Shown here in pieces: positions 1 through 64,000 of a stretch of DNA of 64,000 nucleotides. Positions within the stretch are counted from its first letter, which is position 1. The number at the start of each line of letters is the position of its first letter. Made by a program: the position numbers and the translations under genes. Origin of the DNA: Schleiferiaceae bacterium (GTDB lineage Bacteria > Bacteroidota > Bacteroidia > Flavobacteriales > Schleiferiaceae). The notes under the pieces are model-generated. The model was not told where the DNA came from and searched no databases. It saw only the letters and a list, made by a program, of their open reading frames with translations. The stretch is taken from positions 2,565,236 through 2,629,235 of the forward strand of contig OY970262.1 of NCBI GenBank assembly GCA_963715655.1, written 5' to 3'.

Positions 1-1102
1 ACTATCAGTACCCGAAGATTTTTGGTTAAGAGCATCTCAAACAGTGGATCAAGCTTGCCCAAACTTTGAAAACTTAAATAATAGCTTATACAAATTAAGC
101 GAACAATTTGTACGTGCGGCTTTAACCGTAAAGGCCAATAAAAGAAATTTCACCCTAGATAACATACTATGTGAGTATAATGGTAAAAAGGAAATTGAAA
201 GCATACTTGAGTTTTTCGCCTCAAGGTTAGAGAAGATAGAATCACTAATTAATGTTCAATACAAAAAAGGTACCTATGTTAATTATCGAACAGCACTTAA
301 GCACCTTCGAAATTTCATAAAAACAGAGCTTAGAAAATCAGATATTTTATTGGGAGAGGTACGCGTTCAATTTTTGGAAGATTTTTTCAACTTTTTAAAA
401 GTGAAATGTAATTGTCAAATAAATTCAGCCAATAAATATATGCGTTCCCTAAGAGCCATATTAAACGATGCTAAAAAACATGAGCTCATTACCTATTCAC
501 CCTTTGAAAATTATAGCCTTAAATATGAGCAGACCGAGCGCTCTATTTTAACCGAACATGAATTAAAAGTGCTTATAAAGAAAACCTTTGCAAATGAAAG
601 GTTAGAGAATACGCGTAAAATTTTCTTGTTTGCATGCCTAACGGGGTTAGCGTATGCAGATATAAAAGACTTAAGAGGTAAACACATAATAAGAGACAAT
701 GGTCGGTTGTTTATTCTTAAACCAAGGGTAAAAAGTTCGGTAAAAAGTACCATACCTTTATCTCAAACAGCAATCACTATTTTGGAGTCATATCAAGTAG
801 AAGAAACACCCTTAAACACCCAGTTGCCACACCCCGAACACACCCTCATCCACACCCCCTCTAATCAAAAACTAAATGCCTATTTAAAGGAAATAGCGGA
901 TGTATGCGGCTTTGATACGAATTTAACCTTTCATTGTGCAAGGCATACGTTTGCTACCACCGTTACATTATCTAATGGAGTACCTATGGAGAGTGTAAGT
1001 AAGATGCTAGGACACACCTCTATGAAAACCACTCAGATTTATGCGAAAGTATTGGAGAGTAAATTATTGGATGATATGGCTAATGTTTTTGAAAAGTATT
1101 AA
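1..1102 (+). CDS. Tyrosine-type site-specific integrase/recombinase (Bacteroidetes family), 5'-truncated by window start
   Basis: The reading frame is open from base 2 with no stop codon before the tracked GTG at 44, so the N-terminus lies off-window. The C-terminal catalytic region (HCARHTFAT ... LGHTSMKTTQIYAKV) has the conserved R/H/Y pattern of phage-integrase-family recombinases. Confidence 0.85.
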   Translation, partial: LSVPEDFWLRASQTVDQACPNFENLNNSLYKLSEQFVRAALTVKANKRNFTLDNILCEYNGKKEIESILEFFASRLEKIESLINVQYKKGTYVNYRTALKHLRNFIKTELRKSDILLGEVRVQFLEDFFNFLKVKCNCQINSANKYMRSLRAILNDAKKHELITYSPFENYSLKYEQTERSILTEHELKVLIKKTFANERLENTRKIFLFACLTGLAYADIKDLRGKHIIRDNGRLFILKPRVKSSVKSTIPLSQTAITILESYQVEETPLNTQLPHPEHTLIHTPSNQKLNAYLKEIADVCGFDTNLTFHCARHTFATTVTLSNGVPMESVSKMLGHTSMKTTQIYAKVLESKLLDDMANVFEKY

Positions 1103-1446
1103 TTTATGGCGAAATATTCAATATTGTAATTAGATTAACAACCTCAACGCCACAGAACTTGAAGAAATTTATGGGAATAGGGTGAGGAGCCGTTTACGAG
1201 AAATGTTTAATCAAATTTCACGTGTATGAAGTGATAAACGAAAGTAACGTTAAAATTACCGCACCATCATTTTCTCTTTATCAATCAACTCTTGTTGTAT
1301 TGACCTCATAAACGTTCACAATCTTCGTGATTCATATCCAAATCTATCACGTTTAAGATGTCTCCATTGGTGCTGTGGTGTAGCACAAATATTCCATCTT
1401 GGGCAATAGTATTGACAGCGGTGTTGCGCAAGGCTCCTCTTTTTAA

Positions 1447-1887
1447 TTAAGTGAGCCAGTAAACTTCACCGTTGTCCTGGGTGTCCATCCAATAATCTAT
1501 GTCAGGGCATTCCGAAATGCTAGTGGTAGAGACAGAGTCTGAGCCCGGCATCCGCAGCCAGTTGAAAACCCCACTGGTATCGTATTGGATAAGGAAGTTA
1601 GATTTTCTACGTGGCTCTTGAAAAACATAGGGTTCATATACAACGGTATCTGTATCAAAATGGGCTGAGTCGAGGGGTTGGTTGTAACCCGACACATATA
1701 CTAAGTTGTTCACAACCTTTAAATCAACTGCCTCTTCCCCACTCTTACTACCAAGCACTTTACTCCAGCGATGAATCGATGTCTGGCTAACGTTAAACTC
1801 CTCACACAGAGCCTTTGTAGTTTTTCCAGACTCTAACAATTCTAAAATGGTTCGTTTAAACTCTTGATCGTAATTGATTTTCCCCAT
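1447..1887 (-). pseudogene. Transposase remnant: N-terminal HTH of an IS3-like OrfA fused to a non-homologous tail
   Basis: The first ~50 aa (MGKINYDQEFKRTILELLESGKTTKALCEEFNVSQTSIHRWSKVLG) resemble an IS3-family OrfA helix-turn-helix domain. The remainder has no transposase features. No partner orfB or terminal inverted repeats were seen. Confidence 0.4.
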
Positions 1888-2118
1888 TTTGCTAACCTAA
1901 TTTATTCACTTAAAAATTTATCAGTAAAACTAGACTATCCACTGCCTCGAGAATAATTCATTATAGAAACTGAGGTATCTGATACCAGATAAATCCTAAT
2001 TTTTATCAGAAACAGATGTAATTACCTAATTAATTTAAGTCAAAGACATCCATAATTGAAGTTTGTAAAGAATTTTTCTATATTTTCGATTAAAATTAAT
2101 CTAAATAAAAATCTGTTT

Positions 2119-5100
2119 ATGAAAAAATCTAAATTTTTAATTGTAATTGTATTATTCAATTGTTTATTGAGTTCTATTTGGGCTCAGAATGCTCCTGGAG
2201 TTCAATGGACAAGGTTTGATTGGCCTAGAATTGAACCAACGACCAACTTGCCTCAAAGTAGAGAAAAAAGTGGTGAAGATTGGTGGTATGATCATGAGAA
2301 TGTATTTATAAATGGTCAGCATACTGGATATATAGCAGGAGGTTTTTCAGAAGGTTTGAACCGAGATGTTAATGCAAATACTTATAAATCACTTCAAGAT
2401 GAATTATATACCTGCGGTGATAGAGTTACACCTACCTGTACCGATTTTGAAGTTATAGGTAGAACAACTGATTGCACTAAATCATTGATGTTTGAGTATG
2501 AGTTGAACGGGAATATGAAATGGTGCAGAATTTACTATGATGGAGAATTTACAGATGTTCAGCAAACTTCTGATGGAGGTTTTATTGCGGGAGGGTACAC
2601 GCGAAATAGTCACGTAAATGGAAATCCCAACGCTTTTTCAAATGGACAGTTACCTAATCAAACTAGACTTTTATATAATCCCATAAATTCAAGTTCCAAT
2701 CAATTTTTAACCAAAAATCCGAACGTGGCTTGGAATACCGGATCTTCTCGGGTTGGGATAGTTAAAACAGATTCGGAAGGTAAAATTCAATGGATGCATA
2801 ATTACGGTCCCTTAGAAATTATAGGAGGAGTTAGTAACTCAATAGAGCTTACAACGATGAAAGCCAAATGGGTTAGTATTGTTGAAATTAATTCTGATTT
2901 TTGGGTTGTGGCTGGTTATGAATATAGAACGAGCATTGGTGGCCCAGTTATTTTTGGTTCGTTTCTATTAAAACTGGATAGTCAAGGTTATGTAAAAGAG
3001 AAAATGTTATTGGCACCTCAGATAATTACCGTTGGTAGTGCTTTTATAAGCCTTAAAGATGTTAAAAAAGGCCCAGGCTCAAATACTCTATATGTTGCAG
3101 GCTCATTTCATGAGGAAAATGTTATTCCAAAGTCATATGTTGCTAAAATCGATATAACTGGGACTCCAAATATATTATGGGAAAATCTATTTTCAGCACA
3201 AACTGTTCGACCAGACCCAGTAAATCCGAGTAATACTCCTGTATACAGAAATTCTATAATACATGATATTGAAGTTAGAGGAAACGGCAATATTCTAGTA
3301 CCTGCCATTGTGAATTGCTATAGCGGAGATTGTTTTAGTTCTAATAATTCAACAAATAAAGCAGAACTTGAAATACATGAAATCACAAGCGGAGGATCTA
3401 GGAGTGTATTATATAACTTGGGCGAAGTGAATGCTTATGATTTAAAGGCTGGAATAACAAATACATCAGATGGAGGTTTTGCTGTTGTTAGCTCTAAAGG
3501 ACAGTATGATTCAAATGGTAATCTTATTTTACCCGCACCTAATGACCCATTGATTCTTAGTTTGCTTCCTCCAAACACACCAAATTGCCACGAAGATTAT
3601 AAGGCTTGGATGTCCGATGTTTTTGTTGCAAAATTTAGCAGCTCTAATTCATTGGAATGGCAAAAAACCTATGATTCCCATCCTAACGAAAGACAATCGT
3701 ACCCCTATGATTTAAAAAAACAAGAATGTGTTTACGAAATAACTGAAGATCAAGCAACAGGTGATTTGGTAATTAGCGGTAATACTTCTCACAATTTCGA
3801 TGATGCTTATTTGTTAAAATTAACTGGATGTCAAAATGACCTAAATAGTGAGCCTATTACAAGTGTTGGTGCTGCTGGTGATGAAATAATTATTTCAAAC
3901 AACACCACATGGAATTCAAACAAAATCATAAGAGGGTTAGTTCGAGTTCAAAATATATTAATAATTGATGGTGCCACAATTCAATTTGCGGATAAAGGAC
4001 AATCTGGTCAGGAAAGCGGAATTTTGATTGAGCCTGGAGCAAAATTGATAGTGAGAAATGGAGCGACTTTAACATCCATTGCGGGTTGTGAAAGTTCTAC
4101 ATGGTCTGGGATTAAAGTGGCCTCAAATAATTTTATCTTTCAAAGTAATAATAATTCAGGTCAGCTTGAATTGGATGGGACAATCAATAGAGTAACAATA
4201 GAGAATGCTGATAACGCAATTTTTATGGGTGATCCCTACAACATTTCAGCTAATTATTGGTCGTCTTTTGGTGGAATTGTACATGCAAACGGAGTTGATT
4301 TTAAAAATAATTTGCGTGATGCAGCGTTTAATAGTTTTGGATCTACAAATACAAATATCTATTATACCCAGTATGATAGTTACTTCAAAAACTGCAAGTT
4401 TACTAAAACGGAAAAGTACAAGGCTGGATTAAAAAGTGGAGGTTCTGTCACTATTTGGGCTTGTCATGGTATTGATTTTGAGAACTGCGTCTGGGATTTC
4501 ACTGGTGAAGACTACGATGAGCAAAGCGTGCAAGCAGCTATTTATACTGTAGATGCCTCATTTAATGTTACAGGAAATGTAATCAATGAAACTGCTAGTT
4601 CGAGATTTATTAACTGTAATTATGGTATTTATTCTTTTAAAAGTTGGGATTTTCCATCTCGAGTAGTAATCAATAATACCTTGTTTGACAATAATAAAAA
4701 AGGTGCTTTTCTTTATGGTGCAAGTGGTTATCGAATTCAAAATAACACTTTTAAAATACCTTCTTTGCCTAAAGATGAATATGATTTGATTAATGCTTAT
4801 GGTGTTTATAATCGTTCAAAAAGTTCTATTCAATTTTTTAATAATAACACCTTTGAGGGAATAGGCACTGGCGGCTTTAATGCTGGAGTAATTGTAAGTC
4901 AGTCTTATAGTTTACCCAATGTAATCGAGCAAAATACTTTTAAAGATTTATATATGGCAAATGAATCGAATATGGACAACAGAAGTAATGATCAAGCTTT
5001 AGGTGTAAGTGGGTTAACTGGTTTGGAGTATCACTGTAATTACTTTGATAATAATGACATTAATATTTATGTGCATCATCAACCGTATCCAGGGAATTCA

Positions 5101-6606
5101 TGGACGACAATTAATTCTCTTTCATTACCTCCAACTACGGGCATTAAAAAATTTCAAGGATCTAATACTGGTGATAAAGAAAATTTAGCTGGAAATCAGT
5201 TTGACGCTACTGTCGTTAATGATATTGATGTTAATTTATCCCGAAATAATGTAATTTATGTTCATCATAATGAAACTTACCTAAGTAATCCTCAAAACTT
5301 AAAACCCTCAATTAGCAGACTTATAACTAGTTATGGATTTGACTTAGAGTTTAACGGATCTTGTCCTTCTATTGGCAGTACGGTATTAAACAAAACTGAA
5401 TTGGATGGGATTATTGAAGATAGAAACGCTCTAATAGCCTCATCTAAAGGGTTTTTTGATGAAAATGTCGACTTTGGAAATCATATCAATTTATTGGAAG
5501 CAATAGGCTTTTATGAATCGATAGTATTATACGGAGAGGAAGATTTCCCTGACCCTGTTTTTAATGATGATGGTGATCAATTTGCAAGCTTATATAATAA
5601 TATTTTAGGTAATGCACCTTGGATGTCTGACGAGGCTGCCGCTGCGCTAATTATGCAATTGGGTTTTTCTGATGTTATGTTAAACAACATATTGTTGGCA
5701 CACCCACATGTTTTGAGAAATCCTAAAATTATGGACCTCTTAGAGCTATACCGTGATGGCTTTCTTGCTTATATTGATGGAATTAATAATGCAAGGGCGA
5801 ATAATTATACAGATTATGAAAATAAAATGATGTTATTATCAAATTACTCTACCGACAAATTTAAAGCAGTAGAAGAAATGGCCTCATTATTGTTTTTTGA
5901 AGATATCGGCAATGGTCTTTCTGATTTAGATGAACTTATTAGCTTTTATTCTGCTTACGATGAACCTATTTATCAATACAGAAAAGCGACATTAGAACTA
6001 GTTACTGGCGATTATAGTAGCGCTCAAAATACTCTTACTAACTTGAGTGTTCAAAATAATTTTGAAGGAGATGATGAAAAGCTGTTTAATGATTTTAGTG
6101 AATTATTAGCAATTGCGTCAAATGCCAATGGTAATGTAGCAAATTATACTCCCACAGCGAGTGAGGAAATATTTTTAGCGCGGATTGCTGAGGAGCGAGA
6201 CCACCCTTTAACCGGTTTTGCTTATAGTTTTTCACTAACTAAAAAAATGGCGACAGCGACATTGCACGATGAAATACCTAATGATAGATATGATCCCGTC
6301 TATGATTATAACGTAACTTATAATAATAAAAAGAATATAGTTGAAGAGAAAGCGTTAGTCAATCAACAATTGATAAGTTCTTTCTATGTTTATCCCAACC
6401 CAAGTAGCTCTTATTTTAATGTTGTTTCGACAGATATATTGGAAGGGGAAGCAGTGTTATATGATGTGCGGGGAGCTAAATTAAGAACAGTAGTATGCAA
6501 GAATGGCTTAGCTATTTTGCCTTTAACCTCCTTACCATCTGGCATATATGTAATAAAACTTAGTAACAGAATACAGGTGCAAACTCAAAAAGTAATCATT
6601 GATTAA
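2119..6606 (+). CDS. Very large secreted protein with right-handed beta-helix (PbH1-like) repeats and a T9SS C-terminal sorting domain
   Basis: The start is taken at the internal Met (MKKSKFLIVIVLFNCLLSSIWAQ, a signal peptide); the tracked ORF begins at 2056. Repeated NNTF/NxxF beta-helix-like motifs are present. The C-terminus (YPNPSSSYFNVVSTDILEGEAVLYDVRGAKL ... GIYVIKL) matches the Por/T9SS CTD. Confidence 0.8.
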   Translation: MKKSKFLIVIVLFNCLLSSIWAQNAPGVQWTRFDWPRIEPTTNLPQSREKSGEDWWYDHENVFINGQHTGYIAGGFSEGLNRDVNANTYKSLQDELYTCGDRVTPTCTDFEVIGRTTDCTKSLMFEYELNGNMKWCRIYYDGEFTDVQQTSDGGFIAGGYTRNSHVNGNPNAFSNGQLPNQTRLLYNPINSSSNQFLTKNPNVAWNTGSSRVGIVKTDSEGKIQWMHNYGPLEIIGGVSNSIELTTMKAKWVSIVEINSDFWVVAGYEYRTSIGGPVIFGSFLLKLDSQGYVKEKMLLAPQIITVGSAFISLKDVKKGPGSNTLYVAGSFHEENVIPKSYVAKIDITGTPNILWENLFSAQTVRPDPVNPSNTPVYRNSIIHDIEVRGNGNILVPAIVNCYSGDCFSSNNSTNKAELEIHEITSGGSRSVLYNLGEVNAYDLKAGITNTSDGGFAVVSSKGQYDSNGNLILPAPNDPLILSLLPPNTPNCHEDYKAWMSDVFVAKFSSSNSLEWQKTYDSHPNERQSYPYDLKKQECVYEITEDQATGDLVISGNTSHNFDDAYLLKLTGCQNDLNSEPITSVGAAGDEIIISNNTTWNSNKIIRGLVRVQNILIIDGATIQFADKGQSGQESGILIEPGAKLIVRNGATLTSIAGCESSTWSGIKVASNNFIFQSNNNSGQLELDGTINRVTIENADNAIFMGDPYNISANYWSSFGGIVHANGVDFKNNLRDAAFNSFGSTNTNIYYTQYDSYFKNCKFTKTEKYKAGLKSGGSVTIWACHGIDFENCVWDFTGEDYDEQSVQAAIYTVDASFNVTGNVINETASSRFINCNYGIYSFKSWDFPSRVVINNTLFDNNKKGAFLYGASGYRIQNNTFKIPSLPKDEYDLINAYGVYNRSKSSIQFFNNNTFEGIGTGGFNAGVIVSQSYSLPNVIEQNTFKDLYMANESNMDNRSNDQALGVSGLTGLEYHCNYFDNNDINIYVHHQPYPGNSWTTINSLSLPPTTGIKKFQGSNTGDKENLAGNQFDATVVNDIDVNLSRNNVIYVHHNETYLSNPQNLKPSISRLITSYGFDLEFNGSCPSIGSTVLNKTELDGIIEDRNALIASSKGFFDENVDFGNHINLLEAIGFYESIVLYGEEDFPDPVFNDDGDQFASLYNNILGNAPWMSDEAAAALIMQLGFSDVMLNNILLAHPHVLRNPKIMDLLELYRDGFLAYIDGINNARANNYTDYENKMMLLSNYSTDKFKAVEEMASLLFFEDIGNGLSDLDELISFYSAYDEPIYQYRKATLELVTGDYSSAQNTLTNLSVQNNFEGDDEKLFNDFSELLAIASNANGNVANYTPTASEEIFLARIAEERDHPLTGFAYSFSLTKKMATATLHDEIPNDRYDPVYDYNVTYNNKKNIVEEKALVNQQLISSFYVYPNPSSSYFNVVSTDILEGEAVLYDVRGAKLRTVVCKNGLAILPLTSLPSGIYVIKLSNRIQVQTQKVIID

Positions 6607-8188
6607 TTTCTCCATTAATAGAATTTCAAATAATCTAACAAAAGGGCTGCTTTTAGTAGCTCTTTTGTTATTAAATTCTAACCCTATAATTGCACAAGCT
6701 AAAGGATTTAACAAGCTTTACGGAGAAGTGGTAGTAAGCAGAAGTGTTCAGCCTTTAGGTCACACTTTCTTCACATATAGTGAAATGTCTGATGCTTTAT
6801 GGAATTACATTAAACTAATCAAGATAGATGCGGGTGGGCTGGTAATAGATACTTTTAGTTTTCGATTGGATTCTGTTCATTTAGGCATTAGCAATCACGT
6901 TTCTTTAACTTCAACTTCAGACTCTGGATTAATTTGTTCTTTTTACTATTACAAGCCTTCAGGAATAAAGGTTAACGGATTATTGAAGCTTGATAATAAT
7001 TTAAATGTTAAGTGGCATAATAACGTCTTTGAGGATACAAATAGACGAGGTTTATATCAGATTACCGAAGTATCAGACAAAGGCTTTGTTTGTACTGGTT
7101 TTGCTTATTTACCCGCCAGTAATCGCTATGAAACGTTTTTAGTAAAAACAGATAGTCTAGGTAACAAAGAATGGGAAAAACGCTATGATACTAATGTGCC
7201 TCAATACAGTCAATATGGAATATTTGTGTATGAATGCCCCAATGCAAGTGGTTATTTAATAAGCAACAGGCACGAAATTTTAACCAGTGGTCCTAATAAT
7301 GATGTGAAGCTAATTCGTACCGATATACAAGGCAATGTGCTTTGGGAAAAGCGTTGGGGAAAACCGAATGGTAGCGAAGGGTACGGCAGTGTGGGATATG
7401 TAAATGATAGTACGTTTATACTGTATTATTCTGAATTTACTGATACCATTCTCTATAACTCTACCTCAGGAGTAGTTCTACCTTTTATACGATCAACCCC
7501 TACATTTATTTTAGTTAATGATAAAAATGGAGCTCAGCTCAATCGTAATCAACCTATGAGCCCTACAGTGCAGATGGTGTCTACTAATTCATATTTTCAA
7601 AATGGAAAATTGTATGGGGCGGGTTACTTTTTTAGTTTATTTGGATCTATGCTTTTAGAGGGTGGAGGTTATCAAGGGTTTATTATTAGCGTGGATGAAA
7701 ACTTAAATTTTAATTGGTATAGACATTACAATCCTAGAGGAGCCTTAGCAATTCCTGATGATGATAGTTTTTTAATAGATATTAAACCAACGTTGGATGG
7801 CGGCATTGTAGGGGCAGGTTATTCTTTCAAATCAGATACGGCAGGTACAGGTAGGTTTGGTTTTCATGGATGGATGTTTAAAACAGATAGTATTGGATGC
7901 CTAGAAAGTACTTGCGGAGGGGATATACATTTAAAAGAAGATTTAGTTGATGAAGGAAACGGTATTCAGGTTTATCCAAACCCGAGTAGCTCTTTCTTTA
8001 ATGTTTTGTCTACTGATATTTTGGAAGGGGAGGCGATGCTTTATGATATGCGTGGAGCAGCTTTAAGTTCAGCACCTGTAAAGGACGGTAAGGCGCGACT
8101 AATCGTTGGCAATTTGCCAAAAGGAATTTATGTTATACGCGTTTTTTCCAAGTATCGTTCATTCAGTAAGCAGGTAGAGATTGATTAA
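6599..8188 (+). CDS. T9SS-secreted protein, paralog copy A (inverted duplicate of 48357-49943)
   Basis: TTG start followed by a signal peptide (KGLLLVALLLLNSNPIIAQA). The C-terminal T9SS CTD reads VYPNPSSSFFNVLSTDILEGEAMLYDMRGAAL ... GIYVIRV. The first ~270 aa and last ~130 aa are near-identical to the protein encoded at 48357-49943. Confidence 0.8.
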   Translation: MINFSINRISNNLTKGLLLVALLLLNSNPIIAQAKGFNKLYGEVVVSRSVQPLGHTFFTYSEMSDALWNYIKLIKIDAGGLVIDTFSFRLDSVHLGISNHVSLTSTSDSGLICSFYYYKPSGIKVNGLLKLDNNLNVKWHNNVFEDTNRRGLYQITEVSDKGFVCTGFAYLPASNRYETFLVKTDSLGNKEWEKRYDTNVPQYSQYGIFVYECPNASGYLISNRHEILTSGPNNDVKLIRTDIQGNVLWEKRWGKPNGSEGYGSVGYVNDSTFILYYSEFTDTILYNSTSGVVLPFIRSTPTFILVNDKNGAQLNRNQPMSPTVQMVSTNSYFQNGKLYGAGYFFSLFGSMLLEGGGYQGFIISVDENLNFNWYRHYNPRGALAIPDDDSFLIDIKPTLDGGIVGAGYSFKSDTAGTGRFGFHGWMFKTDSIGCLESTCGGDIHLKEDLVDEGNGIQVYPNPSSSFFNVLSTDILEGEAMLYDMRGAALSSAPVKDGKARLIVGNLPKGIYVIRVFSKYRSFSKQVEID

Positions 8189-8233
8189 TATGTAGTCATA
8201 TTTTGAAGGTTATAATTTAGTATAAACACTAAT

Positions 8234-8485
8234 CTATAACTTGTGTAAAGGATGTATATTAATGAACAGAGAAAGAATGCCACTTACTACCTTTTGGTAA
8301 GTGGAATTAGGGTGAACTTCATGAGGTCTTCGAGAGAGTTCTCTAAGACCTCCATAACCTTCATTTTCAAATCGAGCTATGATTTTATAAGCCGTTGGCC
8401 TAGAAATTTCAAAGCTCCGGCAGAGTTCTGTAATGATGTAATTTCCCGTTCTCCATTCGCAGATAAATTCAATTTTTTGTTCCAT
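8234..8485 (-). pseudogene. Transposase N-terminal HTH fragment (IS481/IS3-like), truncated
   Basis: 83 aa, MEQKIEFICEWRTGNYIITELCRSFEISRPTAYKIIARFENEGYGGLRELSRRPH, resembles the N-terminal HTH of a DDE transposase. No catalytic domain follows. Confidence 0.45.
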
Positions 8486-8832
8486 AATCGTTGATTCTTT
8501 CCAAGGTACGCTAATCTGAATTTTGATTCAAATTGCAAGCTGAAAAGTGTAAACGATGTTTATATAACTATGTAAAGGATGTTTATATATCGTACCCTCC
8601 AAAAGAAAAACACAAACTCTGGGGATCAGAAAAGATGCACAAACTGTTGTATAAAATTCCCCACATTAGCCCATCCGAAATTGATAAAGAGAAGATATCA
8701 ATTTCCACCAGAGCTAATTAATTTCTACAGCTAGCGATAAAATTTAAAAATCCTCATATACAATAATTTACGATTTGGTAATTTTACCGTTTGTCGCAAT
8801 TCAAAAAAGAAAAGAAAAACTGAAATATATAT

Positions 8833-11106
8833 ATGTCATTAATAGACAAAGGACTTGAGCATGGGCACATCAAGTTTGATGAAGAAGAAAAATACATCAT
8901 CTATGTAGCTCCAGGCAAACGATACCGCTATACTGATCCCGAAGAACAAGTAAGAACTGAATCTTACTTATCCTTCATTTTCGAATATGGTTACAATCCT
9001 AAGCGCATGAGTCTTGAAGTAACTGTACCTAGAAGAACCCCTAGCGATTTAGCCGACATTGTCATTTTTGAAGATGATGATAAACTCACGCCCTACATAG
9101 TTGTAGAATGTAAAAAGCAAAAGATTTCAGAAGCAGAGTTCAACCAAGCCATTGAGCAAGGTTTCGGAAACGCTGTTTCGCTCAACGCACCTTTCATGCA
9201 GATTACATCAGGCATTAAAACAAATGCCTATGATGTCAAAAACTTTCCTCCACTCGAAAGGGTAAAGAACCTTATTGCAGATATTCCCCGATTTGGTCAA
9301 TCGGGTATTACCAAAGCAAAGTTTTACAAAGGCGCCATTGATGAAGACGGCAATCCTGCTAAAGACATTAAAGTTGTAGAGCAAAGCGACCTAACGAGAG
9401 TTTTTGAGCAAGCGCACCAAGCCCTTTGGGCAGGTGGAAAGCGGAATCCTTCCGAAGCATTTGATGAATTGGATAAACTCATTTTCTGTAAGATTTGGGA
9501 TGAACGTAAAGACCGCAAGCCAGGTCAGCCTTATGCCTTTCAAGAGTTTACAGGCGAACATCCGAACGAATTGCTTGAGAGAGTACAAGCCATTTACAGC
9601 GAAGGAAAAGAGAAAGACCCAGAAGTATTCAAAGAACCAATTCGCTTATCAGCTTCTGAACTTAAAACCATCGTGGGTTATTTATCAGAACTCAACCTCC
9701 ACGATACCGACCTTGACAGCAAAGGCCGAGCATTTGAAACTTTCTTAGGTTCATTCTTTCGTGGTGATTTTGGACAGTACTTTACGCCTCGAGAAGTGGT
9801 AGACTTTATTGTAAAAGTACTGCCCATTAATAACGATAGTTTAGTGCTTGATTCTTCTTGTGGAAGCGGTGGTTTCTTATTGTACGCCTTAGACAAGGTG
9901 AGAAAAAGAGCCGACCAGATGGCCGAAGAAGGCTATTTCAAAAAAGGCTCTACCAAGCACCGCGACTATTGGCACGATTTCGCAGAGCATAACCTCTACG
10001 GTATTGAAATTTCTGAAAGCATTGCCCGTACTGCCAAAATTAATATGATTATTCATGATGATGGCCACACCAATGTAATTGCTGTGGATGGCCTTAATCC
10101 TATTGAAGAAATTGCTCCAGTACCCAACGAAACCGAAAGAGAGAAAGAATGGCGTGAAAAGCTCAATGCCATTTCTATTCAGAAAGTTTCAGGAAACAAA
10201 GGATTTAAAGAAAACAACTTCGATTTCATCATCACCAATCCACCGTTTGGCTCTAGCATCAAACAAACCGAACAAGCCTATCTCAAAAACTACGGCTTGG
10301 GTATTAAAGATGTCAATTGGGTTGACCAACGATTAAAATCCAATTTCAAATTAGGAACACGCACCAGTCAAAGCACTGAAGTGCTTTTTATTGAGCAATG
10401 CCACCGTTTTTTAAAACCAGGCGGTGTGTTAGCAGTGGTTATTCCTGATGGTATTTTGACCAACTCAAGCTCGCAGTATGTGAGAGATTGGATTGAAGAA
10501 CACTACCGCATCATTTCTGTGGTTTCACTACCTCAAACAGCCTTCTCTGCCAATGGTGCAGGAGTTAAAAGCTCAGTTCTCTTCTTAATGAAGTTGGATG
10601 CCAAGCAAACCAAGAAAGTTCAAAACACCAAAGAGAAAATCCAAGATGATTTATTCTTTCAACCCCAATACGAAGCGGAGATTAAGCGGCTTGATAAAGA
10701 GAAAAAACGCATCATTAAAGAGCATGAAGGCTTTGACTACACCAGTATCAATTGGGAATTAGAAGACAATCTAAAAGCCTTAAATGGTGCATCTGCACCT
10801 GAGCAATATGACAAAGCCGCTCGCAAGCTCGCTGAGAAAAGCGAAGAATTTAAAGCATGGAAGTCTGACATTGGTCAACTCTACAATGAGCAGATCAATG
10901 AAGTAAAAGAAAATTTGCAAGACGAGTACCTCAAGCGCATTGGCGAAGAGCTGATAGACTATCCTATCTTAATGTTAATTGCTGAAAATATCGGTTATGA
11001 TACGGTTGGTCGTAAAACAGGGATCAATGAACTTGAGATAATTGCGCCAGAAATAGAAAGGTTTATTACTGACATTAAAACAGGGCAAGACCCTTTTTTC
11101 GTCTAA
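8833..11106 (+). CDS. Restriction-modification enzyme subunit: N-terminal HsdR_N-like PD-(D/E)xK nuclease domain fused to a gamma-class N6-adenine DNA methyltransferase
   Basis: The N-terminal region (DLADIVIFEDDDKLTPYIVVECKKQK) fits the D...ExK motif of the HsdR N-terminal nuclease family. A SAM-binding region (LDSSCGSGGFLLYA) and the catalytic NPPF motif (FDFIITNPPFGS) are present. 757 aa is larger than a canonical HsdM. Confidence 0.8.
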   Translation: MSLIDKGLEHGHIKFDEEEKYIIYVAPGKRYRYTDPEEQVRTESYLSFIFEYGYNPKRMSLEVTVPRRTPSDLADIVIFEDDDKLTPYIVVECKKQKISEAEFNQAIEQGFGNAVSLNAPFMQITSGIKTNAYDVKNFPPLERVKNLIADIPRFGQSGITKAKFYKGAIDEDGNPAKDIKVVEQSDLTRVFEQAHQALWAGGKRNPSEAFDELDKLIFCKIWDERKDRKPGQPYAFQEFTGEHPNELLERVQAIYSEGKEKDPEVFKEPIRLSASELKTIVGYLSELNLHDTDLDSKGRAFETFLGSFFRGDFGQYFTPREVVDFIVKVLPINNDSLVLDSSCGSGGFLLYALDKVRKRADQMAEEGYFKKGSTKHRDYWHDFAEHNLYGIEISESIARTAKINMIIHDDGHTNVIAVDGLNPIEEIAPVPNETEREKEWREKLNAISIQKVSGNKGFKENNFDFIITNPPFGSSIKQTEQAYLKNYGLGIKDVNWVDQRLKSNFKLGTRTSQSTEVLFIEQCHRFLKPGGVLAVVIPDGILTNSSSQYVRDWIEEHYRIISVVSLPQTAFSANGAGVKSSVLFLMKLDAKQTKKVQNTKEKIQDDLFFQPQYEAEIKRLDKEKKRIIKEHEGFDYTSINWELEDNLKALNGASAPEQYDKAARKLAEKSEEFKAWKSDIGQLYNEQINEVKENLQDEYLKRIGEELIDYPILMLIAENIGYDTVGRKTGINELEIIAPEIERFITDIKTGQDPFFV

Positions 11107-11138
11107 GCCCCGATTTAGATGAAGACAGGTTCTTCATT

Positions 11139-12584
11139 TTGAATCGGGGCGAAATCGAATTTAGATTAGACCCACTCTATTTTAGAGCACTAAAGCAAAT
11201 TGAAACTGATATTGTTGAAAAGGCAAAATATCCAGTTCACCCCGTAAGACAAGTTTGTGCTATAAAACGCGGAAAGTTTACGCATAGACCGAGAAATGAT
11301 CCAAAATTGTATGATGGCGAATATCCATTTATTCAGACAGGAGACATTGTTCGTTCAGCGACAACAGGAAATGAAATAACCTACAAGCAAACTCTTAATG
11401 AGTTGGGTAGAATGACCAGTAGATTGGCCTATCCTCCTCAGTTATTAATGACCATTGCTGCCAATATTGGGGTTACAGCCATTCTTGATTACGCATGTTG
11501 CTATCCTGATAGTATTGTCGCTATTGACCCAAAGAATCAGGGATTAAACACTTCAATAGAATACTTAGATGTTTATTTTACTTTGATTCAACCTTATGTT
11601 GAACAGCTTGCCCCTTTTGCAGCACAACGAAATTTAAACAATCAGCAACTCGGAGATATTCCTCTAATTCTGCCCGATAATACCATTCAGCAAAAAGCAA
11701 TTGATAGTTACAAAAAGGCCGTTGAAGACAAGAAAGCCAAAGAAAACCAAGCCCAAGAGCTACTCGCTTCTATTGATGACTACTTACTTACAGAGTTAAG
11801 TATCGTCCTTCCGCCTGAGCCAGAAAATGCAATTGAGAATAGGAAGTTTAGGACTAATTTTTCAAGTGTCACAGGTAACCGCTTCGACCCAAAAAGATAC
11901 AGCACAAGAACGGAGCAACTCTATGATTCAATTCACAATTCTATTTTTCCATTAAGAAGCTTAAAATCCCTTCTTATTCACACCGCATCAGGCCAATGGG
12001 GTGATGAGCCTCATGAGTCTTTTAATGAAAAGCTTTACAAGCAATGCCTTGTTATCAGATCTACAGAATTTGACAATCGATTCAATTTAAAACTTGATAA
12101 TAGCAGGGCAAAATATCGCCTTATAACTAAAACGAAACTTGATAAACTTGATCTGCAACCTTATGACATCCTAGTTGAAAAATCTGGTGGCAGTCCAGAT
12201 CAACCAGTTGGTAGAGCAGCAATTCTTCTACCTGAAATATTTGAAAACAATACGATTTGCTACAGCAACTTCATTCACAAATTCCGTGCTGATCAGTCTA
12301 TTATAGATCCTGAATACTTGTTCGCTTATCTAAAGGTGATTCATAATATCAAGTTGACAGATACTATGCAAAGTCAAACCAATGGAATTAGAAACTTGAT
12401 TATGAGAGAATATTGGAATCAAGAGATTCCTATTCCATCACCCGAAAAACAAAAAGAAATAGCTACTCAGTTTTTCAACCTTAAAAATGAAGCACAAGAA
12501 TTATTCAAAAATGCTGAGTTAGACTTTCAGCAAGCAAAAAAAGAAATTGAGCACTTAATCTTAAATCCTGCAAACAATGACTAA
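11139..12584 (+). CDS. hsdS: Restriction-modification specificity (S) subunit, HsdS-like with two target-recognition domains
   Basis: Two variable TRD-like halves are separated by conserved coiled-coil spacer repeats (LPDNTIQQKAIDSYKKAVEDKKAKENQAQELL and IPIPSPEKQKEIATQFFNLKNEAQELF). TTG start 33 nt after the upstream stop. Confidence 0.8.
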   Translation: MNRGEIEFRLDPLYFRALKQIETDIVEKAKYPVHPVRQVCAIKRGKFTHRPRNDPKLYDGEYPFIQTGDIVRSATTGNEITYKQTLNELGRMTSRLAYPPQLLMTIAANIGVTAILDYACCYPDSIVAIDPKNQGLNTSIEYLDVYFTLIQPYVEQLAPFAAQRNLNNQQLGDIPLILPDNTIQQKAIDSYKKAVEDKKAKENQAQELLASIDDYLLTELSIVLPPEPENAIENRKFRTNFSSVTGNRFDPKRYSTRTEQLYDSIHNSIFPLRSLKSLLIHTASGQWGDEPHESFNEKLYKQCLVIRSTEFDNRFNLKLDNSRAKYRLITKTKLDKLDLQPYDILVEKSGGSPDQPVGRAAILLPEIFENNTICYSNFIHKFRADQSIIDPEYLFAYLKVIHNIKLTDTMQSQTNGIRNLIMREYWNQEIPIPSPEKQKEIATQFFNLKNEAQELFKNAELDFQQAKKEIEHLILNPANND

Positions 12585-13011
12585 AACGATAATAGCCCTT
12601 TGGGGCACAGCCAATATCGGTAAATCTATGACACTAGCTCGCCTTGGCAGACAGTTACAAGCTAATGGTGCTACCACAAATGCTAACATTACAGGTGGAG
12701 ATTATCGAGCCATATTTCAGTATCAAAACAAAACTATTGGCCTTCAAACCTATGGTGATACAGAGCATTTGGTAAACCAAGGATTAACTGAGTTTCAAAA
12801 TCAGCAATGTGACATAATTGCCATTGCTTCTAAATCTTATGGAGCTACCGTTGATACTATTGGAGCATTTGCAGGTCAAAATGGCTATCGCATTATTTGG
12901 TCAAGTCCCTATGAAGTGAGAGATGGCTCCATCACTACTGATACAATTAAGAACTATGCTGCAAGCCACTTGCTTAGAATGGTTGATGATGTAATTGCAG
13001 GTATTCTATAG
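12577..13011 (+). CDS. Small P-loop NTPase/kinase-like protein (144 aa), uncharacterised
   Basis: Walker A-like motif WGTANIGKSMTL near the N-terminus and a hydrophobic-D stretch (CDIIAIAS) resembling Walker B. The ATG overlaps the hsdS stop by 8 nt (AATGACTAA), suggesting translational coupling. Confidence 0.55.
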   Translation: MTKTIIALWGTANIGKSMTLARLGRQLQANGATTNANITGGDYRAIFQYQNKTIGLQTYGDTEHLVNQGLTEFQNQQCDIIAIASKSYGATVDTIGAFAGQNGYRIIWSSPYEVRDGSITTDTIKNYAASHLLRMVDDVIAGIL

Positions 13012-13013
13012 AA

Positions 13014-13856
13014 TTGAATATAATGGGAGAGAAAACTATCACATACCAAAGGCAACTCATAGGCGTAGAAATAAAGCTTGGTTTCTTATACGTTCCGGCA
13101 CAAGCCAGAGACTTGTTGCCCAATGAAAACGGCAAAGTGCAAGTGCTACTCGAAGGAGAAAACAAACCCAAAGCAAAGAGCTACAATGCAGACTATAACC
13201 GCATTTTTGGCCTTACTCCTTTCTTCAAAAAGCACAAACTAGAAAAGGGCAATATTCTCACCGTACAGGTCAGCAATGATCTTATCAAGGTAGAGCTTGC
13301 CAAAACCACCATCATAGAAGATCAGGAAGAAAATGAGCAAGCAGATGTCATTGATATTTCAGGTTTATCATCCCAAGCCAAAGGAAACATTGCCGAAGAC
13401 CGAGTAAAAGAAATCATCTTACTCAATAGTCAAGGCTTGCTCAATGTCTATCGTCCCGTTATCGATACCAGGGGCATTGATATGATTGTATTGAAAGAAG
13501 GTTTGTTTCATTCCATTTACCTACAAGTAAAATCACGTTTTCAGGTAAAAAGCAATGGTCAATTAATACTCACCATCAGCAAGAATACTTTTAAACCACA
13601 TCACGCTCATTATTTAGTAGGCATTAGTTACGAACCTGATGTTGCAGAAATAGGTGAACATATACTCTTTATGCCTTCCAAAAAGGTAATAGAAATGGCC
13701 ACCATAGTAAAGAACAAAGGCAAAGAATATTACCGCATCAATGTTTCTTACAACAGCGCCAAAAGTGGTAAATACAAAAAGTACTTTATGAGCAAGCAAG
13801 ACTTTGTAGAAAGCCTACTCGAAAAATTTGAAGCCATGAGCGAAATGATAAAATAA
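13014..13856 (+). CDS. Putative restriction-type nuclease: N-terminal B3/EcoRII-N-like DNA-binding pseudobarrel plus C-terminal PD-(D/E)xK-like core
   Basis: The N-terminus (IGVEIKLGFLYVPAQARDLLPNENGKVQVLL ... YNRIFGLTPFFKKHKLEKGNILTVQV) has the typical B3/EcoRII-N pattern. The C-terminal half (VYRPVIDTRGIDMIVLKEG ... IYLQVKS) resembles D..(E/Q)xK nuclease strands. The start lies 3 nt after the previous stop. Confidence 0.45.
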   Translation: MNIMGEKTITYQRQLIGVEIKLGFLYVPAQARDLLPNENGKVQVLLEGENKPKAKSYNADYNRIFGLTPFFKKHKLEKGNILTVQVSNDLIKVELAKTTIIEDQEENEQADVIDISGLSSQAKGNIAEDRVKEIILLNSQGLLNVYRPVIDTRGIDMIVLKEGLFHSIYLQVKSRFQVKSNGQLILTISKNTFKPHHAHYLVGISYEPDVAEIGEHILFMPSKKVIEMATIVKNKGKEYYRINVSYNSAKSGKYKKYFMSKQDFVESLLEKFEAMSEMIK

Positions 13857-13867
13857 CCCACTTACCT

Positions 13868-15388
13868 ATGAGATTAGAAGGACTATTACAAGAATCATTA
13901 GGCGGCTTTGTCTGCATCCGTGGGTATGCCCCGCTTGGTGATTTAGCACGTATTTCAGAGTCAGACCCGGACTACCAAAGAAACCTGATTGAAGAACAAC
14001 GAGAAGAGATTGTTCACTTTTTAGAAAACAAAGAATACCTCTTCTTTCCAGAAGTAATTCTATCCTACACGCTCAAGTATGATTTTGCAACGGGTGTGTC
14101 AGGTATCAATCCATTAAGAGACATTCTTGACCGCAAGAAATTCGCTTCTAATGTTGATGGTATTCGCTTTAACTCTACAAAGTCAGGAGTTCATAAGGTA
14201 ATAGTTGACATCACAGAATCTTTCCTAAAATCAGATACACCCTTCTTTCGCATAGATGGCAACCACCGTTTGAGTGCTTCACAGGAGAAAACGGCCTTCA
14301 ACGAGTACGTTACTCCTTTTTGCTTGATTCTATTTCCTGAAGGAAATCAATCAGAAGAATACAAAAGGGTCATATTTCATAACATCAATTCAAAATCAGT
14401 TCCACTTACATCAGAAGAAAATCTAAGGCTCATTCTTGATGAAGAAAACATATTCTCTGATGAAAAGCTCAAAACCCAACCCAGTTTTGGTGTGGAGTTT
14501 TTCTTAGCACGTAAGTTGAAAGACAGCATCGATCTCCATGTTTTAAAACACATAGCTAATTCCTTTAAACAGGTAAAACACAATGGGGATGAAATAGAAA
14601 ACAAACGAACCGTTCTACTCAAACTCTTTAAGCTTCTTCTTGATAAAGAAGCTGTTGAAGGCAATGATGAAGCCATCAACATGGTGCATTCGGCTATAGT
14701 GGCAGTAAACGAACTGTATGGCAAGTATGCCAAGCTAGCCGCTTGTCATTCTCATGCCTTGTTCATTGCTTTTGTCTATTACGAGCTACACCTTGAAAAG
14801 GGGGATTATCGTGCATCATTCAAAAATTGGGTGCTGTACAACCACATGTACAATGTAGATGACATTTCACCATCCAATTTGGTTAGTGTTTACGATACCA
14901 TACTCGAATCTCGCAAGCGACACATCTTCGTTTCTATGCAATTCTCAGATGATACAAAGAATCATTACACAGCCATTAAGAATGCCATAGATCAAGTAAA
15001 CCAAAAGCATAAACTTGACCTAGAACTAAAGGAAATTAGAATAGATGAAATGAACAAAGGGTACTCCTACACCATTTCAGACGAAATACTACAGCTAATA
15101 AACAACACAGGCTTGCTTATTGCAGACCTCACGCATGGCAACAGAAATGTTTACCATGAGTTAGGCTTCCTTATGGGGCTTAATGTAGGGAGAGACTTAA
15201 AACACAACAACTTCATACTCTTAATGAAAAATGACCCCAACGGAAAAACAGATGCTGAAGTAGGGTTTAACATTAGAGACTTTCAGCAAATCAGATTCAA
15301 TGAAGCAATAGAAATAACCGCACGTTTAGTTGAGTCATTGGAGGTCTATTACAAATTAAAACCAGCAGGGAATGAAGTAGAAAACTAA
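13868..15388 (+). CDS. Two-domain protein: N-terminal ParB/Srx-fold DGQHR/DUF262-like domain and C-terminal NDT/SLOG/TIR-like Rossmannoid domain
   Basis: The N-terminus contains FFRIDGNHRLSAS (compare the DGQHR motif of DndB and DGQQR of DUF262/GmrSD). The C-terminus has HIFVSMQFSDD ... LLIADLTHGNRNVYHELGFLMG, which resembles the D-x-T...FE-x-GY signature of nucleoside 2-deoxyribosyltransferase-like/TIR-like domains. It is the last gene of the operon, 12 nt after the previous stop. Confidence 0.5.
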   Translation: MRLEGLLQESLGGFVCIRGYAPLGDLARISESDPDYQRNLIEEQREEIVHFLENKEYLFFPEVILSYTLKYDFATGVSGINPLRDILDRKKFASNVDGIRFNSTKSGVHKVIVDITESFLKSDTPFFRIDGNHRLSASQEKTAFNEYVTPFCLILFPEGNQSEEYKRVIFHNINSKSVPLTSEENLRLILDEENIFSDEKLKTQPSFGVEFFLARKLKDSIDLHVLKHIANSFKQVKHNGDEIENKRTVLLKLFKLLLDKEAVEGNDEAINMVHSAIVAVNELYGKYAKLAACHSHALFIAFVYYELHLEKGDYRASFKNWVLYNHMYNVDDISPSNLVSVYDTILESRKRHIFVSMQFSDDTKNHYTAIKNAIDQVNQKHKLDLELKEIRIDEMNKGYSYTISDEILQLINNTGLLIADLTHGNRNVYHELGFLMGLNVGRDLKHNNFILLMKNDPNGKTDAEVGFNIRDFQQIRFNEAIEITARLVESLEVYYKLKPAGNEVEN

Positions 15389-15451
15389 AAACAGCATACA
15401 ATAAAAGTAGCCCTTGCACAACCTTATAATTCTTGAGATCAGCGATTTGAA

Positions 15452-15477
15452 CGAAGCCCTTTACGGGCTTTTTTTGT
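15452..15477 (+). terminator. Rho-independent terminator closing the 8833-15388 operon
   Basis: Hairpin aagccc-tttac-gggctt followed by a run of T residues, 64 nt after the stop of 13868-15388. Confidence 0.6.
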
Positions 15478-15522
15478 TGTGTTGTAAGCTCCCCCTGTAA
15501 GCTCCCCTTTTTTAGTACGGTT

Positions 15523-16398
15523 CTAAAGTAGACTATTTTCTTTATTAGTTTCATTAATCAAAATATCCCTTGGTGCAGTGGAGCGTAGCGGAACGGAACC
15601 AAGGGATATTTTTCGGTTTTTGTTTCTATAGGCCACAGGGCTTATGCCACCCAGCGCATCGTGTGGTCGTTCATGGTTGTAATCTTCTACCCAAGATTCG
15701 GTCACTTCTCTTACTTGATCTATTGAACTAAAGAGATAAGCATCTAAAATATGCCTGCGATAGGTTTTATTAAAACGCTCTATTAGCGCATTTTGAGTAG
15801 GCTTACCGGGCTGTATATATTTAAACTCAATACCGTGCATCACGCTCCATTGAGTCGTTAATTTAGCTATAAATTCTGGACCATTATCCATACGTAGTTT
15901 TTGCGGCTTTCCGTGTTTGTTTATCAAGTGGTTTAATACCCAAATTACTCTGCTACTTTTTAAAGAATAATCTGTTTCTATAAACAGTACTTCTCGATTG
16001 TAGTCATCTATTACATTAAAGCTTCGGAACTTCCTTCCATGCTCTAAAGCATCGCTCATAAAATCAATACTCCACGTATGCGTAAAGCACTCGGGTATTA
16101 TTATGGGTTCTTTTACCCGCGCTGGTAAACGCTTTTTTACTTTCCTTCTTAATGGCAAGCCCATCTGCTTATATATCCTATGTAGCCGCTTGTGATTGAT
16201 TAATTCCTCCTTATTACGAAGACGGTAATAACTCTTCCAAAAGCCTTCGCGTGGATGTTTTATACTCAACTGCTTTAATAATAGCTCTACGCTGCTATCA
16301 TCCTTTATTGATTGATAAGCAATACTACTGCGACTAGTCTTTAATACGCGACACGCCTTGCTTATGCCGCGCGGATAAGTGCTTTTTATGCTTTCCAT
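15523..16398 (-). CDS. IS3-family transposase OrfB (DDE integrase core)
   Basis: 291 aa with an rve-like integrase core (WSIDFMSD ... DNGPEF ... [10 protein letters not shown]). Expressed by -1 frameshifting from orfA. Confidence 0.9.
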
Positions 16399-16421
16399 TA
16401 TTTCTCTCTTTTGGCAAGGCT

Positions 16422-16688
16422 TTAAAGCTTTTTTTCAATAATGTGCTTGGCGATATCTAACTCTAAAGCTAAATCGGTGTACATGCGTTTTAGCTTCGCA
16501 TTTTCTTCTTCTAGCTTCTTTATGCGCTTTAGCTCACTAGCTTCCATGCCGCCATAGCGTTGTCGCCATTTATAAAATGTTGCTTTGCTTACGCCATGCT
16601 CTCGGCTAATCGTAGCTACATCTTTGCCTTGTTCAAACTCCTTGAGAATACTGGCAATCTGGTTTGGGGTGAATTTGCTCTTTTTCAT
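16422..16688 (-). CDS. IS3-family transposase OrfA (HTH plus leucine zipper)
   Basis: 88 aa, [47 protein letters not shown] with a coiled-coil tail. The slippery heptamer A_AAA_AAG sits just before its stop. Confidence 0.9.
16428..16434 (-). promoter_or_regulatory. Programmed -1 ribosomal frameshift heptamer A_AAA_AAG of the IS3 element
   Basis: The plus strand reads ctttttt, which is AAAAAAG on the coding (minus) strand, located at the codons ...GAA AAA AAG CTT TAA at the end of orfA. Confidence 0.6.
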
Positions 16689-16789
16689 ATTTACAGTTTA
16701 AAATTAAAAATTATATTTTTAAACCGTACTAGTTTTGGGGGAGCTTACACCCCGTTTTGTAGGAATCCAAAGTAGACTATTGTAAGTGA

Positions 16790-18900
16790 GTGTTGTTATT
16801 ATATTGCAAGGGTGTGGTCAAATAATGTGATTGGTGTGTTTGTCAAAGGTTGGGAGGTATGGTTTATATGGGTAGAAAGATATATTGATAATAAAAGGAA
16901 TGGTTTAAGGTGAATTTCAAACGCAATTCGTGTTTTTGATTGCTGAAAGTATCCATGTGTTAATTGTTAAAAGGTAATCACACTGAACCTAAAACTTACA
17001 AGTAATATTGTAAGTAGGTGTTATCATGGTATTGTAGGGGTGTGTTTCACGGGTTTGATAGGTGTGGTTTAGGTGTGGTAGAAGGGTGGTTAACTGGTTT
17101 TATAGGTGTGTTTAACAAGCGGCATAGGTGTGGTTTAGGTGTGGCAGGATGATGATTATCTGATTGTATAGGTGTGTTTAACCAATAGGGGTAGGGTCTT
17201 GACATGTCTAGTAGGGGTGCAACATGTGCTTTCCAATATTTGAATTTACTAGGTGCAAGGTTTGTCCTATGGTTAAAACCTGCTTTCATTAATGAAAAAT
17301 GATTTAGAGCCATTGTGCGGGTTTGTGGAATCTGCAATTACTATTTTTAGCTGTTACACTACGTTTTAATTGGTTTTTGTGAAACTAATATGAGATGCAG
17401 GAGTCTCATGGCCATGTGTTTGTCAATTGATGAGTTCATTCATCAAGTATCTCAGTTATGTTTAGGTACGGCAGGGGGGGGTGTTTCACGGGTTATATAG
17501 GTGTGTTTAGGTGTGGCAAAAAAGTGGTTAACTGGTTTCATAGGTGTGTTCCACGGGTTGTATAGGTGTGTTTTAGGTGCGGTAGAAGGGTGGTATAACT
17601 TGCCTTATAGGTGTGTTTTAAAGGCGGCATAGGTGTGGTTTAGGTGTGGCAGCATGATGGTTATCCGTTTGCATAGGTGTGTTTAACCAATAGCGGTAAG
17701 GTCTTGACATGTCCAGAAGGGGTGCAAAATGTGCTTTCCAATATCTGAATATACTAGGAGCAAAGTTTGTCCTATGGTTAACACCTAATTTCATTAATAG
17801 AAATGATTTAGAGCCATTGTGCGGGTTTTTAGAATCAGCAATTACGATATTTTAACTGTTACAATATGCTTTAATTGGTTTTTGTAAAACTAATATGAGA
17901 TGTAGGAGTATCATGGCCATGTCTTTGTCAATTGATGAGTTCATTCATCCAGAGTCTCGGGTATATTTAGGTACGGCAGGGGTGTATTTCACGAGTAGTA
18001 TAGGTGTGTTTTAGGTGTGGTTAAAAAGTGGTTGACCGGTTGCATTGGTGTGTTCCACGGGTTGTATAAGTATGTTTTAAGTGTGGTAGAAAGGTGGTTA
18101 ACTGGTTTTACAGGTGTGTTTCACGTGTTGTATAGGTGTGTTTTAGGTGTGGTAGAAAGGTGGTTAACTGGCCTTATAGGGGTGTTTCACAAGCGCATAG
18201 GTGTGGTTTAGGTGTGGCAGCATGATGGTTATCCGTTTGCCTAGGTGTGTTTAACCAATAGCGGTAAGGTCTTGACATGTCCAGGAGGGGTGCAACATAT
18301 GCTTTCCAATATTTGAATTTACTAGGTGCAAGGTTTGTCCTATGGTTAACACCTGATTTTATTAATGAAAAATGATTTAGAGCCATTGTGCGGGTTTATG
18401 GTATTGGCTATAAGGGTTTTAAATATGGTATCTCAGTTGGTTTCAGTGAGACTTATAGGAGTGAGATAGTGTATTATGACTGTTATCTCGATTGAAAAGT
18501 CTCTTAAAGTTTCGCAAGGTGTTTAGGTATGGCAGGGTGTGTTTCACGGGTCACATGGGTGTGTTTTAAGTGTGGCAGAAAGTTGGTTAACCAGTTTGAT
18601 AGGTGTGTCTATTTTATTGTGGTAGGATTTTGCGATGATTTCTAGGGTGCAAAGAGAGTGTTCCAATAAATATATCCAATCGTTAACCTCTGGTTTTATT
18701 AATTAAAGAAGATATAAAGCCATTGTACGGGTTTGTTGAGTCTTATTTTACGGATTGGAGTTGTTAAATGCGGAACTACATCTTACTTGGTCTTAGTGAG
18801 ACTTATAGGGGTCAGATAGTGTTTTAAGGTTTTTTATTTTATCGTCTGGAGGGTGTTTCTTGAATTGCCATTGGGTGTGTTTAGGTGTGGCTGGTATGAT
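16790..18900. repeat. Array of ~500-570-bp complex tandem repeats (3 full plus about 2 degenerate copies), each containing 11-13-bp GT-rich iterons
   Basis: The anchor motif cttgacatgtc recurs at ~17199, ~17704 and ~18272. Each unit contains multiple (a)taggtgtg(g/t)ttt iterons, some spaced by 11 bp (ataggtgtggtttaggtgtggcag), a ttgaca...tatttg promoter-like segment, and a palindrome ttgatgagttcattcatcaa. Degenerate copies extend to ~18900. Confidence 0.8.
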
Positions 18901-19106
18901 GGGTAATTAAGCGTTCTAGGGATTAAAAAGATGGTGGATTTGTAGGTAAAAGGTGCTGATTTATACAGAAAGAATTTTTCTTCGTGTGGAATAGGGGGGT
19001 GTTGTTATTCAGTTAACGGGGAGCAAAGGGATGGAAGAGAATTGAATTTATAATAAAAGCCAACGAGACATCTAAATGAAACATGCTAAGGAATAAAAAT
19101 ATTCGT

Positions 19107-19188
19107 GAGGAATTGAGGAAATGAGGATTCAATCGAGAATGTTGGGAATGTTCAAATAAGTGTGTCATTTCCTCAATTCCTCATTTCC
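19107..19188. other. Long inverted repeat (~21-bp arms, ~40-nt loop) abutting the 3' end of the DUF3987 gene; terminator-like or protein-binding site
   Basis: gaggaattgaggaaatgagga ... tcatttcctcaattcctcatttcc. On the minus strand it is followed by a T-rich tract (atatttttattcc). Confidence 0.5.
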
Positions 19189-21012
19189 TTAAGCTGCTTT
19201 TGTGTAATTGTTGTGTTCGTGTATTAACTTTCCATCGGTTTTTAAAGAGTTGATATAACGTTCAGCGGTCTTCTGGTTAATTTCTAGTGCATTGGCAATT
19301 GTCAAATACCCTTGTCGGGTAAAATTATCGGGTAAATTTTTAAAGAATTGAGCCACCTTATCCGATGGTTTTTTTGGAGCAACACCTTTAAGTTTGGCAA
19401 ATATTTGAAGTGTATGTTCAAAAACTGTTTTTGCCACCTCTAATGCAATATCTACATCCTCATTACTCGGAATCAATTCGTTTTTGAAGTCACCATTATC
19501 CATCATTCTTAATACAGTTAAAATCATACAAACTCTATAAGCGAATGATGCTAATCGTCTTCCGCTTGCTGTGGTGTCTTCTCCTAACTCAGCATTAGCT
19601 CTTTCTAGTAAGATTGGGAACTCCTGATTAAATCTATCCAGTAAATAGTTAGTTTCAGTAAAATTGACCTCCCCAAGGTCGTGCAGTCGCTTTACAAAAC
19701 CACAATATCTATTTCCTAACACTTTAAAGTAATCTTCTGTGCTAACCGATTTTCTTTTCTCAAGCTTAAGGGGCGTCCATAACCTACCTATCTCAATTTG
19801 ATAAAATTGAAACCTACTAAAAAAACCATCTTGCACATTTGGTATAAGATTGGCAACCTGATTATCCGTTCCGCTTAAAAGTGTTGAGAGCTTTGGGGTA
19901 TCAATTTCGGAATATTCGCTGTTAGTGGATCTAAATGAGGTGATGGTTTCGTGTTCAAACGCCCTCCTTAACATTTCGGAGAAGTTACCCATTTCACTTT
20001 TCACTGAATTTGCTAGAGTGTCAGCTTCTGTCTCAAATAGGCATCCAATACCGTTGTTTTCAGAAAGGTTTTTTTTAAATCCAGCTGAAGTGTTGTTTGC
20101 GGGTATAAAGTGTAATTTTCTAGCAGGTTCAATCAGAGGAGCAACACCCTTATTATTAGATTCTTTAAATAGTGCTTTATCGATTTCGTACTGCGCCCAT
20201 TCTTGCTTGGTTTGCTCCAATAACATTTTGTGATATGGCATAGCTAATAATTTGCATAAGGATAATTTACCTTTTCCAGCAGATGCAGGGCCTGTTATAA
20301 ATAAGAATAGGTTTGGAAAAATCTTTCTATCGCGATAAATACCAGAAACATTAAACATCAATGAACCTAATGTAACAAGCGATCCAAGGAATAATAAATC
20401 TCGCTCTTGCTCACCTTCATGTGTTTTAAAGATATCAGTTAAGAGCGTTGGTAAATTCTCAAAAACAGCGTTTGGGATAAATGGCGGTCGTTTTTGTTTT
20501 ATTTTTAAGTTGCTTTGCATCTTATTGCTAAGTAGTTGTTTGGCATGTTCAGTATGTTTGGATGTAATAGAATTAGCGGTGCTCCTTTTTTTTGATTTTT
20601 TAGTGCTAATCTCTAAGTTAGCTTCCTTAGCGTAAGAGAATAAAGTCCCTATTGAAATTCCACCCATATTACGCTTGAGCGCTTGGTTAAATTTCGCGTC
20701 ACTTTCCTTACTATTATAAGCTGGGTGAAACTGACTGATTTTGTGAAAGTATGGCCGTCCATCTTCCTTAAATTCATCAACTAATGCAAAAGCTATATTC
20801 CGCCAACGTTCTTCCGTAGTAGTTAAATCAAGGGAGTGATGCTCAATCTGGTTTATTATTAATTCCACCTGTTCTCTAGTTGAATTGAACTTTTCATTTT
20901 TAGAAGAAAAGGCTGTTTCCGACTTTTTTAAAGTAGGTCTATCATTTTTATTAAATCTCGACTCGTTTTCTATTCGTTTTAGATACTCTTCTGGGTTGAA
21001 TTTAATTTTCAT
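19189..21012 (-). CDS. DUF3987-type P-loop (helicase-like) protein with N-terminal PriCT-2-like region; replication/mobilisation protein of Bacteroidetes mobile elements
   Basis: Walker A motif FITGPASAGKGKLS. The N-terminus (WRNIAFALVDEFKEDGRPYFHKISQF) resembles a primase C-terminal PriCT-2 domain. It sits in a typical position next to a Prim-Pol gene. Confidence 0.65.
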   Translation of the reverse strand: MKIKFNPEEYLKRIENESRFNKNDRPTLKKSETAFSSKNEKFNSTREQVELIINQIEHHSLDLTTTEERWRNIAFALVDEFKEDGRPYFHKISQFHPAYNSKESDAKFNQALKRNMGGISIGTLFSYAKEANLEISTKKSKKRSTANSITSKHTEHAKQLLSNKMQSNLKIKQKRPPFIPNAVFENLPTLLTDIFKTHEGEQERDLLFLGSLVTLGSLMFNVSGIYRDRKIFPNLFLFITGPASAGKGKLSLCKLLAMPYHKMLLEQTKQEWAQYEIDKALFKESNNKGVAPLIEPARKLHFIPANNTSAGFKKNLSENNGIGCLFETEADTLANSVKSEMGNFSEMLRRAFEHETITSFRSTNSEYSEIDTPKLSTLLSGTDNQVANLIPNVQDGFFSRFQFYQIEIGRLWTPLKLEKRKSVSTEDYFKVLGNRYCGFVKRLHDLGEVNFTETNYLLDRFNQEFPILLERANAELGEDTTASGRRLASFAYRVCMILTVLRMMDNGDFKNELIPSNEDVDIALEVAKTVFEHTLQIFAKLKGVAPKKPSDKVAQFFKNLPDNFTRQGYLTIANALEINQKTAERYINSLKTDGKLIHEHNNYTKAA

Positions 21013-21040
21013 AATTTTTTTTTGGATTTAGACTAAGGAG

Positions 21041-21958
21041 TTAGTGATTAAGATATTTTGGATTTATATAGACTTCAGGATCGTGGCATAAAAAACAAGC
21101 TCTAGACACATCTTTCCCAGAGGGATCGGCTTCTAAACTGAAATTTTGTTTTAGAAAAATGGAAACTGCTTGAAAGTACTTCTCATGGGTTACCTCTTTT
21201 GTCAACTCAATTGGAATAATCCATTTAAGACCATTTCCTGAAGGAGATTTAAACAGTAGTTCGGTTTCAAATTCCTCAATCCCTAACAGTGTAGCACGTG
21301 TTTCAGATACGTTTGGTAAGTCATCAAAATCTATAGTTAAAAGGTTTGAATGGTGGATTAAACCAGCATTAGATCGTGTACTAAATAAACCGGAGAAAGT
21401 AACATAGTCCAACCCCGTTGATTTAAATTTAGAGGCTTGATTTTTCAAACTAAATGCTCTGAGCTTTCTAGTTACATCAGGGTATTTATTTCCTTTAATA
21501 AGCTCATACACCTGAAGGGTGTTAAGGGTGCTTTTTGGGGTGGTATTATGGATGGGAGCGTTATAGTAACTAAACAGCGGCATTGCTTCTCCCTTTAGTG
21601 TAGGTGGTGATAAGTTGGGTGCTACCTCTAGTATTTCAGTAAGAGGAATTCTTAAGTTCATTTCATCGTTAAGAATATTAGATAATGCATTTTCGTTATC
21701 ACCATAGTGCAGTTTAGCAAAATCAAAACAGTTACCTGCTGCAATGGAATTATCCGTATCGGAGTGCATTGCCACATTATCTACTATTTTAATTTTCAGA
21801 GATTTTTTACCATAATTAAATGGATTTCTTGTAGGCTCACAGATGGTGCCATTTAACTTTAGGACTGTTTCACACGGGTAGTACTTCCTGAGTACATGTC
21901 CATAAATATTTAACCCGTAATATGTCTGTTTTAAAATAGCGGTATTAATTTGGTTCAT
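21041..21958 (-). CDS. Primase-polymerase (AEP/BT4734-like Prim-Pol) domain protein
   Basis: The C-terminal region (LTIDFDDLPNV ... FKSPSGNGLKWIIPI ... SGKDVSRACFLCHDPEV) resembles the acidic and SxxGxGxH motifs of bifunctional primase-polymerase domains. Co-oriented and adjacent to the DUF3987 gene. Confidence 0.5.
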   Translation of the reverse strand: MNQINTAILKQTYYGLNIYGHVLRKYYPCETVLKLNGTICEPTRNPFNYGKKSLKIKIVDNVAMHSDTDNSIAAGNCFDFAKLHYGDNENALSNILNDEMNLRIPLTEILEVAPNLSPPTLKGEAMPLFSYYNAPIHNTTPKSTLNTLQVYELIKGNKYPDVTRKLRAFSLKNQASKFKSTGLDYVTFSGLFSTRSNAGLIHHSNLLTIDFDDLPNVSETRATLLGIEEFETELLFKSPSGNGLKWIIPIELTKEVTHEKYFQAVSIFLKQNFSLEADPSGKDVSRACFLCHDPEVYINPKYLNH

Positions 21959-21969
21959 AGGTAGAGGTT

Positions 21970-22239
21970 TTAAAGGTTACTGTTTTGTTGACTTTGGTCT
22001 AACATTTCATCGATATCCTTTTGACGATAGAATATTTTACCTTGAACTTTGGAAAACTTAATAGTTCCATTTTCCCTCCACGAGGCGAGGGTTCGTTGAG
22101 AAACATTTAGAAGTTTCATCAAACTAGAATTGTCGTAAATCTTACTAGGAGATTTATTTGACTTAATGTACTCGAAAATCGAATCGAGTTGCTGCTGATA
22201 ACGGGTGTACTCTTCTTTAGGTACTGCTGAAAAATTCAT
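21970..22239 (-). CDS. Excisionase-like HTH DNA-binding protein (Bacteroidetes mobile-element Xis/HTH_17 type)
   Basis: 89 aa with LMKLLNVSQRTLASWRENGTIKFSKVQGKIFYRQKDIDEML, a typical MerR/excisionase-like HTH found upstream of Prim-Pol/DUF3987 genes in Bacteroidetes integrative elements. Confidence 0.65.
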   Translation of the reverse strand: MNFSAVPKEEYTRYQQQLDSIFEYIKSNKSPSKIYDNSSLMKLLNVSQRTLASWRENGTIKFSKVQGKIFYRQKDIDEMLDQSQQNSNL

Positions 22240-22349
22240 CTTTTATTATTTTTAATGAGGGCACAAGATGAATGTGATTTTCAATAATTAGGAATTGCTA
22301 ATATCATATATGAGTGATATTAATAAAAAAAGTACTGTCTGTCAATGAT

Positions 22350-23585
22350 TTACAATTTTTTAAAAATCTCCAAAATTGTTTCCAACTCAGATCTAATTGG
22401 GCTTAGTCGGATTGTATTGTATTTAAGTTCTTGCATGTTTCCCCTATGATCTTTAAATCGAAAATTACTTGCGAAAAAAAGTACCGCCTCCTTTTGATGT
22501 TCAAAAATGTTTAAACCGTAAAATAACCTTATCAAAAGAGCGGCCTGCTTAATAGTCAAGCTTGTATTTCTAGCAGAATTAGAATTTTGAATATTTAATT
22601 CAAGCAGTCTATAAAAGACTGCAGCAGCTTTAATTCGGCAAAAATTGTTGATTTCGAAGAAATTACTTGAAGTGCTTAGCATGTTTGGATAGCTTGACTC
22701 TTCATATTTTAAAAGTTTTGGTAAATCAACTTCTGAAGTAGACAATTGGGAAAAGTATTTCTGTTTATGAACTGTAAACAAATCCTTTTGAACTTGTATA
22801 GGATTAAGATTATTTTGAATAGCTCTTTCACGACTATCAAAAAATTCTTTTTCATACCGTTCAATCAGGAATTTCACCAAGTTGGAAATATCAAAGTTCG
22901 CTTTGTAAATTGCATGTATAGGAAAGTAAACGAAGTTATCTTCATGTAAATTTAAAATCTCAACTATTGCATCCTTTGGACGCATTTCAACGATGGCTTT
23001 TAATTTTTCTAAAAATGGAAATATTCTCTGTTTAACCCAAAAATCATCAAAATTTGAAACGCTATAATTCATAAGCTGTTTCTTAAAGAAAGCTATGTTA
23101 GATTTTTCATTAAAAAGAAATGGTAAGGTTCTAATTACCTGTTTATCTATGTAGTGACTACCAAAAACGTCCCCCTGGCTATTGTAAGATTCTTGAGTGA
23201 AATTATTGTTACCACCTTTTCTCATTACATCTGCCGCAAAAACGGAAAGTAGAATAGGGTAGTCCCTATCTATCCAAGGGGTCATTCCTAAATGCACAGG
23301 CCAAACAAACCTATTGCTTGAATCATTAACCATTCCTGTAATGGTCGGATTATTATGGAGAGTGTTATTTATCTCCCAGTTTTGTAAAGATTTTAGCAAC
23401 AGAGACTTTAAACCTGTGAAATCATCAATTTTGAAACTAGTAAGATTCAATGTCCTGAGATCTTCAACGCAATTTGTGAAGTTGAAATGATTTCGGATTG
23501 CCGTATTAATATCGTCCACAAAATAGGTAAGATTATGTTTTTCAATCAATTCGTCCAGCACTGTGTCAAGCGTTTTATCATTCAT
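22350..23585 (-). CDS. Hypothetical protein (411 aa) leading the Xis/Prim-Pol/DUF3987 gene string
   Basis: Long uninterrupted ORF co-oriented with the downstream mobile-element genes. No recognisable motif. Confidence 0.45.
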   Translation of the reverse strand: MNDKTLDTVLDELIEKHNLTYFVDDINTAIRNHFNFTNCVEDLRTLNLTSFKIDDFTGLKSLLLKSLQNWEINNTLHNNPTITGMVNDSSNRFVWPVHLGMTPWIDRDYPILLSVFAADVMRKGGNNNFTQESYNSQGDVFGSHYIDKQVIRTLPFLFNEKSNIAFFKKQLMNYSVSNFDDFWVKQRIFPFLEKLKAIVEMRPKDAIVEILNLHEDNFVYFPIHAIYKANFDISNLVKFLIERYEKEFFDSRERAIQNNLNPIQVQKDLFTVHKQKYFSQLSTSEVDLPKLLKYEESSYPNMLSTSSNFFEINNFCRIKAAAVFYRLLELNIQNSNSARNTSLTIKQAALLIRLFYGLNIFEHQKEAVLFFASNFRFKDHRGNMQELKYNTIRLSPIRSELETILEIFKKL

Positions 23586-23794
23586 AGTGGTAATTTAATG
23601 CAGCTAATGTATTAAACGATGCAAATCAATGTTTTTGAGTACTTTTGACCTTTATAGAATTTAGAAACGTAGGATTTAGGTGGCAATTTTTGTGGCATTC
23701 CATATTTAGAAAATGCAACGTATTGTCAAGTAAACGTTTACAAAATATTTTTCGGTTCCGTCCGGACCGCTATTTATTTAGTAAATAAATGCAA

Positions 23795-23831
23795 AAGCCT
23801 GAAAGTCAAACGATTTTCAGGCTTTTTTTTG
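23795..23831 (+). terminator. Hairpin plus poly-T terminator-like structure in an orphan position (no upstream plus-strand gene)
   Basis: agcctgaaa-gtcaaacga-ttttcaggct followed by tttttttt. It is immediately preceded by the perfect palindromes atttatttagtaaataaat and gtccggac. Confidence 0.4.
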
Positions 23832-23978
23832 TTCCATTAGGTAAAAAGAAGTAATAAAATACACCTCTTTTAAAGCAATTCAGAAGCATTGATTTTAAGT
23901 AATACCGAAATGAAATTTGCTAGATTAAATTGTAAAATATCCAAAAATGTGGTATCCTGCAACTTGATTTAATAAACT

Positions 23979-25421
23979 ATGGATATTCACTGGATTGACT
24001 TAACCATCTTCATCATTTATTTACTTGCCATGTTGGCGGTGGGCTTATTTTTTTTGAGAAAAAACAGCTCAGAAGATGACTACTACGTGGGTGGTAGAAA
24101 TTTTTCGGCAGGTCATATTGGTCTTTCTGTAGTAGCAACTGATGTGGGTGGTGGCTTTTCCATTGGCTTAGGTGGACTGGGATTTGTAATGGGAATTTCC
24201 GGTAGTTGGATGTTACTTACCGGATTGTTAGGCGCTTGGCTGAGTGCCGTATTTTTAATTCCAAAAGTCTATCCTGTTGCAAAAAAATATGCGCTTTTGA
24301 GTTTTCCACAAGCACTAAAACACTTTTACAACGCCCGTGTGGCTTTACTTGCAGGTATTATATCTTTTATTGGATATATAGGTTTCACAAGCTCGCAAAT
24401 ATTAGCTGGAGCAAAACTTGCATCTGCCACTTTCCCTAGCATTAGCATTTTTTGGGCGGTACTTATTATGGGTGTAATTGCCATAGGATATACGGCTGTG
24501 GGCGGTATAAAAGCGGTAATTTACACCGATACCGTGCAGTGGATTATTTTGATGGTGGGGCTAATTGGTATTGGTATTCCCATGGGTTACTACGCGCTTG
24601 GCGGTTGGGAAAATATTACTTCCGTACTACCTGAACGCTTTTTTTCGATTACCGAAATTACTTGGATGCAACTCTTTAATTGGGCGATAACGATTATACC
24701 TATTTGGTTTGTAGGTATGACCCTATATCAAAGAATTTATGCTTGTCGCGATGAACAAACCGCAAAAAAAGCATGGCGCATTGCTGGACTTTTTGAGTGG
24801 CCTGTAATGGCTTTTATGGGTGTAATTTTAGGTCTTTTTGCTAAAGTCGGTTTTGAACAAGGCATGTTTGCCGATGTTGGCTATCCCGCTAATACACAAA
24901 TAGATGCCGAACTAGGGCTACCTTTATTTCTTAGTCATATTCTTCCGGTTGGCTTAATGGGTTTAATGATGTCAGCTTATTTTTCTGCCATTATGAGCAC
25001 CGCTGATAGCTGTTTGGTGGCCGCTTCCGGAAATTTATTAACCGACATTTTACACAGAAAAAAAACCCGAACCAACAAACAAAATATTAAACTATCTCAA
25101 TTATTAACGCTAGCCATTGGAGCAGTAGCAATTTTATTAGCCACCGCTATGCAAGATGTATTAGAACTTATGCTCTACTCCTACGCATTTATGGTTTCCG
25201 GATTATTTGTGCCCGTGCTCGCGATGCTAACCTTAAAAAAACCTTCATCTAAAGCAGCCTTTGCGGCTATGCTTAGTGGTGGTTTATGCACGCTATTACT
25301 CATACTTAGCAAGTACCCTTTACCTTATGAGTTAGATGCAAACTTCTTCGGAATTGTGTTATCAGCTTTGGTGTTTTTAGTGGTGCAATTTGGTGGTAAT
25401 TGGAAAAATGTTTCTCAGTAA
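23979..25421 (+). CDS. Sodium:solute symporter family transporter
   Basis: 480 aa polytopic membrane protein with typical SSF N-terminal segments (YYVGGRNFSAGHIGLSVVATDVGGG) and about 13 predicted TM helices. Confidence 0.85.
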   Translation: MDIHWIDLTIFIIYLLAMLAVGLFFLRKNSSEDDYYVGGRNFSAGHIGLSVVATDVGGGFSIGLGGLGFVMGISGSWMLLTGLLGAWLSAVFLIPKVYPVAKKYALLSFPQALKHFYNARVALLAGIISFIGYIGFTSSQILAGAKLASATFPSISIFWAVLIMGVIAIGYTAVGGIKAVIYTDTVQWIILMVGLIGIGIPMGYYALGGWENITSVLPERFFSITEITWMQLFNWAITIIPIWFVGMTLYQRIYACRDEQTAKKAWRIAGLFEWPVMAFMGVILGLFAKVGFEQGMFADVGYPANTQIDAELGLPLFLSHILPVGLMGLMMSAYFSAIMSTADSCLVAASGNLLTDILHRKKTRTNKQNIKLSQLLTLAIGAVAILLATAMQDVLELMLYSYAFMVSGLFVPVLAMLTLKKPSSKAAFAAMLSGGLCTLLLILSKYPLPYELDANFFGIVLSALVFLVVQFGGNWKNVSQ

Positions 25422-25457
25422 AACGCTTTTTCTACACAAACTTTTTCATATTAAATG

Positions 25458-28400
25458 TTAGGTGTCACCTTTTCCTTCTATTGCTTTACTAATGCCCTGC
25501 AAACCTTTTGCTACAGCCTCTACTTGCTCTAATAAAACCCCCATTTCATTACCGCCCAAGCCTTGCCTTTTTTGGTTGCGCTGAAACACTTCTAATATTT
25601 CCTCCTTACGGGATTTCTCCTCAGCGCTAAGCCAGCCTTGTAATTCCTTAAACTTTAAAAAATTAAATTCAGCTCCGCTGGTTAGGGTTTGCGCTTCATT
25701 TTCATAATGTGATAACACCATTGTTTCCAATTCTTGATCATTCATTAAAGGATTCAGCTTCTCTACCAACTTATTCATATTACGGTAACTGCCCTGCAAC
25801 TGGAATGGTGGCTCCCTACGGTAAGCATCTGCTTGACCTGCACTATCAATATACTGTTGGTTTACGCTCAAAATTGCGTTTCTAACGCGTAGCATTTTTT
25901 CTAAAATGGCTAGGTAATCTTTTATCTCTTCAGGACTATGATTGCTTTCAAATGTTACACCTTCTTGTTCGCCCGTTTCAGCTATCTGTACCAGCGTGTA
26001 CACATCTTTGGCACTTTTAGTACGTAGCTTTGCTAGGATATCATTGGATGTTAAACTGTTTTCTATATAGCTCAATTCAAATGCCTTAGCCTTTCCGCCA
26101 ATTACATCTCCCAAATTGTAGGTATCGGCTCGGTTGGCCAACATATCGGGAATTTTAAATTTTTCACCACTCTCCGTATAAGGATTTCCCGCCATCACCA
26201 CGGCTACCTTTTTGCCTCTAAAGTCGTAAGTTTTACTCACCCCTTTATAAATACCTTCAACCTTTCTTTGAGCATCACAAAGTGAAATAAATTTCTGTAA
26301 AAACTCAGGATTGCAATGCTGAATATCATCTAAATAAATCATCACATTATCACCCATTTCAAAAGCTAAGTTGAGTTTTTCCAACTCTTCGCGCGCAGCA
26401 GAATTTTTAGCTGAACCTGGATCCAATGCCGTAACCTCGTGCCCAATGGCCGGCCCGTTAATTTTCATAAACACCAAACCCAAGCGGTTGGCTACGTATT
26501 CCATTAAGGTGGTTTTTCCATATCCCGGAGGTGAAACCAAGAGCAACATACCCATTAAATCCGTACGTTTTTTATCTCCGGCAGCACCCATTTGCTTGGC
26601 TAAATTATCGCCAATCATGGGTAAATACACTTCGTTTATAAGCTGATTACGCACAAAAGAACTCATTACCCTCGGCTTAAATTCACTCAAGCGTAAATCG
26701 GCTTTTGCCTTTGCCAGCAACTGTTTTTTGGTTTCTGTATATAATTTGTATCGCGGTACATCAACGGTTGAAAAATGCGCTAAGCGCAGCATAAATTTGC
26801 TAAAATGCACCGTTAATTTTCCATCAACCACCAAAGGATGGTCTCCCGCTAAACCCGAAACCTCCGCGCTAAGCATTACTTTATGCTCGGTAGGCGGTGC
26901 TATCCGTGCACTCATTAAAATAGTGGCTGCTTCTCGAATTTCTGACGCTTCAACGTTTAGCCGTTGCTCTTGCAAGAAGCTGTTTAACCAACTCATAACC
27001 AAATTCATGCGTTTTATAACATTCTCTGATTCAGCTTTTAAAACTTCCTCAAACAAACGCATATTTCGTTTCTTCTTTAAATGCGTATTAAACTCCTCCA
27101 CTAAATGCCACGCTTCCCAAGAAAAGCTAAACTCCGTTTCATATACCAAGCGCTGAAACAAATATTGCGCTGCTTCTTCGTGTAAAATTGTGGTGCTAAA
27201 AGTTGGTTGTGGCTGCACGTTAGCTATGGCCTCGCGTAATTCTAGCACCGTGTTTTCAAAACTCGTACTACCCGGAAACACCTGCACAATTTTCTTGATG
27301 TTATCAAATTGAACCTCCCATTGCGCTTTTTCCTTCTTAGGTAATAAATGCTCCCAAAATAAATAAGCTAGCACTCTCGCTTCCGCTGAAAAGCGCAATA
27401 AACCGATGGAAAAGTAAAAATCTAATAACTGCTTGAGAAGTAACGCTGCATCAAAATCATGAACACCTTTAATATAACCTTCTTCATAGCGTAAAGCCAT
27501 GCGCTGTTGTATATATTTTTGAAGCTCCTTTTGCGTAAGTTGATGAAGCGTATCTAATTCCTTTATCGCGTCATCCACTTGATTTGAAATATTTTGCGCT
27601 TCCTTAAAGAGCGCATAAGCCAAATACTCAGCTCTGTAAACAGTATCATTTTCTGAAACCAACGATTGGCTCCATACTGCTTTGGTGGTCAAAAATTCCG
27701 TATCATTAATCTGCTCAAAAAAGTTGGTACCTGTAATATGAAAAAACATATTGCTGTTACGCTGCACCATTGATAAATCAATTTCTTGCGTATTCACGTT
27801 AAAAGCATGTTGACCCAACTGAATAATATTCTCACCATCTACAAAAAGCTCTTGCTTATCTTTTAATTGTCGGCTTGCATCCTCATAGGCGGTTTTTAAT
27901 TGACTTTGCAGGTCATCTGCTTTTACAACGTCATCAATACCAAGCAATTGTTTGGTAATGTCGCGCACCTTATCTACCATTAAATCAGAGGCGTAATAGG
28001 CATTTATATCCTTCTGCTCCTTAAAATTTAATAGGCGTTTTTTAATACCACTTATAATCCGTTTTCCGGATTCATATAGCGCAACCGACTTTTTATTACG
28101 TGCCTCAACAAGTTGTATTTTTTTGGTTTCAAACGCATTATAAACCTGCTCACGCTTTTCAGTAAGTTTTGTAATAAAGTCGTCAAATTCAGAAAACTTA
28201 CCCTCCAATTCTTCCAATTGCACCATCAACTTATTCTGGTAATCTTCGCATTTTTCTGGAGAATCACTAATATCTAAATAATTGGTAAGCCCTTGGTTTA
28301 CTAGTTTTAATTGCGTATTAAACTCTGCTTCGCCCTCTTTACCTAAAAGCTCTTTTCGCTTTTTGCGTAAGGTTGCGTTAATACGATTAAACTGTGCGTA

Positions 28401-30380
28401 AATGGTAGAAATACCATCAATAATTTTGGTGGTTTCGGTAGCATCTTCAATTTTAAGATTGCTCACAATTTCAATAAGCATTTCCAAGTCTTTAGAAACC
28501 TTATTAATATTATTTGCTAGGCGATTAGCATCTACCACCTTGCTAGTTTTTTCTACCGCTTCGCTTAGTTCACTCACTTTATCTCGATAAGGTGCCAAAG
28601 CTTCTTTTTTCAACAGAAATTTTACTGTTTGCTGAGAGGTATCTTGCGTTAACTTACTTAAATCAGCTTCGTAATTTTCAATAATAGCGTTATTCATGTA
28701 GCGCAAGTCTTTGAGGGAAAGCACCTCCCCTTTTGCAGCGCGTAAATTGCTCAAGCGTTCTACAAACTCATATATCGTTTTGGCGTTTCCGCGTTTAGCT
28801 TGGCTCATAACTGCATCTGCGGCAGCGGTTACTTCACCGGCTCTTTCAGCTGTGCTGCGCTTTATGCGCACTACTTTTTCAAACTCTTCTATGGCGCTGC
28901 TTGCTGCTTGTTTTATAGCCTGCAAAGGTTCACTTAACGTAAAGGCTTCTCCGTTACCCAACCAATGGTAACTATCTAAAATTCCGGTGGAAACTTTTAC
29001 TAAATCAATATACAAATTGCTGTAGCTATCTTCTTTACGGATAAGCTTTTGCACTTCTGCAACCTCAGCCATAGCCTGTACAATCTCTTTATTACCTAAT
29101 TTATACAAATACGATTTATGCTCCACCTCCACCGTTTTGTTAGGTGAATAAAAAGGTGTTTGCCAAATTTGAATTTGATGATGTTTTTTTTGCTCTTCTT
29201 CTGATTTAAAGAAGATTAGCTCTCCTTCCTCAAACAATGAAAAACCGTTACAAATAATGGGCGTTGCTACTTCTTGATTGATAATATTGTACGGTAAAAG
29301 TGCATAAAGTCCGGTGCCTTTTTGAAAGAACACGTAAATAAAATCTTCTCCGTTTGGCGAAACAATGCGTTTCTCAAAAAGCATGTTTTCCAGCTGATTA
29401 TCAAATAATTTTACCTCGCCCGTTTGAATATAATAGCCTTTGGCGAAAATAATTCCTTGGTCATCGGGCAACAGCACGCAAGAATCTTCTAAAGCATCAA
29501 CACGCACCGCCTTTTGTATTTTTTCATTATACACGATATAGCGAAACTTCTGCTCTTTATAAGGCTTTATCTTTAACGCTATAAGATTGCCAATCAGTGC
29601 GTAATAAATTTCCGCATCATCCAGCGTTTGGTCAGCATCATCCACCGGCTCTTCATAAATTCCTTTGCCGCTGTTGGTATTGTCTTCTATTTTAATGGTT
29701 AAATCTCCACCCACGGTTTCCACAAAAAGCTTATCCTCAATAGAAATATGCGGATGTATGCCCTTGCGCTGCATCTCGCGTACTACACGCTTCCATTTAA
29801 ATTCATGTTGATTAGGGAAAATATACTCGTGGTCACTACGGTTGTCGGCATACTTTAATGTGCTATCTTTTGCTTTCCCCCACTTAAAGGTTTTGATATC
29901 TTCGGTAGTTTTACCCACCTGAAACACCATAAAAATATGACCGCCTATTTCGGCAAACTTGCTAAAACGTGTATCTCTGTAATATTTATAGAGGTTGGCA
30001 AAGTCAATTAAAAAGGCTTCATCCTGTAAAAGTGTATTTTCCTCTTTATGGAAAGTATGTGCCTTAGCATCAAAGCGATACACGCCAAAAACATCCTCTA
30101 TATGCGTTTCTGTTTTAAGGCCCATGTGTACGTTGTAGCCAAATAGAAACTGATTATTGCCCAACGCAATCATATCGCGCGCCAAACAATTATTTTCGGT
30201 AGTAACGCGCTCTGTGGCGATTAACTTGGTTTCGATGGAGCCAAAAACTTCTTTTCGCGCTGCGTTGAGTTGCTGCACACGGCTGCGTAAATCAGCGCCA
30301 TGCTTCTCTAAACGCTCACGAATGATTTCATACGTACCGGCTTCTAAAGAGGTGTTTTTTTGAGTATTGCTATCGGACAT
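25458..30380 (-). CDS. Giant (1640 aa) coiled-coil protein with an embedded AAA+ ATPase domain near the C-terminal third
   Basis: Walker A LLLVSPPGYGKTTLMEYV, Walker B VMIYLDDIQHC, and a sensor-1-like VAVVMAGNP. Long predicted coiled-coil segments lie N-terminal to the ATPase. Co-directional and directly downstream of the pspA-nfeD-flotillin genes. Confidence 0.7.
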   Translation of the reverse strand: MSDSNTQKNTSLEAGTYEIIRERLEKHGADLRSRVQQLNAARKEVFGSIETKLIATERVTTENNCLARDMIALGNNQFLFGYNVHMGLKTETHIEDVFGVYRFDAKAHTFHKEENTLLQDEAFLIDFANLYKYYRDTRFSKFAEIGGHIFMVFQVGKTTEDIKTFKWGKAKDSTLKYADNRSDHEYIFPNQHEFKWKRVVREMQRKGIHPHISIEDKLFVETVGGDLTIKIEDNTNSGKGIYEEPVDDADQTLDDAEIYYALIGNLIALKIKPYKEQKFRYIVYNEKIQKAVRVDALEDSCVLLPDDQGIIFAKGYYIQTGEVKLFDNQLENMLFEKRIVSPNGEDFIYVFFQKGTGLYALLPYNIINQEVATPIICNGFSLFEEGELIFFKSEEEQKKHHQIQIWQTPFYSPNKTVEVEHKSYLYKLGNKEIVQAMAEVAEVQKLIRKEDSYSNLYIDLVKVSTGILDSYHWLGNGEAFTLSEPLQAIKQAASSAIEEFEKVVRIKRSTAERAGEVTAAADAVMSQAKRGNAKTIYEFVERLSNLRAAKGEVLSLKDLRYMNNAIIENYEADLSKLTQDTSQQTVKFLLKKEALAPYRDKVSELSEAVEKTSKVVDANRLANNINKVSKDLEMLIEIVSNLKIEDATETTKIIDGISTIYAQFNRINATLRKKRKELLGKEGEAEFNTQLKLVNQGLTNYLDISDSPEKCEDYQNKLMVQLEELEGKFSEFDDFITKLTEKREQVYNAFETKKIQLVEARNKKSVALYESGKRIISGIKKRLLNFKEQKDINAYYASDLMVDKVRDITKQLLGIDDVVKADDLQSQLKTAYEDASRQLKDKQELFVDGENIIQLGQHAFNVNTQEIDLSMVQRNSNMFFHITGTNFFEQINDTEFLTTKAVWSQSLVSENDTVYRAEYLAYALFKEAQNISNQVDDAIKELDTLHQLTQKELQKYIQQRMALRYEEGYIKGVHDFDAALLLKQLLDFYFSIGLLRFSAEARVLAYLFWEHLLPKKEKAQWEVQFDNIKKIVQVFPGSTSFENTVLELREAIANVQPQPTFSTTILHEEAAQYLFQRLVYETEFSFSWEAWHLVEEFNTHLKKKRNMRLFEEVLKAESENVIKRMNLVMSWLNSFLQEQRLNVEASEIREAATILMSARIAPPTEHKVMLSAEVSGLAGDHPLVVDGKLTVHFSKFMLRLAHFSTVDVPRYKLYTETKKQLLAKAKADLRLSEFKPRVMSSFVRNQLINEVYLPMIGDNLAKQMGAAGDKKRTDLMGMLLLVSPPGYGKTTLMEYVANRLGLVFMKINGPAIGHEVTALDPGSAKNSAAREELEKLNLAFEMGDNVMIYLDDIQHCNPEFLQKFISLCDAQRKVEGIYKGVSKTYDFRGKKVAVVMAGNPYTESGEKFKIPDMLANRADTYNLGDVIGGKAKAFELSYIENSLTSNDILAKLRTKSAKDVYTLVQIAETGEQEGVTFESNHSPEEIKDYLAILEKMLRVRNAILSVNQQYIDSAGQADAYRREPPFQLQGSYRNMNKLVEKLNPLMNDQELETMVLSHYENEAQTLTSGAEFNFLKFKELQGWLSAEEKSRKEEILEVFQRNQKRQGLGGNEMGVLLEQVEAVAKGLQGISKAIEGKGDT

Positions 30381-30483
30381 TTTTTTGCTAGCTGTTAATC
30401 TGTTTTTTATTTGGAGGTTGCGATATTTTTAAATGACTTTCGAGTAGAGATGCATTGCAAATGAAATTAATACTAAACTTTAG

Positions 30484-30690
30484 GTTTTACAACCATGCTT
30501 CGATACACCTCGTTCCTCGGCACTCAGCATGACATCCGTTTGTCTATTAAAACCAATAAAAGCATTTTAAACATATGCACTTCATTTTAAAATTTTTAGT
30601 TTAAAACATTTTAGGGGTAAAAACCATGCTTCGATACACCTCGTACCTCGGCACTCAGCATGACATTCGTATATTAAAACCAATAAAAAA
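30484..30690. repeat. Two ~70-bp direct repeats in the flotillin-to-giant-ATPase intergenic region
   Basis: aaccatgcttcgatacacctcgt(t/a)cctcggcactcagcatgacat.cgt...ttaaaaccaataaaa occurs at ~30486 and ~30617. Each copy contains an internal catgct/agcatg stem. Confidence 0.6.
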
Positions 30691-30911
30691 AACAATGACA
30701 GCGCAACGGATTCAAACGTGTTTTCTAACGCTTCAATTTTCTTCATGGTTTTATTGCCTTATAAGAAATTATCCCACTGCGCCAAGGCGCACGAATATTT
30801 GAACGCGTCTAGTTAAAAAATCAAACTAAGAGGTAGCTCCTAAAAAAACTATAAGCTTCTCACTATTTCCCAATTCGTCATTCCAAATTCTACATTCGTC
30901 ATTTGTTTTCT

Positions 30912-33089
30912 CTAAACACTAATTCCTAAGCTACTTGCAGTTTTATTACCCATACCACTACTTTGCGCCAAACTCATTAATTGTTGTAACAAGCCTTTTT
31001 TCTCGGGATCATTAGTTTGTGCTAAAAGCCTAACTAGCAACGCGGTGATAGAAAGATTTTTAATATCCTCGCTGTCTAAGTCGCTTTCTTTAATCAAGGT
31101 TTTGATTTTATCTACCATGGAAACACCATCAGCATTGTCTAGCAACTGAGTTTTTACTTTAGAGAAAATCTCACTGTTGTTTACCGTACGGTCAAAGGCT
31201 TTACCGTTGCTAATGGCACCCACAATCTTATCAAAGAATACATTTTCTCCGCCTACAATATCAATTTTGGCCGACCTTAAAGCGGTAGCTAACACTTCGG
31301 CTTGTGCATCTGCAATAGCTTTTTGAATATTGATTTGTGCCAATTCCACTTCCTTATCTTTTAATAAGCGTAATTTAAATTCTTCATGATCTTTACCTAC
31401 ACCATCTAGTTTTTTCATAGCCGCAGCTTTACGATCAATACCTTCTGCTTCCGCATTGTATTTCTCTAAGCTTACGTGCGCTTCCGCCAATCCTTTTTCT
31501 TTATCAGCAGCAGCCTTTTTAGAAATCACCTCCGCTTCGGCTAATCCTTTTGCTTTATTTACATCTGCCGCAGCATTACCAAGTTTTAAATCTGCTTCTG
31601 CTTGAGCCAATGATTTTGCCTCAATACCTTTTGCCTCTGCCAATGCCTGATCTTCTAATACAGACGCTTCGGCTTCCCCTTGCTTTTCACGTGCTTCAGC
31701 CTTAGCCTCCATCACTTTCGCTTCAGCTAATCCGCTTGAAGCAAACCGTGCCGCTTCCGCTTCAGCTAAAGTTTTAATGGCTTCCGCTTTTTGCACCGAT
31801 GATTGTTGTTCTGCATCAGCATCAATAATTTTTTGCTTGGCCAAGAATTCAGCTGCTTGCTTAGAGGCTTCGGCACGTTTTATTTGCTGCACCAACGATG
31901 CTTCCGCTTCTTCTTCCGCTTTGGTTATTGCCACTTTTTTGCTGCGCTCTGCTCCTGCAAAGGCGCGTGTATCATTTATCCGCTCTTCCTCATCTACCAC
32001 CGTTTTTTCAATGGCTACACGCTCGCGAATTACTTCTTGAATGTTTTTCTTTTGTTCTTCTACCGCTTTTTCCTTATCAATCTGTGCTAGTGTTACAATC
32101 CGTTCACGCTCGGTGGCCTCTAACATCCTATCCTTTTCCACACGCTCCGTTTCCACAGCCTCCGTGCGTTCTTTAGATTTTGATGCCACAATAACTTGAC
32201 GCATTTTATTCTCTTCGGCCACCGCAACTTCTTCATCGGTTGCTATACGCGCACGCTCAGATTTTAATCGCTCCTCTTCATTTACCCGTTTCGTTTCTGC
32301 ATCTTCTCGCGCTACAGCATTCGCTACTTCACGTTTTTGTTTAGCTTCCGCTTCTGCTAGCTGACGCTCTAAAACCAAGATAGCCTCACGCGCTTCTACA
32401 TCCTGCTGCTTTACCGTTTTTTCTTTGTCGCGCTGAATAAAATTAGCTTTTACAGCTTCCTTGGCGGTGATTTCGGTGATCTTTTTAATACCCTCTGCAT
32501 CTAAAATATTATTAGGATCGAGAGAACTTAATGGCGTTTGTTCTAAGAAATCAATAGCCGCATCATCCAGCACATAACCATTTAAGTCGGTACCAATAAT
32601 GTTGATGATTTCTTTACGGAATTCATCACGTTGGTTGTACAAGTCAACAAACTCAAACTTTTTACCAACGGTTTTTAAGGCTTCTGAAAATTTAGCATCA
32701 AAAAGTAAGCGCAAAGCATCTTTAGAAGAAGCCCGGTTGCAACCCACTGCTTGTGCCACCTTTTTAACATCTTCTACCATTTCGTTTACACGCACAAAAA
32801 AGGCCACTTTTATATCTGCACGTAAATTGTCTTTACATACTAAGCCGTCTTTACCATCGCGTTCAATGGTTATAGTGCTCAGTGAAATATCCATTACTTC
32901 TAGCCTGTGTAAAACAGGAATGACCAGCATTCCATTAAAAGAGACTTTAATACCCCCCACACCTGTACGCACCAGCGCTTGACCTTGTGAGGTTTTATGG
33001 TAAAAACGCGAAAACATGGCAATAATGCCAAAGACCAAGACTACACCAATAACAACACTTGTTATCATTGAATTTTCAAAAATTTCCAT
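30912..33089 (-). CDS. Flotillin / SPFH (band-7) family protein, YqiK-like
   Basis: N-terminal TM helix then an SPFH domain (QALVRTGVGGIKVSFNGMLVIPVLHRLEVMDISL), followed by a long Ala/Glu/Lys-rich coiled-coil flotillin tail. Confidence 0.85.
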   Translation of the reverse strand: MEIFENSMITSVVIGVVLVFGIIAMFSRFYHKTSQGQALVRTGVGGIKVSFNGMLVIPVLHRLEVMDISLSTITIERDGKDGLVCKDNLRADIKVAFFVRVNEMVEDVKKVAQAVGCNRASSKDALRLLFDAKFSEALKTVGKKFEFVDLYNQRDEFRKEIINIIGTDLNGYVLDDAAIDFLEQTPLSSLDPNNILDAEGIKKITEITAKEAVKANFIQRDKEKTVKQQDVEAREAILVLERQLAEAEAKQKREVANAVAREDAETKRVNEEERLKSERARIATDEEVAVAEENKMRQVIVASKSKERTEAVETERVEKDRMLEATERERIVTLAQIDKEKAVEEQKKNIQEVIRERVAIEKTVVDEEERINDTRAFAGAERSKKVAITKAEEEAEASLVQQIKRAEASKQAAEFLAKQKIIDADAEQQSSVQKAEAIKTLAEAEAARFASSGLAEAKVMEAKAEAREKQGEAEASVLEDQALAEAKGIEAKSLAQAEADLKLGNAAADVNKAKGLAEAEVISKKAAADKEKGLAEAHVSLEKYNAEAEGIDRKAAAMKKLDGVGKDHEEFKLRLLKDKEVELAQINIQKAIADAQAEVLATALRSAKIDIVGGENVFFDKIVGAISNGKAFDRTVNNSEIFSKVKTQLLDNADGVSMVDKIKTLIKESDLDSEDIKNLSITALLVRLLAQTNDPEKKGLLQQLMSLAQSSGMGNKTASSLGISV

Positions 33090-33110
33090 TTTTTAATTTG
33101 GTTTAATTAG

Positions 33111-33761
33111 TTAATCTACAGAATAATATGGCTCAATAAGATATACTCCCGTTGTGCCAAGTAATTGAATGAAAAGCACATTATCTCCTTTTTTAACTTC
33201 CGTGCCTTCGCGGGTAAGGATATAAAACCGCAAAAAGGAACCTTCATAATTTACCTCCGCCATACCCTTACTATCATGCGAAGCAGAAGTAGTGACAGTA
33301 CCTACCTTCCCTATAATTTCTTTTACCTTGCTATCTTCATCAATGGTATTAAAAAATTTAACGAACGGCCAGGTTAAAAACTTAGCAATAAACAAACTCC
33401 CGATAAGGGCTGGCAAAAAGACAATAAGGCCAATAATAAAATTACTGTTACCTAAAAATCCGTTTACGTTTATACAAATTATCCAAAGTGGAAGGGTTAA
33501 AAAGCTCAACCAAATCATCACTGGAATTTTGCCCAAGTTGAAAAACAACAGCACATTGTTAATCCAAGATATATCGGCAGTAGCTGTTGCACCTGTATCC
33601 ATATCCGCATCAAGGTCGGCATCTACCTCTAGGTCAAAGTCTAAAAAGTCGGTGCCTAAAAGCCCAAAAATTACAATTATCCAATAGAGGATAATGAAGA
33701 GGAGCAATGCCGTGGGAATAACATTGGCTCCGTTAAAAATAAAATCAACAAAGTTGCCCAT
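33111..33761 (-). CDS. NfeD/YqiJ-like (DUF1449-type) membrane protein with C-terminal OB-fold
   Basis: TM helices with acidic DxD repeats (DFLDFDLEVDADLDADMD) and a C-terminal beta-rich segment (GKVGTVTT ... GMAEVNYEGSFLRFYIL) typical of NfeD partners of SPFH proteins. Confidence 0.6.
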   Translation of the reverse strand: MGNFVDFIFNGANVIPTALLLFIILYWIIVIFGLLGTDFLDFDLEVDADLDADMDTGATATADISWINNVLLFFNLGKIPVMIWLSFLTLPLWIICINVNGFLGNSNFIIGLIVFLPALIGSLFIAKFLTWPFVKFFNTIDEDSKVKEIIGKVGTVTTSASHDSKGMAEVNYEGSFLRFYILTREGTEVKKGDNVLFIQLLGTTGVYLIEPYYSVD

Positions 33762-33763
33762 GG

Positions 33764-34501
33764 CTAGGAAGAGGCATTATCCGCCCCACTATCCTTTTTA
33801 TCTAAACCCAACTTTGCTTTTAAAGCAGCTAACTCGTCCGTTGCTTTGGCATCAGCAGCACCTTCCACTGCTCGGTTTAGTTCTTCATCAATGCTTCTGC
33901 TTTCATTGGCTATATCGCCATAGCTTTCCGCTAATGCCTCCTCTTGTAATACTTTTTCCTTCATACGTTCTAGCATACTCACAGTTCCGCTTCCATCAAT
34001 TTGCGCCATTTGCTTATTGATGTTTTTTGTAGCTGAGCTTACTTTCACTCTTGCTTTAAGCGTTTTTAGCTCATTTTCATATTGGCTAATTTGGTTTTTT
34101 AAACGCTTTATGTTTGCATCCATAGTTGCAATATTTCCGTCAAATTTCTCTTTGTCTGCCTTACTACGTGAAATATCTGCTATGCTATGCTCTCTTTTTG
34201 CAAGCGCCTCAGTAGCCAGTCTGTCTGCTTCCGCTGCATCCATATCACCTTTAGCACCACGCTGCAAAATAACTACTGCTTTTTGCTGATAATCTGAAGC
34301 TTTATCCTCACTTATCTTCATATCGTTGCGAGCTCTTATGCTCAACGCTTTAATTTCTGCTAGTGCATGTAACGCCTGATCTAGGTCTGCCTTTAAATCA
34401 CGGATTCCTTGTTCCGTCATTTTTATTGGATCTTCCAATTTATCAATTGCAGAATTCGTTTCTGCTTTACCAATGGAAAAAAGTCTTTTTAAAATACTCA
34501 T
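33764..34501 (-). CDS. pspA: PspA/IM30 family protein (phage-shock protein A-like)
   Basis: 245 aa all-helical coiled-coil protein starting MSILKRLFSIGKAE ... LEDPIKMTEQGIRDLKADL, characteristic of PspA/Vipp1. Confidence 0.85.
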   Translation of the reverse strand: MSILKRLFSIGKAETNSAIDKLEDPIKMTEQGIRDLKADLDQALHALAEIKALSIRARNDMKISEDKASDYQQKAVVILQRGAKGDMDAAEADRLATEALAKREHSIADISRSKADKEKFDGNIATMDANIKRLKNQISQYENELKTLKARVKVSSATKNINKQMAQIDGSGTVSMLERMKEKVLQEEALAESYGDIANESRSIDEELNRAVEGAADAKATDELAALKAKLGLDKKDSGADNASS

Positions 34502-34534
34502 GTGTTTATTTTTTGTGGCTTGTTAGCCGATTTA

Positions 34535-34969
34535 TTAATGTTTAGAAAAAGCGATTAACTCATCTGAGTATTCGCTTAATAAGAGGCTGAGAGAATTTAA
34601 TGTTCCCTCTAACTCGTTTAAATCTAAGTTCTCTAGTTGTAGCGTATCTCTAAAAATTACGCGAGAACCGTGTTCATCTAATGCAAATGCACCATGTACA
34701 ATATCTCTATTCTTAATCAGTAAATTTTTAAAAACCTCCATCGATTCCGATTTTAATTCAAATAAGAACTGCTCCATTACTAAAATGGGGTCAGCGCAGG
34801 CTATTACTAAATTTCTAATACCTGTGTTTTCACTTTCCACCACAAACACCGCTTCTTCGGCATTTTCATGTGTGATGTTAAACTCCAATTCCATTAAAAA
34901 TTCTTTAACTTTTTCGAAATGATTTGTCATACTTTGGTTTTTGAATACTGTAATAATTAAGTTTTGCAC
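34535..34969 (-). CDS. Small cytoplasmic protein, YjfI/YbjN-like (DUF2170-type), first gene of the pspA operon
   Basis: 144 aa acidic protein immediately upstream of pspA, the same order as E. coli yjfI-yjfJ. The assignment rests on synteny and size only. Confidence 0.35.
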   Translation of the reverse strand: MQNLIITVFKNQSMTNHFEKVKEFLMELEFNITHENAEEAVFVVESENTGIRNLVIACADPILVMEQFLFELKSESMEVFKNLLIKNRDIVHGAFALDEHGSRVIFRDTLQLENLDLNELEGTLNSLSLLLSEYSDELIAFSKH

Positions 34970-35141
34970 TGTTTACACAAGTAATTTAGCCTGTGTGAAA
35001 AGTGCTTCAATATAGAAATATCTGTTCACTTTGGCGGAGGATTTGGGCGATCACTAAATTCTTTCATGTTATTTTTATTAGTTTTACCCCGCTAAAATAC
35101 TAATAAATTTAGTTTAGCCAAAAATATTAGCATTTAATTTT

Positions 35142-35924
35142 ATGAGTACTTCTAAAATTGGTCACAACATTAAAAAAATACGTGGTGTTAAAAACCTTAA
35201 TCAAAGCGACTTTGCGGAGCTTTTTGATTTGAAGCGTGCTAGTATTGGCGCTTACGAAGAAGGTAGAGCGGAACCTAAAGTTTCTACTATTATACAAATA
35301 GCCAATCATTTTGGCATTAGCGTAGATGAATTATTAACCAAAGCCCTTTCAGTAAACGATTTAATTCGCTTTGACATTATTAAAGAGGATTTAAAAGCAC
35401 AAACCAAGCATAACTTATTACCAACCAAAGATTGGGTGGAACTGATACCTATACCCTTGTTGACTACTGAGTATGAAAAGGATTATTTAGACGGAAAGTT
35501 GAAAACAGAAACACTGCCTTATCTGCAGCTACCCTTAGCGAAAGGTAGAATGTACTTAGCGTTTTTCATAAATGATAATGCCATGCAAATAGCGCATGGC
35601 GGTGTACAGCAAGGGGATATACTAGTTGGTTGCAAACCTGAAAAATTTGATTTGGCTAAAGCTGAAATTGGCATGATGTATATATTTCAACTAAAATCTG
35701 AAATTATATACCGAAAATTGAATGTAAAAAACCTAAGCTCAGTAACGCTGACTGCCGATAATCCAAATGTATATTCTAAAACTCTAAAACATTCGGAAAT
35801 AAAAGATATTTGGCAAGTATGCCTACGCGTTACCAATAATATTAGCAATCAAAACTTGATGGAAAATAAATTGATGCAGCTTGAGAAAGAAATTGAACAA
35901 CTAAAAAGGATGAGCCGCTCGTGA
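35142..35924 (+). CDS. XRE-family HTH regulator with C-terminal S24/LexA-like domain (CI-repressor-like architecture)
   Basis: N-terminal HTH_3 (IKKIRGVKNLNQSDFAELFDLKRASIGAYEEGRAEPKVSTIIQIANHFGISVDELL). The C-terminal segment is S24-like (AFFINDNAMQIAHGGVQQGDILVG ... IYRKL), but the usual catalytic Ser is not evident: NDNAM replaces GDSM. Confidence 0.7.
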   Translation: MSTSKIGHNIKKIRGVKNLNQSDFAELFDLKRASIGAYEEGRAEPKVSTIIQIANHFGISVDELLTKALSVNDLIRFDIIKEDLKAQTKHNLLPTKDWVELIPIPLLTTEYEKDYLDGKLKTETLPYLQLPLAKGRMYLAFFINDNAMQIAHGGVQQGDILVGCKPEKFDLAKAEIGMMYIFQLKSEIIYRKLNVKNLSSVTLTADNPNVYSKTLKHSEIKDIWQVCLRVTNNISNQNLMENKLMQLEKEIEQLKRMSRS

Positions 35925-36607
35925 AAAACACCTTAATAGAAATTGAGAGATTGCTTAGTGCCGCCTTTGCAGATTTTGTGCTGAGCAGAAAAGAACGTAG
36001 CGACTTGCGTGAAGCGTTAAGCTCCATAACGTTAGAGTTGCGCGAAAAACAATTGCTGTGGCACTTTTGCAAAAGCTTAGCAGAAAAATCTGAAACCTTA
36101 AGTACCTACTCATCCATAGAATGGATGTACGCTTGTGGCAAACTATTGCAACAAACGGCAGAAACTCCCGATGCTGAAACGCAGGTTTATTTTTCACCGG
36201 GCACCGCTTGCCAAACGGCTATATGCAACGCCATCCGCTTTGCGAAAAGCAAAATAGACATTTGCGTTTTTACCATTAGTGACAATACAATTACCGATGA
36301 ACTTTTGCAAGCACACCGCTTAGGCAAGCATATTCGCATAATAACGGATAATGATAAAACCGAAGATCACGGATCTGATATTGATTTATTAGCGAATGCT
36401 GGTTTACAGGTAAGGGAAGACCGCACGGATGCGCACATGCATCATAAATTTGCCTTATTTGATAACGAAAAGTTACTTACCGGCAGTTATAATTGGACCA
36501 GATCTGCCATGACACATAATTTGGAAAATATTCTCCTTACAGATGATGAAAATGCCATAGGCCCATTTAAAAAGGAATTTAAACGTTTATGGGAAATGTT
36601 GAAGTAG
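35921..36607 (+). CDS. Phospholipase D-family (HKD) nuclease, Nuc-like, single HKD motif
   Basis: HKD signature HMHHKFALFDNEKLLTGSYNWTRSA. The GTG start overlaps the stop of the upstream regulator (cgtga). Confidence 0.7.
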   Translation: MKNTLIEIERLLSAAFADFVLSRKERSDLREALSSITLELREKQLLWHFCKSLAEKSETLSTYSSIEWMYACGKLLQQTAETPDAETQVYFSPGTACQTAICNAIRFAKSKIDICVFTISDNTITDELLQAHRLGKHIRIITDNDKTEDHGSDIDLLANAGLQVREDRTDAHMHHKFALFDNEKLLTGSYNWTRSAMTHNLENILLTDDENAIGPFKKEFKRLWEMLK

Positions 36608-36710
36608 ATGAATTTTTGTACTCTTTAATATTGAAAATTATCTAAAAACTCCTCTTTCCATCCCCTTGTGTCCCAACCTCCTTTAACAGATATTTGCCAA
36701 AATTTTTTCC

Positions 36711-37634
36711 ATGCAATCTACTTTTAGTTTAGCCATACACGGAGGTGCCGGTACTATTTTACCCGCAGAACTTACTCCTGAAAAAGAGCAGGCGTACAAA
36801 AGCGCCTTAGCGGATGCTTTACAAGTGGGTAACGATGCTTTAAAAGCCGGCAAATCTGCCATAGATGCTGTGGAACTTACCGTAAATAGTTTAGAAAACT
36901 GTCCGCTTTTTAATGCCGGAAAAGGTGCTGTTTTTACCGCCACCGGTGGTTTTGAATTAGATGCAGCCATTATGAACGGTAAAGATTTATCAGCCGGAGC
37001 CGTGGCCAGTGTTAAAAATATTGCCAACCCAATTTCTTTGGCGCGTAAAGTTTTTGAACACACTCAGCACGTATTGTTAGGTGGTGAGGGTGCTTTAGCT
37101 TTTGCTAAAAGCATCGGTATTGAGCAACAGCCAGACGCCTATTTTTTTACACAACAGCGTTATGATCAATGGCAGGAATTAAAAGGAACGGACACCGTTT
37201 CCTTAGACCATGGTTCATCTAAACCCATTGGTACCGTGGGCGCTGTGGCTTGTGATATGCACGGAAATGTAGCAGCCGCAACCTCAACAGGGGGCATGAC
37301 GAACAAAAAATTTGGTCGCATTGGCGATACCCCTTTAATCGGTTCTGGTGCCTATGCCAATAACAGAACCTGTGCAGTTTCTACCACCGGACATGGCGAA
37401 TATTTTATGCGCTCGGTAGTAGCGTATGATGTTTCCTGCCTTATGGAATATAAAGGTTTATCGCTTGAAGAAGCTTGTAATTACGTAGTAAAGGATAAGT
37501 TGGTAAAATTTGGTGGTGAAGGTGGTTTAATTGCCGTGGATGCCAAAGGAAATATCTGTTTACCTTTTAACTCGGAAGGGATGTACCGAGGATTTATCCG
37601 TGAAAACGGAAAAATTGAAACCGCTATTTTTTAA
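36711..37634 (+). CDS. iaaA: Isoaspartyl dipeptidase / plant-type asparaginase (Ntn hydrolase)
   Basis: LAIHGGAGTI at the N-terminus and the autoproteolytic GTVGAVA segment. Adjacent to the cyanophycin genes, consistent with cleavage of beta-Asp-Arg dipeptides. Confidence 0.8.
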   Translation: MQSTFSLAIHGGAGTILPAELTPEKEQAYKSALADALQVGNDALKAGKSAIDAVELTVNSLENCPLFNAGKGAVFTATGGFELDAAIMNGKDLSAGAVASVKNIANPISLARKVFEHTQHVLLGGEGALAFAKSIGIEQQPDAYFFTQQRYDQWQELKGTDTVSLDHGSSKPIGTVGAVACDMHGNVAAATSTGGMTNKKFGRIGDTPLIGSGAYANNRTCAVSTTGHGEYFMRSVVAYDVSCLMEYKGLSLEEACNYVVKDKLVKFGGEGGLIAVDAKGNICLPFNSEGMYRGFIRENGKIETAIF

Positions 37635-37641
37635 ACCACCA

Positions 37642-38544
37642 TTAAACGGTTTCTAACGCAGCTGCCGTAAAATTTTTGGTTTCCAAATTATACTTATCTC
37701 CTTTTGCCAAGGCGTGCACCACCATATTTGCTAAACTTATGGGCGCATTTTTAGGCAAGCTGCTAATGTTATTATGCGTTAATTTCTGACCATCAAAAAT
37801 TAACACCAAACCCGAACCAATTACTTCCAAGTGTTTATTTTCGGTTACCAATACCGCGGTATCTTCACCCAAACCAACACCTAAACATTTAGGATTGGCA
37901 GCTACAGCTTGCGATAATCTGCCAAAGCGACCACGAGTAATAAAATGAGAATCAATAATTACGTTAGGCAATAGATTTAAACCCTTCATAATTTTTACAC
38001 CGCCTTTTAAAAGCGCTTCTACCCTGCCACCACGGGCAATCATTACATGAGACATAGCCATGGCTCCCGCACTTGTACCCGCTATAATCAATCCATCATT
38101 AGCATAGCGGTTTTGTAAAATCTCTAAAAATTCTGAACCTCTAAAAAAGTTTGATAAACGTGCTTGATTTCCACCGGTAAACATCACACCATCGGCTGAA
38201 GATAAGCGGGTTAAGTAGTTTTTTTCGTCAGCCTCTTCTTTACTCTTAATGTGCATAAACTGCACATTAGTACAACCTAATTTATCAAAAGCATGTGCAT
38301 AACTTTCTGCCACCTCCAGAGGTATGCTAGATGCCGAAGTGATTACTTCAATATGGGCATCTATTCCACCGCTTTCTGCCACTACGCGCGCTAAAATACC
38401 TAATTCAAAAAAATCGCGATCTAGTTTTGCAATTACCTTTTGGGTATTCTCTCCGCGCTTATCTCCTTCTTCAAACTTATACTCGTTTCCGCCTATGGAA
38501 ATTAATTTACCTAATGGCATAGTGGTTTTTTTATTGGGGCGCAA
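37642..38544 (-). CDS. cphB: Cyanophycinase (peptidase S51)
   Basis: Motifs ISIGGNE and GTSAGAMAMS (catalytic Ser), ~300 aa. Confidence 0.8.
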   Translation of the reverse strand: MRPNKKTTMPLGKLISIGGNEYKFEEGDKRGENTQKVIAKLDRDFFELGILARVVAESGGIDAHIEVITSASSIPLEVAESYAHAFDKLGCTNVQFMHIKSKEEADEKNYLTRLSSADGVMFTGGNQARLSNFFRGSEFLEILQNRYANDGLIIAGTSAGAMAMSHVMIARGGRVEALLKGGVKIMKGLNLLPNVIIDSHFITRGRFGRLSQAVAANPKCLGVGLGEDTAVLVTENKHLEVIGSGLVLIFDGQKLTHNNISSLPKNAPISLANMVVHALAKGDKYNLETKNFTAAALETV

Positions 38545-38723
38545 AAGTAAGTATTGTGGCGGTTATTAGAATGATAAAGTTAACGTTAGCTTAACAAAGC
38601 AATACACTTTAAACAGCTAAAAATCCTTCGCAACAATAAAAATTAATCAAAATGTGGAGGCTTTAAAGTTATTTCTATCTTAAACGCGCTAAACAGGTAC
38701 ATAAAAACAGCAAAACAAACCGT

Positions 38724-41351
38724 ATGAAAATAAATGATTTACGCGTAATGCGTGGGCCTAATTACTGGTCAATAAGACGACACAAACTGGTGGTAATGGT
38801 ACTTGATTTAGAGGAACTTGAAGAACTTCCTACCAATAAAATTGATGGTTTTTACGAACGTTTAAAAGAAATGTTTCCCGGTATGTATGAGCACCGTTGC
38901 TCGGTAGGTGCGCCCGGTGGATTTTTTGAACGCGTACAAGAAGGCACTTGGATTGGGCACGTTATTGAACATATCGCCTTAGAAATTCAGAGTTTGGCAG
39001 GTATGGAAACCGGTTTTGGCCGTACCCGTGGCACCGGAAATCATGGTGAATACAACGTAGTATTTTCTTATGCCGAAGAAAATGTGGGACTTTTTGCTGC
39101 AAAAGCATCCGTATATATTGCACGTGCTTTAATTGATAATAAGCCCTATAATTTAGAAGATGATATTCAGCACATGCGCGAACTGCGTGAGAAAGAACGC
39201 CTTGGCCCAAGCACCGGTTCTATTGTAGAAGAAGCTGCTAGCAGAGGTATTCCTTGGTTGCGCTTAAACCGATATAGCCTTGTGCAACTAGGCTATGGCG
39301 CAAACCAAAAACGCATACAGGCAACGGTGGCAAGTTCCACAGGAAGCATAGCAGTAGAATTAGCGTGCGACAAGGAAGACACTAAGGAACTTTTAGAAGC
39401 CAACGGAATTCCCGTTCCACGCGGACGTATTGTGCGCAGTGAAGAAGGATTAATGGAAGCTATTGATCGAATTGGTTATCCGGTGGTAACCAAACCTATT
39501 GACGGCAATCATGGTCGTGGCGCCACTATAAATATTACTAATGATGCCGATGCCAAAGTAGCCTATACAGTAGCTAAAGAACACAGTCGCTCCATTATTG
39601 TAGAACGTTATATTTCAGGTTTTGACCACCGATTGCTCGTAATTGACAATCAATTTGTGGCTGCGGCCAGACGTACGCCTGCTAGTGTTACGGGCGATGG
39701 CACCTCCAACATACAACAATTGATTGATAAAGTAAACGCAGACCCAAGGCGTGGTTATGGACACGAAAAAGTGCTGACAGCCATTACCGTAGATCATCAC
39801 ACCGAATTAATTTTAAAAGAACAAAATCTTACGCTTGACTCAGTTATCCCGAAAGGAGAATTATTATTATTAAAACCAACCGCCAACCTTAGCACCGGTG
39901 GTACTGCGGAGGATATTACCGATGCCGTGCATCCGTATAACATCTTTATGGCCGAACGTATTTCTAAAATTATAGGTTTAGATATTTGCGGTATCGACAT
40001 TATTGCGAAAGATGTAAGCACGCCCATTGATGAGAATGGTGGTGCTGTAATTGAAGTAAATGCCGGCCCCGGTTTTAGAATGCACCTTGCTCCTACGCAC
40101 GGTTTAGCGCGCAATGTAGCGGGTAATGTTGTTGATATGCTTTTCCCGCAAGGCACACCATTTAAAATTCCAATTATTGCTGTTACGGGCACTAATGGAA
40201 AAACTACCACTACACGATTAATGGCGCATATAGTGCGTAACATGGGCTATAAAGTTGGCTTTACCACTTCAGACGGTGTATATATTCAAAACCGGATGTT
40301 GCAAAAAGGCGACTGCACCGGCCCAGTAAGCGCTGAATTTGTGCTACGCGACCCAACGGTAAATTTTGCTGTATTAGAAACAGCTAGAGGAGGAATTTTA
40401 CGTGCCGGTCTTGGTTTCGGAAACTGTGACATTGCCATTATTACGAACATCGCTGCTGATCATTTAGGTTTAAAGGGTATTAACACGTTAGAGGATTTAG
40501 CGCGCGTAAAATCTATTGTTGCTGAAAGCGTGCTACCCGAAGGTTACGCTATTTTAAATGCTGACGATGATTTGGTGTACGATATGCGTAAAAACGTAAA
40601 CAGCAATGTGGCATTCTTTAGTTTAAAAGAGGATAATCCGCGTATTATAGCGCATTGCAGCAAAGGTGGCTTGGCCGCGATTTATGAAAATGGGTACATT
40701 ACTATATGCAAAGGCGAATGGAAAATGAGGATAGAAAAAGCCGTAAATATTCCCATTACGTTTAGAGGAAAAGCGGAGTTTAATATTGCCAATACGCTAC
40801 CCGCTGTGCTTGCGAGTTTTATACGTGGGTTTAAAATTGCGGATATCAAACAAGCGTTGGAAACCTTTGTACCATCGCCAGCGCAAACGCCCGGACGTAT
40901 GAATATGTTCCGTTTTAAAGATTTTGATGTGATGTTGGATTACGCCCACAACCCGGCTGGCTTTACCGCCATTGGTAACTTTTTAGCACAAGTAGATGCC
41001 ACTGAAAAAGTGGGTATTATTGCTGGTGTAGGCGATAGACGCGATGAGGACATTCTGGAACTTGGTGCTTTAAGCGCAAAAATGTTTGACAAGATTATTA
41101 TCCGTCAAGATAAAAACCTGCGTGGCCGCACCGAGGAGGAATTAATTGGCCTAATGAAGCAAGGTATTTTAAATGAAGATCCTAAAAAGGAAATTTTGAT
41201 AATACCCAAAGAAAGTGAAGCGATACGCTATGCGGTAAGCAACGCCAAAAAAGATTCTTTTATAGTGATTTGCAGCGATGTGGTACCCGATGCCTTAGAA
41301 TTAGTAAGACAACTTAATGAGGAGGAAGATTTGGCTTCGGCTAAGGTTTAA
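38724..41351 (+). CDS. cphA: Cyanophycin synthetase (ATP-grasp plus Mur-ligase domains)
   Basis: 875 aa. N-terminal MKINDLRVMRGPNYWS, an ATP-grasp region, then a Mur-ligase P-loop (IIAVTGTNGKTTTTRL). Confidence 0.9.
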   Translation: MKINDLRVMRGPNYWSIRRHKLVVMVLDLEELEELPTNKIDGFYERLKEMFPGMYEHRCSVGAPGGFFERVQEGTWIGHVIEHIALEIQSLAGMETGFGRTRGTGNHGEYNVVFSYAEENVGLFAAKASVYIARALIDNKPYNLEDDIQHMRELREKERLGPSTGSIVEEAASRGIPWLRLNRYSLVQLGYGANQKRIQATVASSTGSIAVELACDKEDTKELLEANGIPVPRGRIVRSEEGLMEAIDRIGYPVVTKPIDGNHGRGATINITNDADAKVAYTVAKEHSRSIIVERYISGFDHRLLVIDNQFVAAARRTPASVTGDGTSNIQQLIDKVNADPRRGYGHEKVLTAITVDHHTELILKEQNLTLDSVIPKGELLLLKPTANLSTGGTAEDITDAVHPYNIFMAERISKIIGLDICGIDIIAKDVSTPIDENGGAVIEVNAGPGFRMHLAPTHGLARNVAGNVVDMLFPQGTPFKIPIIAVTGTNGKTTTTRLMAHIVRNMGYKVGFTTSDGVYIQNRMLQKGDCTGPVSAEFVLRDPTVNFAVLETARGGILRAGLGFGNCDIAIITNIAADHLGLKGINTLEDLARVKSIVAESVLPEGYAILNADDDLVYDMRKNVNSNVAFFSLKEDNPRIIAHCSKGGLAAIYENGYITICKGEWKMRIEKAVNIPITFRGKAEFNIANTLPAVLASFIRGFKIADIKQALETFVPSPAQTPGRMNMFRFKDFDVMLDYAHNPAGFTAIGNFLAQVDATEKVGIIAGVGDRRDEDILELGALSAKMFDKIIIRQDKNLRGRTEEELIGLMKQGILNEDPKKEILIIPKESEAIRYAVSNAKKDSFIVICSDVVPDALELVRQLNEEEDLASAKV

Positions 41352-41406
41352 AAATTGAGTGTTTGCGTGTTTCTAATTTGTGCTTCAAGAATAAAAAAAT
41401 GTTATG

Positions 41407-41440
41407 GCAGTTGAATACAAATCTGCGCTAGTTGAAATAT
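41407..41440. repeat. Short interspersed repeat copy (ggcagttgaatacaaatctgcgctagttga) on the left flank of the low-GC cassette
   Basis: It shares the core caaatctgcgc(t/c)ag with three further copies at 43447-43618. Confidence 0.6.
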
Positions 41441-41474
41441 GTAAGACTATTAAATAAATGAAAATAGGTACGAA

Positions 41475-42284
41475 ATGAATAAAGAGGTTAGAGAAGGTTT
41501 TATACCAGATTGGGCTATGGGAACACAGGGTGCTATGATTAATATTGTCAAAAATATTAATTCTGAAACAGCAACAACTTGGCCAACCATACGTGGTTTT
41601 AAATTTAGCCCCTATCGTTATAATGATTTTATGTTGCTCGTCTTACAGGATGAACCAAATCCTCAAGGAGCGATGATTGGATCAGGGGCTTTTTTAACAT
41701 TGCCCGAAAGTATTACTACATCTGTTCCGGTAAACATCGAAACATTTAGAAATATATATCAAACTGTTGTAGCTGCATTTAATTTGACTACTAGTGATTT
41801 TATTTATTTTATACCTATTAAAGAGGGTGGAAATTTGAAGGAAAACTATTCAAAATTTTCTGAGGAAGAAGTCTTCTTTTGGGAATATCAACATAGTTTC
41901 AATATTAAAAACTATCGCGATATTGATAACCATACAACACCTTCACCCACACCAAAACCCACCGCAGCACCAATTACAATCGTGAATAATCATTATCACC
42001 TAAGCGATAATTCAAGAATTAATAATAATTCAACTGACAATTCTGTAAATAAGCAGACAATCAGTTTTAAAAGTTCAGTTTATGAAGATTTAAACAAAAG
42101 GGCTGAAGAAATAAATAGCATATCAGAGCAGAAGGAAGTTAAAAAAGCGATATCGGAAATGGAGCAAAGTGAAAACATTCAATCCTTCAAATCTGCATAT
42201 AATAGCTTTATAGCGAAAGCTGCTAATCACATGACACTGTTTTCTCCATTTATTCCTGCACTTACAGAGATGTTAATCAAATAA
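41475..42284 (+). CDS. Hypothetical protein (269 aa) with S/T/P-rich linker; partner gene of the SIR2-like protein
   Basis: No recognisable motif. Contains a low-complexity linker HTTPSPTPKPTAAP. AT-rich codon usage differs from neighbouring genes. Confidence 0.45.
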   Translation: MNKEVREGFIPDWAMGTQGAMINIVKNINSETATTWPTIRGFKFSPYRYNDFMLLVLQDEPNPQGAMIGSGAFLTLPESITTSVPVNIETFRNIYQTVVAAFNLTTSDFIYFIPIKEGGNLKENYSKFSEEEVFFWEYQHSFNIKNYRDIDNHTTPSPTPKPTAAPITIVNNHYHLSDNSRINNNSTDNSVNKQTISFKSSVYEDLNKRAEEINSISEQKEVKKAISEMEQSENIQSFKSAYNSFIAKAANHMTLFSPFIPALTEMLIK

Positions 42285-42334
42285 AGTTTCATTCCAATTA
42301 CTTGAAGGTTACCATTTACAACAATAATTGAAGC

Positions 42335-43411
42335 ATGCAGGAGGACACACACAGAATTCTTTACATCTTAGGAGCTGGTGCTAGTGCTAATGCGATACCT
42401 CCTGTAAATGGACTTAACCACGCCATAATTGTTTGGGGCAATGCAATGAAGGAATATACTAGCGTATTGGAATTACCTCAAAAGCACAGTCTCAGCAGAC
42501 TCTCTAAACTGTTTTTAAGATTTGGACAAGAAGCAAAGACATCTTTTTCTGTTGATACACTTGCTAGAAAATATTACCTTAGAAAAGACTTCAAGACATT
42601 AGGAAAGTTAAAAACAGTGATAGCATTGACGATCCAATTAGAAAGTTTGAGTAATCCTAAATTGTTGAAACCTTTTCTCCCGTATCGAGAGCAGGTACTC
42701 ACTGATTTACGATATGAAGCCTTTTTGGCCAGCCTTATTGACGAGCATACTAAGGCTATACCTGATTCGATTAGAATCATTAGTTGGAACTATGATTTAC
42801 AACTAACTCAAGCTTATCTTCAAATACTTAACAAGTTTAACGCTGATATGAGTAAGTCATATTACGAGGAGGAGGTTGATGGATATACACATCTAACAAA
42901 ATTAAATGGATCTATCTACAACGATAGCACCTTCAGTGATTCCTATTCAGACCTCAGTTTAATTGAACATCATAAGCATAAGTTGTCTAAAAATGCACTT
43001 TTAGTGCATGGATTAATAGAGTTTATTGAGGACAGAAAAAGCAATTGGTATAAATTGACAAATATTGGTAGTATTAAATTTGCGTGGGAAGAGAATCGTG
43101 ATTTTTCAGCGCTCGAAGCTTTTAGTCCAACAATTATTGTTGTGATTGGATATAGTTTCCCAACGTACAATAGAGATGTTGACAAGAATATTCTTAATAC
43201 ATTAAATGGCACAAAGGAAAGCAAAGTGTATGTCCAATGTAATTTTAGAACTAGTAAAGGTAAGTTGGTTAGAAATTTTGATGGAGTAAAATCAAATTTA
43301 TTAGGATTAGGGGTATCTGCTGAGAAAATTGTGGAAGTAGCAGAGTCTAATGAATTTAGAATACCCTTTGAATTGAATAAGCCATTAGACCCGTTCGGAT
43401 TTGTGATTTAA
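42335..43411 (+). CDS. SIR2-like (SIR2_2/DHS-like NAD-binding) domain protein, candidate defence NADase
   Basis: N-terminal ILYILGAGASANAIP (GAGxS), a central WNYDLQLTQAY (compare the TNYD motif of ThsA-type SIR2), and a later IVVIGYSFPTYNRD (compare VGFSFTD). The position equivalent to the catalytic His appears to be Asn (KLNGS). Confidence 0.5.
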   Translation: MQEDTHRILYILGAGASANAIPPVNGLNHAIIVWGNAMKEYTSVLELPQKHSLSRLSKLFLRFGQEAKTSFSVDTLARKYYLRKDFKTLGKLKTVIALTIQLESLSNPKLLKPFLPYREQVLTDLRYEAFLASLIDEHTKAIPDSIRIISWNYDLQLTQAYLQILNKFNADMSKSYYEEEVDGYTHLTKLNGSIYNDSTFSDSYSDLSLIEHHKHKLSKNALLVHGLIEFIEDRKSNWYKLTNIGSIKFAWEENRDFSALEAFSPTIIVVIGYSFPTYNRDVDKNILNTLNGTKESKVYVQCNFRTSKGKLVRNFDGVKSNLLGLGVSAEKIVEVAESNEFRIPFELNKPLDPFGFVI

Positions 43412-43446
43412 ATTCAATGAATGTAATTGCCATAATAGTATCAATT

Positions 43447-43618
43447 CTCACCCGCTAGCGCGGATTTGTAATCCGTGCTTTTAAAATTCTTTAATTTAGA
43501 TTAAAAATGATTTGACACTATTGGCAGTTTTAGCCCTCACTAGCGCAGGTTTATAATTTGTTCTTCACAAAAGTTAAAAAAATAGTGGCCATAGATTGCA
43601 AATCTGCGCCAGCTGACG
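43447..43618. repeat. Three more copies of the short interspersed repeat on the right flank of the cassette (two inverted, one direct)
   Basis: ctcacccgctagcgcggatttgtaatccg (43447-43475), ggcagttttagccctcactagcgcaggtttataatttg (43523-43560) and ccatagattgcaaatctgcgccagctgacg (43589-43618). Confidence 0.6.
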
Positions 43619-43671
43619 ACAAAGAATGAGATAATTGTACTAACTTTATAAAGCTTTACTTTAGCATTATT

Positions 43672-43911
43672 ATGGAAACAACAAATTTGAGAAGAAGAAT
43701 CTTAGCCTTTGTGCAGCACGCTGACGTAGAGCACCTTAAACGCTTAGAAGCGTTTATAATAAGAGAACCATCTGATCTATCCATTTTAACTGAGAAACAA
43801 AAAGTTGAGCTTGATGAGCAGGAGGCATTTTATGCATCAGGAAATGGTGAGGTGTACGCATGGAATGATATTAAGCAGGAACTGATTGATGAGCATGGCC
43901 TATCAACTTGA
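43672..43911 (+). CDS. Type II antitoxin (addiction-module component)
   Basis: 79 aa acidic protein whose 3' end overlaps the following RelE/ParE-like gene by 26 nt. Confidence 0.55.
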   Translation: METTNLRRRILAFVQHADVEHLKRLEAFIIREPSDLSILTEKQKVELDEQEAFYASGNGEVYAWNDIKQELIDEHGLST

Positions 43912-44182
43912 ACTTAGGGAAAATGCCCGTACAGGTGTAATTAATGGATTTAAATGGTATGAGACAAAAAGCGAAGGGCTTGGAGCAAGGTTTGTCCAGC
44001 AAGTAGAAGATGTAATTGAGTACATAGGTAAAGATCCCTTGCACTTTCAGGTTAGGTATAAAGATTATAGAGAAGCACTTTTAAAAAACTTTCCCTACGT
44101 TGTAATATATCAAGTTATAGGAAACCTTGTCATCGTTTCATCGGTATATCCGGCACGCGCTAATCCTGAAAAAAAGATATAG
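43886..44182 (+). CDS. RelE/ParE-family type II toxin
   Basis: 98 aa with ... FPYVVIYQVIGNLVIVSSVYPARANPEKK, a typical ParE/RelE C-terminus. Confidence 0.7.
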   Translation: MMSMAYQLELRENARTGVINGFKWYETKSEGLGARFVQQVEDVIEYIGKDPLHFQVRYKDYREALLKNFPYVVIYQVIGNLVIVSSVYPARANPEKKI

Positions 44183-44728
44183 GTTGAGAAAGGCTCTCTA
44201 GCTCACCCGCTTTTTTCAAAACCTTCCCACTCTAAATATACATGTAATAAATACTTGTAAACCAAATACTTGAATTTTGCTAATCTTTACCTAATACATA
44301 CCAAGTAACCTGAGTTCGATTAAAACCAAAATAAATTAAGCTGATAATCAATAGTTCCAAAACAACAAGCTAGCCCCTAAATTCCTACCGCTAAAGCAGC
44401 ACTTACGGCCTAATGAGGACTTTAGCTACGCGTGTAGTTAAATCAAATTCTTTTGAATCTTATTTAACCCTTTACGACAGTGCCCAAGAAGGCTCATTAG
44501 TCAATAATAAATCTTTAAGCTGTTTGCCTTTTAACCTGTAATAGAAAAAACAGAATAAAATTTTCTAAACTATTATTTGTCGCTGAATAGTAGTACAAAC
44601 CAGCTTTAAACTATTGTTGTGAAAAACTATAGATTGAAATAGCTTTGCCAGTGCAAAAGCATAGTATTTGCTAACCACGTAATACCTTGCCGTTGCACGT
44701 TTATAAGACTTCATAAAAATTCCACCGT

Positions 44729-45316
44729 TTGAAAAAAATACTCTTTAGCCTAACGCTTTGTCTTGCCAATCTTTACGCTTTTGCCCAAAATGAAATAGAA
44801 TGGTCGCCCAACGTGCAATTAACGTTAGAAGATTTTCAATCACCTTCTACGGAAATAAACCCTGCCTTTAATAGCGTTTCATTGAGTGGTGGGTCAAGCC
44901 TATCCTTTGCAATAGCCATGAGTTCTTTAGAATTTATGCTTACTAAAAACTTTAATAGCAAAGTAAGCTGTGTTTTTTATAAAAACACGGCTATGGTTGT
45001 TGCACCTGATACCGCCAATGCTATGCAACTCGTTAATTTTGAAATGTACTGTTTTAACTTAAGTGAACTTTACGCCCGTAAAATGAGAAGGAAGCTACAC
45101 GAAGAAAAGCGTGTTTTCTCAAACTTGAGTTATTTTGAACCCATTTACAATAGCTACCAACTATCACTAAACAGCCGAAAAACAGCTACTCAAAAACTAA
45201 CCGAATTTGGAGCAAAGGCTGATTTGTTAGCACAGGAAAACGGCAGGGTATTAGCGGAAATTGAAACGCTGGCTGATTTTTGCAAAACGTGCACACCACC
45301 AAAAAAGAAGAAGTAA
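44729..45316 (+). CDS. Hypothetical secreted protein / lipoprotein
   Basis: TTG start and signal peptide KKILFSLTLCLANLYAFAQ. No other motif. Confidence 0.45.
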   Translation: MKKILFSLTLCLANLYAFAQNEIEWSPNVQLTLEDFQSPSTEINPAFNSVSLSGGSSLSFAIAMSSLEFMLTKNFNSKVSCVFYKNTAMVVAPDTANAMQLVNFEMYCFNLSELYARKMRRKLHEEKRVFSNLSYFEPIYNSYQLSLNSRKTATQKLTEFGAKADLLAQENGRVLAEIETLADFCKTCTPPKKKK

Positions 45317-45448
45317 TCCACCAGTTGCGCTTACATTTTTATTTCCTTAAGCGGATTAGTTAAAATAATACTGCTCGGAGTAACCATTCAGAACAATTCG
45401 ATTTTTAAAACCTTGTTAGTTTGTTGCTTTTTAAAAAGCAGTGGATTT

Positions 45449-46057
45449 ATGAAGCAAGCTAGTTACTTACAGAATTTCCGTTCTTTTATTGAAGAAATTT
45501 CGCCTATTAGCGAAAAGGATTGGGACTTTTTCTCCACTAAATTAGTGGAGCGCGTTATTCCTAAAAAAACCATTTTTCTTAAATCAGGTGAAATTGAAAA
45601 CCACATTAGCTTTATAGAAGCAGGTTGGATACGTTTATTTATTCCTCATGAAGACCCGGAAAAAGAAATAACGTTTGGCTTTAGTGGTAAAAGTGAGTTT
45701 ATAAGTGCTTATGATTCCTTCTTAACCCAGCGCCCAAGTTTATATCAATTAGAAACACTTACTGACACTACGCTTTGGAGTATTTCCTATCAACATTTAC
45801 AACAAGTTTACAAGCATACAGAAATTGGCAATCACATCGGTCGCCTAACGGCAGAACGCCTCTTTTTACTAAAATCAAAACGTGAACAGTCTCTTTTACA
45901 GGATACCGCCCAACAGCGCTATTTAAATTTACAGAAAAACCGGCCTGCACTTTTTGATAACGTTCCACTTAAATATTTAGCCTCTTACATAGGTGTAACA
46001 CCACAAGCACTCAGCCGAATACGCAAAAGAGTTACTGAACCCAAGTTCATTGTTTAG
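45449..46057 (+). CDS. Crp/Fnr-family transcriptional regulator (cNMP-binding plus HTH)
   Basis: Start taken at the internal Met (tracked ORF begins 45413). A beta-roll region (IFLKSGEIENHISFIEAGWIRLF) and a C-terminal HTH (LKYLASYIGVTPQALSRIRKR). Confidence 0.8.
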   Translation: MKQASYLQNFRSFIEEISPISEKDWDFFSTKLVERVIPKKTIFLKSGEIENHISFIEAGWIRLFIPHEDPEKEITFGFSGKSEFISAYDSFLTQRPSLYQLETLTDTTLWSISYQHLQQVYKHTEIGNHIGRLTAERLFLLKSKREQSLLQDTAQQRYLNLQKNRPALFDNVPLKYLASYIGVTPQALSRIRKRVTEPKFIV

Positions 46058-46102
46058 CACCTCGTTGTACAGCACCTTTGCAGCCTCTTATAAAATAGGC
46101 AG

Positions 46103-46858
46103 ATGGCAATTTTCATTTTTTTAGTAGTGCTCTGGTACGGAGGACTTTTTTTTCAAACATTTTTCTTGCACCGTTACGCAGCTCATCAAACGTTTACCAT
46201 GAGTAAGCGGAAGGAAAAAGTAGTGTTTATCTTAACCTGGATTTTTCAGGGTAGCAGCTATTTAAGTGCCTACGGGTATGGTATTATGCACCGTTTGCAC
46301 CATGCTTACGCAGATACTGAAAACGACCCGCATTCACCAAAATATGATGATAGTCTGTTTTCTATGATGTGGCGCACCAAAGGCATTTATCAAGATATTA
46401 ATAACGATAAAATTGAAGTAGAACCAAAATTTAAAAAGAACGTACCGCAATGGAAAAGCTTTGACCGCTTTGCCAGCTCTATGTACTCGCGTGTTTTTTG
46501 GGGCGTTTTATACGGAGTGTTTTTTATGGTTTTTGCAACGGCTTGGTGGCAATTTTTATTTTTACCCTTAGCCTTTTTAATGGCTCCCGTACACGGTGTA
46601 ATTATTAATTGGTATGCTCACATTTATGGGTATTCCAACTTTAAAGTAACTGATACTTCCAAAAATTTACTACCGTTTGATTTTTTAATGATGGGCGAGT
46701 CTTACCATAATAATCACCATAAACATAGTACCAGAGCTAATTTTGGTGGTGTGCGTTGGCATGAAATTGATCCTACCTATCAAATAATGCGGGTGTTAAA
46801 TCTACTACGCATTATTAATTTGAAACCGCAAACGGTAAGGGTGAGCAGGGAGCGATAA
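46103..46858 (+). CDS. Membrane fatty-acid (acyl-CoA/acyl-lipid) desaturase family protein
   Basis: Histidine boxes HRLHHAY and HNNHHKH with hydrophobic TM stretches. Confidence 0.8.
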   Translation: MAIFIFLVVLWYGGLFFQTFFLHRYAAHQTFTMSKRKEKVVFILTWIFQGSSYLSAYGYGIMHRLHHAYADTENDPHSPKYDDSLFSMMWRTKGIYQDINNDKIEVEPKFKKNVPQWKSFDRFASSMYSRVFWGVLYGVFFMVFATAWWQFLFLPLAFLMAPVHGVIINWYAHIYGYSNFKVTDTSKNLLPFDFLMMGESYHNNHHKHSTRANFGGVRWHEIDPTYQIMRVLNLLRIINLKPQTVRVSRER

Positions 46859-46933
46859 ATCCGTAGATAAGTAAAACTAGTTCTTTAGGTTTATTTTTAT
46901 CCGCCTCTAGCTTTTAATAATCTTAGTACGTGC

Positions 46934-48133
46934 TTAGTATAAAAACCCAAAAAGCCAAAGGGGAATTGTATTTCCAAAGCCTATTTCAATATCATCTTTA
47001 AGTATATAGGCTTGCTCAACACCTTTTATTTGTGTGCTGGTTTTCCCTTTCCCTCCTACTTCAAAGGTGTAGGTGTTATCTACCAAAAAATCCCCGGTTT
47101 TGGGTAGCGATATTTCTATATGCTTATTTATTAGTTGGTTCAGCAAAAAAGTTTCTCTTACAGAACCAACGTTGGGTAATTCCTTTAAGGCGTAAGCCAA
47201 ATTAGTATTTTCAAGATATACTTTATCCGGCTTTTGTAATAAGGATGAACCTTTGCCGGCAGCATGTAAAAGGTTTATTAACCGCGCTTCATCCAAATGC
47301 TTAAACCAAGCATATACAGAATCTCGGCTTACATCTAATTTCCTAGATAAGGCTGCAATATTTGGTTTAAACGGGGCTGAGTCTGCCAATAGTCCAAGTA
47401 GTCTTTTCACTTTATAAGCGGTGCTAGGCGTGTACAATTTTATATAAGCCAAATCAGAATCTAAAACCGTATTTATTACTTGCGATAGGATAAGGCCCAC
47501 TTCACTTTGAGGAATTTCTTGAATTATAGGTAAATAACCACTTTTAAGATAATGCTTAAAATGTGGTAAAGGGTGAAATTTGTCTAAAACAAGTTGAGCG
47601 TACTTCCTGTGATTACTTAGTACATCTGTAAAAGTAAAAATTGGAAAATCCTCTTTTGTGGCAAACCATAAATACTCTCGGAAAGATAACCCTGGTAAGT
47701 TATACGTTATTACCCTTCTACTTAAATCAGCCTCTCCTCGGTATATTTCTAACGCTGATGAGGATGAAAAAACCACTTTCATACTTGGAAAGCCGTCAAA
47801 AATATTCTTTAGTTCTCGCGACCAATTAGGATACTTATGTACTTCATCAATGTATAAATACTTACCGCCATTTTTGTAAAATTCATCCACGGTTTCAAAA
47901 AGCGTATGGTTATAAAACCAATGAAAGTCTGCAGTTACGTAGAGTGCTTCCTCATTTTCAGCACCATGTGCTTTTAGTAAATGTTGTAACAATAAAGTTG
48001 TTTTGCCCGCACCCCTAGGCCCTTTAATAGCAAGCATACGCTGCTCCCAATTTACCTGCTGATAAAATTGGCGTACGTAATTCAACTGCACATGTTTCAA
48101 TATACTGTCGTGATAAGAACGCAAAGCTTCCAT
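46934..48133 (-). CDS. AAA-superfamily ATPase with C-terminal DUF4143-type domain
   Basis: Walker A GPRGAGKTTLL and Walker B YLYIDEVH. ~400 aa, the architecture common to AAA_14/DUF4143 proteins. Confidence 0.75.
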   Translation of the reverse strand: MEALRSYHDSILKHVQLNYVRQFYQQVNWEQRMLAIKGPRGAGKTTLLLQHLLKAHGAENEEALYVTADFHWFYNHTLFETVDEFYKNGGKYLYIDEVHKYPNWSRELKNIFDGFPSMKVVFSSSSALEIYRGEADLSRRVITYNLPGLSFREYLWFATKEDFPIFTFTDVLSNHRKYAQLVLDKFHPLPHFKHYLKSGYLPIIQEIPQSEVGLILSQVINTVLDSDLAYIKLYTPSTAYKVKRLLGLLADSAPFKPNIAALSRKLDVSRDSVYAWFKHLDEARLINLLHAAGKGSSLLQKPDKVYLENTNLAYALKELPNVGSVRETFLLNQLINKHIEISLPKTGDFLVDNTYTFEVGGKGKTSTQIKGVEQAYILKDDIEIGFGNTIPLWLFGFLY

Positions 48134-48356
48134 TAAAATGTCTTTTTAAAACGACAAAAGTACTATAATTTTGTTTAGTACAATAGACGTTAATAAAAGC
48201 ATATCATTTTCAATGAGACCCTTTTATTGTTAATACAATGAAATTTAGGTTAGTTATAGGTTGTAAATCACAATCTTCTCTTTACAGTGCTAACAAGATT
48301 GAGAGCGAGTTAAGTCTTGCTAAATGGCTTTCATAGTCTTGAAACAAGGTTGAGTA

Positions 48357-49943
48357 TCAGTAAACCTCTACCTGCTTACTGAATGAACGATACTCGGAAA
48401 GAACGCGTATAACATAAATTCCTTTTGGCAAATTGCCAACGATTAATCGCGCTTTACCGTCCTTTACAGGTGCTGAGCTTAAAGCTGCTCCACGCATATC
48501 ATAAAGCATCGCCTCCCCTTCCAAAATATCTGTAGACAAAACATTAAAGAAAGAGCTACTCGGATTTGGATAAACCTGAAAACCGTTTCCTTCATCAACT
48601 AAATCTTCTTTTAAATGTATATCCCCTCCGCAAGTACTTTCTAGGCATCCAATACTATCTGTTTTAAACATCCATCCATGAAAACCAAACCTACCAGTAC
48701 CAGTAGTATCATCTTTAAACGTATAACCAGCGGCCACAATACCACCATCCAACGTATGTTTAATATCAATTAACCAGCTGTCGTTAGCTTTATTCGTTTG
48801 TCCTTCAATAGAATTATAATGTCTGTACCATTTAAATTTTAAATTTTCGTCTACACAGATTATGTAACTGTAATAACCATCTATTGGTATGGAACTTAAA
48901 CTCTTCAAATTCAAAAAATAACCGACACCGTAAAAATTACCATCTTTAAAGAAAGAGTTTGTTGATGTTAAGCTAATGGTGGGAATAGAAATTGAGCTAA
49001 CGGATTTAATATTTCCGCTTTTATCATCAACTTTTGCAAAGATGGGAGAAGCACGTACTTCAGGTATTAGGACACCTTGATAATTTTCATGTATAGTATC
49101 AACATACTCGGAATAATACAGTATAAACGTACTATCATTTACATATCCCACACTGCCGTACCCTTCGCTGCCGTTGTGTTTTCCACAACGCTTTTCCCAA
49201 AGCACATTGCCTTGTATATCGGTACGAATTAGCTTCACATCATTATTAGGACCACTGGTTAAAATTTCGTGCCTGTTGCTTATTAAATAACCACTTGCAT
49301 TGGGGCATTCATACACAAATATTCCATATTGACTGTATTGAGGCACATTAGTATCATAGCGCTTTTCCCATTCTTTGTTACCTAGGCTATCTGTTTTTAC
49401 TAAAAACGTTTCATAGCGATTACTGGCGGGTAAATAAGCAAAACCAGTGCATACAAAGCCTTTGTCTGATACTTCGGTAATCTGATATAAACCTCTTCTA
49501 TTTGTATCCTCAAAGACGTTATTATGCCACTTAACATTTAAATTATTATCAAGCTTCAATAATCCGTTAACCTTTATTCCTGAAGGCTTGTAATAGTAAA
49601 AAGAACAAATTAATCCAGAGTCTGAAGTTGAAGTTAAAGAAACGTGATTGCTAATGCCTAAATGAACAGAATCCAATCGAAAACTAAAAGTATCTATTAC
49701 CAGCCCACCCGCGTCTATCTTGATTAGTTTAATGTAATTCCATAAAGCATCAGACATTTCACTATATGTGAAGAAAGTGTGACCTAAAGGCTGAACACTT
49801 CTGCTTACTACCACTTCTCCGTAAAGCTTGTTAAATCCTTTAGCTTGTGCAATTATGGGGTTAGTATATGGTAACAAAAGAGTTACTAAAAGCAACCCTT
49901 TTGTTAGATTATTTGAAATTCTATTAATGGAGAAATTAATCAA
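48357..49943 (-). CDS. T9SS-secreted protein, paralog copy B (inverted duplicate of 6599-8188)
   Basis: The N-terminal ~270 aa (MINFSINRISNNLTKGLLLV ... NVLWEKR) and the C-terminal T9SS CTD (... VYPNPSSSFFNVLSTDILEGEAMLYDMRGAAL ... GIYVIRV) are near-identical to 6599-8188. The central ~130 aa are divergent. Confidence 0.8.
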   Translation of the reverse strand: MINFSINRISNNLTKGLLLVTLLLPYTNPIIAQAKGFNKLYGEVVVSRSVQPLGHTFFTYSEMSDALWNYIKLIKIDAGGLVIDTFSFRLDSVHLGISNHVSLTSTSDSGLICSFYYYKPSGIKVNGLLKLDNNLNVKWHNNVFEDTNRRGLYQITEVSDKGFVCTGFAYLPASNRYETFLVKTDSLGNKEWEKRYDTNVPQYSQYGIFVYECPNASGYLISNRHEILTSGPNNDVKLIRTDIQGNVLWEKRCGKHNGSEGYGSVGYVNDSTFILYYSEYVDTIHENYQGVLIPEVRASPIFAKVDDKSGNIKSVSSISIPTISLTSTNSFFKDGNFYGVGYFLNLKSLSSIPIDGYYSYIICVDENLKFKWYRHYNSIEGQTNKANDSWLIDIKHTLDGGIVAAGYTFKDDTTGTGRFGFHGWMFKTDSIGCLESTCGGDIHLKEDLVDEGNGFQVYPNPSSSFFNVLSTDILEGEAMLYDMRGAALSSAPVKDGKARLIVGNLPKGIYVIRVLSEYRSFSKQVEVY

Positions 49944-50162
49944 TGATTATTTCTTGCGTTTCGCTAATTAGTACTATTGTAAACACTCGATGCTAAAGAA
50001 GATTTCGGATAAACACTTCAGCAATTTCTGCATACAATGGTTTACCGCAGGCCCAAGCACATCAAACAATATAGCCTAACCTTCAAAAATAACCATTGGC
50101 ACATTATTGAAGAGAGCTTTGCGGCATTGAGATAAACGGTTAAAGTCTGAATTAAGTATTAC

Positions 50163-50918
50163 TTACTTCCCGCCATTCGCTCTCAAATCCGCTTTACATT
50201 GCGCATCTAAATCAGGTAAACTACCCATTAAATTACCCATAGCCGTTACAGAGTTTAGCGAAAAATACATCAAACAACTTTCTACATCGCAGTGTCCGGC
50301 ATGACCATTATCAGTATCTTCATGGTTATCAACCATAGGTGAACCAATGTTTACCAAGCCTAGTAAATGTCCCAATTCATGCTCATAAATGGCACTTGTA
50401 ACACGCTCTTCACTTGGACGTCCTAAGCCTCCACTATTGTCTTTTATAGTTTTTCCGAAGCATACAATGCTCGTGTTTTTATAAGCAATACCCAATGTTT
50501 TTACCGTGTCGTCATTTTCAACATAATCGCCACCCGCCATAAAAATATACATAGCCAAAGTACTTTCACTATTAAATTTTGTGCGGTATTGATCTTCTAT
50601 ACCTCTTATTTCATCTAAAGTATAACCCGCTTTTGCTGCGTCAGGAATTTGGCTTGCAACCACCTCTACCCCATTGGGCTTGTTGCAATATTTTAAGATA
50701 AATGCTTCTAAATTATCTAAAGCTCCTGCGGGTGGCGCAAAACCCGCTGGATATTGCACCTCTAGAACTACTTTGTTAAACGTTGCGGCTGTTAAAAAAT
50801 CTTTGGCACTACCTCCGGTATTTAGGTTATTTCCGGGTATTCCATTGTCTTCGTCATCGTCTTTACAGCCAACAAACAAAAAACTAATGGCCAAAAATGC
50901 GTACAGTAACTTTTTCAT
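50163..50918 (-). CDS. Putative zinc metallopeptidase lipoprotein (HExxH)
   Basis: Lipoprotein signal peptide with lipobox (LFVGC). HExxH motif in IYEHELGHLLGL followed by His/Asp-rich ligand candidates (DNHEDTDNGHAGH). Confidence 0.55.
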   Translation of the reverse strand: MKKLLYAFLAISFLFVGCKDDDEDNGIPGNNLNTGGSAKDFLTAATFNKVVLEVQYPAGFAPPAGALDNLEAFILKYCNKPNGVEVVASQIPDAAKAGYTLDEIRGIEDQYRTKFNSESTLAMYIFMAGGDYVENDDTVKTLGIAYKNTSIVCFGKTIKDNSGGLGRPSEERVTSAIYEHELGHLLGLVNIGSPMVDNHEDTDNGHAGHCDVESCLMYFSLNSVTAMGNLMGSLPDLDAQCKADLRANGGK

Positions 50919-50972
50919 ATTTAAATTTTATATAGCGTTATAACTAACCTACGTTAATAAGGTTTCATTCGG

Positions 50973-53600
50973 CTAACTTAGGCTAGCAATTTGCGTTTTC
51001 AACGCTTCAATTTTTTGTTCAGCATCCGCCATTTTCTTACGTTCAGCGGCTACTACTGCTTCAGGTGCATTATCTACAAAACGAGCATTACTAAGTTTTT
51101 TACCTACCGAATTAATAAACCCTTGCTGATACTCCAAGTCTTTATTTAACTTGGCTAGTTCCTCTTCCACATTTACATTTTCGGTAGCCGGCACAAATAG
51201 TTGGTGCGCTCCTGCCAAAAATGTAAAACCTTGCTCCTCTCCTATTTTATCCACCTTAATTTCGCTAACGTTGGCTAGCTTTTTAATCAACGCTTCAAAT
51301 TGAGTGGGAATCGCTTCTTGGGTAGCCGCTACTAAATTCATTTCCTCACGCGGACTTATACCTTTGCTTGCGCGGATACTGCGTACTCCATTTACTATGG
51401 CTTGCACTTGGTCAAAATCAATAAGTATTGATTTGTCAAACGTTGCTTGCGCAGGATACGTAGCTACACAAATGCTTTCGCCCTCTTTTCTTTCGGCTAG
51501 TTCATGCCAAATTTCTTCTGTTATAAACGGCATAAATGGATGTAACAGCAAACATACTTCTTCAAAAAACGCGAGTGTTTGTGCATATACTTCGCGTGAA
51601 ATTGGTTTTTGATAAGCTGGCTTTACCGCTTCTAAATACCATGAACAGAAATCGTCCCACACAAATTTGTATAAGGTCATTAAAGCTTCAGAAAGGCGGT
51701 AGCTATCATACGATGCTTCCAAGCTTTCCATTACCGCTTGCTTTCTATTATTCAGCCAATTAATAGCTGCTTGTGCGGCTTCATCAGCGGGAGTTTCTTC
51801 CAACTCCCACCCTTTTACCAAACGTAACGCATTCCAAATTTTATTGACAAAATTCCTACCCTGTGCGCACAAATCTTCATCAAAAGGTAAATCATTACCA
51901 GCCGGTGAAGTAAGCAACATGCCCACACGCACGCCATCGGTGCTATACTTTTGCATTAAGGTAATTGGGTCTGGTGAATTGCCTAAACTTTTAGACATTT
52001 TACGGCCTTGTTTATCGCGCACAATACCCGTTAAATACACCTTACTAAAAGGTTTTTCATCTCTAAATTCATACCCTGCAATAATCATTCGCGCTACCCA
52101 AAAAAATAAAATTTCCGGTGCTGTTACCAAATCTTGCGTTGGGTAGTAATAGTTTATTTCTTCGTTTTCCGGATTTCTTATGCCGTCAAAAACGGAAATT
52201 GGCCACAGCCAGCTAGAAAACCACGTGTCCAAAGCATCTGCATCGCGCTCCAAATCGGCCACAGCCAAATTTGCATTACCTGTTTTTTGCTTGGCTAAAT
52301 CCAGCGCTTCTTGTTCCGTTTCGGCCACCACAAAATCCTGGTCGCCCGCACCATAATACCAGGCAGGTATTTGATGCCCCCACCAAAGCTGACGCGAAAT
52401 GCTCCAATCGTGTACATTTTCCATCCAATGGCGGTAGGTATTCTTAAACTTTTCAGGAATCAAAGCCACTTCATCGTTCATAACTGCATCAAGGGCAGGT
52501 TTTGATAAGTCTTTCATACTCAAATACCACTGCTTGCTCAAGCGCGGTTCTATTACCGCACCCGTCCGCTCACTTGTGCCAATGGACGTTTTATATTCTT
52601 CCACTTTTAACATCAAGCCAGCTGCTTCTATGTCTTTTGAAATTTGCTTACGCACCACAAAACGATCTTTACCGACATATATTCCAGCATGTTCATTTAG
52701 CGTTCCATCTTCATTTAGCGAATCAATTATTTCCAACTTATGGCGGTCGCCAATGGCTTTGTCATTAACGTCATGCGCTGGTGTAATTTTTAAACAGCCC
52801 GTTCCAAACTCTAAATCAACATATTCATCTGCTATAATGGGCACCAAACGATTAACCACCGGCACTTGTACTTTCTTGCCTAGCAAATGCTTATAGCGTT
52901 CATCATTTGGATTTACGCAAACTGCCACATCACCAAAAATAGTTTCCGGACGTGTAGTTGCTACGTTTAAATATCCGCTGCCATCTTCAAACGCGTACTT
53001 TAAATAATACAGTTTTGCGTTTACCTCCTTGTGGTTTACTTCTTCGTCAGAAACGGTGGTTTTCGCCTCTGGATCCCAGTTAACCATTCGGTAGCCTCGG
53101 TATATTTTGCCTTTATTATATAAATCTACAAACACCTTTTGTACGGACTCACTACGTACTTCATCCATAGTAAATGCCTCTCTGCTCCAATCGCAAGAAG
53201 CACCTAATTTTTTTAGCTGTTGCAGTATAATTCCACCGTGCTTTTCCGTCCAAGCCCAAGCGTGGGTTAGAAATTCCTCACGGGTCAAATCAAATTTATT
53301 GATGCCTTCTTCCTTCAATTTAGCTACCACTTTTGCTTCGGTAGCAATAGATGCATGGTCTGTACCGGGCACCCAACAGGCGTTATATCCGCGCATACGC
53401 GCCCTTCTAATTAGTACATCTTGCAACGTATTATTAAGCATATGGCCCATGTGCAGTACACCAGTAACGTTTGGCGGAGGAATTACAATGGTATAGGGCT
53501 CACGCTCATCGGGTTTACTTTCAAAAAATTTTTGCTCTAACCAGTAGGCGTACCATTTATCCTCTGCCGTTAAATAATCAAAACTTGCGGAAATACTCAT
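50973..53600 (-). CDS. valS: Valine--tRNA ligase
   Basis: 875 aa with the HIGH-class motif ([16 protein letters not shown]), KMSKSLGN, and a C-terminal coiled coil. Confidence 0.95.
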
Positions 53601-53755
53601 TCTATAAGGGCTTAAAGTGCTAAATTACAAGCCGCCAAAGGTAGTAAACCGCATAACTTTACGTTGAGAATTTATGGCACATTTTTCGCTTTCTAAGTTG
53701 AAGTTTTTAATTATGGCGATAATCGCTTAAATTTGCACACCTTTAAAAAATACAA

Positions 53756-54214
53756 ATGATGAAAAAGTTATTAATGAGTTTAGGTTTAGTTGCTTTTGGA
53801 GCACTAACGGTAAGCGCACAAGCTACTAAGGAAGAAAATCCAAATTCTGCTGAAATCAACTTTACAGAAGAGACGATAGACTACGGTACTATTGAAAAAG
53901 GAGCGGATGGAACACGTGTATTTGTGTTTACAAACACCGGAAAGGAGCCTTTAATCATTACAAATGCGAAAGGTTCTTGCGGATGTACGGTTCCTACAAA
54001 ACCTAATGACCCAATTGCTCCCGGACAAAAAGGAGAAATCAAGGTAAAGTATGATACACAGCGCGTTGGACCATTTACCAAAACGGTAACAATTAATTCT
54101 AATGCTAAAACTGCCGTTAAAGTTTTACGTATTAAAGGAGTAGTTGAGGCACCGGCACCAGTAAAAACTTCTCCTGAAAAAGAAGAAGTTACTTCAGTTA
54201 TGATGAAGAAATAG
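53756..54214 (+). CDS. DUF1573-domain secreted protein
   Basis: Signal peptide plus the GSCGCTVP motif typical of DUF1573. Confidence 0.7.
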   Translation: MMKKLLMSLGLVAFGALTVSAQATKEENPNSAEINFTEETIDYGTIEKGADGTRVFVFTNTGKEPLIITNAKGSCGCTVPTKPNDPIAPGQKGEIKVKYDTQRVGPFTKTVTINSNAKTAVKVLRIKGVVEAPAPVKTSPEKEEVTSVMMKK

Positions 54215-54242
54215 GCAAAACGCCTTTTACCCTATACATTTG

Positions 54243-54274
54243 CAGTCCCGCTTTTTGCGGGACTGTTTTTTTTT
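54243..54274 (+). terminator. Rho-independent terminator
   Basis: cagtcccgc-ttttt-gcgggactg followed by ttttttttt. Confidence 0.7.
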
Positions 54275-54289
54275 GCCAAAATATTATTT

Positions 54290-55492
54290 ATGCCAGCAAT
54301 TTCATTAAAAGGGCAAACCATGCCCGAATCACCGATTAGAAAGCTAGGACCGTTTGCAGAAGCGGCTAAGTTTCAAGGAAAAAAGGTGTTTCATCTAAAT
54401 ATTGGTCAGCCCGATATTAAAACGCCACCAAAAGCAATAGAAGCAGTGCGTAATGCAAATCTTGAAATTTTAGAGTACAGCCCGAGCGATGGTTTTGTAT
54501 CCTATAAAAAGAAATTGGCTAATTACTACGCTTCGCATAATATTAATATTACAGCCGATGATTTAATTGTTACCACCGGTGGTTCAGAAGCAATTCTTTT
54601 TACGCTTAATTCCATTACCGATCCGGGTGATGAGATTATTATTCCAGAACCGTTTTATGCCAATTACAACGGCTTTGGTATAAGTTCTGGCGTTACGGTG
54701 GTACCGGTAACTTCTCGTATTGAAGATGAATTTGCTTTACCACCTATTGAAGATTTTGAAACGTTAATTACTCCGAATACAAAAGCAATAATGATTTGTA
54801 ATCCGGGTAACCCAACCGGCTATTTATACACGCTAGAAGAACTTGAAAAGCTGCGTGACATTTGCTTGCGCTATGATTTATTTTTAATTGCTGACGAAGT
54901 GTATAGAGAGTTTGCCTATGATGGTGCCAAACATTATTCTATAATGGGATTGGAAGGTATGGAGGAAAATGCTATTGTAATTGACTCTGTTTCTAAGCGT
55001 TACAGCATGTGTGGTGCAAGAATTGGCTGTATGATTACTAGAAATAATGCCTTAATTGCCACGGCTCAAAAATTTGCACAGGCAAGGTTAAGTCCGCCTA
55101 CAATGGCGCAAATTGCTGCTGAAGCAGCGCTTGATACCGATGCTAATTACTACGATGAAGTAAAAGAAGAATACCGTGAGCGTAGAGATATTTTGGTGGA
55201 TGGACTAAACTCTATTGAAGGTGTTTATTGCCCAAAACCAAGAGGTTCTTTTTACGCCATAGCGCAACTGCCGGTTGATAATGCGGAGCGTTTTGCGCAA
55301 TGGTTATTATCTGCTTTTGAAGTAGATAAAAAAACGGTGATGGTGGCTCCTGCCGAAGGGTTTTATGCCACTACCGGTATGGGGTTAAATCAAATCCGTT
55401 TGGCTTACGTATTGGAAAAAGACAAACTTAAGGAGGCCGTGGAACTATTGCGCCAAGCTCTATTGGTATATCCAGGAAGCCATAATAGTTAA
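54290..55492 (+). CDS. PLP-dependent aminotransferase, class I/II (aspartate/aromatic aminotransferase-like)
   Basis: Fold-type I features and a PLP-lysine motif (SKRYSMCGARIG). The true start may be the internal Met at ~54320 (MPESPIRKL). Confidence 0.85.
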   Translation: MPAISLKGQTMPESPIRKLGPFAEAAKFQGKKVFHLNIGQPDIKTPPKAIEAVRNANLEILEYSPSDGFVSYKKKLANYYASHNINITADDLIVTTGGSEAILFTLNSITDPGDEIIIPEPFYANYNGFGISSGVTVVPVTSRIEDEFALPPIEDFETLITPNTKAIMICNPGNPTGYLYTLEELEKLRDICLRYDLFLIADEVYREFAYDGAKHYSIMGLEGMEENAIVIDSVSKRYSMCGARIGCMITRNNALIATAQKFAQARLSPPTMAQIAAEAALDTDANYYDEVKEEYRERRDILVDGLNSIEGVYCPKPRGSFYAIAQLPVDNAERFAQWLLSAFEVDKKTVMVAPAEGFYATTGMGLNQIRLAYVLEKDKLKEAVELLRQALLVYPGSHNS

Positions 55493-56509
55493 ATGAATTT
55501 TAAGGAACACGTTTCATTAAAACCGTATAACACCTTTGGCATTAATGCTGAGGCTAAACTTTTTTTTGAAGCAAAAAGCTTAAGCGATCTCAAAGCTTTA
55601 TTAAATACTTCAACGTACAAACAGAACAAGGTACTTTGGCTAGGCGGTGGTAGTAATATGCTTATCACTCAAAATTTTGATGGCTTGGTGGTGTTGCTAA
55701 ATCTGAAAGGAAAAGAGCATCATATTGTTGATGATAAAGAGGTGGAACTATCGGTAATGGCCGGTGAAAATTGGCATCAACTGGTGCTACACACATTAGA
55801 AAATAATTGGGGCGGTTTAGAAAATTTATCGCTTATACCCGGCAATACAGGCACTGCACCCATTCAAAATATTGGTGCGTATGGGGTGGAACTAAAAGAC
55901 AGTTTTTATGCGCTTAATGCACTAGAATTGGCTACCGGAGAAATAAAGCATTTTACCAAAGCACAATGCAATTTTGGCTACCGCGATAGTTATTTTAAAA
56001 CCGAAGGAAAAGGAAAATATGTGATTACAGAAGTGTGCTTTAGGCTTAGCATAAAAAACCACCAATTACGTACCGAATATGGCGCCATTACCAATGCTTT
56101 GCAAGAAATGCATTTGGAACCTACTATTCAAAATATATCTAAAGCGGTAATTAGCATACGCCAAAGTAAGTTACCTGACCCTGCTAAAATTGGTAACAGT
56201 GGTAGTTTTTTTAAAAACCCGGTGGTAACAAAAAAACAAGCAGAAGATTTAAATAAAAAGTTTCCTGAATTGGCGTATTATCCTGTTGGAGAAAATGAAA
56301 CAAAGCTTGCGGCAGGCTGGTTAATAGAAAAAGCGGGTTTAAAAGGCTTTAGAAAAGGTGATGCCGGTGTGCATGAAAAACAAGCATTGGTTTTGGTAAA
56401 TTATGATAGCGCCACCGGAGAAGAAATTTTAGCCTTAGCGGAGCACGTAAAAAGCGTGGTATTTGATAAATTTGCAGTGCGCTTAGAAGCGGAAGTTAAT
56501 TTGATTTAA
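55493..56509 (+). CDS. murB: UDP-N-acetylenolpyruvoylglucosamine reductase
   Basis: FAD-binding N-terminus (LWLGGGSNML) and MurB C-terminal domain. 338 aa. Confidence 0.9.
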   Translation: MNFKEHVSLKPYNTFGINAEAKLFFEAKSLSDLKALLNTSTYKQNKVLWLGGGSNMLITQNFDGLVVLLNLKGKEHHIVDDKEVELSVMAGENWHQLVLHTLENNWGGLENLSLIPGNTGTAPIQNIGAYGVELKDSFYALNALELATGEIKHFTKAQCNFGYRDSYFKTEGKGKYVITEVCFRLSIKNHQLRTEYGAITNALQEMHLEPTIQNISKAVISIRQSKLPDPAKIGNSGSFFKNPVVTKKQAEDLNKKFPELAYYPVGENETKLAAGWLIEKAGLKGFRKGDAGVHEKQALVLVNYDSATGEEILALAEHVKSVVFDKFAVRLEAEVNLI

Positions 56510-56520
56510 AAGAAAGGAGT

Positions 56521-56739
56521 ATGCAGTTGTTTTTAATTTCGTTGGTATTAATAGGTTTAGCGTTTGCCGGAATTGCCATAAAAATTTGGGCGAAAAAAGA
56601 CGGAGAGTTTAGTGGCACTTGTGCCAGTAATAGTCCCTTTTTAAACGAGGAAGGTGAGTCTTGTAGTTTTTGTGGTGCTTCACCGGAAGAAAAATGCAAA
56701 AACCCTGAAGAAGCCAAAAAATTAAATACGGCTTCTTAA
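56521..56739 (+). CDS. Small Cys-rich membrane protein (72 aa)
   Basis: One TM helix (LFLISLVLIGLAFAGIAI) then Cys pairs (CASN ... CSFC ... C). It overlaps the convergent gene by 4 nt. Function unknown. Confidence 0.4.
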   Translation: MQLFLISLVLIGLAFAGIAIKIWAKKDGEFSGTCASNSPFLNEEGESCSFCGASPEEKCKNPEEAKKLNTAS

Positions 56740-57200
56740 AAGCTTCTAATTCTTAGTCGGTTTAAAAAAGCAACCAAATTATCAAACGCTTCAGGCGTTT
56801 CAAATCTTCCAATCACCGTTTTAGATTTTTCTTGATTTTCACCAAGTGTAACGGTTACTTTGGTAGTGGCTAAATCTGATAAGCCCGGGTTATCATAAAT
56901 ACTATCCAATTCAAAAAAAGCAGTTTTACGCAACATAAATTTTAAGGAATCAATTTCGGCTTGCGGTAAATCTGCCGGAATCATGCCTTCTTTAGGTAAA
57001 AAGCGAATGGCTTCTAGCGTAGCTTTTCCGGTATGGGCAATGTCTAAATTAAAAACAGGACAAGTACCAAAACAAGCACCCTGCTCCAATCTTAAACTAA
57101 AAACAGCTGCTTCTTTTTTAAGATATTTTTCGGGTTTTAATCCCGCGCAAGCGGAAAGCATTACGGTAAGCCCAAGCGCTAAAAAAAACTGACTCTTCAT
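56736..57200 (-). CDS. Hypothetical lipoprotein
   Basis: Lipoprotein signal peptide with lipobox (LSAC). 154 aa. Confidence 0.5.
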   Translation of the reverse strand: MKSQFFLALGLTVMLSACAGLKPEKYLKKEAAVFSLRLEQGACFGTCPVFNLDIAHTGKATLEAIRFLPKEGMIPADLPQAEIDSLKFMLRKTAFFELDSIYDNPGLSDLATTKVTVTLGENQEKSKTVIGRFETPEAFDNLVAFLNRLRIRSF

Positions 57201-57206
57201 CTTCTA

Positions 57207-59009
57207 CTATTTTCTTTTATTCTTTTCTTGCTGCTCTTGCAACTCACGCATTCTACGCATAAAACGATTTTCTTTTGCGGGTGCTGCTTCCTTTTTCTCC
57301 TGAATCTTAGCGTGAATCTTATCTTCATTCAAATACGCCTTAATGGCAAATTGTTGACCAAATGTAATCATGTTCGCCAAGAAATAGTAATAACTAAGAC
57401 CTGCTGCGTAATTGTTGAAAACACCTAAAAACACTACCGGCATTAAATACACAATATATTTCATTTGCGGATACTGCTGATTCTGACCTGTTAACTGTTG
57501 ATTCATATACGTATAAATCAAAGTAGAAACAGTCATCAATAGCGTAAATAAACTTATATGATCTCCGTAAAACGGTATGTTGAATGGTAAATCATAAATG
57601 GAATCGTAGGTGGATAAATCGGTAGCCCAAAGAAAAGACTGTTGCCTTAATTCAATTGAAGATGGAAAAAAGTTAAACAACGCAATAAGAATTGGCATTT
57701 GCAGCAATACCGGAATACAACCACCTAAAGGGTTTACACCTGCCTGTTTATAAAGTGCCATGGTAGCTTGCTGCTTAGCCATTGCATCTTTACCCTTATG
57801 TTTTTCATTTAACGCATCAATTTCTGGTTTTAGCACACGCATTTTTGCCATACTACGATATGAAGTGTAGGTAAGCGGGAAAATGACAATTTTAATTAAG
57901 AGCGCTATAATTAAAATGATAAGTCCGTAGTTTAAACCATAACCTTCTAACCAGTTGAAAATATTGATAATAACACCACGATTTATCCAACCTAAAATTC
58001 CCCAACCCAATGGAATAACCTTTTCAAAACTATAACCGTACGCTTCTAATACTTCATATTTATTAGGCCCTAAATACAAACCCATTTCTGAATTTATATC
58101 TTCACCTAATGCCCCTAAATCTACACGTGCTAAATACTTTTTGGTTAAATCTTCCGCTTCTAACGCGTTGGAAAACAACCGAACATCTGTAAAATCTTTG
58201 TTTTTATTGAGTAGGATGGTGGAGAAAAATTGCTGCTTAAAAGCAATCCATTTAGAAGCAGGCAGCGTTTCTTCATCCTCACCGGAAGCTGATAAATCAT
58301 CTAAATCTTCCCCTTCAGAATCATAATATTCAAGATTAGTTTTTTGTCGCTCCGTTTCTATATTTTTTTCTTGACGTAAGGTTACCATTTCCCAAACCAA
58401 ATCAGAGTTTTCTACAATTAGATCTCCCAAGCCATTGGAACGTACTTTCCAATTAAGCATGTAATTATTTGGCTCTAAGCTAAATGTGTATGTAAGGCTA
58501 CCTCCATTTTGCGTTGTTACATTAAAGGAAACTTTGCTTTTATTTGAAGCATTAGCTGTAAAAATAAGCTCACTGGTATTGTAAGTTTTACCATCTGCCT
58601 GTAAGTTTAAATTATGGCCGGCACTTTCCTTTATCAAATAAAGCGGAAGGCTATCCCAAGTTTGGTAATTTTTTAAACGGGCACCAACAATTTGAGCTCC
58701 TTTTCTACTAAATTCTAATTCCAGCACTTCATTCTCAAGCGTAATTGTTTCCTCGCCTTCAATAAGTTGCTCAGTAAAAGGGCCAAAATTATTGACTACT
58801 TTATTAGAGTCAACCGGAATTATGGTGTCGTTTTCTACTAATTTTTTGGTCTCTTCAACTACCTCCGTGCTGTCGTTTGCCTTTTTATCAACTTCGGCAG
58901 CTTCGGCTACAGCATCTGGTGTATTAAAGTAATTGAAAAAAATTAAAATCCCGGCAATCAGTGTTATACCGATTATCGTGTTCCAGTTTATCGATTGTTT
59001 ATCCATCAA
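57207..59009 (-). CDS. yidC: Membrane protein insertase YidC
   Basis: Large periplasmic N-domain followed by conserved C-terminal TM core (GGCIPVLLQMPILIALF). 600 aa. Confidence 0.9.
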   Translation of the reverse strand: MMDKQSINWNTIIGITLIAGILIFFNYFNTPDAVAEAAEVDKKANDSTEVVEETKKLVENDTIIPVDSNKVVNNFGPFTEQLIEGEETITLENEVLELEFSRKGAQIVGARLKNYQTWDSLPLYLIKESAGHNLNLQADGKTYNTSELIFTANASNKSKVSFNVTTQNGGSLTYTFSLEPNNYMLNWKVRSNGLGDLIVENSDLVWEMVTLRQEKNIETERQKTNLEYYDSEGEDLDDLSASGEDEETLPASKWIAFKQQFFSTILLNKNKDFTDVRLFSNALEAEDLTKKYLARVDLGALGEDINSEMGLYLGPNKYEVLEAYGYSFEKVIPLGWGILGWINRGVIINIFNWLEGYGLNYGLIILIIALLIKIVIFPLTYTSYRSMAKMRVLKPEIDALNEKHKGKDAMAKQQATMALYKQAGVNPLGGCIPVLLQMPILIALFNFFPSSIELRQQSFLWATDLSTYDSIYDLPFNIPFYGDHISLFTLLMTVSTLIYTYMNQQLTGQNQQYPQMKYIVYLMPVVFLGVFNNYAAGLSYYYFLANMITFGQQFAIKAYLNEDKIHAKIQEKKEAAPAKENRFMRRMRELQEQQEKNKRK

Positions 59010-59013
59010 TAGT

Positions 59014-60627
<1,614 letters not shown>

Positions 60628-60710
60628 TTATTCCCTGTTGTGAAAAACGGGGCAAAGCTAACCAAAAAAGGCAGATTTAAAGGGCTAGTTTGGCTTTACT
60701 ATTGCGCCAA

Positions 60711-61673
60711 TTAAAGTAGTTGCTTAATAATATCCTCAATCTTAATTCCTTCGGCTTCGGCTTTGTAGTTACGCACTACTCTGTGCCTTAATATTGGCTC
60801 AGCTACGGCAAGCACATCTTCCTTATCGGGAGAAAATTTTCCGCGCAAAGCGGCATGGGCTTTAGCACCTAAAATAAGGTATTGAGAGGCACGTGGGCCT
60901 GCACCCCAAGCAATATATTTATTGGTAATATCTTTAGCTCTTGCACCATTTGGCCGTGTAGCAGTAACTAAACCTACCGCAAATTCATAAACAGAATCAG
61001 TTACCGGTAGCTTCCTAATTAAATTTTGGAAATCAATAATTTCCTGACTCGTAAGCACTTCGTTTACCGTTTCCACAGTTTTGCCCGTGGTACTTTTTAC
61101 GATGTTTAATTCTTCTTCAAACGTTGGGTAGCCTACTTCTATGTGAAACATAAAACGGTCTAACTGTGCTTCCGGCAAGGGATACGTTCCTTCCTGCTCA
61201 ATGGGATTTTGCGTGGCCAACACAAAGAAAGGCTCAGCCATTTTATAGGTATTGCCTGCTGCGGTAACCGAACGCTCTTGCATCGCTTCAAGCAAAGCAC
61301 TTTGCGTTTTTGGTGGCGTACGGTTAATTTCATCTGCCAAAATGATATTGGCAAATAAAGGGCCCTTTATAAACTTAAACTTGCGCGCGTCATCTAAAAT
61401 TTCTGCCCCTATAATATCAGAAGGCATTAAATCTGGCGTAAACTGTATTCTGTTAAAATCTAAACCTAAAGCTTGCGCTGTGGTGTTTACCAAAAGTGTT
61501 TTTGCTAAACCAGGCACACCCACCAATAAAGAATGTCCGCGTGAAAAAATTGAAAGAATGAGTAAATCAACCACTTTTTCTTGACCAACTATTACTTTAC
61601 CTATTTCCGCTTTTAAGGCTTCGTACTTTTTACCAAGCTGCTGTACTGCAGCTACATCCGTGTTATTCGACAT
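60711..61673 (-). CDS. MoxR-family AAA+ ATPase
   Basis: Walker A VGVPGLAKT. 320 aa with typical MoxR length and motifs. Confidence 0.9.
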   Translation of the reverse strand: MSNNTDVAAVQQLGKKYEALKAEIGKVIVGQEKVVDLLILSIFSRGHSLLVGVPGLAKTLLVNTTAQALGLDFNRIQFTPDLMPSDIIGAEILDDARKFKFIKGPLFANIILADEINRTPPKTQSALLEAMQERSVTAAGNTYKMAEPFFVLATQNPIEQEGTYPLPEAQLDRFMFHIEVGYPTFEEELNIVKSTTGKTVETVNEVLTSQEIIDFQNLIRKLPVTDSVYEFAVGLVTATRPNGARAKDITNKYIAWGAGPRASQYLILGAKAHAALRGKFSPDKEDVLAVAEPILRHRVVRNYKAEAEGIKIEDIIKQLL

Positions 61674-63036
61674 ATTGTGAAGACCTTTTTATCCAGCCAC
61701 TTCTAAATTCGCAATCTAAATATGAGTTATTTACTCTTATATAGGTTGTGTTTACTTTTTCTTCAATCCACTTGCTAAGCAGCTTATTTTTTTTGTCTTC
61801 TTTGGCTATATTTTGCAAAAGCTGATAATCGGTTTTCATTTCTGCTCGATGCGCTGATGTTTTATCCAACACCTGTATTAACTTAAATACCTCACGACCA
61901 TCCGGCTCACGATAAAAAGTTGGCTCTGAAATTTCTCCAATTTTTACGCTCTCAATGGTATAAAAATCAGCTTTATCCAACTGTCCCGTTTCCCATCTGC
62001 TATCACCCGTTTGGGGGTTTATCGCTATGCCACCATTTAACTTAGAATTTTCATCATCTGATATTTGCTCGGCTGCATCTGCAAAACTTACAACACCCGT
62101 AATAATTGCTTTTTGAACGCTATCTAAATACATTTTGGCACCTTCTAAATTTTCTGAAGAAATTTTCGGCTTAATTAAGATGTGGCGTAAATCTAGCTCC
62201 TCTCCTCTTCTACGTTGCAATTGCACTATATGATAACCGTATTCCGTTTTAAATGGGTCAGAAATTTCACCCGCTTTTAAATTAAATGCTACCGCTTCAA
62301 ATTCTTTTACAAATTGCCCTCTTTTAATACCTAAATATTCGCCTCCATTTTTTGCAGAACCAGGATCTTCTGAATAAAGTACCGCCAAGGTGGCAAACGA
62401 AGAACCGTTGCTAATACGTTCTTTAAATCCTGATAATTTTTCAATAGCTTCTTGCTTTGCATCAGCACTTACAATAGGATATTTTAAAATTTGAGCATAC
62501 TCTACCTGTGCATTTACCAAAGGCAAACTATCCTTAGGCACACGTTTAAAAAAAGTACGCACTTCAGTAGGTGTAATTTCCACATCGCCCGTAATTTTTT
62601 GAAGCATCTGTTGTGCTACCATTTGATTTTCTACATAAGGGCGCATCTCTTCCTTAATTTCAATAATGCTCTTTTTATAATACTGCTCCAGCTTTTGCTT
62701 GCTACCAATCTGTTGTATAAAAACGCCTATTCTACGCTCAATGGTTTGGTCAATTTGATCAGGAGAAACTTCTACTGAATCAATATCCGCTTGGTGTAAG
62801 AGTAGTTTTTCAAGTAGTAAATCTTCAAAAATATCACATTTGTCTGCTTCACCTTGGCGGGATACCTGCTGATACTGCTGATCTATATCTGATATAAGTA
62901 CAATGTTTTTACCCACTACCGAAGCCACGCCATCAATAGCTTTTGGCTGGGCTGCGCAGGTTAATGTTAGGAATAAGGCAAAGCCTAAAAATCTATAACT
63001 CAAAATGTATGTTTTATCAAAAAGTTTCAAATTCAT
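61663..63036 (-). CDS. Peptidyl-prolyl cis-trans isomerase, SurA/parvulin (PpiC) type
   Basis: Signal peptide, SurA-like N-domain, and a parvulin motif (FKTEYGYHIVQL). Confidence 0.8.
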   Translation of the reverse strand: MNLKLFDKTYILSYRFLGFALFLTLTCAAQPKAIDGVASVVGKNIVLISDIDQQYQQVSRQGEADKCDIFEDLLLEKLLLHQADIDSVEVSPDQIDQTIERRIGVFIQQIGSKQKLEQYYKKSIIEIKEEMRPYVENQMVAQQMLQKITGDVEITPTEVRTFFKRVPKDSLPLVNAQVEYAQILKYPIVSADAKQEAIEKLSGFKERISNGSSFATLAVLYSEDPGSAKNGGEYLGIKRGQFVKEFEAVAFNLKAGEISDPFKTEYGYHIVQLQRRRGEELDLRHILIKPKISSENLEGAKMYLDSVQKAIITGVVSFADAAEQISDDENSKLNGGIAINPQTGDSRWETGQLDKADFYTIESVKIGEISEPTFYREPDGREVFKLIQVLDKTSAHRAEMKTDYQLLQNIAKEDKKNKLLSKWIEEKVNTTYIRVNNSYLDCEFRSGWIKRSSQYVE

Positions 63037-63895
63037 TGTTGCTTAACGCATCTTCCAGCAATTTCTTTTCTAAATCATCCAGCAATGCTGATTTTCTTTG
63101 ATTTAAAATAATGTTACGAATAATATTGCGCACAAATGGGAGGGGTGAATTACTATCTGCAATTTTAAACGCCTTAATACGAAGCAAATAGACTAAACCA
63201 TTTTGCTTTAATTCTACAATTCTATTTCTATTTAAAAACTCTACTTGGTTGTAAGTTTCAATGGGAATTTTAGAGGTTAGCACATCAAAACTAATCCAAG
63301 AAGTATCACTCAAAGAAAACTCGCGCGCGTATTTTTGCGCATAATTTTTTAGCGGTAGTCTATCTTTTTTATCATCAGACTTAAACCAACTTATAGCTTT
63401 AGTTAGTTGAGGCGCTTCATTACTGATTATCATATACTCTACACGCACAATATTTTGCTTTAATAAAAAATTGTCCATGTGTTCCTCATAATACCTTTGA
63501 ATTTCAGAAGCTTTCACGTTAGTATCCAAACGTTGTGTAACATACTCTTGCTTATAAGTAAAGGTTAATAAATCGTTTCGATAGGCATCAATCTGTTTTT
63601 TGAAATCCTTAGTACTAGCCGTTAAATTATACTCTGCTTTAGCAATTAATAACTGCTCCTTAGCCCATACGCTAATAAAATTGCTTATTAAGCTGCTACT
63701 ATCTTCCGGAGCAGTTCCTTCGGGTACAATGCCTTCAATATCGCGCTGATACAGATAACTTCCGTACACTCTGGCTACCACTTCTCCTTCTTTTTCTTCA
63801 TCAGAAGTAAAGGGCATTTCAAAATTACTGCATCCACAACTTAAATAAGCCACAGAAACCAAAACCATTACACTATGTAGTGTATTAATCTTCAA
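63017..63895 (-). CDS. SurA-N-like periplasmic chaperone/PPIase-related protein (hypothetical)
   Basis: TTG start and signal peptide. Called from synteny with the adjacent PPIase and a coiled, SurA-N-like composition. No parvulin motif was seen. Confidence 0.45.
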   Translation of the reverse strand: MKINTLHSVMVLVSVAYLSCGCSNFEMPFTSDEEKEGEVVARVYGSYLYQRDIEGIVPEGTAPEDSSSLISNFISVWAKEQLLIAKAEYNLTASTKDFKKQIDAYRNDLLTFTYKQEYVTQRLDTNVKASEIQRYYEEHMDNFLLKQNIVRVEYMIISNEAPQLTKAISWFKSDDKKDRLPLKNYAQKYAREFSLSDTSWISFDVLTSKIPIETYNQVEFLNRNRIVELKQNGLVYLLRIKAFKIADSNSPLPFVRNIIRNIILNQRKSALLDDLEKKLLEDALSNNEFETF

Positions 63896-64000
63896 GTTCG
63901 GCTTCTACTTTATCCATTACTTCATCATTTACGGTAACATTATACTTACCCTTAAGCTCTTTTAACCATTCTTTTTCTAAATACGTGGTATAATCACTCA
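63885..64000 (-). CDS. 3' end of an upstream gene (partial, continues beyond window)
   Basis: Open minus-strand frame ending ... VNDEVMDKVEAELED*. It overlaps the start of the next gene. Confidence 0.3.
   Translation of the reverse strand, partial: SDYTTYLEKEWLKELKGKYNVTVNDEVMDKVEAELED

Follow-up and report, generated by a model that had tools for sequence, protein, structure and literature searches.

A primase-helicase module beside a repeat array

In the stretch of DNA analysed here (64,000 nucleotides; hereafter the window), a string of minus-strand genes forming a primase-helicase module lies next to a GT-rich hierarchical repeat array (16778..18895, plus strand). At the head of the string is a gene for an orphan protein of 411 aa (22350..23585). 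Downstream of it are genes for an 89-aa predicted small DNA-binding protein with an HTH_17 (Xis/MerR-like) domain (21970..22239; PF12728, E=2.4e-9), a 305-aa protein in which a domain scan placed a BT4734-like AEP (Prim-Pol type) primase domain (21041..21958; PMC5862659), and a 607-aa PriCT_2 + DUF3987 AAA+ helicase (19189..21012) assigned by Pfam/NCBIfam scan and an AF2 model. The last three neighbours are as given in a preliminary description of this DNA; the HTH_17 gene, in the same gene string, is ~3 kb from the array.

The closest relative of the helicase shows 40% identity. In the AF2 model, its AAA+ core matches MCM, RuvB and Rep40, and residues 549-607 are predicted to form a C-terminal winged helix (helix-helix-helix-beta hairpin, pLDDT 84-91). 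Modelled by AF2 from its single sequence, the HTH_17 protein came out all-helical, a result judged unreliable. The 411-aa protein had no Pfam or NCBIfam match and was rejected as an integrase; its assignment as a divergent DUF6617 was rejected as well (hhalign probability 0.2). Four proteins of 408-438 aa, none of them annotated, are its remote relatives.

On its left, the array is bounded by an insertion sequence of the IS3 family on the minus strand (15496..16750; orfA 16422-16688, orfB 15523-16398). The array occupies the gap where two convergent operons terminate, beside the IS3 element and IS debris. The preliminary description had put the array 130 bp from the helicase gene. With the final iteron ending at ~18895 and the stop codon of the helicase gene at 19189-19191, the gap measures ~295 bp.

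That description had also proposed an integrated replicon. No integrase gene adjoins the array, the upstream 411-aa gene (22350-23585) does not encode one, and the nearest integrase gene is at 44-1102. No att repeat was found nearby, and the array has no repeat in common with the DNA past the 411-aa gene. An exact-protein look-up of a neighbouring transporter, aimed at finding an empty site, gave no match. Pfam and NCBIfam scans showed no Rep_3/RepA/TrfA/pi-type (WH1-WH2) initiator among the submitted neighbouring proteins (8833-25421) and no homologue of ParR/ParM or ParA/ParB among the neighbouring proteins scanned. No helper-phage or packaging genes were seen.

Anatomy of the GT-rich array

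Employing repeat comparison, a PWM, spacing analysis and GC skew, we resolved the array into units P0-P4 with ~36 TAGGTGTGKTT-type sites on the plus strand. A complex tandem repeat of ~2.1 kb had been recognised before, and its extent was borne out (16778-18895). The proposed unit length of 500-570 bp applies to P1 (17187-17691, 505 bp) and P2 (17692-18259, 568 bp) but not to P3 (18260-18614, 355 bp), and the map was corrected. Only an iteron block is recognisable in P0 (16778-17186), and P4 (18615-18905) is decayed. The array is organised as a hierarchy, from an 11-mer through a 66-bp sub-repeat to units of 355-568 bp, and is G-rich on one strand.

A unit consists of block A (~140 bp), block B (~140 bp, in two subtypes) and an iteron block of 66-bp sub-repeats, in that order. 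The first copy of block A (17187..17330) reads cttgacatgtc ... gagccattgtgcgggttt; copies 2-4 are at 17692-17834, 18260-18403 and 18615-18740. Pairwise identity among the copies is 74-93%, so the array did not arise by very recent duplication. Short islands of block A, such as GCCATTGTRCGGGTTT, are kept even in P4 (74-81% identical), and an 18-mer conserved in this block, RAGCCATTGTRCGGGTTT, is found in 4 copies where 0.19 would be expected. Block B copies are at 17331..17475, 17835-17978, 18404-18533 and 18741-18871; those of P1 and P2 belong to one subtype and those of P3 and P4 to the other, and block B shows no promoter, stable RNA fold or unusual A+T content. The iteron blocks are at 17024..17186 (with the 11-bp register and the 66-bp sub-repeat), 17476..17691, 17979..18259 (the longest, with ~4.1 copies of the sub-repeat) and 18534..18614 (short), and the array terminates in an iteron pair, TGGGTGTGTTTAGGTGTGGCTGG, at 18872..18895.

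The sites have a single polarity. On the plus strand, 31 of the 37 GGTGTG sequences in the whole 64 kb fall in the array, where the minus strand has none. With a PWM built from the array's own sites (maximum 19.3 bits), 36/42 plus-strand matches at a cut-off of >=9 bits were located inside the array, again with 0 on its minus strand. GC skew reached +0.3 to +0.6 across the array region, over 2.3 kb. The sites also keep a strict register: for all pairs of site cores up to 140 bp apart (77/77), spacing was 0 or +/-1 modulo 11, and for 53 of them exactly 0. The earlier reading of sites 11 bp apart as facing the same side of the helix is supported by this register.

Each 66-bp sub-repeat is composed of six 11-mers, three strong and three linker. 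Across ten sub-repeat copies, divergence was 9.7% in the strong 11-mers versus 21.2% in the linkers (Fisher p=6e-5), a test that counts related copies as independent and in which gene conversion could mimic selection.

Other signals ascribed to the units were less regular. A perfect hairpin had been described for every unit; it is perfect in P1 only (17427-17446), imperfect in P2 and absent from P3 and P4, and its fold is unremarkable (z=-0.46). The promoter-like element ttgaca...tatttg was not confirmed: 33 nt separate its two boxes, P2 carries a mutated second box, and P4 lacks the block. We likewise rejected one promoter per unit, with no consensus on either strand: the array has no Bacteroidetes-type TAnnTTTG box on either strand, and its sigma-70-like matches (9 versus 8.3 expected) are at the chance level.

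The minus-strand ORFs within the array are artefacts, as had been supposed; a 96-aa ORF matched only itself among 5.8 billion proteins. A small coding ORF in block A was also rejected, because the 32-aa ORF, though unbroken in P1-P3, is disrupted in P4. That the array is not a CRISPR was upheld by the lack of unique spacers and by its flanks, an IS on one side and the end of a convergent gene on the other. No known RNA family was matched in Rfam, fold z scores of the units ranged from -0.6 to +0.7 with predicted structures differing between units, and covariation between unit copies was essentially none. With no Rfam match, ordinary folds, negligible covariation and no spacers, we rejected an array of structured ncRNA genes or type III antitoxin repeats.

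The strand bias invites a reading based on nucleic-acid structure. The G-rich strand, displaced or in an origin-ward transcript, might fold into two-tetrad G-quadruplexes or give R-loops, and these would prime replication or regulate it; or the units might be unstructured RNA genes or protein sponges. The plus strand carries 14 G2-type quadruplex motifs versus 5.1 +/- 1.9 in composition-matched shuffles, whereas the minus strand carries 0. A double iteron, GGTGTGGTTTAGGTGTGG, is present four times and resembles the thrombin-binding aptamer. Together with the GC skew, these counts are what such a reading would explain. Two-tetrad quadruplexes are, however, weak, and the lack of promoter consensus, Rfam match, unusual folding energy, shared unit structure and covariation speaks against an RNA. 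The strict 11-bp register suits recognition of duplex DNA better. We regard a structural role as very unlikely.

The preliminary description had suggested looking for the same unit beside DUF3987/Prim-Pol genes in other genomes. The GT array was present in 0/80 related loci, and no comparable phased array of any motif was found in those 80. Plasmids and phages gave no match by blastn, and exact-pattern scans of viral contigs found neither the double iteron nor the block A 18-mer. When metagenomes were scanned once for the double iteron as a 20-mer, six loci came back, all chance matches or simple 11-bp repeats (46-60% GC). Profiles (nhmmer) of block A, block B and the 66-mer had no match in 88 loci or in the remaining window. 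Since the array is missing from 80/80 related elements, it is dispensable for the module.

Confinement to one genome (0/80 related loci and no match in the collections searched) is what would be expected of a functionless, neutral, decaying higher-order repeat. Slippage of an 11-bp repeat, followed by unequal crossing-over, would have given 22-, 66- and ~500-bp units in a gap tolerant of junk and rich in mobile elements. Nesting from 11 to 66 to ~500 bp is a product of unequal crossing-over; both end units, P0 and P4, show decay, and the units vary in length; an IS3 element and IS debris lie alongside, where two operons converge at their terminators; and the array lacks a promoter, an A+T-rich unwinding element (DUE) and DnaA-box enrichment (see below). 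Uniform decay, however, does not predict strong 11-mers twice as conserved as linkers, nor do block A islands such as GCCATTGTRCGGGTTT fit with it, persisting as they do in P4. Furthermore, 2 kb of repeats at 75-93% identity should be lost fast by recombination unless retained. A neutral origin of the array is, on this balance, a serious alternative but rather unlikely.

A separate origin-like element at the 3' end of the helicase gene

Between the helicase gene and the array lies a different element (19086..19191), in which 3-4 copies of AGGAA are separated by a 40-bp spacer from 3-4 copies of TTCCT and which overlaps the helicase stop codon. Its arms at 19106-19124 and 19165-19183 constitute a perfect 19-bp inverted repeat with a 40-nt loop (fold z=-5.8). 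We analysed the corresponding position in 79 loci (78 related loci and this window). At least three AGGA followed by at least three TCCT, in opposed orientation, were found at the 3' end of the helicase gene in 47/79 loci versus 0/79 control regions. Repeat spacing within these runs was 9 bp in 279 of 293 cases. The family motif can be written as inverted sets of (T)GAGGA(A/T)/TCCT pentamers; two loci, L007 and L076, have variant motifs in the same architecture. The inverted GAGGAA/TTCCT sets at the helicase stop codon are a concrete candidate for the origin of the whole island family, a by-product of this study that is firmer than, and independent of, the reading of the array, and they are usable as an annotation signature.

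The position and design of this element recall origins of other mobile elements. In SaPIs, the origin lies directly 3' of rep and consists of short opposed iterons bound by the winged helix of Rep (PMC9371898). The window shares with SaPI/PICI elements the order of a primase gene, a gene for a helicase with a C-terminal winged helix (as modelled) and a non-coding cis element directly 3' of it, and the element at 19086-19191, in which a spacer separates two oppositely oriented sets of short pentamer iterons, is itself SaPI-like (PMC9371898). It overlaps the helicase stop codon, whereas the array is ~295 bp away with another element in between. The GT array differs, with its ~36 11-bp sites in one orientation over 2.1 kb and its place beyond this SaPI-like element, and position is conserved for the AGGA/TCCT element (47/79 loci) but not for the array (0/80). 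The systems differ also in the helicase, which is of the DUF3987 type rather than of the SaPI Rep families, and in the host, a member of Bacteroidota.

The pRN1 origin, a stem-loop of ~100 nt with a 21-nt stem and a 58-nt loop, is located 3' of a gene for a primpol-SF3-winged-helix protein (PMC4234260). The stem-loop at 19106-19183 (19-bp stem, 40-nt loop), not the array, resembles it as a long stem-loop directly downstream of a replication gene. pRN1 has no adjacent super-array of iterons, and the arms in the Bacteroidota family have a motif in common but not full complementarity.

The array itself had been proposed as an iteron-type origin of a replicon. What stands of this proposal is a set of non-coding direct repeats in helical register beside an intact primase-helicase module; the equation of the array with the origin does not. 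Direct repeats in the same orientation at 11/22-bp spacing are a hallmark of iteron plasmid origins. An iteron-type or multimerised origin in the array, bound at its GT iterons by the winged helix of the helicase or by some other initiator, would account for the one-orientation repeats at this spacing and for a position on the 3' side of the gene for a helicase that ends in a winged helix. One GT-type site (19157, TAAGTGTGTCA, 9.5 of 19.3 bits) begins in the stem-loop spacer and extends into the right arm, which would also fit, as it would the platform reading below; this site was spotted post hoc and would arise by chance with a frequency of ~0.6%.

Against an origin in the array, the helicase gene and the array are separated by a different, family-conserved element, 0/80 related loci carry the array, and the neighbouring proteins scanned include no Rep_3/TrfA-type initiator. 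Its units have no A+T-rich DUE: blocks A and B have 60-66% A+T, equal to adjacent sequence (60-66%). A DnaA-box cluster was rejected too, with one 1-mismatch box in the array and 18 in the whole window against 18.06 expected. Unlike SaPI origins (PMC9371898), the array has a single site polarity. The array is an improbable origin, and the oriV reading is probably misplaced. Since the conserved origin-like element of the module is a different stem-loop, the most likely role of the array is that of an accessory platform for binding, confined to this lineage. As an accessory element, it could act in replication.

Homology of the array's left flank to the origin-proximal region was considered and rejected (alignment score 23 versus 21 +/- 2.8 in shuffles). 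The GT motif, TAGGTGTGKTT, differs from the origin-like (T)GAGGAA, an observation that counts against the platform reading.

A possible platform for head-to-tail protein assembly

P4 crr adjoins a primase-helicase gene, and both P1 incA and P4 crr reuse the iteron of the respective origin. The array resembles R6K, RK2, P1 oriR/incA, F incC and P4 ori/crr in its one-orientation direct repeats and 11/22-bp phasing, and such clusters outside a minimal origin could titrate or 'handcuff' a protein. It differs from iteron origins in that the window has neither DUE nor DnaA-box enrichment nor, among the proteins scanned, an initiator of the Rep_3/TrfA/pi type. It is also larger, with a ~500-bp higher-order unit that includes the non-iteron blocks A and B. 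In contrast to incA and crr, its motif is not the origin-like motif, and only one moderate GT-type site reaches into the stem-loop.

Recombination directionality factors (RDFs) recognise direct repeats spaced by one helical turn (PMC7498355). The small wHTH proteins 186 Apl, P2 Cox, RdfS and BldC bind head-to-tail to direct repeats one turn apart and form extended filaments (PMC7498355, PMC3936717, PMC11963761); in the case of the MerR-like wHTH protein BldC, each protomer takes up one DNA turn (PMC11963761). The direct repeats of the array are likewise arranged head-to-tail, one turn apart, and an HTH_17 gene is present in the same element. However, the known targets of these proteins comprise 2-10 sites at att arms or promoters, whereas the array has ~36 sites and no att site, integrase or promoter.

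HTH_17 genes are carried by most of the related elements inspected. The relatives have an integrase, and 4-6 direct repeats of ATTTGTTGCC lie upstream of their HTH_17-integrase genes. This layout, the one-turn spacing of RDF sites (PMC7498355) and the lack in the window module of an integrase that relatives possess would be compatible with the array being left over from recombination, as accreted or duplicated att-arm regions with arm-type integrase sites and Xis sites whose integrase has since been lost. Yet the array motif is unrelated to ATTTGTTGCC, the array is on the helicase/cargo side, opposite the integrase side, and it shares no repeat with the sequence beyond the 411-aa gene. Moreover, the units hold no gene remnants, and 36 sites are far above any att arm. 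We give this explanation only a slight chance.

Partition sites offer a further comparison. parC of R1 consists of contiguous direct repeats in two sets of five, a 22-bp fragment of which covers two iterons (PMC4949242). Like the array, parC is a cluster of direct repeats G/T-rich on one strand, and it is bound cooperatively (PMC4949242). No ParR/ParM or ParA/ParB was found among the neighbouring proteins scanned, however, and the array is more than 10 times larger than parC, whose sites also number at most 10 versus ~36 here.

We tentatively favour, at somewhat less than even confidence, the array as a cis-acting platform for head-to-tail polymerisation of a protein of the element, possibly the HTH_17 protein, that modulates the adjacent origin. 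Accordingly worded, the array would be a lineage-specific amplified set of ~36 putative sites for one sequence-specific DNA-binding protein. These sites would share polarity and helix face through the 11-bp register, with three strong sites per 66 bp, a layout that would suit a cooperative head-to-tail filament of a small winged-helix protein, wrapping or stiffening several hundred bp per block. Anatomy, phasing, polarity, the stronger conservation of sites over linkers, the lack of coding, RNA or promoter signals and the distinct family-conserved origin-like element are observed; protein binding to the array, the identity of the binder and an effect on replication or maintenance we infer. The best candidate binder would be the element's 89-aa HTH_17 (Xis/RdfS/BldC-type) protein; the C-terminal winged helix of the helicase and the 411-aa orphan protein are alternative candidates. 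A Xis-type role would be without an obvious partner, because there is no integrase or att site nearby. Also at odds with the platform reading, 0/80 related elements have such an array, although HTH_17 genes are present in most of those inspected.

Lying ~190-295 bp from the origin-like stem-loop, the platform would act on that origin in cis, conceivably by either of two routes. It may sequester or deliver a regulator and so control copy number or firing, in a manner comparable to P1 incA and P4 crr, or it may serve as a centromere-like handle. If it is a working platform, it would rank with the largest phased arrays of iteron type so far observed in bacterial chromosomes, and it would provide a way into replication control of the abundant, unstudied DUF3987/BT4734 defence-carrying islands of Bacteroidota.

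A bolder version of the platform reading, which we hold to be quite improbable, would make the array a 'super-iteron' organelle of a chromosomal island: a 2-kb, ~36-site scaffold on which a filament of an island winged-helix protein switches the adjacent SaPI-like origin on or off, or a decoy that titrates a protein of a phage or a competing element. If true, such a scaffold would represent a new control of copy number or immunity through binding-site amplification in Bacteroidota. The locus L001 is the same sequence in a short-read assembly, and its contig break falls inside the array.

A phased array of 11-bp sites

Direct reading of 16400-19400, together with TRF and a repeat finder, located a complex + strand repeat that spans ~16778 to 18895, in agreement with the complex tandem repeat with iterons reported in the preliminary description. 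By aligning the repeat periods, we set the boundaries of units P0 (16778-17186), in which the iteron block is the sole recognisable part, P1 (17187-17691; 505 bp), P2 (17692-18259; 568 bp), P3 (18260-18614; 355 bp) and P4 (18615-18905), which is decayed; all are on the + strand. Units are composed of block A (~140 bp, cttgacatgtc ... gagccattgtgcgggttt, with 74-93% identity between copies), block B (~140 bp, with one subtype in P1/P2 and another in P3/P4) and an iteron block. Read in 11-bp register, the iteron blocks form a 66-bp sub-repeat of six 11-mers in the order TAGGTGTGTTT / CACGGGTTGTA / TAGGTGTGTTT / TAGGTGTGGTA / GAAAGGTGGTT / AACTGGTTTTA.

The concentration of these sites (TAGGTGTGKTT type; the GT array) is beyond chance. 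On the + strand, 31 of the 37 GGTGTG hexamers in the 64-kb window fell within the array, which contained none on the - strand; with a PWM derived from 25 strong sites, 36 of the 42 + strand matches of at least 9 bits lay inside it. The 11-bp spacing noted earlier was borne out: all core-to-core distances of up to 140 bp (77/77 pairs) were 0 or +/-1 modulo 11, and Fourier analysis of G content gave a sharp peak at 11 bp. GC skew was +0.3 to +0.6 over 16.7 to 19.1 kb.

Among ten 66-bp copies, deviation from the consensus was 9.7% in the three strong 11-mers versus 21.2% in the three linker 11-mers (Fisher p=6e-5, which is optimistic because the copies are related to one another). This pattern is not predicted by uniform neutral decay. 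The array might be a higher-order repeat that decays neutrally in a junk-tolerant gap, as its uniqueness, its decayed end units and the IS neighbourhood would allow, but its sites are conserved better than its linkers, and we consider this explanation rather unlikely.

Two-tetrad G-quadruplex motifs were enriched on the G-rich strand (14 at 16760-19100 (+), compared with 5.1 +/- 1.9 in shuffles), with none on the opposite strand; GGTGTGGTTTAGGTGTGG occurs four times in the same region (+). Such enrichment would suit a G-quadruplex, R-loop or RNA element, a reading that the lack of a promoter and of a structure signal in the array makes very improbable. The promoter-like element (ttgaca ... tatttg) previously assigned to each unit did not withstand inspection: the boxes are 33 nt apart and the second is mutated in P2, neither strand of the array contains a Bacteroidetes TAnnTTTG box, and sigma-70-like matches were at chance level (9 versus 8.3 expected). 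The hairpin ttgatga-gttcat-tcatcaa, described as perfect in each unit, is perfect at 17427-17446 and nowhere else, with an unremarkable fold (z=-0.46). Minus-strand ORFs had been dismissed as artefacts, and rightly so: a search of 5.8 billion proteins found nothing related to the 96-aa ORF. The array was rejected as coding, as a known or stably folded RNA and as promoter-bearing.

Genomic setting and relatives of the adjacent module

To the right of the array, all on the - strand, lie genes for a PriCT_2+DUF3987 protein (the helicase; 607 aa, 19189-21012), a BT4734-like AEP domain protein (305 aa, also with a weak NCBIfam match to Prim-Pol), an HTH_17 protein (89 aa) and an orphan protein of 411 aa, for which assignments as an integrase and as DUF6617 were rejected. 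The last iteron is ~295 bp from the helicase stop codon (19189-19191), rather than 130 bp as first stated. In an AF2 model of the helicase (pLDDT 77.5, 25-sequence alignment), the AAA+ core most resembles MCM, RuvB, ComM and AAV Rep40, and residues 549-607 were modelled confidently as a winged helix of three helices and a beta-hairpin, as Kazlauskas et al. had predicted for DUF3987 proteins (PMC5862659). The 390 bp that separate the 411-aa gene from a sodium:solute symporter gene contain a strong terminator-like hairpin, aaaagcctgaaa...tttcaggcttttttt, at 23726-23836 (+); its Rfam matches, to BTnc005 and MicC, were weak and below threshold, and it could be a small RNA or an island boundary.

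On its left, the array is bounded by an IS3-family element (15496-16750, within the region 15483-16781), whose terminal 13-mer TGTAAGCTCCCCC is present in an extra tandem copy at the left end. The ~30 bp directly outside its right end (16751-16781) are similar to the interior of its own left end and are probably the remains of a second IS. Farther left, a defence-type methylase-specificity operon (Type I/MADS-like; 8833-15388, +) converges on the helicase string and terminates with a hairpin terminator at ~15440-15470. Possibly a MADS-like system, it comprises genes for a Type I-like methylase that carries an HsdR_N domain (PADLOC MTase_I, also mad2), a specificity subunit (also mad5), a small AAA protein, a 280-aa protein of unknown type and a 506-aa protein that weakly matches DGQHR/GmrSD_N. 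Directly upstream of the methylase gene, TGTAAAGGATGTTTAT(ATA) occurs three times at 8244-8589, two copies being 23 bp apart, and possibly serves as an operator. The integrase nearest to the module is a tyrosine integrase (Phage_int_SAM_5 + Phage_integrase; 44-1102, +) ~21 kb away, and the 64-kb window contains no tRNA gene. Near this integrase is a transposase HTH fragment (1447-1887, -), after which come two T9SS-sorted proteins.

The helicase is unique, its nearest relative being 40% identical. A profile scan over 185,579 species genomes yielded 80 loci at 33-40% identity. Where inspected, the relatives are islands adjoining mnmE, with the order HTH_17, integrase, DUF6617, HTH_17, BT4734-like, DUF3987, a short gap, an XRE regulator and restriction-modification cargo. 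In both loci examined in detail (L045 and L089), the island is directly downstream of mnmE (trmE), and this position suggests an integration site specific to the family. Upstream of the relatives' HTH_17-integrase genes, (A)TTTGTTGCC direct repeats (4-6 copies at 11-31-bp spacing; L055:2918-3009, L033:2900-3019, L065:2628-2688) probably represent arm-type or Xis sites located at one end of the island.

The array unit, for which a search beside helicase genes elsewhere had been advised, was absent from the 80 related loci and from all collections searched. Based on intergenic length and top k-mers, none of the related loci carries a repeat array 3' of the helicase; approximate 10-mer families there had a median of 3, equal to that of the coding control, and whole-locus scanning in 400-bp windows revealed no array downstream of the helicase. 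The few positives in these scans were coding repeats or repeats of the origin type described in the next section. The GT array had no match in plasmids and phages or in viral contigs and chance matches only in metagenomes, and profiles of its blocks found nothing in the fetched loci or the remaining window. The array is a single occurrence.

Opposed AGGA/TCCT repeats at the helicase stop codon

Laying out the sequence around the relatives' helicase stop codons revealed a conserved arrangement: 3-6 AGGA(A/T) pentamers, mostly at 9-bp spacing, lie within the final ~60 bp of the ORF or immediately beyond it, and 3-6 TCCT follow in the opposite orientation after a median gap of 7 bp (range 5-174). 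The mean AGGA count was 2.8 in the last 150 bp versus 0.9 per 150 bp of gene, and that of TCCT 3.0 in the first 150 bp downstream versus 0.6. At least three AGGA followed by at least three TCCT occurred in 47 of the 79 loci analysed (78 relatives and the window) compared with 0 of 79 control regions, and 279 of 293 repeat spacings in these runs were 9 bp. Across whole 15-kb loci, the runs were essentially confined to the helicase 3' end and one internal site ~1.33 kb upstream of the stop. Because the motif, but not the spacer sequence, is common to both arms, we regard the sets as candidate binding-site repeats rather than a simple hairpin.

The internal site (GATTCCTTGTTTCCTGAACTTCCTGAG, TCCT three times at 9-bp spacing) is found in ~21 loci, L003, L006 and L045 among them, and falls within the coding sequence, where a linker joins PriCT_2 to DUF3987; AGGA runs fall into this 250-bp bin in ~7 loci. 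The site may represent either a further place of binding or a coding repeat. One relative (L007:8888-9214) has the origin-like architecture with another motif: ACTCCGTTT is repeated six times with a period of 9 bp, and five inverse copies occur at a distance of 214 bp, which suggests co-evolution of the iteron with the winged helix.

The window copy, at 19086-19191, separates the helicase gene from the GT array and consists of three to four AGGAA, a 40-bp spacer and three to four TTCCT; its arms form a perfect 19-bp inverted repeat (fold z=-5.8). SaPI origins, directly 3' of rep, have the same layout, with short opposed iterons that the Rep winged helix binds (PMC9371898), and the stem-loop origin of pRN1, 3' of a primpol-helicase-winged-helix gene, also matches (PMC4234260). 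Because its layout fits both, this element is a better origin candidate for the module than the GT array. No published description of the signature was found in the literature searched, in which no paper mentions both 'DUF3987' and 'iteron'; as a family-wide feature of DUF3987-helicase islands of Bacteroidota, it is a more reusable result than the array.

A putative accessory role of the array

The array had been proposed as an iteron-type oriV. Features by which iteron-plasmid origins are defined are missing: no Rep_3/TrfA-type initiator was found among the neighbouring proteins scanned, the array has no A+T-rich unwinding element, and DnaA boxes are not enriched. Its sites share one orientation, whereas those of SaPI-type origins are opposed, and another origin candidate intervenes between it and the helicase gene. 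That it is the origin itself is distinctly unlikely. Still less likely is that it consists of att-arm leftovers.

Many same-direction, helically phased 11-bp sites, conserved above their linkers, are the signature of a platform on which protein would bind cooperatively, head to tail. The closest mechanistic precedents are small winged-helix DNA binders: BldC, a MerR-like wHTH protein, binds direct repeats head to tail with one DNA turn per protomer (PMC11963761), and ParR binds direct iterons, in two sets of five, at R1 parC (PMC4949242). The most likely binder of the array would be the HTH_17 protein of the module; the helicase winged helix and the 411-aa orphan are alternative candidates. 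A moderate GT-type site at 19157 begins within the spacer of the stem-loop near the helicase stop codon and extends into the right arm, a weak and post hoc hint of a functional link between the two elements. We therefore tentatively take the array to be an accessory element that would act in cis to control or assist the adjacent origin; that its layout means protein binding, and that such binding would control replication, are steps that we infer. Iteron-like arrays beside replication genes are already known; what sets this one apart is its size, a hierarchy of three levels and a motif unlike that of the neighbouring origin-like element.

Follow-up and report, generated by a model that had tools for sequence, protein, structure and literature searches.

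What does a giant ATPase do beside genes for membrane scaffold proteins? The question is raised by a gene cluster in the genome of a Schleiferiaceae bacterium, within a 64,000 nucleotide stretch of DNA (the window; positions are counted from its first letter). Here genes for a chaperone-like protein, a PspA/IM30 protein, a YqiJ/NfeD-like membrane protein and a flotillin-like protein are followed by a gene for an ATPase of 1640 amino acids. A first-pass annotation placed this ATPase outside the described Psp and YqiJK systems and suggested a remodelling or abortive machine triggered by membrane stress or phage.

Gene content and layout

The cluster contains five co-oriented open reading frames on the minus strand, called at 34535-34969, 33764-34501, 33111-33761, 30912-33089 and 25458-30380. 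The gaps in this order are 33, 2 and 21 nt, and then 531 nt (30381-30911). The genes, the short gaps and the length of the giant product are as the first-pass annotation had reported.

The first gene (34535..34969) is predicted to encode a CesT/Tir-superfamily chaperone-like protein (Pfam CesT_Tir_1, E = 3e-57; YbjN, 1.2e-5). Translation probably starts at the ATG at 34927, giving 130 amino acids, and not at the GTG at 34969, because most of 19 orthologues (the majority 130-133 amino acids long) begin at the equivalent methionine. An earlier description of this gene as yjfI-like holds loosely; against Pfam at E<=0.01 the best match is CesT_Tir_1 and there is none to DUF2170 (PF09938, the YjfI family).

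The second gene (33764..34501) encodes a 245 amino acid protein of the PspA/IM30 family, part of the bacterial ESCRT-III superfamily (Pfam PspA_IM30, 2.1e-37). We recognize members of this family, all-helical proteins of about 220-250 amino acids, by a full-length match to PF04012 above the cutoff; here the score is 129.3 bits (cutoff 33.9) over profile positions 1-217 of 220. We assign it to the family and not as an orthologue of E. coli PspA, since its score against the NCBIfam equivalog (45 bits) is far under the cutoff of 243 bits. The cluster also lacks the pspB, pspC and pspF genes of the classical Psp system.

The third gene (33111..33761) appears to encode a YqiJ/YuaF-type (short NfeD-like) membrane protein of 216 amino acids; it combines several hydrophobic stretches with an acidic loop rich in D and a soluble domain at the C-terminus. 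For the single window sequence the YqiJ_N match is weak (E = 0.004; 17.8 bits, under the curated cutoff of 23), and the tentative assignment leans on the orthologues. Nine of 23 match YqiJ_N (best 3.6e-8), one of 23 matches NfeD, and a profile built from the orthologues matches the YuaF structure 2k14 over residues 145-202 (E = 0.041).

The fourth gene (30912..33089) encodes a flotillin-like SPFH protein of 725 amino acids. The protein contains an N-terminal TM/hydrophobic segment (residues 1-31), an SPFH/band-7 domain, an Ala/Glu-rich coiled coil of about 330 amino acids (A 21%, E 18%) and a conserved C-terminal domain. Scans of the full-length protein gave no Pfam match; when the N-terminal 243 amino acids were scanned alone, Band_7 (PF01145) matched residues 32-235 at 1.5e-11 (45.1 bits, cutoff 23.6), which places the protein in the SPFH/band-7 superfamily behind its membrane anchor. 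The rod and C-terminus match no Pfam family, and against solved SPFH chains there was no convincing match (best QmcA, E = 0.0013, in the rod only). Over its full length the protein is 47% identical to a counterpart from Moraxellaceae (Gammaproteobacteria).

On the plus strand, at 35142..35924, a divergent gene is predicted to encode a regulator with an XRE-type HTH domain (Pfam HTH_3, 3.8e-11), a C-terminal S24/LexA-like barrel and a short C-terminal helix. By alignment the barrel is without the catalytic serine (NDNAM in the window, NLEM or GAEM in orthologues). The region between the two transcription units (34970..35141) presumably holds the promoter and operator of both; the single occurrence of the Bacteroidetes-type -7 motif (TAnnTTTG) on the operon strand of the cluster's two intergenic regions is here, at 35126 on the minus strand. 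A second plus-strand gene (35921..36607), which shares its first 4 nt with the end of the regulator gene, encodes a single-HKD phospholipase-D-superfamily protein (Pfam PLDc_2, 2.6e-31; HxKxxxxD in the translation). Orthologues follow the HTH gene in loci L002, L025 and L028; in L010, L075 and L079 they are found beyond the ATPase gene, and in L082 the orthologue comes immediately after that gene.

The spacer between the flotillin and ATPase genes (30381..30911) contains a local direct duplication of about 83 nt (30479-30561 and 30610-30688, 87-90% identical), where none is expected by chance. A leader of this size with a duplicated element had been reported before; both are present, and neither is conserved in related loci. 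The spacers of 80 related loci do not resemble it, and we found no exact match in the metagenome contigs searched, no Rfam match and no RNA folding better than that of shuffled sequences (z = 0.64). On the operon strand, scans of the spacer for a consensus promoter (TAnnTTTG, or a sigma-70-like site above shuffle expectation) and for an intrinsic terminator found neither. The flotillin-to-ATPase gap has a median of 146 nt across loci, and 28 of 69 loci have spacers above 300 nt, some holding whole inserted genes with the gene order kept. With 531 nt between the two genes, their co-transcription in this genome is not certain. Small mobile-type genes sit inside this spacer in other genomes. In the window, a mobile element is present at a distance of 2 kb.

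A giant ATPase of the DUF3686 family

The fifth gene (25458..30380, minus strand) encodes a giant ATPase, predicted to be cytoplasmic and without a transmembrane segment. The DUF3686 profile (PF12458) is matched over its whole length, positions 1-448 of 448, by residues 30-472 (2.9e-187; 623 bits, cutoff 25); residues 593-677 match DUF7902 at 9.4e-28, and the core matches AAA (5.3e-7) and AAA_5 (8.4e-7). Contrary to the first-pass annotation, the AAA+ module is thus not the only clear motif of the protein. Nor do its first 1000 or so residues look like one long coiled coil: in the predicted models residues 52-407 (29160..30227) form a beta-propeller-like domain and residues 424-699 (28284..29111) spectrin-repeat-like helical bundles that include DUF7902. 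The predicted layout is a helix, the propeller-like domain, spectrin-like rods, the AAA+ module and a C-terminal helical domain. The family is large, with more than 6000 clusters at 90% identity; 966 representatives at 50% identity match the N-terminal 700 amino acids.

Motifs and model place the AAA+ core at residues 1279-1420 (26121..26546). The GYGKT, DD Walker B and VVMAGNP motifs of the first-pass annotation are all present, at later positions than the residues 1100-1270 given there: Walker A (GYGKT) is at 1286, Walker B (YLDD, within YLDDIQH) at 1349-1352 and VVMAGNP at 1394. The model has an alpha/beta core with a helical lid and a beta-hairpin (1373-1386) before the likely sensor-1 asparagine N1399, and R1417 is a candidate arginine finger; confidence of the model is modest in this part. 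The protein therefore has the Walker A, Walker B, sensor-1 polar residue and putative arginine finger of an AAA+ ATPase. These motifs are invariant among homologues down to 28% identity. The second acidic residue of Walker B is an invariant Asp, not the usual Glu, so ATP hydrolysis could be slow or regulatory.

Fold searches gave a set of structural neighbours rich in protein-remodelling AAA+ proteins, among them ClpB/Skd3, NorQ, CbbQ, p97 and Lon; sequence matches to p97 cover the P-loop region only. MoxR ATPases are typically compact proteins (about 300-500 amino acids) and are usually paired with a VWA-domain partner. We do not assign the giant protein to the MoxR type (AAA_5): it has 1640 amino acids, no VWA domain was matched in the cluster or flanking genes that were scanned, and the likeness is confined to the AAA+ core. 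Members of the classical AAA clade (Vps4, FtsH, p97) are not known to have a hairpin before sensor 1 and carry a second region of homology with arginine fingers; the hairpin modelled here would argue against membership of that clade. No MIT-like domain was detected in the ATPase. Databases label proteins of the family ‘DNA repair ATPase’ (NCBI) or ‘MoxR-like ATPase’ (JGI). Pfam finds no DNA-binding or nuclease domain in the protein, and our literature search returned no paper naming DUF3686 and none in which ‘DNA repair ATPase’ appears together with flotillin.

Conservation of the locus across phyla

Our survey covered 61 loci, one per genome, in which the upstream flank spans 6 kb or more; they come from Bacteroidota, Planctomycetota, Verrucomicrobiota, Desulfobacterota, Bacillota and Kiritimatiellota. 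In 58 of the 61 (95%) the ATPase gene closely follows a flotillin-like gene of the same orientation, so homologues of the giant gene do not occur mostly without SPFH neighbours, an outcome that would have spoken against the first-pass annotation. The three other loci (L022, L032, L044) have no flotillin gene nearby. In 54 of 61 a YqiJ/NfeD-like gene is also upstream, immediately 5′ of the SPFH gene. The supposed link of the ATPase to membrane-scaffold genes thus stands for flotillin and YqiJ/NfeD and fails as a general rule for PspA, which only Bacteroidota loci have (21 of the 61). The other 40 loci, including every locus from the five non-Bacteroidota phyla, have the ATPase without PspA within 10 kb. 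The near-constant unit is the flotillin–ATPase pair, not PspA.

Mean pairwise identity across phyla is about 50% for the ATPase and about 54% for the flotillin, and divergence is correlated between ATPase and flotillin (r = 0.62) and between ATPase and YqiJ (r = 0.76). From these patterns we predict an evolutionary core made of a YqiJ/NfeD-like protein, a flotillin-like SPFH protein and the giant AAA+ ATPase. The CesT-like chaperone and the divergent HTH regulator accompany the ATPase only in Bacteroidota, with a regulator orthologue in 19 of the 21 PspA-containing loci. The chaperone and PspA genes upstream and the divergent regulator would be additions of the Bacteroidota, and the PLD-family gene an addition in the lineage of the window. 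The last occurs in only 5 of 61 loci and its product appears to be a sporadic accessory component.

Outside the Bacteroidota a related locus from Moraxellaceae (Pseudomonadales; L083) has the order DUF2170, PspA, a 139 amino acid ORF, YqiJ, flotillin and DUF3686. The partners differ, with CesT_Tir_1 and PspA in Bacteroidota and DUF2170 and PspA in the Moraxellaceae locus. Neither the two PspA proteins nor the two chaperones are detectably similar (BLASTP E = 0.018 and 0.03, respectively, for the window proteins), though they flank orthologous cores. PspA and its chaperone look as if they were separately recruited to the core in different lineages.

Relationship to described systems

The architecture was already described by Ravi et al. 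2024 (mSystems 9:e00847-23), contrary to the first-pass annotation. They report a neighbourhood of CesT/Tir-PspA, YqiJ/YuaF, band-7/flotillin and a beta-propeller/coiled-coil/AAA+ protein (example Dokdonia donghaensis ANH61663.1), enter the divergent regulator as ‘<-cHTH+Protease’ (Table S3), mention that some proteobacterial versions carry a PLD/HKD gene and discuss links between PspA and AAA+ proteins. Their description is computational only. In the window the CesT/Tir gene is likewise followed by the adjacent PspA gene, next come the YqiJ-like gene (assigned with the help of its orthologues) and the flotillin-like gene, the large ATPase has the N-terminal propeller, coiled coil and C-terminal AAA+ module according to models, fold searches and Pfam, in agreement with their domain call, and the divergent cHTH regulator carries a protease-like domain. 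The genes, their order, the phylum and the occasional PLD/HKD gene are the same, and we therefore take the locus, on its gene and domain content, as a Bacteroidota copy of this module. We see no architectural difference; the window adds the 531-nt spacer with its duplication and has the PLD gene after the regulator gene, not after the ATPase gene.

The Pseudomonas aeruginosa bacABCDEF operon (‘biofilm-associated cluster’, PA3732-PA3727) appears to be a proteobacterial version of the module. BacA is a CesT-superfamily chaperone (with a crystal structure) that acts negatively on the others, BacB is PspA, BacC a short NfeD protein and BacD the SPFH protein PaFlo3; BacE and BacF follow. We infer that BacE (PA3728) is a DUF3686 homologue because a primer codes for the family motif at the expected distance, the gene is entered as ‘ATPase’ (PMC8190622) and L083 has the corresponding gene order. 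RT-PCR shows bacA-F on one transcript; when bacA is mutated, levels of BacB-F are 6-13-fold higher, and the authors propose a sigma-54 site (PMC10948618). Unlike the window, the bac operon has a DUF2170/YjfI chaperone, not CesT_Tir_1, and the proposed sigma-54 promoter, not a divergent HTH repressor. Cells infected by phage show higher expression of PA3728-PA3732 (PMC12041424), which makes a trigger by phage or envelope stress plausible. Mutants in P. aeruginosa SPFH genes, including PaFlo3/BacD, have slight phenotypes only (PMC13086221).

Simpler SPFH-NfeD operons (E. coli yqiJK and qmcA-ybbJ, B. subtilis yuaF-floT, S. aureus floA-nfeD) also have the NfeD-type gene directly upstream of the SPFH gene, and their SPFH proteins share the N-terminal anchor, band-7 domain and coiled-coil rod; the descriptions consulted mention no ATPase gene, and the window flotillin is longer. 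SPFH cages pair with AAA+ machines, for example HflK/C with FtsH, and PspA reportedly belongs to the ESCRT-III superfamily (Liu et al. 2021). In HflK/C-FtsH and ESCRT-III-Vps4 a scaffold or polymer is joined by a ring ATPase that acts on the scaffold or on proteins held in it, a functional analogy for the mechanism proposed below. With FtsH and Vps4 the window ATPase shares no more than the generic AAA+ fold: it has no protease domain, transmembrane segment or MIT domain, and its modelled hairpin before sensor 1 and its DD Walker B are not known from either. With the classical Psp system (E. coli pspF-pspABCDE) the cluster shares a PspA/IM30 protein and, plausibly, a response to envelope stress, and it differs in having no PspB, PspC or PspF-type enhancer-binding protein. 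The cage of QmcA-YbbJ is reported to consist of 26 heterodimers (Tan et al. 2024), and S. aureus FloA-NfeD reportedly stabilises unfolded proteins (PMC11222466).

Possible function of the module

We propose, at about even chances, that the locus encodes an envelope-stress module in which the ATPase remodels a flotillin/NfeD scaffold and PspA serves as an added repair arm. The proposal starts from the observed gene content, domain architecture, linkage across phyla, conserved ATPase motifs and place in a published neighbourhood. The HTH protein may repress the operon until the membrane is damaged. Flotillin and the NfeD-like protein would then assemble a cage or scaffold on the cytoplasmic membrane face, and the ATPase may form a ring that touches it through the propeller and rods; ATP would drive the assembly, opening or recycling of the scaffold, or the freeing of its cargo. 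PspA, otherwise restrained by its chaperone, would polymerise on damaged membrane.

Other roles for the ATPase draw on the same features. It could be a MoxR-like chaperone or quality-control factor for client membrane proteins in flotillin microdomains and not for the scaffold itself, which would fit the AAA_5 match, the JGI label, the place of NorQ and CbbQ (both MoxR family) among the best structural matches and the stabilisation of unfolded proteins by FloA-NfeD noted above; given the missing VWA partner and a size, propeller and rods not known from MoxR proteins, we consider this unlikely. That PspA polymers are the main substrate of the ATPase, in the way ESCRT-III filaments are for Vps4, with flotillin as a platform only, is suggested by the ESCRT-III membership of PspA, the need of ESCRT-III for an AAA+ disassemblase and the shared operon in the window and P. 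aeruginosa. This seems distinctly unlikely for an ATPase that has flotillin and no PspA at 40 of 61 loci, stays conserved while the PspA partners of Bacteroidota and Proteobacteria are unrelated in sequence, and lacks both an MIT-like domain and, by the model, the hairpin-free core of the Vps4-type clade. The NCBI name, together with the Pfam description of DUF3686 and weak partial RuvB matches around Walker A, would make the protein a DNA repair ATPase with incidental membrane-gene neighbours. We find this hardly credible: the RuvB matches cover the P-loop only (about 24 bits against a cutoff of 282), neither a supporting paper nor a DNA-binding or nuclease domain was found, and the gene follows a flotillin gene in 95% of loci.

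An anti-phage or abortive infection system, which would damage or seal membranes with the PLD-family enzyme as a possible effector, is very unlikely in our view. Phage induction of the P. aeruginosa counterpart, the CI-like HTH regulator and PLD-superfamily gene, the roughly 50% identity across phyla (suggestive of horizontal spread) and the mobile genes in and near these loci are in line with it. However, the five proteins have no credible match in PADLOC-DB 2.0.0 (best E = 2.8e-4, others above 1e-3, all marginal coiled-coil or P-loop matches), so the abortive machine of the first-pass annotation is not borne out; PLD is rare among the loci, none of the five products, all from scaffold, chaperone or ATPase families, has a domain recognisable as a toxic effector, and induction of PspA by phage is a general envelope-stress response. 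There is also a slim chance that in this genome a 531-nt insertion uncoupled the ATPase gene, which is now expressed alone. The spacer is longer than the median and its duplication is not conserved elsewhere, but it has no promoter or terminator on the operon strand, and other loci keep the gene order across long spacers.

Within the scaffold-remodelling proposal, a narrower version is possible and held more tentatively: the DUF3686 ATPase may be a dedicated motor that opens, disassembles or recycles flotillin/NfeD cages in the manner of Vps4 or FtsH, with phage or envelope damage switching the module on and PspA separately recruited.

Implications

The gene set has already been described by comparative genomics (2020-2024), and the window is confirmatory. 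Our analysis finds no support for the database name ‘DNA repair ATPase’. The survey adds that the flotillin–ATPase pair is near-constant and PspA is not, and that the PspA-chaperone pairs of Bacteroidota show no sequence relationship to the pair at a gammaproteobacterial locus. In at least six phyla the gene for the giant ATPase neighbours one for a flotillin; across these phyla the protein is about 50% identical and keeps its catalytic motifs, and it is therefore a strong candidate for the energy-consuming partner of flotillin. P. aeruginosa apparently offers a tractable copy of the module. If the ATPase is indeed a motor for flotillin/NfeD cages, the loading and opening of SPFH cages would become directly testable in bacteria.

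Composition and conservation of the locus

The window contains five minus-strand genes arranged head to tail, predicted to encode a chaperone-like protein (34535-34969; 144 aa counted from the first GTG), a PspA/IM30 family protein (33764-34501; 245 aa), a YqiJ/YuaF-type protein (33111-33761; 216 aa), a flotillin-like SPFH protein (30912-33089; 725 aa) and a giant ATPase (25458-30380; 1640 aa). Gaps of 33, 2 and 21 nt separate the first four genes, and a 531-nt spacer (30381-30911) lies between the last two. An ORF map and a repeat search of the window bear out the layout, the sizes and the spacer duplication given in the first-pass annotation.

The giant protein has matches in more than 6000 90%-identity clusters, labeled at source as "DNA repair ATPase", "MoxR-like ATPase" or hypothetical. 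Its N-terminal 700 aa have 966 relatives among 1.84 billion 50%-identity representatives, many of them 1600-1900 aa long, with identity reaching down to ~26%. By exact-sequence look-up the window proteins are on record in sequence clusters, without names; the contig encoding the exact sequence is a 6.5-kb fragment. A scan of one genome per species confirmed at least 579 loci, of which 80 were kept; the closest among these 80 is in an Owenweeksia MAG (ATPase 71%, flotillin 84%), which makes the source of the window a relative within Bacteroidota.

We searched the flanks of the loci in two rounds, first using the window proteins and next using profiles of the matches, and counted neighbors in the 61 loci having at least 6 kb of upstream flank. 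A flotillin-like gene lies just upstream on the same strand in 58 of the 61 (one, L015, found by tblastn alone), and a YqiJ-like gene is present in 54, both in all phyla sampled; three loci (L022, L032 and L044) have the ATPase gene alone. The PspA gene (21/61), the CesT-like gene (19/61) and a divergent HTH gene (19/61) occur only in Bacteroidota (21/28 for PspA), and a PLD-family gene is sporadic (5/61). What stays nearly constant is therefore the YqiJ-flotillin-ATPase set, with PspA as an addition specific to one lineage. The proposed link of the giant gene to scaffold genes thus holds for flotillin, since its homologs are not mostly without an SPFH neighbor, and for PspA is limited to Bacteroidota. 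Compared pairwise across 52 loci, the ATPases share a mean identity of 50%, the flotillins 54% and the YqiJ-like proteins 29%, and the divergences are correlated (r = 0.62 for ATPase-flotillin, 0.76 for ATPase-YqiJ), which fits co-inheritance of the genes, a pattern of which shared phylogeny alone would also yield some.

The giant ATPase

The giant protein matches DUF3686 at residues 30-472 (2.9e-187), DUF7902 at 593-677 (9e-28), and AAA and AAA_5 at 1279-1404; the AAA+ module is not its only clear motif, contrary to the first-pass annotation. The motifs GYGKT, YLDDIQH and VVMAGNP are present as reported, at residues 1286, 1349 and 1394 rather than around 1100-1270. An AlphaFold model of residues 1-700 (pLDDT 78.9) has three parts: a long helix (14-46), ~30 beta-strands in roughly seven four-stranded groups (52-407) and helical bundles (424-699), at odds with an N-terminal ~1000 aa of coiled coil. 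A PDB sequence search with the N-terminal 1000 aa gave no useful match. Walker A, the DD Walker B, N1399, R1417 and a C-terminal QGSYR motif are invariant in 30 homologs with identity down to 28%, a pattern indicating that the ATPase site is under selection. No membrane segment is predicted, and the locus places a predicted cytoplasmic ATPase beside genes of membrane-anchored scaffold proteins.

Products of the other genes

The chaperone-like protein matches CesT_Tir_1 at 3e-57 and YbjN more weakly; DUF2170 (the YjfI family) is absent from its Pfam matches. Most of its 19 orthologs have lengths of 130-133 aa and a start codon that corresponds to the ATG at 34927, so the true gene probably begins there and encodes 130 aa. 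The second protein belongs to the PspA/IM30 family (2e-37) and scores far under the E. coli PspA ortholog cutoff. The third has several hydrophobic segments and a weak YqiJ_N match (E 0.004). Nine of 23 orthologs match YqiJ_N (best 3.6e-8), and the ortholog profile reaches the structure of B. subtilis YuaF (E 0.041); we assign it, with moderate confidence, as a YqiJ/YuaF-type, short NfeD-like protein.

The full-length 725-aa protein has no Pfam match and no useful match in a PDB sequence search. Its first 243 residues match Band_7/SPFH at 1.5e-11, over the curated cutoff, and it has a hydrophobic N-terminal anchor and an Ala/Glu-rich rod of ~330 aa. "Flotillin-like SPFH protein" appears a fair name. 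The full-length counterparts in a Burkholderiales locus (L082, 6546-8846) and a Moraxellaceae locus (L083, 6863-8911) likewise have no Pfam match, and the precomputed annotation of all three is "-"; automatic annotation therefore misses these proteins, and the ATPase-flotillin link is hidden. The SPFH score appears once the rod is removed, and our guess is that this low-complexity segment suppresses it.

Upstream and divergent is a gene for a 260-aa regulator (35142-35924) that joins an XRE-type HTH (3.8e-11) to a LexA/S24-like barrel at the C-terminus. Of the 21 loci that contain PspA, 19 keep the HTH gene at this place. Where the catalytic Ser would be expected, the window has NDNAM and orthologs have NLEM or GAEM, so the barrel is probably not a protease. 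The layout is LexA/CI-like, and self-cleavage is unlikely because every aligned member shown carries Ala or Glu at that site. A single-HKD PLD-superfamily gene (35921-36607; 228 aa) overlaps the end of the regulator gene by 4 nt. It comes after the HTH gene in three loci, the two of Owenweeksia among them, and in the Burkholderiales locus it immediately follows the ATPase gene. Both genes, which the first-pass annotation did not mention, are part of the system.

Relation to described systems

Ravi, Anantharaman, Aravind, Gennaro and colleagues (mSystems 2024; preprint 2020; PMC11237479) described a CesT/Tir-PspA pair joined by three further genes: YqiJ/YuaF, band-7/flotillin and a beta-propeller/coiled-coil/AAA+ protein. 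They report a PLD/HKD gene in some Proteobacteria and widespread shortened operons without PspA, and their Table S3 entry for Dokdonia donghaensis includes a divergent "cHTH+Protease" gene. The window matches this entry gene for gene, so the giant ATPase, contrary to the first-pass claim, does not lie outside described Psp systems, and membership of the locus in the published module is near certain.

In P. aeruginosa, PA3732-PA3727 is bacABCDEF, the "biofilm-associated cluster", a probable counterpart of the module that has been examined in experiments. BacA is a DUF2170/CesT-like protein with a crystal structure, BacB is PspA, BacC a short NfeD and BacD the SPFH protein PaFlo3; BacE and BacF follow. 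The genes form a single transcript by RT-PCR, and BacB-F are up 6-13-fold in a bacA mutant (PMC10948618). Biofilm formation, rhamnolipid production and virulence all suffer in bacA and bacB mutants, and so does swarming in the pa3731 (bacB) mutant. PA3728 (BacE) is given as "ATPase" (PMC8190622), and a set of 17 genes up-regulated in every phage-infected sample includes PA3728-PA3732 (PMC12041424).

A search seeded with a proteobacterial ATPase homolog returned Beta- and Gammaproteobacteria with no named P. aeruginosa entry, and a motif search for PA3728 gave no exact match. A published primer within PA14_16190 encodes PKNNCIA, and 13 family members contain the pentapeptide NNCIA, at residues 62-97 and in most cases 62-77. 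By our own calculation the 557-bp amplicon has the expected distance from the flotillin GG-x-x-x-FF motif. The Moraxellaceae locus has the order DUF2170-PspA-139 aa ORF-YqiJ-flotillin-DUF3686. From the primer, the distance and this gene order, BacE is a probable DUF3686 member.

The flotillins of the Moraxellaceae locus and the window are 47% identical, whereas the PspA and chaperone proteins (window 33764-34969, CesT_Tir_1 and PspA; L083 4525-5673, DUF2170 and PspA) have no significant BLASTP similarity (E 0.018 and 0.03). By these comparisons, different PspA-chaperone pairs flank an orthologous core in two phyla, which points to a pair that was separately recruited or replaced.

The spacer between the flotillin and ATPase genes

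The spacer contains a direct duplication (30479-30561 and 30610-30688; ~83 nt, 87-90% identical), which chance would not be expected to produce. In a set of 69 loci the median distance between the flotillin and ATPase genes is 146 nt, with 41 at or below 224 nt and 28 over 300 nt. The long gaps share no common sequence, and many contain unrelated small ORFs that, as we read the sequences, look like IS200/RAYT-type transposases, a VSR/DUF559-like endonuclease, GxxExxY-type proteins and a toxin-antitoxin-like pair. Gene order is kept around such ORFs in nine loci (L012, L038, L007, L008, L027, L034, L067, L078 and L073), and the junction looks like an insertion hot spot within the operon.

The first-pass annotation had treated this stretch as a leader. 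It has no similarity to the spacers of 80 related loci, an Rfam scan of the whole window gave no match, and its operon strand has no consensus promoter and no terminator. We dropped the idea of a structured leader since the RNA of the duplicated element folds no better than shuffles (z = 0.64). A dispersed REP-like repeat was also rejected: there are only two copies in the window, no exact match in metagenome contigs and nothing similar in the 80 related loci. The repeat remains a local duplication. We read the spacer as a lineage-specific insertion or duplication at an insertion-tolerant junction, not a regulatory leader.

A 54-codon ORF (30582-30746, minus strand; ATG, MKKIEALENTF...) runs through the first repeat copy; it is probably not a gene because the second copy is out of frame through an indel. 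In an independent Logan assembly, the contig that carries this ATPase gene (L001) starts next to the second repeat copy, at spacer position 387, and assemblers may break at the repeat.

Wider surroundings

A probable mobile element (15523-23585) lies ~2 kb beyond the ATPase gene. It encodes an rve-family integrase (15523-16398), a DUF3987/PriCT primase-like protein (19189-21012), a BT4734-like protein (21041-21958), an HTH_17 excisionase-like protein (21970-22239) and a 411-aa ORF with no Pfam match (22350-23585). GC drops to 0.316 at 22-24 kb. Adjoining the element is a gene for a 757-aa fused N6-adenine DNA methyltransferase (8833-11106) with an HSDR_N-type N-terminus and N6_Mtase, Eco57I and MmeI-like matches; the protein could be a restriction-modification enzyme of type IIG/IIL. 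The products of two adjacent large ORFs with TTG starts (2056-8188; 1516 and 529 aa) terminate in C-terminal sorting domains for type IX secretion, and neither has a further Pfam match at E<=1e-5.

On the other side are cyanophycin genes (36711-41351) encoding an isoaspartyl peptidase-like protein (Asparaginase_2), an S51 peptidase and cyanophycin synthetase. Such genes also flank two of the other ~82 loci (L020, 16413-20011; L082, 1-2643), one of them in Burkholderiales. We rejected a link to the module as probable coincidence; the genes are unseen in the other ~80 loci.

Proposed role

To the observed architecture, linkage and motif conservation we add a model. The flotillin and NfeD-like proteins would build a cage on the inner membrane face, onto which an ATPase ring may dock via its propeller and rods; ATP would be spent on assembling, opening or recycling the cage or on releasing what it contains. 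The chaperone would restrain PspA, much as BacA restrains the bac genes in P. aeruginosa, and PspA would polymerize on damaged membrane; the HTH protein may hold the operon off until stress. Pairing of a scaffold with an ATPase has precedents in HflK/C with FtsH and ESCRT-III with Vps4. A solved cage of this kind, QmcA-YbbJ, is summarized in PMC13086221. We regard this overall picture as evenly balanced between right and wrong, and the specific remodeling role of the ATPase as somewhat less likely than not.

The ATPase could instead act as a MoxR-like chaperone on clients that reside in flotillin domains, which is unlikely: no VWA partner was seen and its size is atypical. Action on PspA polymers is harder to credit, as two thirds of the loci have no PspA nearby. 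We think phage defense improbable, and with it the earlier suggestion of an abortive machine; PADLOC gave nothing credible for the locus proteins and a toxic effector domain is not evident. There is only a slim chance that expression of the ATPase gene is uncoupled in this genome, and a true DNA repair ATPase, favored by names alone, is very improbable indeed, as we found no literature for such a role.

The first-pass observation was largely right, in that the association is real and strongly conserved. The system is already described, its proteobacterial version is under study, and no new kind of system comes with this window; what the ATPase does biochemically is a worthwhile question.

Follow-up and report, generated by a model that had tools for sequence, protein, structure and literature searches.

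The gene at positions 42335-43411 (plus strand) encodes a stand-alone SIR2-fold protein of 358 aa, which is probably a single-gene effector of phage conflict and not one component of a pair. It belongs to a large family without name or annotation, composed of stand-alone SIR2 proteins with Asn-Gly in place of His-Gly. As an uncharacterised stand-alone protein of this NG type, it is a plausible candidate for a single-gene defence factor or NADase. The reading as a whole, that of a NAD+-consuming single-gene conflict effector with a presumed NADase activity and defence role, is the one towards which we cautiously lean.

The gene lies in the window (the whole stretch of 64,000 nucleotides analysed here), in which the cyanophycin genes are followed by a small accessory islet consisting of orf269, the SIR2-like gene and a ParE pair and interspersed with locus-specific repeats of about 68 nt. 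The cphA gene (38724-41351) is directly upstream of orf269 (41475-42284, plus strand), which encodes a protein of unknown function of 269 aa. The SIR2-like gene is followed by a candidate antitoxin (43672-43911, plus strand; 79 aa) and a ParE/RelE-type toxin (43886-44182, plus strand; 98 aa), whose likely start is an in-frame ATG at 43889. These four ORFs occupy the places right after cphA at which the original prediction had put them. The toxin-antitoxin pair that it announced behind the cassette is also borne out, as the toxin reaches 24.9 bits for PF05016 ParE_toxin, above the cut-off of 23 (the match to TIGR02385 is weak), and the upstream 79-aa ORF overlaps the start of the toxin gene. 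This ORF matches no known family and is assigned as the antitoxin by position, size and overlap alone. The pair constitutes a third independent module of the islet.

The block was further described as low in GC content. The drop is real but mild (34.0% in 41475-43411 against a window mean of 37.5%, the 7.6th percentile among equal-sized windows), which makes it a weak argument. Among 44 genes, orf269 has the third lowest GC content (z -1.7) and the SIR2-like gene the seventh lowest (z -1.1), the latter with an unremarkable GC3. The visible drop after cphA arises mostly because cphA itself, with 42.8%, ranks among the genes of highest GC content in the window. The suggested defence-islet setting agrees with the presence of defence-candidate genes close by, namely a DrmC-like PLD nuclease, accompanied by an HTH partner, on the upstream side and a PDC-S01 ATPase on the downstream side. 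No integrase or transposase was found in the neighbourhood, and the region of 41.2-44.8 kb contains no tRNA, Rfam family, excess of sigma-70 promoters or canonical terminator. The nearest cphA orthologues do not exceed 84% identity; the genes downstream of them differ from those of the window and among themselves, and none of these neighbours is present in the window. The 3' end of cphA is a synteny breakpoint in relatives, and it gave no matches in the metagenome scan.

The decisive evidence for the nature of the 358-aa protein comes from the fold search, which reveals a Rossmann-type SIR2 (DHS-like) fold spanning the whole protein, and the SIR2 assignment first made from motifs is thereby confirmed. 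The protein contains GAGAS (residues 13-17), WNYD (151-154), LNG (190-192), WE and IGYSFPxxNxxxD (271-283), and of these GAGAS, WNYD, LNG and IGYSFPxxNxxxD are invariant throughout the family, which keeps the Trp-Glu as well. GAGxS is the NAD-binding loop that follows beta-1, and N-x-D is the catalytic motif. The HMM check with PF13289, which had been proposed earlier, gave no match at E<=1 for the protein itself, which is thus below the Pfam gathering cut-off. Sequence searches of Pfam, NCBIfam, PADLOC and PDB returned nothing significant for either orf269 or the SIR2-like protein, and no defence model matches the latter.

In a profile alignment, N152, D154 and N191 correspond to N163, D165 and H212 of PsSIR2, the putative catalytic residues of that enzyme. 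N191-G192 therefore occupies the position of H212-G213, and the catalytic His of an HG motif is absent. The presence of Asn at this position, suspected from the start, is a property of the family: Asn is found in 251 of 252 relatives. All 252 keep G13, A14, G15, S17, D74, R126, N152, Y153, D154, G192, G272-S274, P276, N279 and D283. The Zn-binding Cys4 module of sirtuin deacylases (PF02146 type) is absent; the protein has a single Cys, and its small domain is all-helical. The helical insertion carries the conserved D74 and R126-Y127. A 42-nt in-frame segment (42659-42700, plus strand), which codes for 14 aa forming the lowest-confidence loop of the model, is missing in the public contig L001, which is identical in all other respects.

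The family comprises 1,977 clusters at 50% identity (E<=1e-30), mostly from Bacteroidota, and all members are single-domain proteins of 320-410 aa. Among 69 relatives, PF13289 matches 21 at E<=0.1 (best 1.4e-5), PADLOC Aga_SIR2 matches 19 (best 4e-9) and the PADLOC SIR2 model 18 (best 3.6e-10), while NCBIfam matches none; one relative has a precomputed PF13289 match. The family is patchily distributed, and its closest homologues are found at different loci. The nearest of them, with 71% identity, lies at another locus adjoining tRNA-Met, without orf269, and the small gene pair beside it is unrelated to the toxin-antitoxin pair of the window. No conserved neighbour exists across 80 genomic loci. 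The contexts are variable and, on a rough judgement of the neighbours, enriched in genes of restriction-modification, mobile elements and phages: among the immediate neighbours are type I and IIG restriction-modification genes, SLFN/AlbA_2 (PDC-S50), TIR, integrases and IS200 transposases, with defence genes making up about 10-15% of them by a rough estimate. Four Flavobacteriaceae genera share a common synteny around the family gene, which looks more vertical than is typical of defence genes. Family members also occur on 15 viral contigs, and those on real phage contigs could have a phage-side function. A tblastn search with the SIR2-like protein against GenBank phages or PLSDB plasmids gave no match.

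The neighbouring orf269 had been regarded as a partner without a recognisable domain. It indeed has no Pfam domain, but its C-terminus matches phrog_16834. The protein consists of a unique N-terminal part of about 170 aa, a P/T-rich linker and a conserved C-terminal module of about 95 aa (NSTDNS ... AANHMTLFSPFIPALTEML), and this module alone is shared with genes of mobile elements. The structural model has a pLDDT of 56.6, with residues 198-269 alone being reliable, and a BFVD fold search with this low-confidence model was uninformative. A PDB profile search with orf269 found nothing, and tblastn with orf269 and its full-length relative P0130 against GenBank phages or PLSDB plasmids gave no match.

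The original prediction treated the two genes as one cassette. A two-gene system, in which orf269 would be a sensor or regulator and the SIR2-like protein the effector, is very unlikely. The genes are on the same strand, separated by 50 nt with no predicted terminator between them, and they may be co-transcribed; both are accessory, and both lie between the two direct repeats described below. Contig L001 also has the two genes, but it represents this very locus, with 100% identity, and hence not an independent occurrence. At none of 80 genomic and 15 viral loci with a gene of the SIR2-like family do the flanks contain a relative of orf269. The 71% homologue lacks such a partner, and relatives of orf269 occur on their own in contexts that are ICE-like, integrase-bearing or viral, with no SIR2 gene. 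The notion of a two-gene cassette thus fails, and orf269 is probably an accessory gene in its own right, derived from a mobile element or phage, which among the loci compared is adjacent to the SIR2-like gene in this genome only.

The repeats around the block are present as first described, with one copy before and three after it, two of them inverted. The core CAAATCTGCGCYAG is located at 41418(+), 43455(-), 43540(-) and 43599(+), and it has five matches at <=2 mismatches against 0.64 expected, a number reached in none of 100 shuffles. The fifth match, a weak one, falls within a coding region. No further copy in the 64 kb was found with a profile built from the four arms. Two segments, 41368-41435 and 43548-43616, form direct repeats of about 68 nt, about 78% identical, with a local alignment score of 69 (shuffles: 19 +/- 3.6, maximum 37). 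Repeat A (41368-41435, plus strand), between the cphA stop and orf269, has a right arm with the core TACAAATCTGCGCTAG (41416-41431) and a degenerate left arm. Repeat B (43534-43618, plus strand) combines an inverted arm (43534-43565, minus strand) with a direct arm (43587-43618), about 40 nt apart. Another inverted copy of the arm, CTAGCGCGGATTTGTAATCCGTGC (43449-43479, minus strand), forms a hairpin followed by TTTT, 38 nt past the stop codon of the SIR2-like gene; it may act as a terminator, and a generic terminator scan did not call it.

That these repeats are recombination sites or scars delimiting a mobile cassette, and not ordinary REP-like, terminator-like or promoter-like intergenic elements, appears improbable. 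In its favour, the two direct repeats bracket exactly orf269 and the SIR2-like gene, all four arms fall within 2.2 kb while the other 62 kb of the window have none, and the 3' end of cphA is the synteny breakpoint mentioned above. Nevertheless, the degree of identity between the repeats does not indicate a fresh duplication, no recombinase is close by, and copies are absent from 110 other loci and from the metagenome contigs searched. Each of the elements is located about 100 nt upstream of an operon start or just past a stop codon, and one arm has a hairpin with a T-run, which fits terminator or regulatory elements. An integron-type gene cassette was considered and rejected, as there is no IntI integrase in the neighbourhood and no repeat copy after the toxin-antitoxin pair; inverted arms do exist in the repeats, and attC core sites were judged by eye only.

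Regarding function, the SIR2-like protein would consume NAD+, most likely as a NAD+ glycohydrolase, with a pocket gated by the helical small domain of about 110 aa, an arrangement shared with PsSIR2 and ThsA. The enzyme might be switched on by a phage cue or by oligomerisation, with abortive infection as the outcome; this activation step is speculative, since the protein is short and stands alone without an obvious sensor. It would then represent a single-gene conflict system comparable to AbiH, equipped with the NG-type active site that works in Avs5. In a bolder and doubtful extension, the whole family of about 2,000 clusters might form an antiphage (abortive-infection) system that is encoded by a single gene and has so far escaped recognition in Bacteroidota and their phages, a minimal Asn-Gly SIR2 NADase whose helical insertion (D74, R126-Y127) would serve as a built-in sensor or gate, with no partner or fused sensor.

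Two other functions have to be weighed against a NAD+-consuming effector. In SirTM, an amide residue in place of the His resulted in an ADP-ribosyltransferase, and so a plain NADase activity is not assured for the SIR2-like protein. The enzyme could modify a protein or nucleic-acid target instead of depleting bulk NAD+, and it might then also serve phages. We consider this unlikely, as Avs5, the one NG-type SIR2 studied, is a NADase, and neither a macrodomain nor a conserved target-like neighbour accompanies the family. Less likely again is a dead or housekeeping binder of NAD or nucleotides, uninvolved in phage conflict, in an islet that is simply ordinary variable chromosome. The lack of any matching defence model, the synteny kept in four Flavobacteriaceae genera, the only mildly deviant GC content and the neighbourhood without integrase or transposase are compatible with such a role. 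On the other hand, about 20 invariant polar or Gly residues at canonical active-site positions in 252 sequences argue for catalysis, the distribution is patchy with the closest homologues at different loci, and the genes often lie in restriction-modification, integrase, tRNA or phage contexts.

NADases with a SIR2 domain make up a major class among the immune effectors of bacteria and have human relatives (FAM118A/B), and the immune repertoire of Bacteroidota is poorly charted. Nearly all SIR2 NADases studied depend on a sensor, either fused or supplied by a partner, and on a catalytic His. The SIR2-like protein belongs to a coherent large family overlooked by current Pfam, NCBIfam and PADLOC models. 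If active, the family would carry the recently described NG-type chemistry beyond Avs5. It would then also serve as a minimal model for the silencing and activation of a SIR2 module on its own, and give Bacteroidota one more candidate for defence. Should the protein turn out to be an ADP-ribosyltransferase or to act on the phage side, this would be informative as well.

In agreement with the original prediction, no named SIR2 system matches the protein, which lacks SLOG/TIR, HerA, STAND, Argonaute and a long sensor domain. Unlike ThsA of Thoeris, it has neither a SLOG domain nor a ThsB/TIR partner, and no PADLOC ThsA or ThsB model matches it; in ThsA, replacement of the catalytic His H152 by Ala abolishes NADase activity. 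DSR1 and DSR2 are proteins of about 1,000 aa with an N-terminal SIR2 domain and a long C-terminal sensor, in contrast to the 358 aa of the window protein and the 320-410 aa of its family. SPARSA is an Argonaute-associated SIR2 system, whereas the window protein has no APAZ/Argonaute. The class M sirtuins (SirTM) are tied to an operon with a macrodomain and GcvH-L/LplA and ADP-ribosylate a specific protein; no such operon exists here. In SIR2-HerA (Nezha), PsSIR2 (8w9l) has H212 where the window family has N191, and it needs its HerA partner, which is found neither in the window nor at 95 related loci.

Parallels exist with AbiH and Avs5. AbiH (PF14253), a lactococcal abortive-infection protein of unknown mechanism, is likewise the product of a single gene, about 350 aa long, predicted to have a SIR2-like fold and lacking a partner; mobile elements often carry it. 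The window protein, in contrast, is matched neither by PF14253 nor by PADLOC AbiH, and its relatives show one weak Pfam match among 69 (E 0.008) and none of 69 in PADLOC. AbiH proteins begin with a GNGFD-type motif, not GAGxS. Avs5 provides the parallel for the active site, as the NG motif is common to its NG-motif clade and to the window family. PaAvs5-1 has NG in place of HG, requires this Asn and hydrolyses NAD+, with N, D and a downstream E being essential. Since a working NG variant has already been published for the SIR2 domains of Avs5, the Asn substitution is not a new chemistry. Avs5 is, however, a SIR2-STAND fusion of about 770-830 aa, in which phage is sensed by the NTPase and sensor parts, whereas the window protein is a SIR2 module of 358 aa alone, with no STAND fused or nearby.

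Direct searches of Pfam, NCBIfam, PADLOC and the PDB with the SIR2-like protein, the 358-aa product of an ORF called at 42335-43411 on the cphA strand, were negative. A word-indexed search found 217 homologues, and an exhaustive profile search returned 3,748 cluster representatives at E<=1e-3 (1,977 at E<=1e-30), all of them single-domain proteins of 320-410 aa. Their named sources are chiefly Bacteroidota, with some Spirochaetia, Campylobacterales, Ignavibacteria and deltaproteobacterial MAGs. PF13289, the model proposed as a check of the SIR2 assignment, did not match the protein itself but matched 21 of 69 aligned relatives weakly; the PADLOC models Aga_SIR2 (19/69, best 4e-9) and SIR2 (18/69, best 3.6e-10) also matched relatives. 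An AlphaFold2 model built from the relatives' alignment is confident (pLDDT 83.7, pTM 0.87) and has the canonical SIR2 order, in which strands at residues 8-12, 146-150, 187-189 and 267-271 lead into GAGAS, WNYD, NG and GYSF, respectively. The matches and the model bear out the SIR2-like assignment: the protein has a SIR2 fold. Its small domain is a ~110-aa helical insertion (residues 24-135), and since it has a single Cys, it lacks the sirtuin Zn module. A 42-nt in-frame segment (42659-42700; 14 aa, KLLKPFLPYREQVL) encodes the loop in which the model is least confident. The public contig L001, otherwise 100% identical, lacks it, as do more distant relatives; the discrepancy with L001 stems either from strain polymorphism or from the assemblies.

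In a profile-to-PDB alignment with PsSIR2, the SIR2 protein of the SIR2-HerA (Nezha) system (structure 8w9l), WNYD falls opposite TNYD and LNG opposite LHG. Counted along the chain, the PsSIR2 residues so aligned are N163, D165 and H212, the putative catalytic residues according to the authors of the structure. The original prediction that Asn occupies the position of the catalytic His was confirmed, as N191 is aligned to H212 and Asn is present in 251 of 252 family members. Invariant throughout the 252 are G13, A14, G15, S17, D74, R126, N152, Y153, D154, G192, G272, Y273, S274, P276, N279 and D283. The Asn is a fixed, strongly constrained signature of the family and not the decay of a single copy. 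The substitution is not without published precedent: in PaAvs5-1, and likewise in about half of Avs5 homologues, NG replaces HG. PaAvs5-1 hydrolyses NAD+ on infection, with N110, D112 and E202 being essential, and its Asn is needed for defence, as protection is lost when it is changed to Ala or Gln and only partly kept with His. The SIR2-like family has an analogous series, consisting of N152, D154, N191 and the near-invariant E252.

Neighbour clustering across 80 genomic loci revealed no recurrent partner of SIR2-like genes. Type I restriction-modification operons enclose the gene at 5-6 loci, and nearby genes encode type IIG methylase-nucleases (3 loci), AlbA_2/PDC-S50 (4), TIR (2), integrases (3) and IS200 transposases (3). 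Family members are also found on 15 IMG/VR viral contigs (L092-L106), which are real phage genomes, often near genes for terminase, DnaB, ParB-like nuclease and DNA methyltransferase; the family is therefore also phage-borne. The lack of a recurrent partner, together with the mobile and phage contexts, indicates that the SIR2-like gene is a stand-alone, horizontally mobile module. Four Flavobacteriaceae genera (L038, L042, L051 and L082; ~7200-10300) have in common the order aldo-keto reductase, SDR, SIR2-like and AlbA_2/DUF5929 (PADLOC PDC-S50), a conserved SIR2-like and Schlafen/AlbA_2 pairing. In two Cryomorphaceae/Owenweeksia genomes (L004 and L005, ~2800-9000), relatives with 32-35% identity lie directly downstream of a gene for a 1,656-aa DUF3686 ATPase.

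The proposed pairing with orf269, the 269-aa ORF called at 41475-42284 on the same strand, did not stand. No orf269 relative was present in the flanks of the family members at the 80 genomic and 15 viral loci, and a SIR2 gene was never seen beside orf269 relatives in the contexts examined. Only contig L001 repeats the pair, and it represents this very locus, with 100% identity bar the 42-nt indel; the closest SIR2-like homologue (71% identity, L002) lies between pth and tRNA-Met (L002 4032-4105, minus strand) among unrelated neighbours. The adjacency is local. This position next to a tRNA gene (L002 2838-4105) is a classic integration hotspot. A 294-aa, membrane-anchored-looking gene comes next, as does a pair of small, unrelated genes.

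There is a single exact public copy of orf269, which comes from the same genome. Its 17 distant relatives share only the C-terminal ~95 residues, which carry the motif Y-x-L-x-x-N-x-R-x-N-x-NSTDNS ... AANHMTLFSPFIPALTEML. This module matches the uncharacterised phrog_16834 (E 3.6e-6; 9e-35 for a full-length relative). A helical bundle at residues 198-269 is the only confident part of the orf269 model, and fold and PDB searches gave nothing beyond it. Relatives adjoin an AlbA_2 gene in an ICE-like element, an integrase and a primase, and an integrase in Terribacillus, and they occur on four viral contigs. In contig L091 (1685-7789), an orf269-family gene directly follows a bacterial ubiquitin-like E1/E2/JAB operon, which points to a family that moves together with conflict systems. 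The members of this operon are YukD-like Ubl, ThiF E1, JAB, FHA, Prok-RING and UQ_con E2.

The anatomy of the islet had been described accurately. Behind cphA (38724-41351), orf269 and the SIR2-like gene are followed on the same strand by overlapping 79-aa (43672-43911) and 98-aa (43886-44182) ORFs. Of the predicted ParE/RelE toxin-antitoxin pair, the toxin was retained, as the 98-aa product passes the Pfam ParE_toxin cut-off (24.9 bits, cut-off 23) and weakly matches RelE_StbE; the 79-aa ORF has no family match and is a candidate antitoxin by position. The iaaA-cphB-cphA block is retained in relatives, and synteny comparison showed that genes 3' of cphA vary between them, making this a variable spot. 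No empty-site allele was found after cphA; the closest named cphA orthologue, from a Crocinitomicaceae genome, is 84% identical. The surroundings of the cph cluster hold further defence-type genes, namely an HTH and DrmC-like PLD nuclease pair just upstream (35142-36607) and a 399-aa AAA_14 ATPase at 46934-48133 on the minus strand (PADLOC PDC-S01, a candidate single-gene system, 5e-28). The pair, located in a low-GC stretch, consists of an HTH_3 gene (260 aa; PADLOC control-protein/HTH_VI-like, 1e-10) and a PLDc_2 nuclease gene (228 aa; DrmC-like, 2.8e-13) overlapping by 4 nt, and could form a small defence module in its own right.

A search with the core CAAATCTGCGCYAG recovered the four expected repeat copies, one before and three after the block, two of them inverted, at 41418(+), 43455(-), 43540(-) and 43599(+). 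The core gave 5 matches with <=2 mismatches against 0.64 expected, and a four-arm profile run over the 64 kb recovered just these four sites. Two ~68-nt direct repeats, A (41368-41435, left arm decayed) and B (43548-43616, an inverted arm pair ~40 nt apart), enclose orf269 and the SIR2-like gene and align with a score of 69 (shuffles 19 +/- 3.6, maximum 37). They may be recombination scars; no recombinase, tRNA or Rfam element was found nearby, and further copies were absent from the other loci compared and from metagenome contigs. They may instead be REP-, terminator- or promoter-like elements; the third arm (43449-43479), just past the SIR2-like stop codon, is a hairpin followed by TTTT. The 546 nt after the ParE gene (44183-44728), with no ORF >=50 aa, tRNA or Rfam match, hold a 9-nt match, CTCACCCGC, to sequence beside this arm.

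The block is indeed low in GC, 34.0% against a window mean of 37.5%, but this is only the 7.6th percentile among equal-sized windows, and the visible drop results mainly from contrast with cphA (42.8%). Among the 44 genes, orf269 has the third-lowest GC (z -1.7); the SIR2-like gene comes seventh (z -1.1), and its GC3 is ordinary. The compositional signal is genuine yet weak, and GC alone is no evidence that the block is foreign; the emphasis first placed on low GC was not upheld.

We think that the SIR2-like protein is an NAD+-consuming effector, which would use an NG-type SIR2 site. The helical insertion probably holds it inactive, by analogy with PsSIR2 and ThsA, in which a small domain blocks the NAD+ pocket. 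The invariant residues D74 and R126-Y127 are possible binding sites for a trigger or second substrate, and the enzyme may be switched on by a process that includes oligomerisation, as in the filaments of Avs5, KomC and FAM118B; the outcome would be NAD+ depletion leading to abortive infection. The main alternative is a phage-side role or ADP-ribosyltransferase activity, the latter being that of SirTM, an enzyme with Gln in place of His. The invariance of the active site across the family makes a dead protein, or one with a housekeeping role, unlikely.

Immune effectors of the SIR2 type, Abi proteins that are SIR2-like and encoded by one gene (AbiH), and the NG motif are already known, and the effector proposed here therefore adds no new kind of system. 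The apparent novelty lies in the family of NG-type SIR2 proteins, which is stand-alone, very large and unmodelled.
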